Below are positions 1 through 64,000 of a stretch of 64,000 nt of DNA, one piece after another (position 1 is the stretch's first letter; every line of letters begins with the position of its first letter). Both the position numbers and the translations under genes were made by a program. A model generated the notes under the pieces. The model worked only from the letters and a program-made list of their open reading frames with translations. It was not told the DNA's origin and made no database searches. The stretch is from a virus (lineage: Duplodnaviria; Caudoviricetes): positions 32,001-96,000 of the IMG/VR virus record IMGVR_UViG_3300028886_000003. One strand, 5' to 3'.

Positions 1-1026
1 AGTAATAAAGTAACCTCTTGGAGTGCAACAGTATCAGATGAAAAATATCCATCTGAAAAATTAGTAAAAAATAGTTTAGATAACAAATTAGATGCATCTG
101 ACGTTCCAACCAAAACATCAGATTTAACTAATGATGGTGATGGAGATAATGCATTTTTAACATCACATGCACCAGTTGATTCTTCATTAAGTACAAGTTC
201 AACTAATGCAGTACAAAATGCAACAGTATCCACAGCATTAAATACAAAAGAAAATACATCTAACAAAGTTAGCTCTTGGAGTTCAACAGTATCAAACGAT
301 AATTATCCATCTGAAAAACTAGTAAAAGATAGTTTAGATGATAAAGCTGATAAAACAGAAATACCTACTGCAACATCAGATTTAACTAATGATGGTGATG
401 GAGATAATGCATTTTTAACATCACATCAATCTTTATCTGACATTGGTGGAGAAGTTTCAGTAGAAAAACAAACAACCGCAGAAACCGGTTACGCAGCAAC
501 TTACGTTATTAAACAAGGTACTTCCTCTTCAAAAACTCAAGCAGGAGTAAAAATTAATATCCCTAAAGACTTCTTAGTAAGATCTGGTGAAGTAAAAACT
601 GCAACAGCTGCTGATTTATCAACATTAGGACAAGGTTATACCACAGGAGATAAATATATTGATTTTGTTGTCAATACTGAAGATGCTTCTGAAACCCCAG
701 AACACATTTATATTAATGTAAAAGATTTAGTAGAAGATACAACATACGATGCTGATGGAACTACACTTGAATTAAATGCAAATGGAGTATTCTCTGTTAA
801 AGCAGGTGGAATTGGTACAACAGAATTAGATGAAGATATTGTAACATCATTAGGTTATGCAGATGATTATCATGGTAGCCCTGCTAGTAGTATTACCACA
901 ACAGAAATTAATAATTGGAATTCACACATTAGACATACTATTTTAACAGAATCAGATGTTGAGGATAAAATTGAAGCATGTCTAACAGATATTACAAATG
1001 AATTACAAGGTGCAAATTCAGAATAA
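1..1026 (+). CDS. 5'-truncated tail fibre/adhesin shaft protein with internal repeats (missing from ORF track)
   Basis: Frame 1 reads SNKVTSWSATVSDEKYPSEKLVKNSLD... and ends at TAA 1024-1026; duplicated YPSEKLVK and SDLTNDGDG motifs typical of fibre shafts. Confidence 0.8.
   Translation, partial: SNKVTSWSATVSDEKYPSEKLVKNSLDNKLDASDVPTKTSDLTNDGDGDNAFLTSHAPVDSSLSTSSTNAVQNATVSTALNTKENTSNKVSSWSSTVSNDNYPSEKLVKDSLDDKADKTEIPTATSDLTNDGDGDNAFLTSHQSLSDIGGEVSVEKQTTAETGYAATYVIKQGTSSSKTQAGVKINIPKDFLVRSGEVKTATAADLSTLGQGYTTGDKYIDFVVNTEDASETPEHIYINVKDLVEDTTYDADGTTLELNANGVFSVKAGGIGTTELDEDIVTSLGYADDYHGSPASSITTTEINNWNSHIRHTILTESDVEDKIEACLTDITNELQGANSE
114..426 (+). repeat. Intragenic direct repeat, 55 bp identical core (114-168 = 372-426), period 258 bp
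   Basis: aacatcagatttaactaatgatggtgatggagataatgcatttttaacatcacat occurs twice. Confidence 0.9.
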
Positions 1027-1049
1027 AAAAATAAATAGAAGGTAATATT

Positions 1050-2060
1050 ATGACAAACAAAAGAACACAACAAGTAATTGATTTTGCTAACACAATAAAA
1101 GGATTAATTACAGCACATTATAATATTACCGGAAATTCTTCACAAAAAGGACATGTTCAAGCGGGTGGCGCACCACAAGATATTGGAACATCAAGTGCTG
1201 CAGGAACAGACAATGGTTATTATGCAAGAGCAGACCACGTACATAAAGCATCTTATGATAATTTAATAAATAAACCTACAATTCCATCCGCTAATACAAC
1301 AGCAAGTAATATTAAAATGGACGGAACACAGAGTGCTGGCTCTGCTACAACTTATGCAAAAGCTGACCATATACACCCAACCGACACAAGTAGAGCAGCA
1401 TCTAACCATACACATAATGAATATGCTAGTAGTACACATACACACAGTGGATATATTACTTTAAGTGATATATATCAAACAAAAATTGAAGCAAGTAACT
1501 ATAATGTAAGTATAGACTCAACTGATAATGTTATTACAGTTACATTATTAGATTTTAATAATCAACCAGTAACAAACAAAAGTGTAACATTAACATGTGA
1601 CAAAGGATATTTCACAAAAAAAGGCAGTACCAATATCAGTGGTAAAACAACAAAAAGCGTATCAGTTAACACTGATAGTAATGGGAAAATTACTGCAACT
1701 TGGACAGCATCAGAATGGGGATTATGTACCTTTTCAGCAAACAGTAACAAAGTACAAATTAATGTAAAAGGTTGTAGAACATCAAGTAATCAGTATATTA
1801 ATAAATATGAATTTGAAACATATTATCAAATAGTTATTGTTAAAAATACAAATTATAGTGTAACACCTAATTATCAAGATTTAGGAAGTATATTATCTTC
1901 AGTAGAAGCACCAGAAGTAGATATTTATCAAAGAAGTAATGGTAATGATAATGTATTAATTAGATTAGGTTCAAATGGTCATGTATTATTCAGAACCACA
2001 GATTCAAGTCGTGTTACATCAAATTTGATATCTCAATTTATATATCGTAAAAAATGGTGA
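1050..2060 (+). CDS. Tail fibre/receptor-binding protein (ADHxH/HTH repeats, Ig-like domain, variable C-terminal tip)
   Basis: YARADHVH, YAKADHIHP and HTH metal-binding fibre motifs; Big_1-like ITVTL..NQPV..VNTDSNG. Confidence 0.75.
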   Translation: MTNKRTQQVIDFANTIKGLITAHYNITGNSSQKGHVQAGGAPQDIGTSSAAGTDNGYYARADHVHKASYDNLINKPTIPSANTTASNIKMDGTQSAGSATTYAKADHIHPTDTSRAASNHTHNEYASSTHTHSGYITLSDIYQTKIEASNYNVSIDSTDNVITVTLLDFNNQPVTNKSVTLTCDKGYFTKKGSTNISGKTTKSVSVNTDSNGKITATWTASEWGLCTFSANSNKVQINVKGCRTSSNQYINKYEFETYYQIVIVKNTNYSVTPNYQDLGSILSSVEAPEVDIYQRSNGNDNVLIRLGSNGHVLFRTTDSSRVTSNLISQFIYRKKW

Positions 2061-2298
2061 AGGATTAGCAGAATTAAATCTACATTATGCTCAGTCTGCT
2101 GCAATTGGACCTATTGGTCATTGGTGGACTATAGACTCACCATATAGACCAAGACAAGATGTAGCTACAATAAGAAACAATTATGGTGTCTATTGGGTTA
2201 TCAATGCAACCTCACAAGGGCAAATACAAATTGGTACATTGAATAATAGTAATACAACATTAGGTGGTTTGTGGGGGCAGATAGTTTATAGATATTAA
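2029..2298 (+). pseudogene. Start-less open frame encoding an alternative tail-fibre tip domain (silent cassette)
   Basis: +1 frame YLNLYIVKNGEGLAELNLHY...PYRPRQDV...GQIQI...GQIVYRY* parallels the tip of 1050..2060 (APEVDI...GHVLF...SQFIYRK). Confidence 0.6.
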
Positions 2299-2340
2299 AT
2301 TCTATGATTATTTATGAAAAAGAACTGCTTAGGTGAAAAA

Positions 2341-3024
2341 ATGGCTAGAAAATTAATTGGGAGTGTAATAACCGATAATAATGGTGAAGCTCATTTAAAT
2401 TATGAAATAAATGAATCAACAACTTTTGTTAGTACAGTAAATAATTTAGAAGATACAATTACTTACAATCCAATACTTTATAATCCATCTTTTACATCAG
2501 AAAATCCTGCTCCAACAACACGATTAGGAAATGGATATAGAGTAACACAAGCTAATGGAGAAATTACTCTTATAGATGCTTGCTTGACTGATGGATGGAG
2601 CAACGAAGGATTATGGGAATGCGATTACGATGTTAAATGGAGTAACCTACGATATGTATGGTTCAGAACACTAATGGCATTACCCAATACTGTACTAACC
2701 GGTGGATGGGAAGGATGTGTAGTTACTACTCAGGCAGGATTAGGTAGTAATGTTCAGAGAGATAATAATGATTGTTTAACAGTATTACATACTAGTATTT
2801 GGAATAATCCCTCTGTACCATATGTACATATTAATATTAAAAAAACTTCACCAACTACCCTTGTTGTTACTAAAACAGGTGATACAGCTAATAATGGTAC
2901 TGTTACTTTTACTAATTGTGATTTATTAGATACATATGATAAATTAAGTATTGGTGCTACATGTAATAATGGAAACAGTATTGGCTTACCAACAATTCGT
3001 AATTTAATAGTTAAACCATTATAA
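2341..3024 (+). CDS. Putative adhesin/tail accessory protein
   Basis: ATG 2341 with GGTGA RBS; N-terminal ITDNNGEA Ig-like motif; beta-rich C-terminus. Confidence 0.5.
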   Translation: MARKLIGSVITDNNGEAHLNYEINESTTFVSTVNNLEDTITYNPILYNPSFTSENPAPTTRLGNGYRVTQANGEITLIDACLTDGWSNEGLWECDYDVKWSNLRYVWFRTLMALPNTVLTGGWEGCVVTTQAGLGSNVQRDNNDCLTVLHTSIWNNPSVPYVHINIKKTSPTTLVVTKTGDTANNGTVTFTNCDLLDTYDKLSIGATCNNGNSIGLPTIRNLIVKPL

Positions 3025-3074
3025 TATTTTTTTTATATACTTTATAATAGATAGGACACATAGGTGAGAATTAA

Positions 3075-4043
3075 ATGACTCAAATAACTAAAAAAGAAGT
3101 TTATTTTATCGCAAAAGTTTTAAAAAAAACTATTAAGAAAGATAAAAAACTTCCATCTAAAATTACAATAAATAAACAAACATATTCATATGAAGAATGC
3201 GCGTATATACTTGCACATGGTATAAATCATTTAAATGAAAAATTTACATTAATTAATATTAAAAAACCATCCAATATTACTGGAGAAAAAATTAATGAAA
3301 ATATTGCTAAAGATGATTTCTTAGACCAAGCTAAACGTGTAGAAGCATATATTAAAGAACATAAACAATGCCCAAGTACTGTAAAAACAGTTAAATCAAA
3401 AACTAAAGTTGGAGTAGTTGATTATATATATGCATTTGCAAGAATAGTTGTATGGTATTATAAACATAAAAAAACATTACCAAAACAATGTTTATACAAA
3501 AATGTTATAGCACCTAAAACTGCAAGCAAAAAGAAAAAATATGGTCACGCTACACAGCATGGTTGCGACCAAATGGGACAAAACACAGGATATTATTGCG
3601 GAGTACACAGTTTACAAGAAGTATTCAGAAACTTAACTGGTATTGTTGTAAAACAATCAACATTAGCATCAGTTGCAGGAACAACTACATCAGGAACTCC
3701 ACATTCAGGATTAGACACTACAGTTGCTTGGTTTAACAGAACTTATGATTTTGATCTAGAAGTTGAATGGAAAAACTTCTCTGACTTAGGCTGGGGTGGA
3801 ATTAAAAAGATTATTGAATCTGATAATAAAGATTGTGTAGTGCACAACCTCTATCGTAACCAATGGGGTCATTACGAAACTGTTAATGGTGTTTCGGATT
3901 CCAATATTAAAGTTCAAAATTCATTAGGAAGTTATTGCGGCCCATGTTATTGTGGATATGTAGAAAATAGAGCACCAAGTACTTTTAGAAGTTATATTGG
4001 TGGAATTAGTCAAAAATCTATTATGGTTATTGAAAGGAAGTAG
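3075..4043 (+). CDS. Endolysin: pseudomurein-binding-type N-terminus plus C39-like cysteine peptidase (PeiR-like)
   Basis: Repeated LP..I.I / Y.FARI....K.LP motifs; catalytic QNTGYYCG and GHYETV. Confidence 0.8.
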   Translation: MTQITKKEVYFIAKVLKKTIKKDKKLPSKITINKQTYSYEECAYILAHGINHLNEKFTLINIKKPSNITGEKINENIAKDDFLDQAKRVEAYIKEHKQCPSTVKTVKSKTKVGVVDYIYAFARIVVWYYKHKKTLPKQCLYKNVIAPKTASKKKKYGHATQHGCDQMGQNTGYYCGVHSLQEVFRNLTGIVVKQSTLASVAGTTTSGTPHSGLDTTVAWFNRTYDFDLEVEWKNFSDLGWGGIKKIIESDNKDCVVHNLYRNQWGHYETVNGVSDSNIKVQNSLGSYCGPCYCGYVENRAPSTFRSYIGGISQKSIMVIERK

Positions 4044-4048
4044 ATATA

Positions 4049-4234
4049 ATGAAAATTTTAAATAAATATCATGCTTGGAAAATGAACAGAATGCAAAAAA
4101 ATGTTGATAAAGAAGTAGAAGTAAAAGGATTTGATGATGATATCCTTGATAAACAATTAATTATCAACAAAAAAAGAAACAAATTAGATATAGCCGACCC
4201 TGAAACTTTAGATGATGATGGTTGGGCACAGTAA
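4049..4234 (+). CDS. Small hypothetical protein downstream of the endolysin
   Basis: ORF tightly coupled to the endolysin gene. Confidence 0.55.
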   Translation: MKILNKYHAWKMNRMQKNVDKEVEVKGFDDDILDKQLIINKKRNKLDIADPETLDDDGWAQ

Positions 4235-4284
4235 AATTTAAATATCATAATATATTAAAAGATATATTGTAACAAATATGTATT

Positions 4285-4332
4285 ATAAGTTTGATGATAG
4301 CTGCTTGATTCATCTAACTTATCTTTTTTTTT
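4285..4332 (+). terminator. Hairpin plus T-run (terminator or small RNA)
   Basis: ataagtt-t-gatga...tcatc-t-aacttat followed by T9. Confidence 0.5.
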
Positions 4333-4383
4333 ATATTTTAGAACCCAAAAATTATAATTAATTTATTTTAACGAGGGTTAAAC

Positions 4384-5094
4384 ATGTCAATTTCAGATAC
4401 ATGGGTAAACATTAAAGAATATTTTACTAAATGGCATAAAAATGATTATAAGACTTTACATACAGGTGAAACAGATCAAATTACTAATCGTACTCCTGAT
4501 TCAGATTATTTAGTTAAAAGTAAAGCTGTATATGATAAAGTAAATGAAATAAATACTGGTATAAATAATATAAACGTTAATTTAGATAAAAAATGTAATT
4601 TAAATCAAATAGCACAAGGAGATAGTATTAGTTTAGAAAAAACACAGAATGGTTTTGAAATAAATTATCATTCTGTTTCAGATGGACTAATGACAGGAAA
4701 AGATCAATCTTTTTTAAGAAGTACCGGTATGTGGATAAAAAGAAGCAAAAGTACAAATCCTCCATGGGGTTCTGTACCAGATTATTCAACTGTATGGGTC
4801 AACCCTATTTTACAATTAGTATACTTTTATTACAATGAACCAAATTGTCCTAGACTAAAAAAAGACAAAGAATATAGTACACCTGATAGACCAGCAGTTA
4901 GTGACTGGTTTTATCGTATTCATCCAGTAGCACATATTTGGGGGGGAACAAATACCCCAGGTGTACACATAGGAGTTTCAAGTAATGGTGTTTTTAATAT
5001 TAAATCAGATAGAACAATCACAAGCTTTAATCTTGTTGGATCTTTAATGTGGTTTTATGGTCCTAATGGAGATAGTAATACATATAATGGGTGA
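4384..5094 (+). CDS. Tail fibre-like protein with C-terminal tip domain
   Basis: DGLMTGKD fibre motif; C-terminal WVNP..LVYF...SSNGVF...GSLMWFY tip-like domain. Confidence 0.55.
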   Translation: MSISDTWVNIKEYFTKWHKNDYKTLHTGETDQITNRTPDSDYLVKSKAVYDKVNEINTGINNINVNLDKKCNLNQIAQGDSISLEKTQNGFEINYHSVSDGLMTGKDQSFLRSTGMWIKRSKSTNPPWGSVPDYSTVWVNPILQLVYFYYNEPNCPRLKKDKEYSTPDRPAVSDWFYRIHPVAHIWGGTNTPGVHIGVSSNGVFNIKSDRTITSFNLVGSLMWFYGPNGDSNTYNG

Positions 5095-5101
5095 ATAAAT
5101 A

Positions 5102-6073
5102 ATGACAAATGAAGAGTTAAAAGTTGTTAATTTAAAAGATGTAATTAAAGAATTTACATATGTTAAAAATGATTTTTTATCAAAAATAGAAGAAGCAAAT
5201 AAGGAATCTATAGCTCCAGCATCAACTAAAGCTATTGTAGAATATATAACAAATGAAAAAGGTGCGATTAATACAGAAATTAATAGTAAACTTAATAGTG
5301 ATTATTTACCCAAAGAAACAATTAAAAGTACATATTTAACAAAAAATGATGCTTCAATTACTTATGCCACAAAAGATAATCTTAATCATTACTTAACCGA
5401 AGATAATGCTAACAATCTTTATTCTTTAAAAGATCATACTCACGATAATTTAACTTTTAATATTTTTGCAAATCCTGCTGAAACAACATTATTAATAGAT
5501 GAATTAATTGAACCAGGATATTATAAATATATAGGAAATACTGCTGCAATTAGTTGTGCACCTGATAATGTTATTTATTATAAAAATGGACTTATTCGAG
5601 TTGAAAAACAAGGCAATCGTATTGTACAAACTTTATATGCTACATCACAATATGATGATAATTTTGTCATTGATGGTAGACAATTTATTAGATATGGTTT
5701 TATTGATGACGAAGATAATTTTATACGAAATGATTGGTGTGTAAAACATTTACCTTATAAAGAAAGGCCTGATTTGGTTAATAGAAAAGGAGATAATGTT
5801 GATAGTTTTACAATTTTTGAAAATACTTTCGGATATCATTTCAAATGGCTACAATCAAATGATAAATATTTCTTACCAATGGACCAATATCAATTTTACA
5901 CAATCGCAAAATTTTCTAAATTACCTATTGCCTATCCACATATTATAGGTAACCTTATAGGCCATATAGATACTAAAATTACAGACACTGAGTTTAAAAT
6001 TAGATCAGTCAATAAAAAAGGAGAATATGTTACTGGAGTTAATAATACTTTCTTCATTCCACGTATAAACTGA
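5102..6073 (+). CDS. Tail fibre-like protein
   Basis: YLTK/YATK shaft repeats, DHTH, PGYY...QTLY...FIR motif of fibre modules. Confidence 0.55.
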   Translation: MTNEELKVVNLKDVIKEFTYVKNDFLSKIEEANKESIAPASTKAIVEYITNEKGAINTEINSKLNSDYLPKETIKSTYLTKNDASITYATKDNLNHYLTEDNANNLYSLKDHTHDNLTFNIFANPAETTLLIDELIEPGYYKYIGNTAAISCAPDNVIYYKNGLIRVEKQGNRIVQTLYATSQYDDNFVIDGRQFIRYGFIDDEDNFIRNDWCVKHLPYKERPDLVNRKGDNVDSFTIFENTFGYHFKWLQSNDKYFLPMDQYQFYTIAKFSKLPIAYPHIIGNLIGHIDTKITDTEFKIRSVNKKGEYVTGVNNTFFIPRIN

Positions 6074-6077
6074 TACT

Positions 6078-8879
6078 ATGACAGAAAAAATATTTAATAC
6101 AAAAGCAACATACAATAGCAATTGTCATTATAAAAAATCAAGTAATACACAAGATATTACAACTACAATGACAAAAATAAATATAAATATGCATATATTA
6201 GACAATGATAATCCTGTTAGTAATAAAATATATTATAATGATACTGTAAAAATTGAAGTAAATTGCACACAAAATATTAATAATGAAGAAAAAACAATAA
6301 GCTGGGGTAATGTTACTTTTTATTTTGCTGATGAAAATGCTCCTTTTGATAAGAAAGTAATTAACAAAATACCAGTACCTATTGATGTAAATGGATATGC
6401 TGCAGTTAGTTTTATTCCTCATAATAATGGTCAAATATATGCTGAATATTATGGAGAGCCATATCATGTTGCTGATGAAGTATCAGAATATATTATATTA
6501 GAGCCACGTCCTGTTAATATAAAATTTCAAGAATATTCTCCATATTTAGTTAATGAATCAGATACAATAGACATGAATGTTAATGTTACCGATGTATACA
6601 CAAACGAAGATATTGATTATGGTTTAGTTACTTTTATGAATTATCATGAATGGAACAATAGAGAAGAGAAAATTATAGGTAATCCTAAATATTTAATTGA
6701 TGGAAAAGCTAGTATTAGATATTCTCCAATTCAATTAGGAACTAATGATCTCTTTCATAATATTGAATTAATTAGAGCATCATATAATTATGATAATGAA
6801 AAATATGGTGTAAAATGGAAATATTATGGAACACATGATGATTTTACAGCAATAGCTATTAGAAGAAATAATCAAATTAATATTAATATACCACAAATTC
6901 AAAAAAGTGAAAATACATATGAGCGATTAAAGATTGAAGAAACAGGTTTATTTATTGCACAAACATCTGATGCCTTATTATGCCAATGTGAAGTTACAAT
7001 AGATGAAGATTTTTTTGTTTCAGATGCAGATGTTAGTTTTGTGGTTACTGGAAAAGAAAAAGTATATCAAAATGATAATTATGAAGAAAAAAGCTTTACT
7101 AATGTTTATAATAATGTTGATACAAAAGAACAAACTATTGAAGGAAAAAAATATACTTATTTTGAGTGTTTGATTGAACATTTGCCTGAGGGTTTTTATG
7201 AAATTTATGCAAAAATAAAGAATAAAGAAGTAACCATTAATAATGAAACATATACATTACCTGTTGTTGAAAATGATTTACCTGAAGGAGAACAAATACA
7301 AAGCAATAACAGAATATCAGAAGATACTGAAAGATATATTAAAGATGGAATATATTTAAAATCTAACCAGTCAGAAAGTTTTTTCATTAAAATTGAACCA
7401 TCTCCAACTCCAATAGCATTAACACTAAATAATATAAAAGGAGTATATACAAATAAAAAAATAGAAAAAGGTGATATAGAATTAGTTGTTACAGGAACAT
7501 CAGACGATGATGAATATGTGAATGTTTTAAAACATGAAAAATGCTACTTTTATATTCCTCAACTTAAAGCAACATATGAAGGAGCAATCGAGGAAGAACT
7601 TGATGGCAGAATAATTGGCAGATTAAAAGATCCTATTAATTTTAATTATACTGGAAATTATAATATATATGGATATATAAAAGCAGGAGATTATATAGAC
7701 ATAGTTGATAATACTATAATAGTTAGGCATTGTGCGACAACATATAGTAATACTGTTCCAATTAAAGTAATTGATGAACCTCAAATATCACTGAGATTAC
7801 AGACAGACTCAATTGCATATCCTCAAAATATTAATTATATTATCCAAAAGGATGATTTAAATGATGAGTTTATACCTATTAATGTTTATATAGATAATGA
7901 ACAATTAATTGGTCAATATACATTATCAAATTTAAATAAGAGAATAATAAAAAATATTCCTCCATTAAAACCTGGTGTTCATACTATTAATATAAAAATT
8001 ATGAATGATGATTATCATACTGTCTTTACTCCATTAGAATTTACAGTAATTAAAGGAGATTTAAACATAGAATTACTAAATGAAGAGCCAGTTCTTACAA
8101 GTACAGTAACAGATTTATTTTTTGATATTACAAATAAAGAAGGAAAAAATTTAGAAAATATTGATACAAATAATTTTAATATTACAACAGAAGTACAAGA
8201 TATTTCTTTCGAATGGGGTAGTACATTAGACGATATAAATGATAAAAAATTAAAATTAAAAGGAACTGGTGGATTATATACAGCTGATGATTGGACTGTA
8301 AAAATTGAATATAAAGATAATGAATATTATAACGATCCTAATAAAGTAATTAATTTTAAAACAACAAATGTATCTCCAGTTTGTGTTATTAATAATCAAA
8401 CAAGTGATTGTATTGAAAATAAAGTTATATATGATAGAAATATCAAATATATTCAAGAAGAAAATAATGGGCAAATAATAGTAAGAGAAGAGGTTGAATA
8501 TTCAAGTTTAGAACAAAATATTTTAGTTATTACTAAATTAATTAAAGATGAAAATGATTATATTACTTATGTAAATATTACAGATATAACTGGAGAATAT
8601 TTAATTAATAAACCATCTGATATGAGTGATATTGAATGGCAACAATATAATATTTTAGAATATCATATTTGTCCACAACATGAAGTCTTAGATGCTTTTA
8701 AAGAAATCAATAATGATGAAGGAATTATAGAAGCTTTTGAATCTGTATTCCCTCAACATAATTGTACCAATAATGAGATTGAAACTTTGTATAACAATAG
8801 TAAAAATTATCATTTTACTACTTTATTTGTTGGATATGATGAAGTACAAGACACAATTACATTAGATCAAGGTGAGTAA
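6078..8879 (+). CDS. Large Ig-like repeat virion/adhesin protein
   Basis: 933 aa, beta-rich; G.VTF and G.A motifs of Ig-like repeats. Confidence 0.5.
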   Translation: MTEKIFNTKATYNSNCHYKKSSNTQDITTTMTKININMHILDNDNPVSNKIYYNDTVKIEVNCTQNINNEEKTISWGNVTFYFADENAPFDKKVINKIPVPIDVNGYAAVSFIPHNNGQIYAEYYGEPYHVADEVSEYIILEPRPVNIKFQEYSPYLVNESDTIDMNVNVTDVYTNEDIDYGLVTFMNYHEWNNREEKIIGNPKYLIDGKASIRYSPIQLGTNDLFHNIELIRASYNYDNEKYGVKWKYYGTHDDFTAIAIRRNNQININIPQIQKSENTYERLKIEETGLFIAQTSDALLCQCEVTIDEDFFVSDADVSFVVTGKEKVYQNDNYEEKSFTNVYNNVDTKEQTIEGKKYTYFECLIEHLPEGFYEIYAKIKNKEVTINNETYTLPVVENDLPEGEQIQSNNRISEDTERYIKDGIYLKSNQSESFFIKIEPSPTPIALTLNNIKGVYTNKKIEKGDIELVVTGTSDDDEYVNVLKHEKCYFYIPQLKATYEGAIEEELDGRIIGRLKDPINFNYTGNYNIYGYIKAGDYIDIVDNTIIVRHCATTYSNTVPIKVIDEPQISLRLQTDSIAYPQNINYIIQKDDLNDEFIPINVYIDNEQLIGQYTLSNLNKRIIKNIPPLKPGVHTINIKIMNDDYHTVFTPLEFTVIKGDLNIELLNEEPVLTSTVTDLFFDITNKEGKNLENIDTNNFNITTEVQDISFEWGSTLDDINDKKLKLKGTGGLYTADDWTVKIEYKDNEYYNDPNKVINFKTTNVSPVCVINNQTSDCIENKVIYDRNIKYIQEENNGQIIVREEVEYSSLEQNILVITKLIKDENDYITYVNITDITGEYLINKPSDMSDIEWQQYNILEYHICPQHEVLDAFKEINNDEGIIEAFESVFPQHNCTNNEIETLYNNSKNYHFTTLFVGYDEVQDTITLDQGE

Positions 8880-8881
8880 TA

Positions 8882-11572
8882 ATGGATATTGATGAAATAA
8901 AATTGTATACTCATAAAACAAAAGAAATAAAAGTAATAAATAAAAATAAACATTCATTATATAAATATGTTGTTTTAAAAATAAATGGCGACAAATGGAT
9001 GGTAAGAGATGATGAAACCATTCGTTTTAGCTTATCACCAACCGATGATTTTATTGATCACCAACAAATTGAAAAAGATTACTATTGTTATATTCCTAAT
9101 ATTTTAAATAATGAATTTTTAATATATGTACATTTTTTTCCATCTGATTTATATATTTACGAAATGTTAGATGACCTTGTATCAGAGTATGATTTTGAAA
9201 CACTAATGCAAGATGCAATAATTGAGTCAGAATATTACGAACAAGAATTTGACGAAAGTGGTAGATTAATTATTCAATCCACCGATTCAAATAGTATAAA
9301 TAATGTGCATAACCCTAATTATAAAAATTATACCAATGTTAATCCAAATATTAATAAAACTGGACAGGGATTTTTCCCATTGTCTAGTAGATATAGAACT
9401 TATCAAAATTGGCAAGTGCCTAATATTGAAAACCCAAGCCCAGAATGGAACATAACAAATAATAAAAATCCTTTTTGGCAAGCAAGAATTCCTTTTAATG
9501 ACTTAAATACTCCTACTAATGTTTTTATTAATTATGAATACTTACCAACATCAAGAGAATACCATCAGCATTACTTTGGTTTTGAACCAAAAGATATGAC
9601 TATTCTAAATAATGATTGTAAAACTCTTAATGTATTTGAAGGAACTAATATTAATCTATTAGATGATAAATTTGGGAGTAAAAAAAATTATCGTATTATT
9701 AACTTAGGAAATCCTTATGATGATACTTATAGCATGCTTGTTGAGCATGGTCAAACTATACCTGTTGATTTTGATAATTTAATACAATACAATAAAAATA
9801 CACAGATGTGTAGATGGAAAAAACATAAATGCAAAAATTATTATATTTATACTCCAGTTAATAATGATAATAACCCTCATTATTGTTATAGAGAAATTTC
9901 ATTAGAAAAAGATTCTTATTACAGTTTATTATACTATATCTATATTCCTTCTCAAACTAATATTAAAAATGAGGAAGGATATATTGATGTTGAAGTAGAT
10001 AATGTTAGTCATAAAATTGATGAAGGATTTCTTTTTAAAGACAAGCAATTACGAGATCAATGGATTTATCATGAAGTACCTTTTATTGCTGGTGATAAAA
10101 ATATAATAAAAATTTTTGGTCCACAAAAATATGATGAAAATAGTGATTATCCAAATTCTATTTATTTCCACTATTTAGAACTAAAGAAATTAGAGCAATA
10201 TTCTCCAACACTTAAATATACTGATATTGGATTAAATGTTACAGAGCAAAATCAGAAAATTTTTAGACCATTAGATAATAAGCCATGTACAAAAGTATCT
10301 ATTAATCCTGATAATAAAACTTATGAACCAAGTATTAAAGAATTTAGTACACCACACAGTAATATAAATATTGTATCAAAAGATGAAAAATATGTTTATT
10401 ATGATAAATATACAAGTGATCTTATATATGTAACGGATTCAGATGATGGAGCAATTGATTATATTGAAGAAACTAGTGATTTAATTTTTCCTGGTAATGA
10501 AGATATTAATTTTTATATTAATGATTATTCTTTATACTGTGATAGTAATAGAAAAATTACAGGAGTATATGGCCCAAATAATATCTTCTCTTTCGATTTT
10601 GTTGATGAAAATGATAATTTTATAAAAGAGGGAGAAGTTGAGGTAAGTATTTTAACACAAAAAGATAAAAGTATTGATAATAAAGGATTGCGTGTAACAC
10701 GAAGTTTTGTTCCAGTAACTGGCTCTATGGTTTTTAATAATGTTGATTTAACCTCTTTAAAACAAGATAATGATACTGATGAATATTTTATAAGATTATA
10801 TTATACTTCTAAATGCTTAGATGAACCTATAATTGTATTTAAAAAATTATATATGTATGATGAAGAGATTAGTATAAATAAAATAAAAATAAATGATACT
10901 GAATATAATGTTGAAGAAATTACAGAATATGTTATCGATGATGTACATGACTTCCCACTAAAAATAGAAGTACAATCTATCAATCAAAATAATGGAATAC
11001 AAACAGAAGGATATTATGAATTATCTATTAACGATGAATTAAATCAAAGCACTTTGATAGATAATGGGTGGGGTGATTTTTACCTACGGCAAGATGATCT
11101 TCAAATAGGAACACAAACAATTAAAATATCATATTATAGAAAAAATTATAGCTCATTAGCTTTTGTATATTTTAATATAAAAGTTGATAATTTAAAAAAT
11201 TTACAAGATTATGTTCCTATCGATTTAAAAATATTTAAAGATGGATTTACACAAGCATTACCATTAAATGACACAATTGAAGTAGAAAGTGATGATTGTG
11301 CATTATCAGTTATTGAAACAAAAAATCATAGTAAATTTAGAATAGAAGTATATCGTAATGATAAATTAATTATCAAAAAGAATATTTATAATCCAGTTGC
11401 ATCAGATATTAGTTTTGTGCACGCCGAATGGGATGAATGGCAAGAGCATGACCAATATACTTTCAAAATTGTTACAGGCAATATGTATGATGACAGTGGA
11501 AATATTATTCAAGACTTATATCGTGATTATGAGCGAACATTTGTAATTAGAAAAATACCAAAACCGATTTAA
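8882..11572 (+). CDS. Large virion structural/adhesin-like protein
   Basis: 896 aa, beta-rich, within structural operon. Confidence 0.45.
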   Translation: MDIDEIKLYTHKTKEIKVINKNKHSLYKYVVLKINGDKWMVRDDETIRFSLSPTDDFIDHQQIEKDYYCYIPNILNNEFLIYVHFFPSDLYIYEMLDDLVSEYDFETLMQDAIIESEYYEQEFDESGRLIIQSTDSNSINNVHNPNYKNYTNVNPNINKTGQGFFPLSSRYRTYQNWQVPNIENPSPEWNITNNKNPFWQARIPFNDLNTPTNVFINYEYLPTSREYHQHYFGFEPKDMTILNNDCKTLNVFEGTNINLLDDKFGSKKNYRIINLGNPYDDTYSMLVEHGQTIPVDFDNLIQYNKNTQMCRWKKHKCKNYYIYTPVNNDNNPHYCYREISLEKDSYYSLLYYIYIPSQTNIKNEEGYIDVEVDNVSHKIDEGFLFKDKQLRDQWIYHEVPFIAGDKNIIKIFGPQKYDENSDYPNSIYFHYLELKKLEQYSPTLKYTDIGLNVTEQNQKIFRPLDNKPCTKVSINPDNKTYEPSIKEFSTPHSNINIVSKDEKYVYYDKYTSDLIYVTDSDDGAIDYIEETSDLIFPGNEDINFYINDYSLYCDSNRKITGVYGPNNIFSFDFVDENDNFIKEGEVEVSILTQKDKSIDNKGLRVTRSFVPVTGSMVFNNVDLTSLKQDNDTDEYFIRLYYTSKCLDEPIIVFKKLYMYDEEISINKIKINDTEYNVEEITEYVIDDVHDFPLKIEVQSINQNNGIQTEGYYELSINDELNQSTLIDNGWGDFYLRQDDLQIGTQTIKISYYRKNYSSLAFVYFNIKVDNLKNLQDYVPIDLKIFKDGFTQALPLNDTIEVESDDCALSVIETKNHSKFRIEVYRNDKLIIKKNIYNPVASDISFVHAEWDEWQEHDQYTFKIVTGNMYDDSGNIIQDLYRDYERTFVIRKIPKPI

Positions 11573-11626
11573 ATATATTAGAAAATAGATATGCCTATAA
11601 TATTTATACAATATGAGGCATATTAA

Positions 11627-14600
11627 ATGGCAGATAAGATATATATTTATCCTAAAAAAATTCAAACAAGTACTGGGCAATCTATTGAACATAATACTCA
11701 GAAAATTACAAATCCTAGTTTTTTATGCTCTTCAAATCAATCTTTAGCATATTGGGGAGTTAAAAATCCAACATATGTTGGAAATTATTTACGTAATTAT
11801 TACGATAGTGTTACAAGTATCACTGGATCTTATTATAAGCCTGAACCAATATATGCCATCTCTTGGGATATTGATGAATTATCTAGTGATGATAAAATTA
11901 ATAGTATCATAGTACAATACAAATGGGAGCAAATAAGTTACTCATGTGGTACTAATGCTTGTTATGGAGATTTTGATAAACCAACTATATCTATTATTTA
12001 TGATGGAAAAGTTATTGCAAGTGGTAAAGGATCTAAGCCTGACGCAGTACGTTACAATAATAACAAAACAAATGAAGAAAAAATGAATGTAAATTCTGCT
12101 GAATTATCTACTTTACATTCACAAACTTTTAAGATTCCTGAAAAATATAATTTAACTGCCAAAAAATTAAAAGATGTAAAAATAAAATTTGCCCCTGCAA
12201 AAAATACCTCACATAATCATTGCCGTATTGTTATGCAATTTTTACGTATGAAAGTAGATTATACACCATATGTAAAACAAGTTGAAACAGTTCCTAATTA
12301 TAGAGTTAATAGTGCTTATATTTCTGCAAGAGAGCCAGATCGATATAATCCTACTATTACTTGTAACTCAGAACATGTAGAATTTTCTTATTTTTGTTCC
12401 ATTAGAAATAGTAATAAATATAATAAAAATACTACTTGTAAATTTACTATACCTGATGATATTACTGTTATTGAAGCTAAGCCTTATAATGGTGATTATG
12501 ATTATTCAACTAATACATGGAATATACCAAGCTTTGAAGGATATAAAACATATATACAATTGGTATGTAGCTGCAGTAATGTTGGAAGTAAAAAAATAAT
12601 AGCTAATATTAATCAGTATGCTGATTCAATTAATAAGAGTAAAGAATGTAGTTTTGAAGTAAAAAAAATTGAAGATAGTTTTGAATGGAATGTTTCAATT
12701 GATGGAGATAATGCTCCATATATATATAATGGAAAAGATTCATTGAAAAAACGTTTAAGGGTAGATATTCATAGAATATGTGATTCTAATCGTCAAGAAA
12801 ATGTTATTATTGATACACAAAATTGGATTACAGAAAATATATGGCGTGTTAGTAATGATGAAAGTAATTACGATTACAATAATATTAAATATTTAGGCGA
12901 AGGAAAATGGGAATTTAAAAATATTATTGGTAAAGATATTGCAATTATTAGTAATAAAAATGGAGCATATCCTACTTTAAATCCTGGAGAATATCATATA
13001 ACTGTAACACATCAAGAAAGTAGAAAAAAAGATGAAGTAAAAAATATTGATATTTATGTAACTTATGATAAATTACCAATGGATTATTTTAAATTAAGAC
13101 TTGAAGATGGTTCTGATATTAGATATAATTCATTTATAGTGTCAGAGGGAGATGATTTACAGTTCCCAATTACATATGAACCTCTTCCTGATAATCTTGC
13201 CGATAATATTACTATTTATGGAGAGGATAAACGTATTCCTGTAAGTGAAGCAAGATATGTTACATATACAATTGATAGTAAAGTAAATTTAAAAAATGTA
13301 TTATGTGAAATAGAGGTTATTGGATCAAATTATATTGAAGAAGAAGGTCAAACTTATTATTCTGATAGTTCTGAAATAATTATTGGTGTTGATAATCAAG
13401 CTGAATTATTAACAGGTATTGATAAAAAATTCTGTGTTATTAATGAAATAAAAGCAGATGAAAGTAAGAAAATTCAATTTATAGTTCAGTCTGATATGGA
13501 ACAAGATTGTGTTTTTAAATTAAATTTGTTAGGTTATAATGAAAAATATGAAACTAAGGATTGGAAGCCTGCTAATATTATTTTTAAAGATGTACCTAAT
13601 GTAAAATTATCAATAGATGTTAATGATGATGATTTATCTATTCCTGATAATGATACAATTGAAGTGCAATATATTATTGAAAATCAATCAATGGTAGATG
13701 GTACAGATATAAAATTCCAACTAAAAGAACCATCATCTTTTAAAGTTCAAAACTTTGACTATAAAGGATCACAAGTTAAATATGCACTTTATCAACCACC
13801 AAATGAAGAAAGATTACCACAAGAACCTATCTTTGACCCATATAAAAGAATAATAACTTTCCCAACTTTATGGGGGAAAAAATATTCAGAATTACAACAA
13901 TCATATGTTACACAAAAACATATTTTAAAAATAGTATACAAAGCTACACAAAAAGGTATTTATAACCTCAAATTAGAAACACTTGATGATAAAAATACTT
14001 TTGAAGATGATCAACAAAAAAATAGTACAACAAAAAGAATTATAGTTGATACATCTAGTAAAATTAAAGTAAAAACATCTGTTAATAACAATACTCCTTT
14101 TGTTAATGAATTAATTGATTATAAAATTAGTTTCAAAAATTATATAAAATCCCAAGATAATATTAAATTTATTATTAAAGATATTGGTAATTACGATGAT
14201 TTACATGAAACAAATGATTATAAATTAGAATATGATTTAAAAACAAAAGGTAAATTAAAAACAAAATTTAATAACAATAATATAGGAATATGGAAAATTA
14301 AACAAGTAGATGTAAATGAAGAGCAAGAATTAACCCTAACATTAAGACCGCAACAATTAGGGTATCATATAATTGAAGCAACCTTAATTGATAATGATGG
14401 ACAAAAAGAAACCTTTTCCAATATTGTTAATGTACTTGAGCCTAATAAACAAATAGATTTTAATGTTTATCATGCTGTAGGAACAACAAAAGATACTGAC
14501 TGTTCTGATTTCGACAATATTATTGAAATTTGTGATAATGATTATATTGATTTAGGAGATACTTTATTTTATGTATGTGAAGTAAAAAACAACAATAGAA

Positions 14601-17600
14601 ATACAATTGAAGATACAACACATGTATACATAAGATTAAATGATAGCTTCTTAGATAATGATATAATATGTAGCACTCATAATATCACAAGACAAGATAA
14701 TAATCTTCTACATATTCGTATTCCTCAAATTGGTGGTTGCCAAACTGAAAAAATTTGTTTCAAGATTCAACCATCTAAAATTGGTACTTATATAAGTAAT
14801 TTTATGTTAAGCAATCGTAATGCACATATATATCATAAAAAACTAACTATTAATGTTGATACAGAATTTAATCAAAAAAAATTAGAACACGAAATTACCA
14901 TTTACAATTTTGAAAAAACAAACCATTACTTCAGATATGAGCTTGATGGTAATAATGATATTTTTAAATTCTTCAACAGAGGAGCAGATAAATCATTAAG
15001 ATTAGTAGATATTGAAAATTATGAAAATGGAAGTATTGAAACATATAGAGGGTCTAATATTAAAAAACTTATTAGAGATATATCTAATAATTCAAAATAT
15101 GTTGAACCTGAATTATTAAACATAGGTAATAATAAATTAGCTCCAAAAGGATATGAAATATATCCTGATGGTTTTATACGAAGATTTGGATTATTAAACT
15201 CAGAAGTATTTCATTATACTGGTCAATTACCTACAATAAGTTTCTTAGTAGATAGAGCTATGAGATGGAATCAAGATAATTGGGATGAAAAATTTTGGGC
15301 TGGTGATGATTATGATAATGGTGTTTTTGATTTAACTATTGATTATAATAAAATACCTACTAATTTCAATATCTTAGAGGTAGAGAATCCAATTAAAAAT
15401 TTACAAGCACTTGTTGATAAAACAAAACCATATGGTACAAAAGCATTATGTTATTATTCAACAAAATTATATTTAGATTTAAAAGTTGATGCTCAATTAT
15501 ATGATTTTGAAATTGGAGCAAATGCTAGTTTGTTTAATAAATTAAAAAAGCTTGGACTAATCTCGTTATATCATAAACATGACAAAAGTATAGCAGCTAT
15601 TTATGATTTGTTTGAATTTGGATTAAAAACTAATATGGACTTATATGAATTAGTAGAATTATCAAAAGCGAAAAATGAATATACTAATCAATATAAAGCA
15701 GAACCATATAATAACTTAGGATTAGCAACTAATACAATGCTTGTAGCAGAAGTATTTGATCAACAATATTCAAAAAAATATATTAATGAATGCTATGATA
15801 TTGTAAATATGCTTTATAGTCATAATTCAAATATTTCCAATATAGACATTATAAAAGACTACAATTATAAAGAAAATCATTCAAATAATAATTTCGCATT
15901 AATGCTAAATGAAATTTATAGTTTTGAATATACAGATAAAGATACAACATCTATTTTTATTGATGATAAAAAATATGAAATAAAATGTATTGAAGATGAT
16001 TTAGAGCAATTTATTGGTTTTAAAATTACACAAGATGATAAAGAATTATTTAGTACAAATTTCTATACTAACATTTCAAAATATAATATTCAAATACAAA
16101 TGTGTGATATTCCTAATGTTAATAATAAGTATATTGTTCATATTTTTTCAAGTATTAATGAAAAACCATATGTACATATTGGATATATAATAATTGATAT
16201 ACATAATGAGATTATAATACAACCAAGTGAATACAATTCATATTCATATGATACTAATGATCAAAAAATTAAATTTAGAATATCAGACAATATAAAAACA
16301 TTAAAAGAATCAGTAAGTAAAGTAGTACAATTTGATAAAACATATAAGTGGAAAGGATTAAACAATATTACTAATAATAATAAATATGCTTATATTGAAA
16401 ATAATATCGATATTGATAAAGAATGTAAAGAAACTGAAGTTAAAACACCAACAATTGGTTTAAAATATGATAAATTTAATCTTAGCAACCAAGATGAAAT
16501 TATAGATATTGGTGTTAAAATTAAAGCAAAAACAAACAAAGAAAACTTTTTAGATGATGTTAGAATAAATCTTTATCAAAATGGTGATTACTATATTCCT
16601 GAAAATAATATAGCAAGAAAAATACACTACCCTCAATCAGTACAAAATATGTATGATGATTATGTAAATACTATTTTTGTACAACAACCTAATATTACTA
16701 TTTGTTCACATTGTATGCATACTCATATCGGTTTACTTGATTATTGTCCAGATTGTCAATCTGATCAAGTATCCCAGTATGATGAAAAAAAATCTGTTAC
16801 AATATGTAGAAATCCTGAATGTGAATGGATTACAGATGATTGGCATGATTATTGTCCTCATTGTTTATCAAAGGATGTTGAAAAAACAAAGGTTGATTTT
16901 AATAGGACATATTGTTTTGATTGTCAAGTTGTTTTCAATGATTATTATCCTGTATGTCCTAAATGTGGTAAAAAAAATATTGTTCATACAAATAAAGATG
17001 AACAAAAGTATGTGATTGCTGGTAGTGAAAAAGAAAATATTGATAAGATAACTATACATAGTGATACAAATCGTGTAAACATTTGTAATTTAGAAATCAA
17101 AGTACAGGATGTTATTGATAAATATAAATTATTTGATACTTTAAAATTACATTTAAAAGGTCAGAATTATAATAATGGGCATTTTTACTATTGTCCTTCT
17201 TGTGAGAAAATTTTCTTAGATGATCATAATCATTGTCCGTATTGTAATAATAAAAATATTGAAGAATATAGTGATTTTAATAATACAAATATATATGTAT
17301 ATATACAAGATGGTAGTTCAATAAGTGAGATAAAAATAGATGAAGAATATGGTCAATTAAAAGATAGTTTTGATGTTCCAATTGATATATTATCAATTGT
17401 TGATAGCATTAAACAACCAAGTTTTAGTCTATTGATATATGCTGAAAATTTATTATATGATAATGTTAATAATCTCATTGAAGAATTAGACACAGACGAG
17501 GAAAGTTATGATTTGTATGTAAATAATCTCCCAGTAATGAACCTAACCTTAGATAACATTTATTATGAACAACAATACAAAGGAGAAACAGAATGGGAAG

Positions 17601-19039
17601 GATTAGATAAACTACAATATGCTAATCATACAGGTATCAAATATAGTACAGATAACGAAGAAACAACAAGATATATTCGATTTGATGACTTTGATATACA
17701 ATCAGATGAATATAATCATTTATATTTAACAATTGCTGGAATCAATAAATCAAGCAAACATATAAGTCTAACAATAAATGTTAACACAAAAAATACAGAC
17801 ACAGAAGAACATGTAATATCAGGAATTGAACCTGACTTATTTGAAGAAAAAATTGATTTATTTAATTTTATGAAAATAAAACAAGTGCAAGATATTTCAA
17901 TACAAATACAATTTACAGATTTAGAAGAACAATCAGAAATTATAATTACACATGTATCATTAACAACAGAAAAAGAACAAAACAAAAACATATTATATGG
18001 AAATACAAAAACACAAGACTATCATATAGCAAATGAAAATGATACTTATTTGTTTACTACATATGATATTTTCAATATAATTAATAATCATCCATTTTAT
18101 ATTGATAATAGATTATTGGATACAAATTTAGTATGTTATTTAGATTTCGGATATTTACATAATCAAGAATATATACGTTTGTATGATGTAGAATTGGTTA
18201 TATTATATAAAAATAAATATGGAAAAATGATTACAGAATATATAGACTTATATGATGAGCAATACGATAAACAATTATCTAATGCTAAAATACAAAAAAA
18301 TGATGCTGAAATTTGGGGAGCAATACAAACATCAGTTAATACATTAAATAATTTAGAATCTCAAATATTTAATAATGTTGAAGAAGAGGATTTACAATCA
18401 ACTTCTTTGAAAAAAGAATTATTACAATCATTTACAACATTAACAAACGATATAAGTCAAATTAGATTAGATTACGATGGTTATATTGGATATCCAAGCG
18501 ATATGATTACAGTACAAATATTTGATAATTATCAAAATAAACCTGATAATCTTTTATTCTCAAATACTATTATGACACCATCAACAAAAGACGAAATGTG
18601 TATAGATATTAATTTAGACAATATTGCACAAGGTAAATATTGGATTAAACTAATAGATGAAGAAGCTGATGATAATAATTATCATAAATTTTGTCATAAT
18701 AGAAATTTAGATATTGGTAACCTTATAATACAAGATAAAAATGGAAAATACCAATATGATGAAAATAAAGTATTAAGTTTTGCTGTTGACTCACATAGTG
18801 ATATACAACAGTATTATAATACACCGACAACAATAGATGTTGATAATATTTTAGATTTCAAAACATGCTATACTTTGTATAGATATAATACACAAAGTAA
18901 TAGTAATGCTTATATTTCTGATATAAAAAATGAATTAGGATATTTACAATACACTGATCAAAATGATATTGAAATAGAGGATACTTATGATGCAGAAGAA
19001 CTTCAAGATCAAAGCGACACAGATATTACAAATTCATAA
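11627..19039 (+). CDS. Giant baseplate/tail protein (2470 aa) with DUF11-like Ig domains and zinc ribbons
   Basis: DUF11-like G.Y...TNTWNI and G.WKI...L.L motifs; four CxxC-x-CPxC units. Confidence 0.55.
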   Translation: MADKIYIYPKKIQTSTGQSIEHNTQKITNPSFLCSSNQSLAYWGVKNPTYVGNYLRNYYDSVTSITGSYYKPEPIYAISWDIDELSSDDKINSIIVQYKWEQISYSCGTNACYGDFDKPTISIIYDGKVIASGKGSKPDAVRYNNNKTNEEKMNVNSAELSTLHSQTFKIPEKYNLTAKKLKDVKIKFAPAKNTSHNHCRIVMQFLRMKVDYTPYVKQVETVPNYRVNSAYISAREPDRYNPTITCNSEHVEFSYFCSIRNSNKYNKNTTCKFTIPDDITVIEAKPYNGDYDYSTNTWNIPSFEGYKTYIQLVCSCSNVGSKKIIANINQYADSINKSKECSFEVKKIEDSFEWNVSIDGDNAPYIYNGKDSLKKRLRVDIHRICDSNRQENVIIDTQNWITENIWRVSNDESNYDYNNIKYLGEGKWEFKNIIGKDIAIISNKNGAYPTLNPGEYHITVTHQESRKKDEVKNIDIYVTYDKLPMDYFKLRLEDGSDIRYNSFIVSEGDDLQFPITYEPLPDNLADNITIYGEDKRIPVSEARYVTYTIDSKVNLKNVLCEIEVIGSNYIEEEGQTYYSDSSEIIIGVDNQAELLTGIDKKFCVINEIKADESKKIQFIVQSDMEQDCVFKLNLLGYNEKYETKDWKPANIIFKDVPNVKLSIDVNDDDLSIPDNDTIEVQYIIENQSMVDGTDIKFQLKEPSSFKVQNFDYKGSQVKYALYQPPNEERLPQEPIFDPYKRIITFPTLWGKKYSELQQSYVTQKHILKIVYKATQKGIYNLKLETLDDKNTFEDDQQKNSTTKRIIVDTSSKIKVKTSVNNNTPFVNELIDYKISFKNYIKSQDNIKFIIKDIGNYDDLHETNDYKLEYDLKTKGKLKTKFNNNNIGIWKIKQVDVNEEQELTLTLRPQQLGYHIIEATLIDNDGQKETFSNIVNVLEPNKQIDFNVYHAVGTTKDTDCSDFDNIIEICDNDYIDLGDTLFYVCEVKNNNRNTIEDTTHVYIRLNDSFLDNDIICSTHNITRQDNNLLHIRIPQIGGCQTEKICFKIQPSKIGTYISNFMLSNRNAHIYHKKLTINVDTEFNQKKLEHEITIYNFEKTNHYFRYELDGNNDIFKFFNRGADKSLRLVDIENYENGSIETYRGSNIKKLIRDISNNSKYVEPELLNIGNNKLAPKGYEIYPDGFIRRFGLLNSEVFHYTGQLPTISFLVDRAMRWNQDNWDEKFWAGDDYDNGVFDLTIDYNKIPTNFNILEVENPIKNLQALVDKTKPYGTKALCYYSTKLYLDLKVDAQLYDFEIGANASLFNKLKKLGLISLYHKHDKSIAAIYDLFEFGLKTNMDLYELVELSKAKNEYTNQYKAEPYNNLGLATNTMLVAEVFDQQYSKKYINECYDIVNMLYSHNSNISNIDIIKDYNYKENHSNNNFALMLNEIYSFEYTDKDTTSIFIDDKKYEIKCIEDDLEQFIGFKITQDDKELFSTNFYTNISKYNIQIQMCDIPNVNNKYIVHIFSSINEKPYVHIGYIIIDIHNEIIIQPSEYNSYSYDTNDQKIKFRISDNIKTLKESVSKVVQFDKTYKWKGLNNITNNNKYAYIENNIDIDKECKETEVKTPTIGLKYDKFNLSNQDEIIDIGVKIKAKTNKENFLDDVRINLYQNGDYYIPENNIARKIHYPQSVQNMYDDYVNTIFVQQPNITICSHCMHTHIGLLDYCPDCQSDQVSQYDEKKSVTICRNPECEWITDDWHDYCPHCLSKDVEKTKVDFNRTYCFDCQVVFNDYYPVCPKCGKKNIVHTNKDEQKYVIAGSEKENIDKITIHSDTNRVNICNLEIKVQDVIDKYKLFDTLKLHLKGQNYNNGHFYYCPSCEKIFLDDHNHCPYCNNKNIEEYSDFNNTNIYVYIQDGSSISEIKIDEEYGQLKDSFDVPIDILSIVDSIKQPSFSLLIYAENLLYDNVNNLIEELDTDEESYDLYVNNLPVMNLTLDNIYYEQQYKGETEWEGLDKLQYANHTGIKYSTDNEETTRYIRFDDFDIQSDEYNHLYLTIAGINKSSKHISLTINVNTKNTDTEEHVISGIEPDLFEEKIDLFNFMKIKQVQDISIQIQFTDLEEQSEIIITHVSLTTEKEQNKNILYGNTKTQDYHIANENDTYLFTTYDIFNIINNHPFYIDNRLLDTNLVCYLDFGYLHNQEYIRLYDVELVILYKNKYGKMITEYIDLYDEQYDKQLSNAKIQKNDAEIWGAIQTSVNTLNNLESQIFNNVEEEDLQSTSLKKELLQSFTTLTNDISQIRLDYDGYIGYPSDMITVQIFDNYQNKPDNLLFSNTIMTPSTKDEMCIDINLDNIAQGKYWIKLIDEEADDNNYHKFCHNRNLDIGNLIIQDKNGKYQYDENKVLSFAVDSHSDIQQYYNTPTTIDVDNILDFKTCYTLYRYNTQSNSNAYISDIKNELGYLQYTDQNDIEIEDTYDAEELQDQSDTDITNS

Positions 19040-19139
19040 TGATGATACAAATGAAACTGAATATTTAATCGAAAAAGATGGTGAATGGGTAAAAATTACT
19101 GAAGATAAATATGAACAAATAAGAGGTAAAGTATGTTAG
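18987..19139 (+). CDS. Small overlapping gene (50 aa, MMQKNFKIK...GKVC), not in ORF track
   Basis: GAGG RBS at 18977-18980, ATG 18987, TAG 19137-19139; bridges two structural genes. Confidence 0.5.
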   Translation: MMQKNFKIKATQILQIHNDDTNETEYLIEKDGEWVKITEDKYEQIRGKVC

Positions 19140-19543
19140 AAAAATATATTACAGAAGAAGGTAAAAAACATTGGCTTAAATTAGGTTTTTTAACCGATGA
19201 TAATTCAAGTAACTTTAATTATGTAGCTCTAGGTGTTTCAGACAGTAGTGCAGCAATTAATAATGGACAAGGCTTTACAGAAGCTAATGGAAATGATTAT
19301 GCTCGTGTACAATTTGTAGAAGAAAATCAAATAGACAATACTGGAACATCAATTACACTTTCAGCTACTTTTGATAGTACAAACTTTAATCCATCTGAAC
19401 CAGTTACTATATCAGAGATAGGAATTGTTAATCAGGACATTGCAAATAACAATGATGTATTTTTTGCTTATATGAGTGTACCAACAATTGAAAAAAGCTC
19501 TAATGTTAGTCTTAAGTATACTGTAATCATTGGATTAGAATAG
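19133..19543 (+). CDS. Baseplate/tail-collar-like protein
   Basis: ITEEG...YVALG...ISEIGI motif pattern of phage baseplate/fibre attachment proteins. Confidence 0.6.
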   Translation: MLEKYITEEGKKHWLKLGFLTDDNSSNFNYVALGVSDSSAAINNGQGFTEANGNDYARVQFVEENQIDNTGTSITLSATFDSTNFNPSEPVTISEIGIVNQDIANNNDVFFAYMSVPTIEKSSNVSLKYTVIIGLE

Positions 19544-19553
19544 AGGTAATATT

Positions 19554-22500
19554 ATGCCATACTATAAACAAGTATTAGGAATTGAATCCACAAAACTTGC
19601 ACAGGCTGAACATATTAATTTAATACAAAGCCATGTGAATAATGCTTTTGTAGAATGCTTAAGTGATCTATTTGGGAATGGATGTATATTAGATGATGAT
19701 GAAGAAGCATTAAAAGTAACCCCTACACCATATCATATTGATGCATCTAATAAAAATTTTGAGAATGAAAATGATTATATTTCTTTTTATGACAGATATT
19801 TAAGACAAGAATTTGAAACAAATAAATCAGAAATACAATCTTTTAATTTAAAGATGCACAATACATCTAATCTTAAACCAACAATTTTTGCTGAAATAAG
19901 AGATACTGATATGAATTTTATTGCAGAAGCTCATACAGAACTCCCAATTACGACTGGTGAAACTGGACCAGCTGATGTTAAATTTATTTTTAACTTAAAA
20001 CATCAACCTACTAGTACATATTATTTCGTTCTAAGACCTATAGATATTAGTGCTACAGATTTTAATGATGTTAGCGAAACAATTGTTCCTGATATGTTTA
20101 CTGTTAAATTTGATAGATCTGGAAGTCTTAATCAAGGACTATATGCATCTTATAATGGTGTAGATTATTTGCAATCTAATATGCTTGATGATCAAGTAAC
20201 ATTAGATACAGGTGAATATTCAGTATCTTCAGATGTTAATTATGATTTATATTTTGAAGAAGTTTTTAGTAATGGTAACACATATACAATTGATAAAGCA
20301 ACATGTTTAGTTAATGGAGAAAAAGTAATGCCAATTGACACACATGTAGTTATTGATGGACCATCAAAAGGACATAATAGAATAGATTTAGTTACATTAG
20401 ATATAGAAGGACATTTCAATGTAACAGAAGGAGTACCTTTTATTGGTCAAGCAACAGAAGATAAATATCCTACTAATGATTTAGGATTAAAAGTTGCATA
20501 TATAACTACTTATGCTAATTCAGCTGATACATGGACATGTCCAAATTGTAATACTGTAAACGATGGAAATGTTTTAAGCTGTGTAGAATGTGATACAACA
20601 ACAAATAATAAAATTCCATTAATTGAGCAAAGTGATGAAAATGGTAAAACTAGACAAAGAGATTTAATGGAAAGAATTCGTAGACTTGAAAAAAAGGTGG
20701 ATTATCAAATTAAAAATAATACTCCATCTCGTGTCAAATACACTTGTGCTGTTGACCCAACAATTGCTACCGCTGGAGAAGTTGTTAGAACAGAAGATGG
20801 CGGTGAAATATTTGTAGCTGCAGAAGATAAATATAATATACAATATGAAACAAATGAAAATGGGGAAAATGTTGCTGTTTTCAGAGGAACAAATAGTGAA
20901 ACTTTTGCATGGTCAATTATTAAAGAAATTACAACAAAAAAGGTTAAAAAGGTTGAAGGAATGGCAAAAATGTCAACAACAGACATATCTATTCCGGCCA
21001 AAAAACCTAAAAAACCAAAAGATAGTCAATATTATACTCTAAATGTTAAACGTAGAGAAACAAAAACTATATACAAAAAACAAACAAGTGAAGATGGAGT
21101 TGAAAGAGATGATGTAACTTCATATTATACTTCAGCCTATAACATTCCTATTGATTTATATATTATAAAAATTGTTAAAAAAGAAGTAAAAAGTAAAAAT
21201 GCAAAAGATAAAAAAATTAAAGAAATTCAAGAAGAAAAAAAGATAGTAGAAAAAATTAAAAATAAAAGAACTAATGCAAACGGTAATATCAATATTGATT
21301 TATGGAATTATAAATTAAGTAAAGGAAAATATTACATGGTTGCAAAATATGATGATAAAAAATTAACTTCTGTTATCTATATTGATCAAGATGATGTTAA
21401 ACTAGAAAAAAGAGGTCCTATTGAAATTAAAATCTCAGAAAAACCTATAGAAAAAACTTCAGTTAATGTACAGGATAATGTTTTCACAGGTAATGATTCA
21501 TTTTATACTAAAAATATGAAAGTAGATGAAGATATTGGTGAAGTATCTATTGAAACATTAGACACTAGTAGTTTGAAAAAGGAAGATTGGATGAACATTC
21601 CTAAAGAAAAACAAACCAAAGATGCAAATGTTTCTAAAGCAAGTTTTAAAATTGATGCAACCAATACCTGTGAATATTGTATGTATAGTTTTGATGTCGA
21701 TCATGATTGTATTGCATATAATATAACTCCATTCCTTTATGCTTTTGAAAATATTAAAGCCTTTAAAATAGTTTTATTTGAAAATCCGAAAATATTTGAA
21801 ATTAACAATACAAGAACATCATATGAAAAATTTTTAGATAAAGATAAGGCAGAAAAAACAGTTTTCAAAAATTTATACGAATCAGATTGGATAAAAGTAA
21901 AAGGTGCTAGTAAAGATAGTAAAGTAAAAGTTTCTGAGAAAAAACAAACAACCTTTGATTTCGGCCAAGATGGAATATTACTTAAAAAAGGTGTATATAG
22001 TATAGTATTCATTGGAGCTCTATATAGTAAAAAGAAAGAAGGAAAAATCTATATTGAAGAATATCATACAAGTAAAGCAACAAAATATGGTGGTATTTCA
22101 TATGTATATGGTTCATACAATCCTAATAAAATTTATATTCAAAAAAATGGTTTAAGAAATAGAGCAATTATTTTTAAAATGAATAGAGCATTATTAACAC
22201 ACTATAGTTCAGGAACATTAGTTTCAAGAATAATAGAAACACAACATCAAATTTCATCATGTAAAATTAAACCTAATTATGAGATTCCTCCTGGCTGTGA
22301 TGTATTTACATATGTATCGAATAATGGGGGAAGAACGTATGTAGAAACAAAAGATAATAGTAATACTGTAACTTTTCCTGGCTTAGGAAGTCAATTTAGA
22401 TGGCGTATTACTTTTAATGGTACTGCATTAAAAACTCCTAAACTTAAATTTAATGGGAAATATGCTATTAAATTTGAATTATCAGAAAAAGAAAATTATA

Positions 22501-24689
22501 TTACATATGAAGATTATGGACGTTGTTTTGCTACACCTATATTAAATGCAAATACAATTACAAGATCAGTAGCATTAAATAACAATATAAAAAATAAATT
22601 TGCCGAATGGGAATTTGCTAGACTATGGATGGAAGATGAAGATCTAGCGTCCAATATGGATATATGTTTTGCTTATGATAATAAGAATTATGATACAACA
22701 GTAGAACATACACAAAAAGAATGGCCTAATAGTATTTTCTTTAGTCAAGTATTAGGAAACTTAACACTTGAAGATTTTGATCAAACTTCTATTGATTATA
22801 GTAATTATGATGCTGACACAGAACCTGATGAAAATAATTTCAGACTTAAATATGATACAGATATGGCAAATACAGGTGACATAATTGTAGCAACACCTTT
22901 GGCAAATGAGGATGGAGATAGGTATAATTATTCATATGGTAATATTAATGTAGAAAATAATGATATGGAGAATTTTACTTATTCTTTAACAAAAAACACA
23001 ACACTTTATAAAGATAATACAAATGATGTATCAAATAAATATAGTGGTGTACATTTGGTAACTGGTTCATATTATCAAGCGTTATATAATAAAACTACTA
23101 ATACAACAGAAAGTACAAAAAGAATATGGGCTAGTGATGGTGGAGATCCAACATATGATCCAGAGGCTTGTATTATTGGAGTTCAATATCAAAATGGATT
23201 AGAAATTACAGATAATTATACCTCATTAACTGTTGATATTTTTGCAAATTTACGTGACCATCTTGAACAGGTAGTAGCATCAACAACTACTACAACAAGT
23301 GAGGAAGGGGAACCGGAAAATTCAACATCTAATCCGGCTGATCAATTATCTGATATTGGTATATTACAATATGAAAATGGAGAACCTGTAATAAATACTA
23401 ACAGAACAATTGATCAAACAAAATATATGTATGAAGATAAGTGTTATTATATTCCACAAGGTACACTTGAGTTAGTTGTTTCATTAAATCCAAATGGATT
23501 GATTGAAGAAAATAATGCAACATATGGAAAAGTATATACTGTTGATATTCCAATTCGATCATGTAAACATACACCTTTTACTATTAATTTATCCGATCTA
23601 TATGGTAGTACTATATATAGTATAGGACTTCGTGTTAACAAAACAGTAGTAGAAAAAGCAGAAGATGGAGTATTAAAACATCCATCTTTACATGAAGGAG
23701 ATATATTAGCATTAGGTAACATATCCTTAAATGGAGAAAATATTAAACCATATACTCCTTATATTTATAGTGGTGATACAAATAGATGGAATTGGACTGC
23801 TTTAGATAAAACACAAGTATCAACTGCATATGTATTATATGAATCAGTTAAACCTGATAATACTGAGCCAAGAATGTCATATTTACCAATTTATAAATTA
23901 GGAGATCCAGCTGGAAAATATTCATATCCTTATCCTGGAACAGGAGATAATATACAATATTCAGATCCAGTATTCCACAATGGAACATTAAATTTATATG
24001 AACAAGATGGTACTGCATTAATTTTAAGAGAAAGTAATTTAGAACAAATTAGTGTAGATAAAGCTAGAGATTCAAATGAAATTAGTCTTTATTATCTAAA
24101 AGAAAATCAAGAAAGAGGTGATTTATTTAGGAAAAGCACAGAAAATGCAAACAGTATAATGTTCCATATTAATGTTAATGATTTTGCGCGTGGATCTTTA
24201 TTTAAAATCGATACTGATGTTAATTTAACACCATATGATTGGATTGAGGTTGAATATTATCTTGAGCATATAAAAGAAACAGAATCTGAAAGTAATGTTA
24301 TGAATGAATATAATATCTTAAAAGGAGAAGTATTTTTAGATTTATATGATACAGTTGACTATAAAAATGCAGAGCCAGTTGAACAGCTTCCATTGCCGGC
24401 ATGGGGTAAAACACAGAATAATTATAATCAATCAAATAAAACAGTTCATGCATGGTTTAAAATACATAGTGATGCTGCATCTGTAAAATGTATTGTTTTA
24501 AGAACAGAAAAATTAAATTGCAGAACACCTGCTGATTTACGTTTAGTTATTGCTGATATTGTATTCTTAAATACTGATACAGTGCCGGCTTTAGGACCAC
24601 AAATGCAAATGCGTATTTATCCAAAAAATGAAAGCGCATTAACTAATACAAAAATTAGAAAATTTGGTTGTGTATATAGATTGGGATGA
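19554..24689 (+). CDS. Large tail/baseplate protein (1711 aa) with RanBP2-type zinc finger
   Basis: RIDLV motif, RIRRLE coiled segment, WTCPNCNTVNDGNVLSCVEC. Confidence 0.55.
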   Translation: MPYYKQVLGIESTKLAQAEHINLIQSHVNNAFVECLSDLFGNGCILDDDEEALKVTPTPYHIDASNKNFENENDYISFYDRYLRQEFETNKSEIQSFNLKMHNTSNLKPTIFAEIRDTDMNFIAEAHTELPITTGETGPADVKFIFNLKHQPTSTYYFVLRPIDISATDFNDVSETIVPDMFTVKFDRSGSLNQGLYASYNGVDYLQSNMLDDQVTLDTGEYSVSSDVNYDLYFEEVFSNGNTYTIDKATCLVNGEKVMPIDTHVVIDGPSKGHNRIDLVTLDIEGHFNVTEGVPFIGQATEDKYPTNDLGLKVAYITTYANSADTWTCPNCNTVNDGNVLSCVECDTTTNNKIPLIEQSDENGKTRQRDLMERIRRLEKKVDYQIKNNTPSRVKYTCAVDPTIATAGEVVRTEDGGEIFVAAEDKYNIQYETNENGENVAVFRGTNSETFAWSIIKEITTKKVKKVEGMAKMSTTDISIPAKKPKKPKDSQYYTLNVKRRETKTIYKKQTSEDGVERDDVTSYYTSAYNIPIDLYIIKIVKKEVKSKNAKDKKIKEIQEEKKIVEKIKNKRTNANGNINIDLWNYKLSKGKYYMVAKYDDKKLTSVIYIDQDDVKLEKRGPIEIKISEKPIEKTSVNVQDNVFTGNDSFYTKNMKVDEDIGEVSIETLDTSSLKKEDWMNIPKEKQTKDANVSKASFKIDATNTCEYCMYSFDVDHDCIAYNITPFLYAFENIKAFKIVLFENPKIFEINNTRTSYEKFLDKDKAEKTVFKNLYESDWIKVKGASKDSKVKVSEKKQTTFDFGQDGILLKKGVYSIVFIGALYSKKKEGKIYIEEYHTSKATKYGGISYVYGSYNPNKIYIQKNGLRNRAIIFKMNRALLTHYSSGTLVSRIIETQHQISSCKIKPNYEIPPGCDVFTYVSNNGGRTYVETKDNSNTVTFPGLGSQFRWRITFNGTALKTPKLKFNGKYAIKFELSEKENYITYEDYGRCFATPILNANTITRSVALNNNIKNKFAEWEFARLWMEDEDLASNMDICFAYDNKNYDTTVEHTQKEWPNSIFFSQVLGNLTLEDFDQTSIDYSNYDADTEPDENNFRLKYDTDMANTGDIIVATPLANEDGDRYNYSYGNINVENNDMENFTYSLTKNTTLYKDNTNDVSNKYSGVHLVTGSYYQALYNKTTNTTESTKRIWASDGGDPTYDPEACIIGVQYQNGLEITDNYTSLTVDIFANLRDHLEQVVASTTTTTSEEGEPENSTSNPADQLSDIGILQYENGEPVINTNRTIDQTKYMYEDKCYYIPQGTLELVVSLNPNGLIEENNATYGKVYTVDIPIRSCKHTPFTINLSDLYGSTIYSIGLRVNKTVVEKAEDGVLKHPSLHEGDILALGNISLNGENIKPYTPYIYSGDTNRWNWTALDKTQVSTAYVLYESVKPDNTEPRMSYLPIYKLGDPAGKYSYPYPGTGDNIQYSDPVFHNGTLNLYEQDGTALILRESNLEQISVDKARDSNEISLYYLKENQERGDLFRKSTENANSIMFHINVNDFARGSLFKIDTDVNLTPYDWIEVEYYLEHIKETESESNVMNEYNILKGEVFLDLYDTVDYKNAEPVEQLPLPAWGKTQNNYNQSNKTVHAWFKIHSDAASVKCIVLRTEKLNCRTPADLRLVIADIVFLNTDTVPALGPQMQMRIYPKNESALTNTKIRKFGCVYRLG

Positions 24690-24693
24690 TAAA

Positions 24694-25032
24694 ATGGTAG
24701 AAGAAACAATTGAAATACAAACAGTAGATGAAGTACATCAGATTGATGAACGAAGACAAATGTCAGAAGTAATAGATAATCAAGCAGAAGAACACAATAC
24801 TAACTTAGAGAATATTAATAATCAATTAACTTCTATATCTGATACAATAGATAATATACAAATCGGTGATGTTGATTTAAGTGAAGTAACAGATAAAATT
24901 GATGAATTAGATACAACAATGATTACTACACAAAATCAAGATATACTTGAAACATTGTCTGCACAACAAAATCAAATAAATAGTATAGAAGATAAAATAG
25001 ATAATATCTTAAAAGTTATTAAAGAGATGTAA
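24694..25032 (+). CDS. Acidic coiled-coil protein
   Basis: Heptad pattern; ATG 24694 more likely than GTG 24664. Confidence 0.5.
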   Translation: MVEETIEIQTVDEVHQIDERRQMSEVIDNQAEEHNTNLENINNQLTSISDTIDNIQIGDVDLSEVTDKIDELDTTMITTQNQDILETLSAQQNQINSIEDKIDNILKVIKEM

Positions 25033-25034
25033 GT

Positions 25035-25628
25035 ATGGACAGAATTAAGGACGAAATACATGATATGTCTGAGAAGATATATGATCTACAGAATAAAACA
25101 GAGCACTTAACAAATGGACAAAGATATGCTGCTATTAATGAAATAGAAAAAAGTATTGCGCCCTTAAGAAATGACTTACATCATTTAGAACATAAACTAT
25201 ATAAACAGCAACATAATGAAGAGGAAATTGAAAAAGAAGTAAATCAAATATTAAGCCAAATTGCTGAACTTGAAAATTTAAAATCCGATCTTATAGCACG
25301 TATTAACACAGAAACAGAACACACACGTAAATACTATCATGATGAAGTTATGCAGTTTATGAAAAATGAGATTACACCATTGCATGATAGTGTTGTGAAG
25401 CATGAGCAGGAAATTGCTATTTTAAAATCAGATATAAAAAAAGAGTTTGCTCAATTTAGATTAGAACTTACTGAAGCAAATAAAAAAAGAGAAGTTGAGG
25501 ACGCCAAAAAATTTGATAAAATCAACATACTAATAGCTGGTTCAATAGGCGTTGTAGGCGGCCTCGGAACTCTTTTTATGTATTTTCAACCAGTATTACA
25601 AACTTTTGTGAAAATATTCTTTGGATAA
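25035..25628 (+). CDS. Coiled-coil protein with C-terminal transmembrane helix
   Basis: Heptads followed by ILIAGSIGVVGGLGTLFMYF. Confidence 0.55.
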   Translation: MDRIKDEIHDMSEKIYDLQNKTEHLTNGQRYAAINEIEKSIAPLRNDLHHLEHKLYKQQHNEEEIEKEVNQILSQIAELENLKSDLIARINTETEHTRKYYHDEVMQFMKNEITPLHDSVVKHEQEIAILKSDIKKEFAQFRLELTEANKKREVEDAKKFDKINILIAGSIGVVGGLGTLFMYFQPVLQTFVKIFFG

Positions 25629-25829
25629 TTATTTTAATGCCATTTTAATATCTTCAACTTTTACAGTTTCTCTACCAGCATGAGTAGCTAATCTTTTAGC
25701 TTTTTGAGTAATAGAAACACCTTCTGTTTCTAAAAATTCATTCAAGTATCTAACTGCATCTTCACTAATTCTGTTAGCTCCGGAATTTTTCATTAACCTT
25801 TTGGTTGGAGCAAATAATAATTCAGACAT
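25629..25829 (-). CDS. Archaeal histone (HMf/HMt family)
   Basis: MSEL..AP..R.MK.SGA.RIS.DA...HAGR.TVK.EDI..A matches the HMfB histone fold. Confidence 0.95.
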   Translation of the reverse strand: MSELLFAPTKRLMKNSGANRISEDAVRYLNEFLETEGVSITQKAKRLATHAGRETVKVEDIKMALK

Positions 25830-25900
25830 TTATATCAATCTCCCTAATTTTAATATGTTTATTTTATAATAAACACTCTAATATCTATTTATCAAAGTAT

Positions 25901-26341
25901 TTAAACTTTTGGTTCTATCCAAAATTTATTTTTCTTACATTGTTGAATAAAAAATTTATATTCTTCAAAAGTAAAATTATATTTACGTAAAAAAATAGGT
26001 AAATCATATAACAAATTATTAAAAACACCAGGAATATCATACATAGTTACACGTGTATTAACAACTTTATCATAATCAATACCCTCTATTTTAATATCAG
26101 AATATTGCTTTAATTTATTAATAATTGTTTCTTCGTAATGTTCATTACCTTTTTCATAAAAATATAAATTTTTTTGTTCTTTTGTACAATCTCTACAATA
26201 ATAAGACAAATTATCTTTATTATTTTTATTTTTACTAAATTTATTTAATGGTAAAACTCTACCACATATATTACACTTCTTCTTTTCCACCTTAATCACA
26301 ATAAAAAAATAAATAAGGGGAGTATTTAATGAACGTTCCAC
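25901..26341 (-). CDS. Zinc-finger protein
   Basis: CNIC...LPLNKF...YYCRDC phage zinc-finger motif; real start probably downstream of the called one. Confidence 0.55.
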   Translation of the reverse strand: MERSLNTPLIYFFIVIKVEKKKCNICGRVLPLNKFSKNKNNKDNLSYYCRDCTKEQKNLYFYEKGNEHYEETIINKLKQYSDIKIEGIDYDKVVNTRVTMYDIPGVFNNLLYDLPIFLRKYNFTFEEYKFFIQQCKKNKFWIEPKV

Positions 26342-26592
26342 ATTTTATAATAAAAATCAAATGGATAATAGTAACGATTAACAGTATAATAAGGATAGCG
26401 ATAATTATTTCTTTCTTTTTTATCTTCTTCCTTATCATCTGATTCAAATAAATCGCTAAAATCTTTCTTAATTTCTTTATTTTTCCTATGTTTAATCAAA
26501 AATTCACAAATTTTAATAATATCTTCCAATCTTTGAATTTCATAATCATCATTCAAATCGTCATTACAACAACAATGTCCATCACAATTCAT
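26326..26592 (-). CDS. Hypothetical protein
   Basis: ORF in overlapping operon. Confidence 0.5.
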   Translation of the reverse strand: MNCDGHCCCNDDLNDDYEIQRLEDIIKICEFLIKHRKNKEIKKDFSDLFESDDKEEDKKERNNYRYPYYTVNRYYYPFDFYYKMWNVH

Positions 26593-26828
26593 TTTTTTAC
26601 CTCATTATAACCTGCTAAAAGCTGTTCATTATCTTGCAACCAATTAATGACATATTGGAGATTAGAGATTTTTTCACTATCATATTCATCATTATTTATA
26701 ACACCAATTGCAAAACTATAAAATATTGATGAAGCTAATTTTTGATGATCTAATAATTGTTTATTTTTAGGTTGTAAAAATTCTTCTACAATTTCTAACA
26801 AAATTTGATCAATTTCTTCTTCTAACAT
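26589..26828 (-). CDS. Hypothetical protein
   Basis: ORF in operon. Confidence 0.5.
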   Translation of the reverse strand: MLEEEIDQILLEIVEEFLQPKNKQLLDHQKLASSIFYSFAIGVINNDEYDSEKISNLQYVINWLQDNEQLLAGYNEVKK

Positions 26829-26851
26829 AATAATACTTTAACCATAATTTT

Positions 26852-27067
26852 TTATCTTGAAAACCACGCTCTCATTCTTCTATGCGGCTTTCTTGACCCT
26901 GGTGAACAAAATGTTTGTATAATAGGATAATTTTGAACAATGGATTCAATATCAAAATTATAAACTAAAAGTAATGTTTCAATCTCTTCTTGACATATTT
27001 CAATTTCTTTCTGTAGTTTTTGATATTTTTGTAATTTCTCTAATAGTTGATTTTCATATTGATCCAT
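26852..27067 (-). CDS. Hypothetical protein
   Basis: ORF with GAGG RBS. Confidence 0.5.
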   Translation of the reverse strand: MDQYENQLLEKLQKYQKLQKEIEICQEEIETLLLVYNFDIESIVQNYPIIQTFCSPGSRKPHRRMRAWFSR

Positions 27068-27252
27068 TGAATAAACCTCGTATAAAATTTTAATTGTCTT
27101 TCATAATGCCGACAACATTCTTTTTCAATATGTAACTGCTCACAATAAGAGCAATAATATAATTTTGAAAAAAATTTTGATGGAACTTTATATCCATATT
27201 TGCATCGCCGACATTTCATATATATATTTTAGAAAATTATCATATATATACT

Positions 27253-27474
27253 TTAGATTTTTTCCACTTTTTTTGGTGTAAGCATCATCCAATAACGAGC
27301 ATGAAAATTACAATGACCTTCAAGTGAAGGGCCACCATAATGCCCAAAATCATAATAAGACTTATCCCAAGCAGAATGCTCATCTCTTTGTATTATAAAA
27401 GGAACTGGTTGCTTACGGCCATACAAATCTTTATCATGTAATATTTCTGGCCAAAATTTATAATGACAATCCAT
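27253..27474 (-). CDS. Small aromatic-rich protein, paralogue of 27829..28044
   Basis: VPFIIQRDEHSAWDKSYYDF vs VPYLIRNDGHGVWLRAWYLF. Confidence 0.6.
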   Translation of the reverse strand: MDCHYKFWPEILHDKDLYGRKQPVPFIIQRDEHSAWDKSYYDFGHYGGPSLEGHCNFHARYWMMLTPKKVEKI

Positions 27475-27477
27475 TTA

Positions 27478-27519
27478 TTAATCCTCCATAAAATCATCTA
27501 AAATAACTAATCTTTTTTT
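27478..27519 (-). pseudogene. Remnant 3' end of an HNH endonuclease gene
   Basis: Encodes LVILDDFMED*, matching LVTLDDFMEE* and IITLDDFMEE* of the intact HNH genes. Confidence 0.7.
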
Positions 27520-27520
27520 A

Positions 27521-27823
27521 TCATACATTCTTTTCAAAAGAATAAATTAAAGATATATAATGCCCTGCACTTACTACAATTCTTGAACAATCTATATCCA
27601 AATAATTATTAATATCTCTAATAACACCAAAAGGAATATTATTTGTTTGAAAAGTAACTGCTATCTCAACATCAGATAAATAATTATGAAAATCAATTTT
27701 ATATGAACCATGATCATTAAAATATTTTATTTCATATTTTTTAATAATAGCTTCAATACCATTTTTTACTATATCATATTTTGAAAAACCATTCACTAAT
27801 TCTTTTACATTTTTATTTTTCAT
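27521..27823 (-). CDS. Hypothetical protein
   Basis: ORF with GGTGA RBS before MKNKN. Confidence 0.5.
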   Translation of the reverse strand: MKNKNVKELVNGFSKYDIVKNGIEAIIKKYEIKYFNDHGSYKIDFHNYLSDVEIAVTFQTNNIPFGVIRDINNYLDIDCSRIVVSAGHYISLIYSFEKNV

Positions 27824-27828
27824 TTTTA

Positions 27829-28044
27829 TCACCTAAAAAAATATTGACCACCTGTTCTAAAAAAATTATCTTTAAATAAATACCAAGCCCTTAACCATAC
27901 ACCATGCCCATCATTCCGTATAAGATAAGGTACACAAGCTCGTTTTTCCTCAGGGTCAAAACCCCCATATTTAATTTTTGTTTTATAAGATGCACAATGT
28001 TTTGTTGGACATCTGTATACATAAGTATTCCAATCTATACTCAT
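27829..28044 (-). CDS. Small aromatic/Cys protein, paralogue of 27253..27474
   Basis: Shared VP(Y/F)xI.xDxHxxW motif. Confidence 0.6.
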   Translation of the reverse strand: MSIDWNTYVYRCPTKHCASYKTKIKYGGFDPEEKRACVPYLIRNDGHGVWLRAWYLFKDNFFRTGGQYFFR

Positions 28045-28049
28045 ATTTA

Positions 28050-28922
28050 CTACTCCTCCATAAAATCATCCAAAGTAATTATGCCTTCTTTCCATTCTTC
28101 CACAAATTTCCAAAATTGCTCTTCAGTATTATCTCCATAACCATGCTTTTGATGAAAAGCATCATGTAATTCTTCACAAATAACAACAACATTATCCAAA
28201 TCAATCCTACCTTCAACACACCAGTTATAACCATTTAAATGATGAACAACTAAATTATTAGTTTTTTTACCAGTAATTTCACATTTACCATTAGCCCTTT
28301 CACGTGCTGGTATAAATAAATCTAAAAAATAACTACCCTGATCAAAACATTCTAATTCCCTTTGAACAAGAAATGGTGGTACAAAACTTTTTAAATCTTC
28401 AATAGATATATCATATTTTTTAGATAATTCTTTATACACTTGTTCATATCTTTTTTTTTGATATTCTTTTTGATGTTCTATTATTTTTTCTTTATTATTT
28501 TGATAATATTGTCTTTTTTGTTTTTTTATTTTTTCTTTATTGTCTTGATAATATTGTTTTATTTTTTCTTTATTATCTTGACAATATTGTTTTTGATGTT
28601 CTTTTATTTTTTCTTTATTTTTTTGATAATATCGTCTATTCTGTTCTTTTATTTTTTCTTTATTATCTTGTTTATATTGTCTATTCTGTTCTTTTATTTT
28701 TTCTTTATTATTTTGATAATATTGTTTAAAATATTTTTTATTTTTTTGATAATATTGTCTATTCTGTTCTTTTATTTTTTCTTTATTATCTTGACAATAT
28801 TGTCTATTCCGTTCTTTCATTTTTTCTTTATTATTTTCTTCACTACATTCTTTAGAACAAGTAATAGTATTTCCTTTTGCATCAAATTCTTTACCACAAA
28901 TTACACAATTCTTTACCACCAT
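28050..28922 (-). CDS. HNH endonuclease with N-terminal Zn finger and 15-aa helical repeats
   Basis: CVICG...TCSKEC; (QYYQDNKEKIKEQNR)n; CEITG...VVHHL...NVVVICEELHDAFH. Confidence 0.85.
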   Translation of the reverse strand: MVVKNCVICGKEFDAKGNTITCSKECSEENNKEKMKERNRQYCQDNKEKIKEQNRQYYQKNKKYFKQYYQNNKEKIKEQNRQYKQDNKEKIKEQNRRYYQKNKEKIKEHQKQYCQDNKEKIKQYYQDNKEKIKKQKRQYYQNNKEKIIEHQKEYQKKRYEQVYKELSKKYDISIEDLKSFVPPFLVQRELECFDQGSYFLDLFIPARERANGKCEITGKKTNNLVVHHLNGYNWCVEGRIDLDNVVVICEELHDAFHQKHGYGDNTEEQFWKFVEEWKEGIITLDDFMEE

Positions 28923-28937
28923 AAAAACATCACCTTA

Positions 28938-29912
28938 TTACTCTTCCATAAAATCATCTAAAGTAACTAATCCTTTTTCCCATTCTTCAACAAATTTCCA
29001 AAATTGCTCTTCAGTATTATCTCCATAACCATATTTATTATGAAATGCAATATGCAATTCTTCACAAATAACAACAACATTATCTAAGTCCATTCTACCT
29101 TCAACACACCAGTTATAACCATTTAAATGGTGAACAACTAAATTCTTAGTTTTTTTACCAGTAATTTCGCATTTGCCATTAGCTCTTTCATGTGCTGGTA
29201 TAAACAAATCTAAAAAATAACTACCCTGATCAAAACAGTCCAGTTCTCTTTTAACAATAAATAGTGGCAAATAAACTTTTAAATCTTCAATAGATATATC
29301 ATATTTTTTAGATAATTCTTTATACACTTGCTCATATTTTTCTTTTTGATATTCTATTTGATATTCTATTATTTTTTCTCTATTATTTTGATAATATTCT
29401 TTTACTTTTTCTTTATTTTTTTGATAATACTGTCTTCTTCGCTCTCTTTCTTTTTCTTTATTATCTTGATAATACTGTCTTCTTTGTTTATTTATTTTTT
29501 CTCTATTTTCTTGACGATATCGTCTGCTTTGTTCTTTTAGTTTTTCTTTATTTTTTTGACGATATTGTCTACTTCGTTCTCTTTCTTTTTCTTTATTATC
29601 TTGATAATACTGTCTTCTTTGTTCATTTATTTTTTCTTTATTATCTTGACGATATTGTCTTTGATATTCTTTTACTTTTTCTTTATTATCTTGATAATAC
29701 TGTCTTTGATATTCTCTTTGATATTCTTTTACTGTTTCTTTATTTTTTTGATAATACTGTCTTCGATATTCATTTACTTTTTCTTTATTATTTTGACGAT
29801 ATTGTTTTCGATTTTGCTGTCTTCTTTTTATACTACATTTTTTAGAACAAGTAATAGCATTTCCTTTTGCATCAAATTCTTCACCACAAACTACACAATT
29901 TTTCATCACCAT
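28938..29912 (-). CDS. HNH endonuclease paralogue with more repeats
   Basis: Same architecture; near-identical HNH domain. Confidence 0.85.
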   Translation of the reverse strand: MVMKNCVVCGEEFDAKGNAITCSKKCSIKRRQQNRKQYRQNNKEKVNEYRRQYYQKNKETVKEYQREYQRQYYQDNKEKVKEYQRQYRQDNKEKINEQRRQYYQDNKEKERERSRQYRQKNKEKLKEQSRRYRQENREKINKQRRQYYQDNKEKERERRRQYYQKNKEKVKEYYQNNREKIIEYQIEYQKEKYEQVYKELSKKYDISIEDLKVYLPLFIVKRELDCFDQGSYFLDLFIPAHERANGKCEITGKKTKNLVVHHLNGYNWCVEGRMDLDNVVVICEELHIAFHNKYGYGDNTEEQFWKFVEEWEKGLVTLDDFMEE

Positions 29913-29924
29913 AAAAACATCACC

Positions 29925-39802: not shown

Positions 39803-41237
39803 TTAATGACACCTCCTTGTCATAAAAGCTATTTAAAATATATTTAATTACATTTACTGTAAAAGCATTTCCCATACATTTATATCTTTGTGCATCAGAT
39901 ATTTCTTTACCATCAGCACCTATTTTTGTCCAATCATCAGGAAAAGCTTGTAAACGTTCAACTTCTACTGGAATTAACCTTCTAACTTTGAAATTATCAT
40001 CTATAGTGCCCCAATTACCTGAACATGTTAAAGCACCGATGCCTTTTGATTGTGTCCTACCCCTACCTGTAGCAGAACCAGGATGATCTAAACGTACACC
40101 ATCACCAGGATAAACTTCATCATATCCTTTTTTAGTAGCAGTTGCAATTTTTAATGACTTAGGAACTTTATATAATCCAGTTTTTGCTCCCCATCCACCA
40201 CCAAGTGCTGATTGAGTACAACTTACACCATTAGGATCTAAAATTCTTGTACCCTGTGATGATTCAGTATTAACTTTGTGCATTTCTATTTCTTGTATAA
40301 GAATATCACCACTTGCTGTAATTGTTGGAGAAATTCCTGTATCTTTATATGCTCTTTTACTTTGATCAAATACTCCTTCACGAATTTCGAATTCAGTTAA
40401 TGATTTATCAAATTCAGTTGTGTGAATATCTAATAATTCTTTTAATTTGTACCAAATTTCAGGTGTTGGAATTGCAAAACTATTATCTCTTCTGAAATAA
40501 TGTGCAGCCTGTGTAGATGGAACACCTAATTTTTCTGCAATTTGTTCGATGGTATAAGGAGATGATCTTTTCTTTTCATATATCTCCTGTTGCAAACCTT
40601 TAATATCAACTTGATGAACCCTTGCTTTAATTTTACGATTAATAATTTCACGTTGCATACGCACATCATGATCAACATCAGTTCCCATTATCAAATCTGC
40701 TGATGTAAGAGAAATATCAGGTAATTCACCATATTCTTTCAATACCCCTCTAATATATATTCTCTCACGATTCTGAGGGACACCAAAATCCTTACTGTTT
40801 AAAACATCCCAACGAACTTGGTAACCTAATTCTAATAAATTATTAATAATAACTCTAAAAGTATTACCTTTGTCGTGTGATATAAGATTTTTAACATTTT
40901 CTAATAGAAAATATCTTGGCTTTTTTTCTTTTAATATTCTAGCAATATCAAAAAATATAGTACCCCTTGTGTCATTAAAACCTTTTTGTTTACCTGCTAA
41001 AGAAAAGGCTTGACAAGGGAATCCTGCAATTAACATATCAAAATCTTCTAATTCTTTTGCATTAATTTGAGTTAAATCACCTAAATTTTTATGATCAGGA
41101 AAATGTAACTGATAAATATTATCAGCATATTTATCAATTTCTGAATAACCTATTAATTCATAATTAAATTCAGAATAATCTAATGCTAATTCTGCTCCAC
41201 CAACACCACTACAAAGTGATAATACTTTAAGCACCAT
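39780..41237 (-). CDS. dcm: DNA (cytosine-5) methyltransferase with enlarged TRD region and HTH insertion
   Basis: LCSGVGG, GFPCQ, ENV, QNRER; IEQIAEKLGV...HYF HTH; ERLQ.FP, GNAF. Confidence 0.9.
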   Translation of the reverse strand: MVLKVLSLCSGVGGAELALDYSEFNYELIGYSEIDKYADNIYQLHFPDHKNLGDLTQINAKELEDFDMLIAGFPCQAFSLAGKQKGFNDTRGTIFFDIARILKEKKPRYFLLENVKNLISHDKGNTFRVIINNLLELGYQVRWDVLNSKDFGVPQNRERIYIRGVLKEYGELPDISLTSADLIMGTDVDHDVRMQREIINRKIKARVHQVDIKGLQQEIYEKKRSSPYTIEQIAEKLGVPSTQAAHYFRRDNSFAIPTPEIWYKLKELLDIHTTEFDKSLTEFEIREGVFDQSKRAYKDTGISPTITASGDILIQEIEMHKVNTESSQGTRILDPNGVSCTQSALGGGWGAKTGLYKVPKSLKIATATKKGYDEVYPGDGVRLDHPGSATGRGRTQSKGIGALTCSGNWGTIDDNFKVRRLIPVEVERLQAFPDDWTKIGADGKEISDAQRYKCMGNAFTVNVIKYILNSFYDKEVSLNDNGENN

Positions 41238-41511
41238 TTTTATGCCTCATTAATTTTTCCACTTGTTCATCTGTTAAATAATATTTATCATCTACATCAT
41301 CTTCCATAATATCAGCAAGAATTGACACAGAATTAGATATTTTATTTTTCTTTCTTACAATAAAATAACCTTCTTTTGTACTATATCCTCTGACTGGACT
41401 AAAACCTAATGTTTTACGATTAACATATTCAATAGAAGTACATAAAAATTCATCTTCACAAACATATACTCCATCTTTTTTCTTTTTCCATTCTTTACCA
41501 TTATATTCCAT
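41227..41511 (-). CDS. Small methyltransferase-associated protein
   Basis: C-terminal LADIMEDDVDDKYYLT resembles a segment normally inside C5-MTases. Confidence 0.5.
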   Translation of the reverse strand: MEYNGKEWKKKKDGVYVCEDEFLCTSIEYVNRKTLGFSPVRGYSTKEGYFIVRKKNKISNSVSILADIMEDDVDDKYYLTDEQVEKLMRHKNGA

Positions 41512-41519
41512 TTGACCAC

Positions 41520-43262
41520 CTATTCTTCATCTGTAACTGGTATATCATCGAATGCCCCAGCCCAAACTAAATTTTCTTTAATTCTTTTATTACATTTTCT
41601 TGGAGGAACTCTCGCACAAAAATCATCAAAACTAGTGAAATCACCATTAGCAGTTCTTTCTTCAATTATAGCTTCAGAAGATTTAACTGACATACTATCA
41701 ACCAAATCAAAACCCATATAAATATTATTATCATCTATATATGTATGTAATCTTGATTTATTAACGTTAGGATTACATAATTGTGCTTCAGAATCTTTAA
41801 TCATTTGTAATATTTCAACACGTTTTTCACTTTCATCTACATGTATTAACATTGCAACTGCAAATTCTAAAGGATAATATGTTTTCAACCAAGCTGATTG
41901 ATACCCCAAAGCTGCATATCCAACTGCGTGAGATCTGTTAAATGAATAATCTGATGATTTTTCCATGTTACTCCATAGTTCATTTGCTACTTTTTCATCA
42001 ACATTATTTTTCTTACAACCACTAAGAAAATCTTTTTTTGATTTGTCAAATTCTTGTTTTTTCTTCTTAGAAATTGCTCTACGCAAATGATCTGTTTCTA
42101 AATCAGACATCCCTGCTAATTCTCTTGCAACAGCCATAATATCTTCTTGAAAAATCATTAATCCTTGTGTTTTACCCAATATTGTTTTTAATCTTTCATC
42201 AAGGTAGACTGGTTTTTTTCTACCAAATTTATAATCAGCATATTGCTGGTCCATTCCATTGTTTCTAGCACCTGGTCTAATTAATGATATTGTTGCAACC
42301 ATTTCATTAAAATTAGATGGTTGAATTAAACTAACAGCTTGACGTCCAGCACCTTTTTCTAATTGAAATATTCCTAATGGATCTTTACAAATAGTTTCAA
42401 AAACTTTTGGATCATCAAAATCATATGGTAGTTTAACATTTGGATCATCAATAATTTTTAAGCAATCTCTTTGTATATCTAATACTTTAACTGATAATGT
42501 ATCATTTTTAAGAAAACCTTGGCTCTCACACTCAACACCTGTGTTTGCAATAATTGTATTGCCTTTTAATTTAATTACAGATGTATAATTCCATAATGGT
42601 TTATCGAATATAATAACAGCACCAGGATGTTTTCCATATGCTTTTAATAATCCAATCATATCTTCAAGATTATCTCTAACAAATGGATTTCTTTGCAAAA
42701 ATGCTTGAACAGCTTCATTATCTTTATAATCTTCATCATCCGCAAGTTGTAGTGTAATTTTATTAATTTCATCAAAATTACCACCACTCATTCTTGTAAG
42801 TGCTTTTAGTGCCATTTTAGGTGAATATGGTATACGTGTAGATACTTGTGCACAATATTCTTGCCCAAATTCATCAATAATAAGAGATATTACTTCATCT
42901 CTCATATCAGAACTTACATCTGTATCTATATCAGGTAATGATGTCATGGCTCTTGTTTCGTTTAAAAATCTAGCAAAAGATAAATCATGTTCTTTTGGTG
43001 GAATTTTTGTGATATTTAAACCATAACAAATTACAGAAGCTAAACATGATCCTCTTGCTGGACCTCTAAATATTCCTGCGTCATCTATAAGAGCACAAAT
43101 ATATGCTGTTTGCAAGAAGAAATCTTCTAATTTAGTTTTTTCAATAACTTTTAATTCTTCTTCTAATTGATTCTGATACCATTCATCATCATAAACACCT
43201 TTATGCTGCAAACCTTGTATTGCTAAATCTTTCATAAAAGCAAAATTATCTTGAACATTCAT
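41520..43262 (-). CDS. dnaE: DNA polymerase III alpha (family C), catalytic palm/fingers/HhH part
   Basis: GPARGS, FARFLN, PDIDTD, KHPGAV, K.D.L, GIFQ, RPG, IFQE, FNRSH..Y, LK.YYP. Confidence 0.92.
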   Translation of the reverse strand: MNVQDNFAFMKDLAIQGLQHKGVYDDEWYQNQLEEELKVIEKTKLEDFFLQTAYICALIDDAGIFRGPARGSCLASVICYGLNITKIPPKEHDLSFARFLNETRAMTSLPDIDTDVSSDMRDEVISLIIDEFGQEYCAQVSTRIPYSPKMALKALTRMSGGNFDEINKITLQLADDEDYKDNEAVQAFLQRNPFVRDNLEDMIGLLKAYGKHPGAVIIFDKPLWNYTSVIKLKGNTIIANTGVECESQGFLKNDTLSVKVLDIQRDCLKIIDDPNVKLPYDFDDPKVFETICKDPLGIFQLEKGAGRQAVSLIQPSNFNEMVATISLIRPGARNNGMDQQYADYKFGRKKPVYLDERLKTILGKTQGLMIFQEDIMAVARELAGMSDLETDHLRRAISKKKKQEFDKSKKDFLSGCKKNNVDEKVANELWSNMEKSSDYSFNRSHAVGYAALGYQSAWLKTYYPLEFAVAMLIHVDESEKRVEILQMIKDSEAQLCNPNVNKSRLHTYIDDNNIYMGFDLVDSMSVKSSEAIIEERTANGDFTSFDDFCARVPPRKCNKRIKENLVWAGAFDDIPVTDEE

Positions 43263-43263
43263 A

Positions 43264-44214
43264 TTACCTTCTCCTTGGTTCTTTTAAGAATATTTTTTTC
43301 AATTGCTGATGTTTTGTAAAAGTTGGTAATACTCTTTTTTTACCTATATTATTGATTGATGTAACATTACATTTGTCTGCAATTATTGATGTATTTTTAA
43401 TCATTGTATCAACCAATGGTAAATCTTCAAAACCTGATTGTTCAGCAAATTGTTTAACTAATTTAGATGTACCTAAGCAATTACTTGGTAAACTTGGTGT
43501 TACATCATTTTTTTGCTTATGAAACATATCTGCTTGTAAATGACGTCTAGTATTCCTATCACTAATAAAATGTGCATCTGTAGTGGCAACACAATATTTC
43601 ATATCAATATCAGAATATAAATCTAATAGTTTACTATTAATTGTTTTTTGTGGAGGATATGCTGGGTGGAATTGAAATTCTGCCGCAACATTTTCTTTTC
43701 CAAAAACATCTAAAAGTTTATTTAAGAATGGTTCAGCTTCATGAGGAAAATGATTTTTATTGTCTGGATTAAAACATTGACCTATTGTACCTAATGAACA
43801 AGCTGTAGATATAAATAAACCTTCAGGATTATCAAATAATATTGGATATGGTAATAATGGCCTACGATAAAAATATTTTGCAGTTGATAAATATTCTAAC
43901 TTGGATAAATTTTTAGCTCCTTCATCATCCTTTGCTAAAACAACAAGATGGTATCTATTGTTATCTTGTGGTTTATCGGTTGATGGTGTGCAATAAAATT
44001 CGCATCCAAAAATTGGCTTAACATTAGTGTCCTGCCCTAATAAAAAAAACTGACTCCAACCTACTATATTACCATGATCTGTAATTGCTACCGCTTTTTG
44101 ATTATTTTTTTGAACTTCATAAAATAATTCAGGGATTTTTATTGTTGCATCTCCTTGGCTATAATCCGTATGAAGATGCAAATTAACAAAATTATCTTTT
44201 TCCATATTAATCAC
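43264..44214 (-). CDS. dnaE: PHP domain of DNA polymerase III alpha (separate gene)
   Basis: LHLHTDYS..D, AITDHG, KPIFGCE, HLVVLAK, TACSLG, TDAHF. Confidence 0.9.
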   Translation of the reverse strand: MINMEKDNFVNLHLHTDYSQGDATIKIPELFYEVQKNNQKAVAITDHGNIVGWSQFFLLGQDTNVKPIFGCEFYCTPSTDKPQDNNRYHLVVLAKDDEGAKNLSKLEYLSTAKYFYRRPLLPYPILFDNPEGLFISTACSLGTIGQCFNPDNKNHFPHEAEPFLNKLLDVFGKENVAAEFQFHPAYPPQKTINSKLLDLYSDIDMKYCVATTDAHFISDRNTRRHLQADMFHKQKNDVTPSLPSNCLGTSKLVKQFAEQSGFEDLPLVDTMIKNTSIIADKCNVTSINNIGKKRVLPTFTKHQQLKKIFLKEPRRR

Positions 44215-44468
44215 TTTAAATCATATTGTGAAAAACCAATAAGAAAATTAGGTGGAATTGATAATATTCTTGAAGCCTCAGGGATCTCTATCATACATGG
44301 GGCTTCAGTAATATCGGTTTTATATAAAATACCATATCTACCTTCTTTTTCGTATTGGCAATTACGAGCTTGTACTTTACGAAGAATTAAAGTATCAGTG
44401 TTTTCTTCGTATGTAAGCATAATATTAGCTAGTCTATTTATCACCTTTCTCTTCCTCTTTTTTATCAT
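44211..44468 (-). CDS. Hypothetical protein
   Basis: ORF in replication operon. Confidence 0.45.
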   Translation of the reverse strand: MIKKRKRKVINRLANIMLTYEENTDTLILRKVQARNCQYEKEGRYGILYKTDITEAPCMIEIPEASRILSIPPNFLIGFSQYDLK

Positions 44469-45327
44469 TAGGGAATAATATTTGACTTAATTCAGATGGT
44501 GTAGATACTATATCTTGTGTTTTTAAATTTCTAGTTAAAAACACAAAACTCTTGCCTTCTGTTGTTAAATCAGATCTATTTTTCACAATTGTTGCAGTAT
44601 AATCATCAATATTATCTTTTTCAATTTTATCTAAAAGTATCCTTACTGAACACTCATCAATAAATCTTTGTTTAACATTTGCAAAATTATCAGGATCTTC
44701 ACATATTTCAGGAATAAAATCTTCATGAGATACAAAAATTACTGGAACTGGTAACAACATAAAAGGTGAAGAGGAATCTCTAAATGCTTTATTTCTAATT
44801 TTCCATAAATTAAAGCTTACACCATCTGCTACTCCAATATTTTCTTCTAATCTCATAAAAGCCTCACAGTATTCAAGTATGAAGCTAATACCATCAACAA
44901 TGACGCCTTTAATTTTCCTACCAGCATCTAATTCGTCTTGAATCACACTTGCAATAGTACCGATCATATAAATAGTTTCTTCTTCATCTCTAACTGTTGC
45001 ACTATCTTTTTCTCTTTCACGTGTAGGATTAGGGCTATATACAAAAATTTGATCACTATATTCACTAAAAATATCTGTTACAATTTCTAATCCTGAATGA
45101 TCAACATCAATATAGACAATTGATTCATCTTTTTTAAGATTTTCAGTTAATAATGCTAAAGATAATGAAGATTTTGCTGTATCATTTTTTCCTGAAATCA
45201 AAATTTTTTTATTAACTTTATCTTTCTCAATATTAAAAATCTCTTTTTTAATTTGATCTTTTAATGATGTTTTTGATTGCCTTGTTTTGCCTCCAGCATT
45301 TCCTTTAGGTTGGTTAAAACCTACCAT
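44434..45327 (-). CDS. AAA_24/RecA-like ATPase (Sak4-like recombination protein)
   Basis: Degenerate Walker A GKNDTAKS, YIDVD, Walker B VIVDG, FVSH, KNR. Confidence 0.7.
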   Translation of the reverse strand: MVGFNQPKGNAGGKTRQSKTSLKDQIKKEIFNIEKDKVNKKILISGKNDTAKSSLSLALLTENLKKDESIVYIDVDHSGLEIVTDIFSEYSDQIFVYSPNPTREREKDSATVRDEEETIYMIGTIASVIQDELDAGRKIKGVIVDGISFILEYCEAFMRLEENIGVADGVSFNLWKIRNKAFRDSSSPFMLLPVPVIFVSHEDFIPEICEDPDNFANVKQRFIDECSVRILLDKIEKDNIDDYTATIVKNRSDLTTEGKSFVFLTRNLKTQDIVSTPSELSQILFPNDKKEEEKGDK

Positions 45328-45429
45328 GTTTTTGCCTCCAATTGTTTTATAAAAAGTAATAAATTAACTCTACATCTACTATCTTGAATTTTATCTAAAT
45401 CAAGATATAATTGATCTATTAAACTCATT

Positions 45430-45654
45430 TTAGTTTTGCTCTCCTTCTGAGCTGTTTCCTTGTAAAACAAATGTTCTTTCGACAAGATCGTCCACCACTT
45501 TTTCCATCTCTTCCTCAATAATTGCTTTTGACACAAAATGGTCAACACGTTTATAATCAGCCTCTAATTTCATAATCCGAAGCTTTATATCTTCTGTTCT
45601 TTGTGAAAAAAGAGAAAAAGGATTATTAAGTAAATCCTTTTTATACTTCTTCAT
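45430..45654 (-). CDS. Hypothetical protein
   Basis: ORF in operon. Confidence 0.45.
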   Translation of the reverse strand: MKKYKKDLLNNPFSLFSQRTEDIKLRIMKLEADYKRVDHFVSKAIIEEEMEKVVDDLVERTFVLQGNSSEGEQN

Positions 45655-46750
45655 TATTATTATCTCCGAAAAATGCAGAAAGATCTACATCATCTTGGAC
45701 TTGTAAAAATCCACCTAAATGCCATCCAATCTTTTCTTCACCAGTAGTTTTGTCTTTATATTTATAAGATTGTAAACAAGCTATTCCAGTTGCACCTACA
45801 GAAATCGCAAGCCCTTTAATATGTGATGGGTGAAGATATGATGTAATAGTACTAACTTCATTTGTAGTATGATCAGTAAATTCAATTACCACACCAACGT
45901 TCTCATATATTGTTTTTGGTGTAGTTATATCTGATATTACACAAGGAATACAGCAGAAATCATATTGGTAATCTTTTGGATTTTTTATTGAAGAATGCTC
46001 AAAAGCAAAATCATATAAATCCATTTCTGTAGCTACTTGCTCTATTAATATTTTACCATTTTTATCAGTAAATGCTTTATTCCAATCATCTAAAATAATT
46101 GCTATTTCCTCTTCGGAATATGGTGCTTTATGAACTTCATCTATTGCACCGGCATTATACCACATCATTTTGTCCTTAGAATATTTGAAATTTTTTCTAG
46201 GACTTTTTCCAACCCTTGCAGATATTGCTCCATATTGGCAAACAGGAATAGTATCTTCAACTCTATCCTCACTAATAGCAAAATATTTTACTTTGATGGT
46301 TTCTTCACCATCTTTATTTTTTTCATAAAGATATCCTACTGCACCACCATTTGCTTTAGGGTCGAGGATTCTTTGACCTGTTTTAGCACCATAACGATAA
46401 ACTGGATTTCCTTCCTTGTCGACAAATTTCTTTTTATATGCTTCTTCTTGTCCAACTTTTGATAATTGATTCATTGAAGCATTGTATTGATCTCTGTCAA
46501 ATGCGAAATCACGAAAACGGAAAACTAACATACCATTTTCTGCATTTAACATATTTCTAGCTAACATTCTCATTGAACCACGAGCTCTTCTCAATGATCT
46601 TATGCGACGTGCATCATCGCTTTCAAAATCATCAGGATTAAGTTCTTGGTATATTTCTTCGGCTTTACGTTCTAACATTTCTGCTGAAAGATTATGATCT
46701 TCAGCAAATTTTTTATTTATCTCTATCTCATTATCAATTATAGAATTCAT
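45641..46750 (-). CDS. Putative single-stranded DNA-binding/replication protein
   Basis: First gene of replication operon near Sak4-like ATPase; acidic/aromatic tail DDVDLSAFFG. Confidence 0.35.
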   Translation of the reverse strand: MNSIIDNEIEINKKFAEDHNLSAEMLERKAEEIYQELNPDDFESDDARRIRSLRRARGSMRMLARNMLNAENGMLVFRFRDFAFDRDQYNASMNQLSKVGQEEAYKKKFVDKEGNPVYRYGAKTGQRILDPKANGGAVGYLYEKNKDGEETIKVKYFAISEDRVEDTIPVCQYGAISARVGKSPRKNFKYSKDKMMWYNAGAIDEVHKAPYSEEEIAIILDDWNKAFTDKNGKILIEQVATEMDLYDFAFEHSSIKNPKDYQYDFCCIPCVISDITTPKTIYENVGVVIEFTDHTTNEVSTITSYLHPSHIKGLAISVGATGIACLQSYKYKDKTTGEEKIGWHLGGFLQVQDDVDLSAFFGDNNNEEV

Positions 46751-46842
46751 AAATATCTTCTCCTATAGTTTGTAATAATATATCTAATCAATCTACTATA
46801 TAAATGTTACTATATATAGATTAGAAAAATAAAAAAATACAT

Positions 46843-47421
46843 ATGAACAGAAGAGAAAAAGATTTTGTTCAAAATTATCCTATTTTTGGATCAGGTACTG
46901 CAAAAAGATACAGATACACAAGAAAACAAAGAAAAGAATTAAAAGAGAAATATAAAAAAGAAGGAGTGTATTTATTGCCAAATAAAAAAATTGCTGAAAC
47001 AAGTATGCCTGCTAAAACAAGAAATAATGCAGATAGTTTTAGTGCATTACAATTCAGTATCGCATCTTTAGATCCATCTGACCAAGAACACATTCTTGAA
47101 ATGGTTAAACAAATGCCTGATGCTAATTTTTTACAAAATTATATTATAGCTGTGCAATGTAATAGATTAAATCTTGCACTAAAAAATGAAGATGATTTAG
47201 GTAAAATATTAGACTCAACAGAGGGTGTTATTGCAAACTTACAAGGTATGATTACAGCAAAACACACAATGGAAGAAGGGCAAGACCTTAATGTTAATAT
47301 TAATAATAGTATTACTGATTTAATGAAGGATGTGCAAAATAAAGAAAATAATGATAATGAAATTATTATTGATGTTGATAATGAAAAAAGCGTAAGTGAT
47401 TACTTACCAACTAAAAAATGA
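46843..47421 (+). CDS. Hypothetical helical protein (possibly terminase small subunit-like)
   Basis: Basic N-terminus, helical core, divergently transcribed. Confidence 0.3.
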   Translation: MNRREKDFVQNYPIFGSGTAKRYRYTRKQRKELKEKYKKEGVYLLPNKKIAETSMPAKTRNNADSFSALQFSIASLDPSDQEHILEMVKQMPDANFLQNYIIAVQCNRLNLALKNEDDLGKILDSTEGVIANLQGMITAKHTMEEGQDLNVNINNSITDLMKDVQNKENNDNEIIIDVDNEKSVSDYLPTKK

Positions 47422-47431
47422 GGCTTTTAAA

Positions 47432-47680
47432 ATGAGTGAAAAATTAACTGAAGAAGAAGTAATGGAACAAATAGAAAATTTAAATGCAGAATATGAACGT
47501 TTTTCTGAAACAACTGCAAAAGATATTCTTGATTTAATTATCAAAGAAGAATATCCCATATCAGTTGCATTAGGTGGACTATGTGCAACAATAGATAGTA
47601 TTATACAAGTTTATGATATGGAAGAGTTCAGAGAAAAATGTATAGATCTTATTGCACAAGATTTTCAAGAAGTAGAATAG
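47432..47680 (+). CDS. Hypothetical acidic protein
   Basis: ATG 47432 after GAGG. Confidence 0.5.
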   Translation: MSEKLTEEEVMEQIENLNAEYERFSETTAKDILDLIIKEEYPISVALGGLCATIDSIIQVYDMEEFREKCIDLIAQDFQEVE

Positions 47681-47772
47681 AAAAGTATATATAATATAAA
47701 AACATATATAATTATTGTACCATTAGTGCTATCTCATAGAATTCTCTTTTGGTGCACAAATCACCTTCTTGT

Positions 47773-47800
47773 AATTAAAGGGGTAACTCCCCTTTTAATT
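47773..47800. terminator. GC hairpin between convergent genes
   Basis: aaagggg-taact-ccccttt. Confidence 0.6.
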
Positions 47801-48004
47801 AACTATTTTTAATACCTGTTGTATTGTTTTTACAGATGATTCAGATACTTGATAGTTATTAAAAATCTTTTTTTTTCGTACAAAATAAGTATTATCAGTT
47901 TTAACAATAACAAAAGCAATATTATCATTTTTAAAATAAATAATTTGCTCATCAAAATCAATAAAATCTTCTTTTTTCATTTCACGCTTATATATAATTC
48001 TCAT
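47795..48004 (-). CDS. Hypothetical protein
   Basis: ORF track. Confidence 0.45.
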   Translation of the reverse strand: MRIIYKREMKKEDFIDFDEQIIYFKNDNIAFVIVKTDNTYFVRKKKIFNNYQVSESSVKTIQQVLKIVN

Positions 48005-48164
48005 AATAATCAGTATAAAAAATAAGCCCCGAATTGAATCCCCAGAAAAAATTACACCAACACATTATTATTGCTTTACCGCAAACGAGGCTTATTATAG
48101 TGTAATCTTGAAGTTAATAAGACTATATGTCTTTGCGGTTGCAAAGGAAGAATATATCTTCCAA

Positions 48165-48236
48165 TCCCAATTCTAGGAATCGAACCTAGCTATAATCGGT
48201 CTACAGCCGACCGCGTAACCACTACGCTAAATTGGG
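48165..48236 (-). tRNA. tRNA-Tyr (GTA)
   Basis: Cloverleaf CCCAATT/AATTGGG; arm GTCGG-CTGTAGA-CCGAT; GGTTCGATTCC. Confidence 0.9.
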
Positions 48237-48327
48237 AGTAAAACGGGCCGTGTTTTTTAAAAGCTTTGAGTCGGCCAGCGCTTTAATTATTTTATCATAT
48301 GAAGGGGTGCATGAATTAATTGCAACC

Positions 48328-48471
48328 CTATGAAACAATTGGTATAATAATATCACAATCGTCATTTCCTCTTGCTTGACATTGGTATTTTTTACAATAT
48401 CCAAAATTACTATCGTGCCTAATATAGTAAGGACATTTGTAGCATTTCATTTTTTTACCTTGATCAATCAT
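48328..48471 (-). CDS. Small Cys-rich protein (MIDQGKKMKCYKC...)
   Basis: CxxC...C...C pattern; upstream part of the called ORF overlaps tRNA-Gln. Confidence 0.4.
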   Translation of the reverse strand: MIDQGKKMKCYKCPYYIRHDSNFGYCKKYQCQARGNDDCDIIIPIVS

Positions 48472-48498
48472 AACAATCTCTCTTTTATTTATATATAA

Positions 48499-48570
48499 TA
48501 GCTCTGACAGGAGTCGAACCTGTGTCGGCGGGACCAAAACCCACTATGATTGCCACTACACCACAGAGCT
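48499..48570 (-). tRNA. tRNA-Gln (TTG)
   Basis: AGCTCTG/CAGAGCT; arm GTGGG-TTTTGGT-CCCGC; GGTTCGACTCC. Confidence 0.9.
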
Positions 48571-48572
48571 TA

Positions 48573-50102
48573 CTATAATTTAATACATGAATATCTTTCA
48601 TTATTAAGTGTTTCAATTAATACATCGTATGGATTATAATTATTACTCATAACCATTTTTAAAACATTTTGACTAAATCCTGACAATAATGTTACACCTA
48701 ATTCATTTTCAGTTAATGGAATTGTTTTTGTTCTTGATGCAACATTCCAAAATATAAGTTTAGGTAATTGATACAGTGCGTCTTCATATTTTGCTTGAAT
48801 TTCCTTAAATAATGGTTTTGATAATTTTTTTGTTTCATCTTTCCTAAAGAACGAATGACAACTTTGTGCTGAATCAAATTCCATATCAGAAATAATAAGC
48901 ACTTGTTTTACCATATCCTTTCGTTGGACATTATTTTTAATTGCCACACCTAATATCAAATCAAATACTGCTTCAATATTAGTATTAGCCACTTCATCAT
49001 GTTCTAATGCTGTGTTAATTTTCTCTCTTAAAGTTTTTGAGTTACTTAAATCAACAAATTGTGGTTCATTAGAAAATGTAATATATTGATCTTTATATAC
49101 TCCTTCATTATGTTCTGATGTATATATTGCTAAACTGTTAGCAACATCAAGAGCGGTAATATTTCCACTAACTGGTGTAGTCATACTACAAGATCCATCA
49201 GCAACTACTAAGGTATTAGATATATTAATATCTGATAAATTAGACCAAGCTACTTCTAATGTTTCATCATAGTTTTCCTCAGGTATAGAATAGAAACGAT
49301 TAGATGTATAACGTGATACAACATCAGCAGGTGTTGCAACTTTCATATTTATTTTAGCATTACCTTGCTGAACAGCATCTAAATACCTACCTCTTCTTAA
49401 AGGATCATGTGCCATAAAAGCATTCCTATACCTTAAATTAGCTAAAGATGGCACTTTATTATAATCAATACTTTCCCACTCGTTATTACACATTTTTACT
49501 TCAACTACATTTAAATATGCACGAAGTTCTGATAATAATAAACGATATTGGCGCGGAGACATGCCTAATGACTTAATAATATATTTAGCCATCATTTTAG
49601 TTTTTTTGCTACTTGCATTCTCACTTGGTAACCATTTCGCAAGTAATGAAATAGGTTTGTTATTCTTCATTAATTCTTTATCCATTTTTAATCTTCTATC
49701 GATCATATGGATAATTAAATTATCATGTTCCAAATCATAGCCTAAAAGTGATATTAAATCATCCCATCGACCATATTCAGGAATAAGATGTAAGAATTTA
49801 ACGAAATAGTTTGGATCAATTTGAGCAAGCCTTCTGTAGCATACTCTAAATAATCTTCTTTCACCAAGTCCCCCACGAACATCTCTAGCAAAAAATAACC
49901 ATTTTAATGCATATTCCTTATTTTCTAAAAAGGCTTCGTCAAATAAAGTTCTAATTAATTCATCATCTGCTTGACGTAAACTACTAACTTGATAATTTAA
50001 ATCAAGTAATGCTGAGCCTGTGCTTTTATATCCAATAGCACCATTTTCTGTTATTGAATGATTTTTAATTTCTCTTAACTCATTTCTAATTAAATTAAAC
50101 AT
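48573..50102 (-). CDS. DUF2828 family TROVE/Ro60-like protein with C-terminal vWA domain
   Basis: TENGA, RDVRGGLGER, YGRWDDL, AKWLPSE, VADGSCSM MIDAS, ISDMEFD, FWNV, SGFS. Confidence 0.85.
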   Translation of the reverse strand: MFNLIRNELREIKNHSITENGAIGYKSTGSALLDLNYQVSSLRQADDELIRTLFDEAFLENKEYALKWLFFARDVRGGLGERRLFRVCYRRLAQIDPNYFVKFLHLIPEYGRWDDLISLLGYDLEHDNLIIHMIDRRLKMDKELMKNNKPISLLAKWLPSENASSKKTKMMAKYIIKSLGMSPRQYRLLLSELRAYLNVVEVKMCNNEWESIDYNKVPSLANLRYRNAFMAHDPLRRGRYLDAVQQGNAKINMKVATPADVVSRYTSNRFYSIPEENYDETLEVAWSNLSDINISNTLVVADGSCSMTTPVSGNITALDVANSLAIYTSEHNEGVYKDQYITFSNEPQFVDLSNSKTLREKINTALEHDEVANTNIEAVFDLILGVAIKNNVQRKDMVKQVLIISDMEFDSAQSCHSFFRKDETKKLSKPLFKEIQAKYEDALYQLPKLIFWNVASRTKTIPLTENELGVTLLSGFSQNVLKMVMSNNYNPYDVLIETLNNERYSCIKL

Positions 50103-50132
50103 TATTTAACACCACCTAATATTATATTTATA

Positions 50133-50334
50133 CAAAGTACTTTATATGAGTTTTCAGTTCACATATTATATTGCTGTTAGTACTTTTTATTTTTGCAAGA
50201 TGCACATATACCAAGTCAAATCCAGGTCTTTATATTTTGCTGTATGCATCTTCTTTGAATTCATATAACCAAGATACTTTTTATGTAAAAACTCGCTGTG
50301 TTTTAACTTCTTAATTTTTTGCTGTAAGTATCTT
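50133..50334 (-). ncRNA. Array of three hairpin RNAs with conserved ACAGCAA motif upstream of the DUF2828 gene
   Basis: Units 50271-50334, 50197-50252 and 50134-50186: AAGATACTT-ACAGCAA..AAGTATCTT; AAGATGCAT-ACAGCAA..GTGCATCTT; AAAGTACTA-ACAGCAA..AGTACTTT. Confidence 0.75.
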
Positions 50335-50358
50335 TAATATATTATTTATATAATCATA

Positions 50359-50374
50359 GTATATAAAGGTTTTG
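50359..50374 (-). promoter_or_regulatory. BRE-TATA promoter for the hairpin array/DUF2828 transcript
   Basis: CAAAACCTTTATATAC about 25 nt upstream of the first hairpin. Confidence 0.65.
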
Positions 50375-50383
50375 TATACAAAG

Positions 50384-50469
50384 CGACAGGTGAGTGATTC
50401 GAACACTCGTGCTCCTTATGAGCTCCGCATTAGCAGTGCGGTAGAATTGACCAACTATCTGAACCTGTC
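50384..50469 (-). tRNA. tRNA-Ser (GCT)
   Basis: GACAGGT/ACCTGTC; CCGCA-CTGCTAA-TGCGG; long variable arm. Confidence 0.88.
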
Positions 50470-50626
50470 AATATATATAGAATAAGAGTGCAAAAGTGAG
50501 ATTATATGTACTTATTTGTCATTTCGAATTTTATTTAATTTAATTTATAATAGTCTTTTGATATGCAAACTTATTCTAAATATTTTTTTAGTCAATCCTA
50601 AACCATAATTATGGAAGAGGATTAAT

Positions 50627-50697
50627 TGGACTCAAAGGGAATCGAACCCCTATATCAAGCTCCGAAGACTTGTATGCTTCCATTACATCATAAGTCC
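50627..50697 (-). tRNA. tRNA-Arg (TCG)
   Basis: GGACTTA/TGAGTCC; CAAGT-CTTCGGA-GCTTG. Confidence 0.88.
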
Positions 50698-50702
50698 ATA
50701 AG

Positions 50703-50776
50703 TGGGTGTTGCCTGATTTGAACAGACATCTGCGGTTCTGGAGACCGCCATACTAACCAAGTTATACTAAACACCC
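50703..50776 (-). tRNA. tRNA-Trp (CCA)
   Basis: GGGTGTT/AACACCC; GCGGT-CTCCAGA-ACCGC. Confidence 0.88.
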
Positions 50777-50781
50777 ATTGA

Positions 50782-50890
50782 CGCCACAGGTGGGATTTGC
50801 ACCCACATCAAACTCTCTGCACTTTAAATATACGAGGCGCTCTCTTTTTGCAACTTTGCCTAGGACGCTGTATAATTGAGCTACTGCGGC
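50782..50890 (-). ncRNA. Aberrant tRNA-like RNA (35-nt D-loop, irregular anticodon arm)
   Basis: Acceptor GCCGCAG/CTGTGGC, D stem GCTC/GAGC, T arm GTGGG-TGCAAAT-CCCAC. Confidence 0.65.
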
Positions 50891-50897
50891 GATTGAA

Positions 50898-50979
50898 TGA
50901 TAGAGACCGGATTTGAACCGGTGAACCACTAAGGAACGAGTCCTAAACACGTCGTCTTTGACCGCTTGACTACTCTATC
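50898..50979 (-). tRNA. tRNA-Leu (TAG)
   Basis: GATAGAG/CTCTATC; ACGTG-TTTAGGA-CTCGT; long variable arm. Confidence 0.85.
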
Positions 50980-51006
50980 GAAAATTGTTATATTTTATTA
51001 ACAAAA

Positions 51007-51117
51007 AGCCTAAGGAGGGACTCGAACCCCCAACCTATTGATTTCTTGTATTAAGATTATCTACTAAATCATTAATATTACAAGTCAATCGCTCTACCCA
51101 TTTGGAGCTACTCAGGC
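51007..51117 (-). tRNA. tRNA-Thr (TGT) with 36-nt BHB intron (51043-51078)
   Basis: ATTGA-CTTG-TAA-TATTAA...TTAATA-CAAG-AAA-TCAAT canonical bulge-helix-bulge at 37/38. Confidence 0.92.
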
Positions 51118-51135
51118 TAGTAGATGAAGAAAAGC

Positions 51136-51534
51136 CTAAGCTCCTTCTTCATCATTTTCAGAAATAGTATTTGGTATTTCTGAGTCTTGTGCAATGTCAT
51201 CTTCTGATTCAATATCTTCAAACACTGCATCTGAATTATTTTTAATCCTTGTCCCTTTTGTGATGATAGCATCAACAACTTGAGGAGAAGAATATGCTGT
51301 TATACCAGCAATAAACCATGTTGGAACTGAAGATGCAGCTAACATTCCTGGATTAGACTCTATTAAAATTAAAGCCGCTACTACACCAATAATTATTGAT
51401 GAGAGAGATCCTAAGTTAAAAGAAACATCTTTTCCAATCTTATACCATGTTGGTAGCACAAATTTACCTTTCATCAGGTAAACTCTTACTATTACGCCGA
51501 TAATAATAGCAAGATATACGTAAATATCATACAT
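51136..51534 (-). CDS. Membrane protein (3 TM, acidic tail), possible holin
   Basis: Three hydrophobic segments. Confidence 0.45.
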   Translation of the reverse strand: MYDIYVYLAIIIGVIVRVYLMKGKFVLPTWYKIGKDVSFNLGSLSSIIIGVVAALILIESNPGMLAASSVPTWFIAGITAYSSPQVVDAIITKGTRIKNNSDAVFEDIESEDDIAQDSEIPNTISENDEEGA

Positions 51535-51587
51535 TTTTTTACCTCCAATAATATTTTATATCAAAGATATATATATATTTTGTGGTT

Positions 51588-51878
51588 TTATAAATTAGTA
51601 AAATCAATTGGAATTTGTAATGTATGTTTTCCACATTTTAAAAATAATATAATTTTTTCATCTTGAACAACTGAATGGCTATATTCAATCTCTGAATCAA
51701 CATTAAGATGTGTATGTAAAATTTGTTGGCTAAAATTAGGTAATACGATATTAGATAATTCCTCACCATCAAATTCCAACTCAATACCATTATCAAGCTT
51801 AATACATTGTGGCTGATTACATTCAGACAATCGAATATGTAATTCATCTTGATCTTGTATATACTTAACTACTGTCAT
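51588..51878 (-). CDS. Hypothetical protein
   Basis: ORF in operon. Confidence 0.45.
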   Translation of the reverse strand: MTVVKYIQDQDELHIRLSECNQPQCIKLDNGIELEFDGEELSNIVLPNFSQQILHTHLNVDSEIEYSHSVVQDEKIILFLKCGKHTLQIPIDFTNL

Positions 51879-52224
51879 TATGCACCTGAATAATATGTGT
51901 TACTACTGATTTATCATCATTTTGTGTTACAAATTGATAATGATGCCCAACTTCTATATTATTAAAAATATCTCTACCAAAACTGTCTGGAGGCAAATCA
52001 TATGACTCATTTTTATCATTTATAACAATATATCTCTGATGACCATTATTGTCAACATATTTGTCAGCTACTGTAAATTCAGTATAATTAATACTTTGGT
52101 CATGAAAAGTATTACTCATATACATAATACCTAATGTTCCAATACCAAATACTAATAACATTACAATTAAAATTATTAGTATATACTTACATTTTGATTG
52201 TTTTATTCTGTTAATTATTTTCAT
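51865..52224 (-). CDS. Membrane-anchored small beta-barrel protein
   Basis: N-terminal TM; V.DKY...F..IEVG..Y. Confidence 0.5.
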   Translation of the reverse strand: MKIINRIKQSKCKYILIILIVMLLVFGIGTLGIMYMSNTFHDQSINYTEFTVADKYVDNNGHQRYIVINDKNESYDLPPDSFGRDIFNNIEVGHHYQFVTQNDDKSVVTHIIQVHNDSS

Positions 52225-52852
52225 TTTGCTGCTCCCTTGCTTTTTGACATGGAATACATTTTTCTCTAAAAGTATAATCTACATCAATTGCCATATCTTC
52301 TGTTGCTCTTTCAGATATGCCTTCAAATAATTCTTTTAAAATCATATCTACCTGTGCTTGTTCATCCTTCATATGTGTATCAAATTGTATTTCATACATT
52401 ATATCAACTTTTTCCACAGGATAATATTTATAAGTTACACGATTTATTGTATCATTATTTTTTGCTCTAAAGTCAAATATATATCTTGTTAAGTCTTCGT
52501 ATTTAGCTACGAGATTTTCATGATCTTTTCTGCCTTCAACTAAAATATCAAATAAATCTATTGTATGATATGTCCAATATGTTTGTGATCCATCCCAATA
52601 TTTGAATCTAAATTTTTCATCTCTTAAATCAATAGTTAATGATGCTACATTTTGTTGTTCTACCATATTTTCTGCACGCATATTAGTATGGTATAACATT
52701 GATAAATTAGTTACAAAATTTTTATTATTTAAGAAATTAAGTATTTCAGTGATTTTTTCTATTTTTTTCTCACATTCTATATATGTAAGTATTCTTAATT
52801 CAATATATGATGCTGGAGCTCCTAATTCATCAACAAAATACTTCTCAGTCAT
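52211..52852 (-). CDS. Hypothetical protein with C-terminal CxxC
   Basis: ORF track; CIPC. Confidence 0.5.
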   Translation of the reverse strand: MTEKYFVDELGAPASYIELRILTYIECEKKIEKITEILNFLNNKNFVTNLSMLYHTNMRAENMVEQQNVASLTIDLRDEKFRFKYWDGSQTYWTYHTIDLFDILVEGRKDHENLVAKYEDLTRYIFDFRAKNNDTINRVTYKYYPVEKVDIMYEIQFDTHMKDEQAQVDMILKELFEGISERATEDMAIDVDYTFREKCIPCQKAREQQNENN

Positions 52853-52982
52853 TTTCTATCTCACTACCCATTACCATTTCTTTTCCATAGATTGAAGTAA
52901 TTGAATATTGTTGGAATGCTCTAACATATGGTGCTGCAAAATCTTTTTTTAATATTTTACAATTTTTATCTGTATACATTTT

Positions 52983-54105
52983 TTAATCCTCCGAATGTAT
53001 TGAAAATGTTTTAATATTACTATATAATATTTCACAAACTGTATCGTTTGTGTTAATTTGCATATAATCTCTTATTAACTTTATTTTTACTGAATCGGAG
53101 ATATAAATATATAAATCATTTAACAAGATAAAAGAAGCATCATAAGATAAAAAAATATATTCTGAATCACATTGGTAATTATTTTGATATATTTGATTCA
53201 AAGTATCATCTAATTGAAATTTATTTTCTATATGTTGCATTTTCTTTACCTCATTTTCATATTTGTAACAACAATATAAAAAGGTTAAGATTTTTCAACT
53301 ATTATTGATATAGTCCAACATTTGTTTCAGTACCTTTTTGTACTTCTAATAAATCAGCACCATTATATATTCCTATTGCAATAATTTCATCTTTTCTTAT
53401 TGTCATACTTTGTGAAACATTGCCTAAAAATACTAAAAATGATGCCCAATCATCATCTTCGTACATGTAACAGCACATATCATATCTTAAAGTTTTTGTT
53501 TCAATAGTTAAGAGAAGTTCTTCTATTTCTTCTACATGTTCTCCATCTACATAATCCTTGTCTACTAAATATTGATCCATAGCAAGTATTTGCTTTTTAA
53601 TATTCATTTAAACACATCTATTTGTTTGATATTGTTATAATTATACCAAACTTTACTGATAGGGCCTGATTGAATAATGAAGCCATTTTCTTCATATTCA
53701 ATCTCCGATGGTTTAATACCACCTTTGCCAATAATTATTTTTGTGCCATCATTAAGATATATATTTATAATTTTACTTTCAAGCACTTTTGACATTAGTT
53801 CTTTTTTAAAAGACATATTATATCTCCTTATATTCGTATAAAACATAAAATTTATCAGTTAAGTTTTTAGTATAATCTTCTATGAAATTAACATTTTTTA
53901 TACCTTCTTCCAAAACAGATGGATGTCGATCTATATAGATTTCATTATCAAAAATATAATAATTATATTCTTTTTTTAATGATTGTAGAAACTTAAATTC
54001 TGAGTCAGTAAGATCAAATTTTTCTAATGCCTTAACTATGGTATGTCTTTCAGAAGATTCTGTGTATACTACATCATGAGATATAATTCTTGTCAATTGA
54101 TACAT
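52983..54105 (-). CDS. Four small hypothetical genes (52983-53240, 53302-53607, 53604-53846, 53818-54105)
   Basis: Consecutive ORFs with RBSs; some have Sm/SH3-like beta patterns. Confidence 0.45.
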
Positions 54106-54703
54106 TTAAGTCCTCCATATGTTCTTCTGCTAATTTTTTATATACATCTGATAAATGTAAATAATGTTGTACTCTTTCTTCAGTACTCATAACTTTAGAA
54201 TTTTTAGAAGAAAAAAATGCACGTTCATTTGTATTACATAGTAATTTTATAACTTCTACACATGATTTGAGATCGGTATCATTATCTACAACAAAATCCA
54301 CATCTGATTTTGAAGGTATACTAATGTTTCTATTCTTTCTTTTTTCATCTATATAAACATTTTTTCGTTTTATTAAAACAGATAATACTTCTGCCTTTGG
54401 TAATGCAGATAAAACACAGTTAATTCCTGAAACATCAGTAATGTATACGTTAATTTTATCTTCAACAAATTGTTTTTTTAAACTTAAATAATAATACCCA
54501 TCTATTTTAGTGAAGCCTGCAACATTGCTTAAATCCACTTTATTAAAATATTCTTTGTCGACAAAAATATGATCATTATCATTATCTCTTTTAGGACGAT
54601 TAGTTAATGATTTAATAATATTATATTTATCATTTTGTGCGAGTTTCATAGCTATACTACTTTTGCCAACACCTGGTGAACCACAAAGAAAGAGAATTTT
54701 CAT
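54074..54703 (-). CDS. gmk: Guanylate kinase-like nucleotide kinase
   Basis: GSPGVGKS, S.TNRPKR, H.FV, YY. Confidence 0.75.
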   Translation of the reverse strand: MKILFLCGSPGVGKSSIAMKLAQNDKYNIIKSLTNRPKRDNDNDHIFVDKEYFNKVDLSNVAGFTKIDGYYYLSLKKQFVEDKINVYITDVSGINCVLSALPKAEVLSVLIKRKNVYIDEKRKNRNISIPSKSDVDFVVDNDTDLKSCVEVIKLLCNTNERAFFSSKNSKVMSTEERVQHYLHLSDVYKKLAEEHMEDLNVSIDKNYIS

Positions 54704-55933
54704 TAAACCCCCTCCTCTTCGTCTTTGAATATTTTTACAAATAAATTTGCATATGAAAAATCTGATTGTACTCTAATTGCATCTAAGTCTTGATTATATG
54801 AATCTCTAAGATTATAAATGTGATTAAAAGCATTTGAATTTTTTTTACTAACAAAAGCAACTACTTCTTGATCATTCATATCACATAAATAATATCCATT
54901 ATTATCATCGAAAACTTGGAATCTTGCATCGCACCATTTAATCCATTCTTTAATAACGTCAGTAACATCTAATCTTGCTAACTTACTTGCATTACGAATA
55001 GCAAAAGCATCTATTATTTTTGAGTCCATTTTATCACCTTTTTTTAATTGGTATTTTCCATACCGCACTAAACCAATATCTATCGTCAATTTCTTTTGCA
55101 TCTATGCCTAAGGTATCTGCTATAATGCTTGTAGACATTGATGTATTACCAATAGGTTTTATAACAATATTTGTATTTGTTAAATAACAATATGCATTTT
55201 TTATCTTTTGCATATGTGATAAAACCATATTAGAGGCATCAATATAGTCTTGAATAGTTTCTGCTTCACTTAAGAAATTAATTTTATCCCATAAAGATAT
55301 ATCCGGCATTTTCCATTCTACAAAATCATCTAATTCTCCTTTTTCCCTCATATTTTCCATCTCCGCTACAAATTCTGGGTCCAATAAAAGTTTACTTTCT
55401 AATGTATCTAACATGTCCCAGCAAAAATTAAATATAGTAGTAGTATCATTTGATACAGGTTTAGAACTGCATCTAAAAGAACTTAATCTATCTTCAAGTT
55501 TAAAAAGTTCATCTGATGTAATAGTTGCCATATTAGGGCTTGAATACATATGGCCATCTACATTAATCCAAAATTTTGCATTATCTTCGTCATCATAGTT
55601 ATCTAAATATTCTTTGATATGTTTAATCTTCATTTAATCACCATTCATTACTAAGTCTATAGCTGCTTCCAGCATTAATTTTGTTGACATATATTCTTGC
55701 TCTGAAATTGAAGGCAAGTTTATAGATTTTTCTCTAATATATGAGTTGTAATAATCAAATCCACTTGAAATTGATTCGTATATATCATCGGCAGAAATAT
55801 ATCCTTCGGTTTCATTTGTAATGTAATCACAAATCTTTTTTACAAATGCTGCTGATATTGAATCTCCTTCTTGATATGATGATATTATATCATACATTAT
55901 ATCCCACATTACATCTTCAGAAATAAGGTTCAT
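54703..55933 (-). CDS. Three hypothetical genes (54703-~55030, 55034-55633, 55634-55933)
   Basis: Tightly packed ORFs. Confidence 0.45.
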
Positions 55934-56221
55934 CTATACAACCCCCATATATTGTAGTGCTTCACGTCCAAGTTCTGTTATACTGTAAATTCTATTTCTA
56001 GCGACATTATTATGCTTTATAAAGCCATGATCTACTAATCCTTTGATTAATCTATGCATATAAAAATATCTTGCGTCAGATATTTCTTCATTATATATCA
56101 CTGATACTCTAGAAATTATTTCAGTTGCTGGTCCTTTTTCTTGAAGGACAGATAATAGAATAGCCTGCCTGATATCACTACCCATTATATAACTTAAATC
56201 ATCATCATTCAATTGTATCAC
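55934..56221 (-). CDS. Winged-helix transcription regulator
   Basis: S.IR..IL, L..HGFI, YSITELG. Confidence 0.75.
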   Translation of the reverse strand: MIQLNDDDLSYIMGSDIRQAILLSVLQEKGPATEIISRVSVIYNEEISDARYFYMHRLIKGLVDHGFIKHNNVARNRIYSITELGREALQYMGVV

Positions 56222-57181
56222 ATCCTTTTCATATCTTTTAAAACATCATCCGGTATATATGTTAAACAAAATTCCTCCCATGAGAAAACAATATCCGGCA
56301 CAAAAAAATTCTCAGAAAATTTCGCACATTGTATTATATGTAGTAATGCAGTTCGAGCTGTTGAACAATCGACTACTTTTGATACTAATTCTTCTGTTAA
56401 TTCTACAAATTCATCTACATCTTGTTGTGTTGTCATTTTTTATACCCCCATTCTGTTATACCATGCACCTGACTCAGTTCCTGGTGCAAATAGTAATATA
56501 ATTAATACAAATAACATAAAACCTACTATTGTTCCAACTACAAATAATTGATATTGATTTTCATATACCCATGATTTTAGGTTCATATTGTTCCCTCCGC
56601 AATATATGTTTTATTTTCATTAATGAGAAAATTAATAAAAGTTGCAAAGATTACTTTATTGTTTCTTCTTAATGAAAGATATACGAAACTTAGTTCTTCA
56701 TCGGTCATTTGCCTCCATCTATTAGCTAATTGATGTTGGTATTGATAACGAGTCATAAAAATGCACCTCCTATTGCACAATGTTTATTGACAAAATAAAA
56801 ATATAATGTTTTTGCTATATGTACTGGTACTTCAAATACTACATTTAAATAAACATAATATGTTTGATTTTTCCATTTACTATAATAATATTTAAAAACG
56901 TCCAATAAATCGTAATATTCTTTTGCATAATCAAAAGCATAGTAAAACAACATTTCTTCTACGTTATAGCATTCTTCTTTTATGGTTAGTCTTAGTTTAT
57001 TCATGTATATGTAAAGACCGACATTATATTTTTGTTTAGTTTTAAGCATTTCATTGTATTTTTTTACAAATCTTTTAATGTGCTTTTGTAATCGATTTAA
57101 TGATATGTAGAATCCTTGATCAGGAAATATCTTTGATATATCGTTCTCAGTTATTCTTTTTTCACAAATCATTTGTATCAC
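56218..57181 (-). CDS. Small hypothetical genes (56218-56436, 56583-~56756, 56753-57181)
   Basis: ORF track. Confidence 0.4.
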
Positions 57182-57226
57182 CTCTCTAAATATACTTTTA
57201 TTTAACCCTATATATAAATGTTTTGG

Positions 57227-57370
57227 TTATATATGAATTAGGACCACCCATTGATATCCGCATGTTTTACATTTTACTTTAATTTTTTTTGTGTGCAATC
57301 CTGCATCATAATAATAATCAATTAAATATGTGTCATTTGATGTACATACTGGACATTTTTTAATAGCCAC
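57227..57370 (-). CDS. 47-aa zinc-ribbon protein (TFIIS/TFS-C-like), not in ORF track
   Basis: MAIKKCPVCTSNDTYLIDYYYDAGLHTKKIKVKCKTCGYQWVVLIHI*; GGTGA RBS before GTG. Confidence 0.6.
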   Translation of the reverse strand: MAIKKCPVCTSNDTYLIDYYYDAGLHTKKIKVKCKTCGYQWVVLIHI

Positions 57371-57713
57371 GATCACCCACCTGCCATAATTCTTCACTAT
57401 TGATGAAACTATATAGTGTATTATCTGAATGATATGGTGAATAACGAGGGCTAGTTTTCATATAAACAGGTAATATTCCAGACCCAAAACTTTCTGTCAC
57501 ATCAAGTAAAACTAACTTACCTAATAAATTTTCTGTCTTTTCTACACCATATTCTTTTTTGATACTGCGTGTTTTTGTATCGCTAAATAAAAGATGGTTA
57601 TACCAACCATCCATATCTAATATACAAATATCATAAAAATAAAGTCCATTTGTTTTATTTTTTGATATGTATGTTATTTTTCCTGCTGTCCATTTTTTTT
57701 CCATTACGATCAT
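57360..57713 (-). CDS. Hypothetical OB-like protein
   Basis: ORF track. Confidence 0.45.
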   Translation of the reverse strand: MIVMEKKWTAGKITYISKNKTNGLYFYDICILDMDGWYNHLLFSDTKTRSIKKEYGVEKTENLLGKLVLLDVTESFGSGILPVYMKTSPRYSPYHSDNTLYSFINSEELWQVGDRGY

Positions 57714-57792
57714 CTCATTATTATTGCTAAAAAGAGGATAAATAAAGCGAAAATTATCCCCATATATCCTAATAAGATTTGAAGTGAATACA

Positions 57793-58716
57793 TTATTTGG
57801 GTAACCATTTAAAATCTCCTGCTCTTTCTTTTACTTGATCTAGTGTTGGCATATTTGTTTGACAACCTTCTTTTTGTACAATAAAAGAGGCAACCGCTGA
57901 TCCAAATATTGCACATTCTTCTATTGGCGCTCCATTAATAAGAGCATATAAAAATCCTGCTTGGTAAGAATCTCCAGCACCTGTTGGATCAACAGCATCA
58001 ACTTCAAAAGGTCTAGTATTCCAATGACTTTCTTCATCTTTGGAAAATATAGTTGAACCTTTTTTTCCTAATGTTTTTACTACGTATTCTACACCAAGCT
58101 CAAATGGGTGTTGTTTTAATTTTTCATTCATAGTGTAAAATTCATTTTCATTACAAAATAATATATCTACACCTTGTAAAACATCTGATAATTGTTCAGA
58201 ACTATATGAATGTAATGCTTGCCCAGGATTAAAAGATACTATAATGTTATCATCCATACCTGTGTATTCTGTGCATTTTTTAGCATATGTTGGAGGTACT
58301 GTTGTAATATGTACCACTTCTGATTTATCAATGCATTCTTTTGGAACAGGTGCTTTATTAAAATATTCAGATGCTCCTTCTGATATGTAACTTTTTTGAA
58401 CTCCTTCTGAATCTGTAAATACAAAACATTCACTTGTTAAATCGGAAACAATTTTTAAATTTGCTAGACAATTATCATCATATTTCATATAATTGAAATA
58501 AACTGTATCTACAAAATCATAGCCAACAGGACTATATAATCCTGTTTCTGCTCCTAACCTTGATGCAACAAGAGCTACATTTGCCCCTGTTCCACCATGA
58601 TATCTATTATATTTTTGTATTTTTTGCGGAGAACCTTCATCTGCAAATTTTTCAACATTAATAATGTGATCAAAGTTTGTATGCCCAATTGAAAATATTT
58701 CATACATTATTATCAC
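57793..58716 (-). CDS. PfkB/ribokinase-family kinase (archaeal nucleoside kinase-like)
   Basis: GGTGANVA, NENE, KTLGKKG, VDPTGAGDSY.AG. Confidence 0.92.
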   Translation of the reverse strand: MIIMYEIFSIGHTNFDHIINVEKFADEGSPQKIQKYNRYHGGTGANVALVASRLGAETGLYSPVGYDFVDTVYFNYMKYDDNCLANLKIVSDLTSECFVFTDSEGVQKSYISEGASEYFNKAPVPKECIDKSEVVHITTVPPTYAKKCTEYTGMDDNIIVSFNPGQALHSYSSEQLSDVLQGVDILFCNENEFYTMNEKLKQHPFELGVEYVVKTLGKKGSTIFSKDEESHWNTRPFEVDAVDPTGAGDSYQAGFLYALINGAPIEECAIFGSAVASFIVQKEGCQTNMPTLDQVKERAGDFKWLPK

Positions 58717-59709
58717 TTCGTTTAATTAATTTTTTTAATTGATGAACTAAATTATTGTATTTTCTATTTGCTTCCGCGGTAAGATAAATTTGATGATTTA
58801 GAAAATTAAGCCATTCTGTTGCTTTCTCTGGTTCATCTAATTTAAACATTATTGGATCTAATTCTTTATGTAAATCATGTATGTATATAGCATAATCTGT
58901 AGCTTCAAGATAGAAACGTTTTGATTTCATTTTTAACCTCCTTCTTCGTTATTTTCTTCTTCATCATTAAGATTTATTTTAAAGTCTTGGACTGGAATTT
59001 CATGTCTATTACCATCATCATCGGTAACTGATAGTGATGCATCATAATGTCCAAATAAAACACTTGGTTCATCATCTTCTTCGTTATTAAATAAATCTTC
59101 GAATCCATTAGGGACAACAGTATCGGATGGTACAATGTCTTTTGATGAAGGTGTTCCTGCAGAAAGTATTTTTTTTAATAACTGAAGAAAAGTGTGATCA
59201 TGTTTTAGTTTAATTGCTAATACATCTTGTCCTCCTATTTCACCATATCCACACTCAATGTCATCAATAGGAATTTTATGTTCTCCGTCATCATAAAATA
59301 ATACTAAATTATCAACATTGTATTCTTCTGATGCTTCTGCTAGTCCTTCTTTTATTGTATCTAATACTTCAAAAAAATCTTTTAGTTTCATCATATATAT
59401 CACCTATATGTAATGTGGACAAATTGAGTCTAAAACAGGGGTTTTATGGTTAAAATTACATATTAATTTACCATCTCTGGTCCATGTGGTACGTCCACAG
59501 TTACCACAGCAACGAGCATTGCAATTCATTTGTTCAACTTCATCTATAAATTCTGATAAATTAGAGAGTTGAGTTTCTCGTTCATCTATTCTTTTTATAT
59601 CTAAATATTCTCTTTCTACTTTGTCGAAAAAGTTTACATGTTGTTGAGCGTCCCATATGTGGAAAAATACTGCTTCAACATTATTCTTGTACAAAACTAC
59701 ATAAATCAT
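58700..59709 (-). CDS. Three hypothetical genes (58700-58930, 58933-59403, 59404-59709)
   Basis: ORF track, tight packing. Confidence 0.45.
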
Positions 59710-59769
59710 TTTATCACCTCATTGTTTTGTAATTATAATTTTAATTAAACTCATATATAAATGTTTCTA

Positions 59770-62700
59770 TTATATTTCTTTTTTAGGTATAGCTACAATA
59801 GATAGAAATGGATCATCGTGTAAATATGGTGATTCATCTATTTCAAAATGAATCTCGTAATAGTAAGAAAGTATGAATATTGCTTCATCTTCTGATATTT
59901 GATCTCGATCCATTATTTTATTAATAAGTTGCCTGTAACATTCTTTATATGCATCGTAAACTATTTTATTATACCTATCTTGAAAATGTGAAAGGTATCT
60001 TGGATGTATTTCTGATTCAATACGTTCTGCTTGAAGTTTCATTTTTATCACACCCTTTGTGATTGTACACACTTAATTAACTGATGCTCTAATTCCTTAT
60101 TATTGTCATAAAGTTTATTAAGTTCATAAGTGATTATTTGAGCATCTGTTTTATATTTAAGCCCACCAATAATAAGTAAACCATTAGGATCACGTATTGA
60201 ATATTCACCAATAACATTAGTTACAACTTTATATTCTTTTATATCCATATTTTTTACTCCTTATATTCTTTTAAATAATCAACATATTGGAATATGCTAT
60301 CTTTATGGTAAACTTCTTCTCTTAATTTCTTTAAGCATTCTTCTTCAAGCAAATATTTGTCATCTTTTGTTTTTCTATATTTTGCTTGACAGTACCATAT
60401 TTTAAATTGTAATAATTCGGTTAAGTAATCAGAATCATATCCATTATTATTTAAAACTTCAACAATTTCTTCTGCATTATATGCCATGTCTAAATTCTGA
60501 TTATATACTGATGTATTGTCTTTAAATGCTCTATCGTCGCTACATCTTTCGCACTCTACTACTACAAAACGATCTCTTCTTGGCTTCCAATATTTCATTT
60601 TTTATACACCACCTTTTCTTATATAATCCATTTTCTCTTTAAACATTTTATCTTTAATTTCCAAATATGCAGTATTACCATATTTTAATCGTAATTCTGC
60701 TTCTTTTAGTGTATTTGCTTCTTTAAGTTCACTTGTTATTTCTCTTATAACATCAGCAGTATCTCTTGAAATCTCTATGCGCATCATTCTAAATCCTCCT
60801 CATCTAAAATTTTAAAAAAATCCATAGTATCATCTAAATCACTAATCAATTGATCAAGTGTGGCTACTCCACTAAAATCATTATTTACAAAACAATCCTC
60901 TCTAAATGAACCAATTATTTTAAACAAAAGCTGTATATTTTTTTGATTATCTTTTTTTAATCGCTCATTCTCTTCCATCAAATACTTGTTATGTTCTTCA
61001 AATCTTTTAGTTTGATTCCACAAGCTATTACATAACTCAATAACCTCATCAAAATAATCAACATAATAGGTTTTTTTTGTAAGATTATCAGTAAAACTTT
61101 GATCTTCAATCGCTTCAAAACCATCATCAACAAATCGTTCATTTTCACTCATTATTACAACTCCTTTTTTAAATTTTTTAATGTATTAATACTGTGAATT
61201 ATATTGTGCATAGGACACATTCCATTTTTTTGACCGAAATCATACTTTCTTTGAAGTTTATCAATATTTTTATCAATAATGTTAAATACTCTATCTTTGA
61301 ATTCTTTGTTTTCTTTTTCAAGATTGAAATTCTCGATAACTATTTCATCAGTATTGTTTAAAATTTCAACAATATCATCAATACTATATGCAAAACCTAA
61401 TCTTTGGTTATACACACATTTATTGTTCTGAAAAGCCTTATCATCAGAACATTCTTTACATTCCATTACTATGAATCGTGGTTCACTAGAATTCCATCTA
61501 ATATTATACAATTCATTTATATTTTTTTCAGTCATTCTTTTATCTCCTTTATTTCTAATGTCACTTGAAATGTTTTTCCAGTTTTTTCGCCAGTAAATTC
61601 AAATGTTCTCTTACAAATCCTTAATCTGCTTTCTTTATCTAAATCCCTAATTGCTCCTCTGTGTATTTGATGAATTGCAGATTTTAAACATTGCAAGTCA
61701 TAATAATTTAAATCTATCAAATTTTTATCAGTCATTCATATCCCTCAAAACTTTTAGTTTTATCACCCAAGACTTCAATATGTCTTAATCTTTTATTAGG
61801 TTTAGGAATTTCGTTTTTAGTTTTCTTTTTTAACTGTTCACTTTCTTCATGTAATTTATTCATTTCATCACAATATTTCTGTTGCTGTTCTTTACTCGGC
61901 CATACTGTTACTGGTATGATACCAAGAGTATCTTCAACCATATCTCCATATATTTGAAATCGTTTATTTTTAGTCATTCTAAATCTCCTCAAACATATCA
62001 CATTCAAATACTTCGTCACAATCAATTCCCTTTTTTATAGAACACCAAGTATCCACTTCTCTATCAGATACCCAAGTACCTTTTTGATGTTTACAATCAA
62101 TACATAAACTATATTCTCGTTTTTTAGTCATTCTAATTCCTCAATATTTTCTTTTAATTCATCATAATTATAAATAAATATACTACCAAATTGACAATAA
62201 TACTCCATATCATCTCCAAACTCATCTTGGAGCTTTTCCCAGTCTTCTAAAGGTGTTGCATGAATACATGATTCTAATTTATATTCATCTTCAAAAAACC
62301 ATAATACATATTTTTCATTATTTATTTCAACAATTGAATCTATTAATTTCATTTTTCTAACACCTGCCTATACTTATACCTAAAGCAATACCCACACACA
62401 TCATTCCTAATATTTGCTGAATAACATATTCTTTAGTTAAAGGGAAGAATATCCCCCATAATATTAATCCTAAAGCTATTAAAACTATAATCAAACGAAT
62501 TGTAAGCTTCATTCTTTCAGCTTTTTTATTTCTTTTATTCTCGTCATTTAATTCATTTATAACATCTACCAATTCATCTTCACCTATAGGACTAAACTCA
62601 TATTCTCTATCGTTAATTCCAGTTTCATCAAGATAAAATCGTTTATTTTTACTCATTTTTATCACTCCATTTTCTTATCAAATGTCTTAAAAATGCTTCT

Positions 62701-63946
62701 TCATCACTAATCATTGGTTCTTGATTCATCATTTGTTCAAGTATTTCTTCTCTTGTAGGTTTTTCTCCATTATCTATATATAGTATACTCATATGTTTTG
62801 CCCAAGTAGGAAATTGTCTTTCATTCATTCTTTTAACTCCTTCATATTTCATTTATACTTATACCTAAATCTTTAAGAACATCAACATAAATACTAATCA
62901 ATTCATTAGCATCTACTAATTGCTCTTTTAATTGTTCATTCTCATTAACAATTTTATTAATCTCGTTACACAATTGCTGTGAATCATATTTTCTTTTACC
63001 ATATTTTTTGCCAGTAGCATTATCTACAATCCCATAATGATTACTTCCAATTGGTATATCATGTTTTACTTCAAATCGTTTATCTTCGGCCATTTATAAC
63101 CACTTCTTTCTGAATTTGTTACAAGTTTTACCACTGTAGGACACCTGAATATTCCGTAGAGGACAATAAAAATTATAATAATATATACATTGACCACAAG
63201 TACGAGTTTGTTTATTTTCAGTCATTCTTTTCCCTCATTAACTTTTTAAATGGATCTGAAAGTTTATACCCTTGTTCTTGTGCAATATCTAACTCATGTA
63301 ACAATATACTATTAAAAGATGAATTATTACAAGCAATTGACTTCCAACGTTCTTTTTCTTTTTTTAATTCTATTAATGCTTGATTTTGTCTATCGAGTTG
63401 CTCATCTTTCTCATTATCAAGTGCTTCCCAGTTTTGTACTAATAATTTTAATGAATTATTTGTCATTTTTAACTCATCATTCTTATTCAACAAATCTGTC
63501 ACTTCTCTATAGGTCATACGCTCTCCATCGCAAAAAATCTCACACTCATTATCTTCTAAATCCTTAAAACCACAAGGATAATCTGCAATAAATGTATGAA
63601 CAGTAAATCGTTTTTTAATCATCCTAAATCACCATGCTTTACAAAGTTTTTCAATAGTTTGTTTTAAATTCTCATTCTCTTTTTCCAATCTGTCCACCTT
63701 ACAACCATACTTGATACATAATTTATTTAATTTTTTATTTGCTCTTTTTAATTTATCGATTTCATTATTTTCTAACTCTTTAATTTCTTTTTTTAATTTT
63801 AATCCTTTTTCAAATTCGGCATCAAGTAATGAATGAATATAATCCCTATCATTTTCTAGTTCGGCATAAGATAATCTTAACTTAGATAATTCAATACTTA
63901 ATCGATTATATTCTGTTTTATAATCTATTGCTTTATCATTATTCAT
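59770..63946 (-). CDS. Array of about 16 small early genes, many of an MTxKRF...LNEL..ENE.LK family
   Basis: Shared N-terminal and coiled-coil C-terminal modules; ATGA start/stop overlaps. Confidence 0.55.
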
Positions 63947-64000
63947 TCTTCCAACTCCTTTTTCAATTCTTCTAATAATTCAATTTCGTCATATATGATA

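Follow-up and report, generated by a model that had tools for sequence, protein, structure and literature searches.

A tailed virus of methanogens encodes a long-resident HMf-type histone with glutamate in place of the RKT lysine of loop L2

The window studied here (the whole stretch of DNA analysed, 64,000 nt, bases 32001-96000 of a 145,330-bp IMG/VR record) carries at 25629-25829 of its minus strand an intact full-length gene for an HMf-type archaeal histone, in which the lysine of the RKT motif in loop L2 (HMfB K53) is replaced by glutamate. Archaeal histones in tailed viruses are a kind already known; new here is a syntenic viral clade of otherwise canonical nucleosomal histones that lack the RKT lysine, a position at which mutation has altered histone behaviour in experiments. 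Methanogen DNA is mostly coated with histones, so that viruses replicating there must cope with host chromatin, and we know of no account of how they deal with it. The viral histone provides a naturally selected handle, in that its structural residues are kept, a lysine invariant in the host-family histones examined is absent, and laboratory mutants at this position exist (HMfB K53E, K53R and K53T); moreover, it is these hosts that are chiefly responsible for methane production in the rumen and human gut. Judging from the sequence comparisons below, we tentatively favour, at a little under an even chance, a virus-adapted, weaker-binding histone that would act within the infected cell and not in the capsid.

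The open reading frame runs uninterrupted through 66 codons from the ATG at 25829-25827 to the TAA at 25631-25629. Residues 7-65 of its product matched Pfam PF00808 (CBFD_NFYB_HMF) with an E-value of 2.2e-14 and 53.9 bits (cut-off, 21.4 bits), and the protein aligned end to end with the PDB sequences of HPhA (1KU5, E 1.4e-16), HMfA and HMfB. An AlphaFold2 model, calculated from a 10-row alignment, reached a mean pLDDT of 95 with predicted helices alpha1, alpha2 and alpha3 at residues 6-15, 23-50 and 58-65, and Foldseek gave TM-scores of 0.88-0.92 against 1KU5, 1HTA, 5T5K and 1A7W. The tail-less alpha1-L1-alpha2-L2-alpha3 fold with its long alpha2 is thus present by Pfam, AlphaFold2 and Foldseek. 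In the viral numbering, which is that of HMfB plus one (viral R11 is HMfB R10), the counterparts of HMfB R10, K13, G16, R19, L46, H49, R52, T54 and D59 are all kept. These include the alpha1 anchors R11 and K14, the L1 sprocket arginine in R20-I21, and the RxTxxxxD motif formed by R53, T55 and D60 (the R52-D59 clamp plus the L2 threonine), which is invariant in the 94 cellular histones aligned here (the 80 best hits, one genome per species, and 14 paralogues from three Methanobacteriaceae genomes). The tetramer interface and stacking glycine are likewise kept by sequence (L47, H50, D60, M63 and G17), and the methionine at viral position 63 (HMfB L62) is the residue of 11 of the 94 host histones as well. 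The full HMf-type fold with R10, R19, H49, R52, T54 and D59, which the initial annotation had described from the letters, was therefore recovered, at viral R11, R20, H50, R53, T55 and D60.

Table 1. Features of the histone locus in the window, and damaged histone alleles in related contigs
Feature	Position	Strand	Basis or detail
Viral histone gene, 66 aa, nucleosomal HMf type	25629..25829	-	ORF, Pfam, PDB, AF2, Foldseek
E54 codon GAA, equivalent to HMfB K53 in the RKT motif of loop L2	25668..25670	-	Sequence
Coiled-coil protein, 197 aa, C-terminal hydrophobic segment; last gene of the rightward structural block, convergent	25035..25628	+	ORF
Shine-Dalgarno-like GGGAG, 10 nt 5' of the histone ATG; putative function	25840..25844	-	Sequence
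14-bp AT-rich hairpin between the Zn-ribbon and histone genes	25870..25903	-	RNA fold, -12.5 kcal/mol, z -3.6
Zn-ribbon protein (CxxC...CxxC) upstream of the histone; weak Stc1-like match	25901..26341	-	Pfam E 7e-5, under cut-off
Leftward replication and nucleotide-metabolism array, with the histone as its last gene	26326..46750	-	Pfam
L004 allele	L004 399-605		TGA at codon 4; intact allele of the same lineage in L244
L128 allele	L128 699-848		In-frame 54-bp (18-codon) deletion, half of alpha2 gone
L129 allele	L129 422-601		3' half swapped for unrelated DNA by rearrangement

Loop L2 of solved histones reads RKTVK or RKTIK, and that of the viral histone R-E-T-V-K. As had been noted at the outset, E54 (GAA, 25670-25668) aligns with the lysine of the solved histones, and a basic residue after the L2 arginine is absent. 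K53 was found in all 94 aligned cellular histones and, in an unbiased search with PF00808 through 14 Methanobrevibacter and Methanosphaera genomes, in all 41 paralogues with a complete L2 loop, divergent capstone-like ones included; since the two sets overlap by 14 loci, they comprise fewer than 135 distinct histones together. Across 301 sampled Methanobacteriaceae genomes, no histone ORF contained AGRET[VIM], and the DNA pattern GCNGGNMGNGARACNRTN hit mostly AGY serine codons, with none of its 28 hits in a histone after translation. Similarly, none of 62 hits of the DNA pattern GCNGGTAGASAAACTGT in IMG/VR fell in a histone. Among the nearest 150 representatives taken from an exhaustive HMMER search of 1.84 billion proteins (global cluster representatives), the residue after the L2 arginine was K in 114 and E in 4 of 152 motifs. 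The initial annotation would have lost its point if host histones commonly carried E at this position; they carry K throughout both cellular sets, and by alignment the K53-to-E change is genuine and highly unusual. One cellular archaeal histone, P0045 (L212, 2434-2649), contains YAGRETV and thus E at the K53 position, and its gene lies in a cellular neighbourhood, adjoining genes of a dihydroorotase-type amidohydrolase, AMMECR1 and an aminotransferase. E53 therefore occurs, rarely, outside viruses.

The position of the RKT lysine has been described as that of a strongly conserved DNA-binding Lys/Arg (PMC11390915), residues 10, 19, 53 and 54 are the largest contributors to DNA binding (PMC7776873), and in HMfB K53 forms an inter-monomer salt bridge with E18 (PMC8775648). 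[quoted passage not shown] For HMfB K53E, modelling predicts weaker DNA binding. As this mutant failed to accumulate, the viral substitution may cost stability instead of tuning binding.

Both partners of the HMfB bridge are changed in the viral histone, to N19 and E54. Because K53 is also one half of the E18 salt bridge, the substitution does more than remove a phosphate contact, and because position 18 is N, E54 faces no second acidic residue; from the sequence it is plausible that this N explains why E54 is tolerated. A simple swap of the E18-K53 salt bridge proved useful only in part as an explanation, since host position 18 is mostly Q (53/94) and the bridge is thus no host feature. Similarly, a swapped stacking salt bridge (K30-E61 in HMfB, E31-K62 in the viral histone) was rejected as a virus-only stacking device, given that Methanobacteriaceae histones already have E30 in 73 and K61 in 68 of the 94 cases.

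K53 is absent from every close relative of the viral histone, which have Q in L002/L003, L004/L244 and L128 and E in the window and L130. Q is the likelier ancestral state of the clade at this position, with E reached by one further base change. In two sister lineages K56 is replaced by M; together with the step from Q53 to E in the lineage of the window, this makes two distinct changes in the clade that remove positive charge from L2. Several other positions hold residues that no more than 3% of the 94 cellular histones share, namely P4 (L or Q), I8 (T), T27 (Y), A29 (N), D/E38 (S) and R/K48 (T or A), and K25 is replaced by V; compared with cellular histones, P4, I8, R/K48 and K25 are replaced by residues present in 0-3% of the set. 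Since the whole close clade lacks K53 and has also lost P4, R/K48 and K25 (and K56 in some sisters), the change was no single event. Nevertheless, the net charge of the viral histone is +3, the same as in host histones, and weaker binding is for this reason something that we infer. In addition, the clade has K or R at the position of G9, next to R10, and given this basic residue the affinity may be redistributed instead of reduced.

These features bear on a serious alternative, which we regard as unlikely, that the protein is an ordinary competent DNA-wrapping histone that coats or protects replicating viral DNA or joins the host pool, with K53E/Q compensated and of no functional consequence. 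It would account well for the retention of the arginine anchors, the R-T pair, the R-D clamp, the tetramer interface and G16, for a net charge like that of the hosts with a basic residue at the G9 position, and for purifying selection on the gene. It also agrees with the RKT motif kept in L005 (an 84.7-kb IMG/VR contig) and in six other viral histones on five contigs, so that viruses use canonical histones too. It sits poorly, however, with the invariance of K53 in both cellular sets, where even the divergent capstone-like paralogues retain it, with the lowered gel shift of HMfB K53R and the failure of K53E and K53T to accumulate, and with the loss of several further basic DNA-facing positions in the clade. 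Were this reading right, the RKT lysine would be dispensable in the right background (N at position 18), which would be useful for histone biophysics.

Homologue searches with the viral histone returned few sequences, 2 matches in a word-based search and 0 in a single-protein scan of viral contigs. The order Zn-ribbon gene, histone and convergent coiled-coil gene recurs at approximately 75% nucleotide identity in short contigs from cattle rumen and animal gut metagenomes (L002/L003, L004, L128, L129, L130 and L244), and four related viruses have a histone at the same position. The Zn-ribbon gene upstream of the histone is syntenic in L004, L128, L129, L130, L244 and L005, and the convergent coiled-coil gene in L002, L003, L128, L130 and L005. 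The L005 contig, from a more distant relative, is colinear with the window from ~38,200 down to 25,400, about 13 kb, at 40-75% protein identity, and its histone, 66 aa long and at the same spot, is 43% identical to that of the window and has the canonical RKTV. In a phylogenetic tree, the close clade of the window received an SH-aLRT of 99 on a stem of 1.15 substitutions/site within an unresolved Methanobacteriaceae polytomy, compared with ~0.02 substitutions/site for host histone tips. A single origin of this clade and L005, by one ancient capture as against two, was not rejected (AU p 0.46), with 67 columns too few for proof. The gene has a GC content of 29.9% and a GC3 of 13%, which are virus-like (host histone genes, 38-40%), and pairwise dN/dS among the viral histones was 0.25-0.34, with dN below dS (Fisher p 5e-5 and 1e-3). 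Synteny, long stem, virus-like GC and dN/dS together indicate an old, maintained viral gene that has evolved far faster than its cellular homologues. Thus, the gene is a long-resident, selectively maintained one and not a recent pickup; it goes back to an ancient capture of a Methanobacteriaceae-type nucleosomal histone, and its base composition has since drifted to that of the virus.

Seven distinct alleles were found in the clade, of which three are damaged (Table 1); all three come from low-coverage contigs of 0.7-1.5 kb, where assembly errors are possible. The damage suggests that part of the population can do without the gene, and, carried further, that the gene may be a passenger under relaxed constraint on its way to loss, with the odd residues reflecting drift. 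The histone also evolves at least as fast as its neighbours (62% identity, compared with 79% for the Zn-ribbon gene, between the window and L004), its stem branch is long, and K53E destabilised HMfB, all as expected of such a passenger. We nevertheless consider this improbable, because dN/dS is significantly below 1, alleles are intact in four diverged lineages (window, L130, L002/L003 and L244), and the position is retained among viruses that share only 40-75% identity in their other proteins; furthermore, the structural core residues are all intact, the AlphaFold2 model is confident, and the damaged copies may be assembly products.

The initial annotation had called the gene virus-encoded, and this is established by an IMG/VR record that is complete, ends in terminal repeats and has genes for terminase, portal, capsid, sheath and baseplate J. 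CheckV estimated 100% completeness, the termini form an exact 116-bp direct terminal repeat, and the GC content is 28.4%. Outside the window lie the terminase large subunit (PHROG 2, E 4e-36), the portal, an HK97-like major capsid protein, the tail sheath and a baseplate J/wedge protein, and the rightward block of the window (1-25628) contains giant fibre-like ORFs and a protein with a pseudomurein-binding repeat. The record thus represents the whole 145-kb genome of a tailed, myovirus-like virus whose hosts are pseudomurein-walled methanogens (Methanobacteriaceae), and the histone is the only one in it. Pseudomurein binding, low GC, rumen/gut relatives and the best cellular matches of the viral histone, which are Methanobrevibacter histones at 59% identity, point to a Methanobacteriaceae host, most likely a Methanobrevibacter of the rumen or gut. 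When window 19000-38999 was compared by BLAST with the 301 Methanobacteriaceae genomes, the matches listed included no spacer-type host match and were all of gene homology (the histone at ~70% nucleotide identity, a methylase and NrdD).

The histone gene abuts the last gene of the structural block with zero gap, exactly as first described, the TAA of the plus-strand ORF occupying 25626-25628 and the histone stop codon 25629-25631. This adjacency and the analogy to giant-virus histones are all that would favour a virion protein condensing the genome in the capsid, as in Marseilleviridae, a reading to which we give hardly any credence. The histone lies on the strand of the replication genes, convergent with the structural genes, and the virus has a terminase large subunit, a portal and an HK97-type capsid. 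Terminase-portal viruses thread naked DNA through the portal to near-crystalline density. Packaging of the viral genome with the histone, which the initial annotation had entertained, is accordingly unlikely for a virus that fills its head through terminase and portal.

The leftward array (26326..46750), which is colinear with L005, contains genes for NrdD, dCTP deaminase, an ERCC4-HhH nuclease, two C5 DNA methylases, a Cas4-like nuclease and a split family C polymerase. On the reading that we favour, the viral histone would be produced in the infected cell together with these replication genes, and would dimerise with itself and probably also with the very abundant host histones. DNA would be bound via the conserved arginines and main-chain contacts, though the electrostatic hold at each L1-L2 site would be weaker. 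Histones on replicating viral DNA would then sit more loosely and be evicted more easily, to the benefit of transcription, replication and the stripping of DNA before terminase packaging.

As to the dominant-negative role raised in the initial annotation, a heterodimer with a Methanobrevibacter histone was modelled with an ipSAE of 0.55 (best control, 0.00), which counts as weak support. Of 80 solved complexes 58 attained this mark, as did 2 of 110 mismatched pairs; values of at most 0.60 occurred in only 7 of the 80 and in both mismatches. Three runs agreed in at least 91% of contacts with a partner pLDDT of at least 77, but the model may mirror solved histone dimers, and we rest no claim on it. 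Such pairing is the starting point of another reading, rather unlikely in our estimate, in which the viral histone would be a poison subunit that co-folds with host histones, leaves one crippled L1-L2 site per mixed dimer and destabilises hypernucleosomes, so that the viral genome, and perhaps the host chromosome, is kept open for transcription, replication and terminase packaging. This would be the first case in which an archaeal virus manipulates the chromatin of its host by imitating the host histone. Either weaker binding or hypernucleosome poisoning, if true, would mean that archaeal viruses tune chromatin as eukaryotic viruses do, and would provide archaeal chromatin research with a natural separation-of-function allele.

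Compared with known histones, the viral protein most resembles HMfA/HMfB, HPhA, HTkA and the Methanobrevibacter and Methanobacterium histones, with the same length, no tails, a TM-score of 0.9 and 48-59% identity. It shares with archaeal nucleosomal histones the R10/K13/R19 anchors, the R52-T54-D59 motif, the L46/H49/D59/L62 tetramer interface and G16, and differs from them in being virus-encoded, in having E for the RKT lysine and in evolving far faster. The capstone paralogues of Methanosphaera stadtmanae and Methanobrevibacter smithii (Stevens et al. 2020, PMC7776873) are comparable as variants that possibly co-assemble with canonical histones, and in that one or a few substitutions at structurally sensitive sites could shift chromatin stability. 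In capstones, however, the substitutions lie at the dimer-dimer interface (residue 49 and neighbours) and block oligomer extension, whereas the viral histone is changed at the DNA-facing L2 and keeps H50, D60 and L47, with no residue 49-type interface substitution. Position 49 is I or V in some host paralogues (KIAKRKTV type), which are distinct from the viral histone.

HMf-like histones in IMG/VR 4 Caudoviricetes with predicted Methanobacteriota hosts were catalogued in 2025 (hLife, PMC13681535), and ours is of the same kind, a single-fold archaeal-type histone in the genome of a tailed virus predicted to infect Methanobacteriota. That survey reported the class without residue-level analysis or function; our six other viral copies keep RKT and the window clade does not. 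Methanocaldococcus fervens tailed virus 1 has an unannotated histone ORF too. The histones of Nucleocytoviricota (Marseilleviridae and Medusavirus doublets and singlets) are likewise virus-encoded histone-fold DNA-binding proteins, but they are eukaryote-like H2A/H2B/H3/H4, are packaged in virions and form nucleosome-like particles, whereas ours is an archaeal-type singlet in a terminase-packaging tailed virus.

Two viral contigs carried further histone-like genes. On L211 (IMGVR_UViG_3300013794_000014), a 141-kb contig in which no similarity to the window virus was detected elsewhere, a 74-aa histone-like ORF at ~3841-4062 keeps HAGRKTVKAED and has N at the L1 sprocket arginine. On L208 (IMGVR_UViG_3300045988_184099), a 52-kb contig, two tandem HMf-type histone genes were found at ~3716-4198, one of them closely like a Methanosphaera paralogue (L095), and the site may be a provirus edge or host DNA.

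Around the histone start, an alignment showed GGAGG in the relatives at the Shine-Dalgarno-like site. The hairpin of Table 1 lies directly past the Zn-ribbon stop and ~40 nt 5' of the histone ATG, and may be a terminator, a processing site or an operator; inverted repeats at this site in three relatives are different and individually non-significant. A scan for sigma-70 promoter-like sites gave 12 (9.4 expected) and one for intrinsic terminators gave 0, both being uninformative for an archaeal virus. Farther along the leftward strand, the ORF at 28050-28922 (-) has no Pfam match, and its 28400-28800 segment has ~70% nucleotide matches in many Methanobacteriaceae genomes, often several per genome; it could be a shared mobile or repeated gene. 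Compared with L244, window ~27500-30500 contains ~3 kb of accessory genes that are missing there, the end of NrdD in L244 being followed almost directly by the small-ORF array. The family C DNA polymerase, a bacterial type unusual in an archaeal virus, is encoded at 41520-44214 (-) by a stand-alone PHP gene and a polymerase-core gene, and six tRNA genes (Tyr, Gln, Ser, Arg, Trp and Leu) are clustered in the leftward block at 48164-50979 (-).
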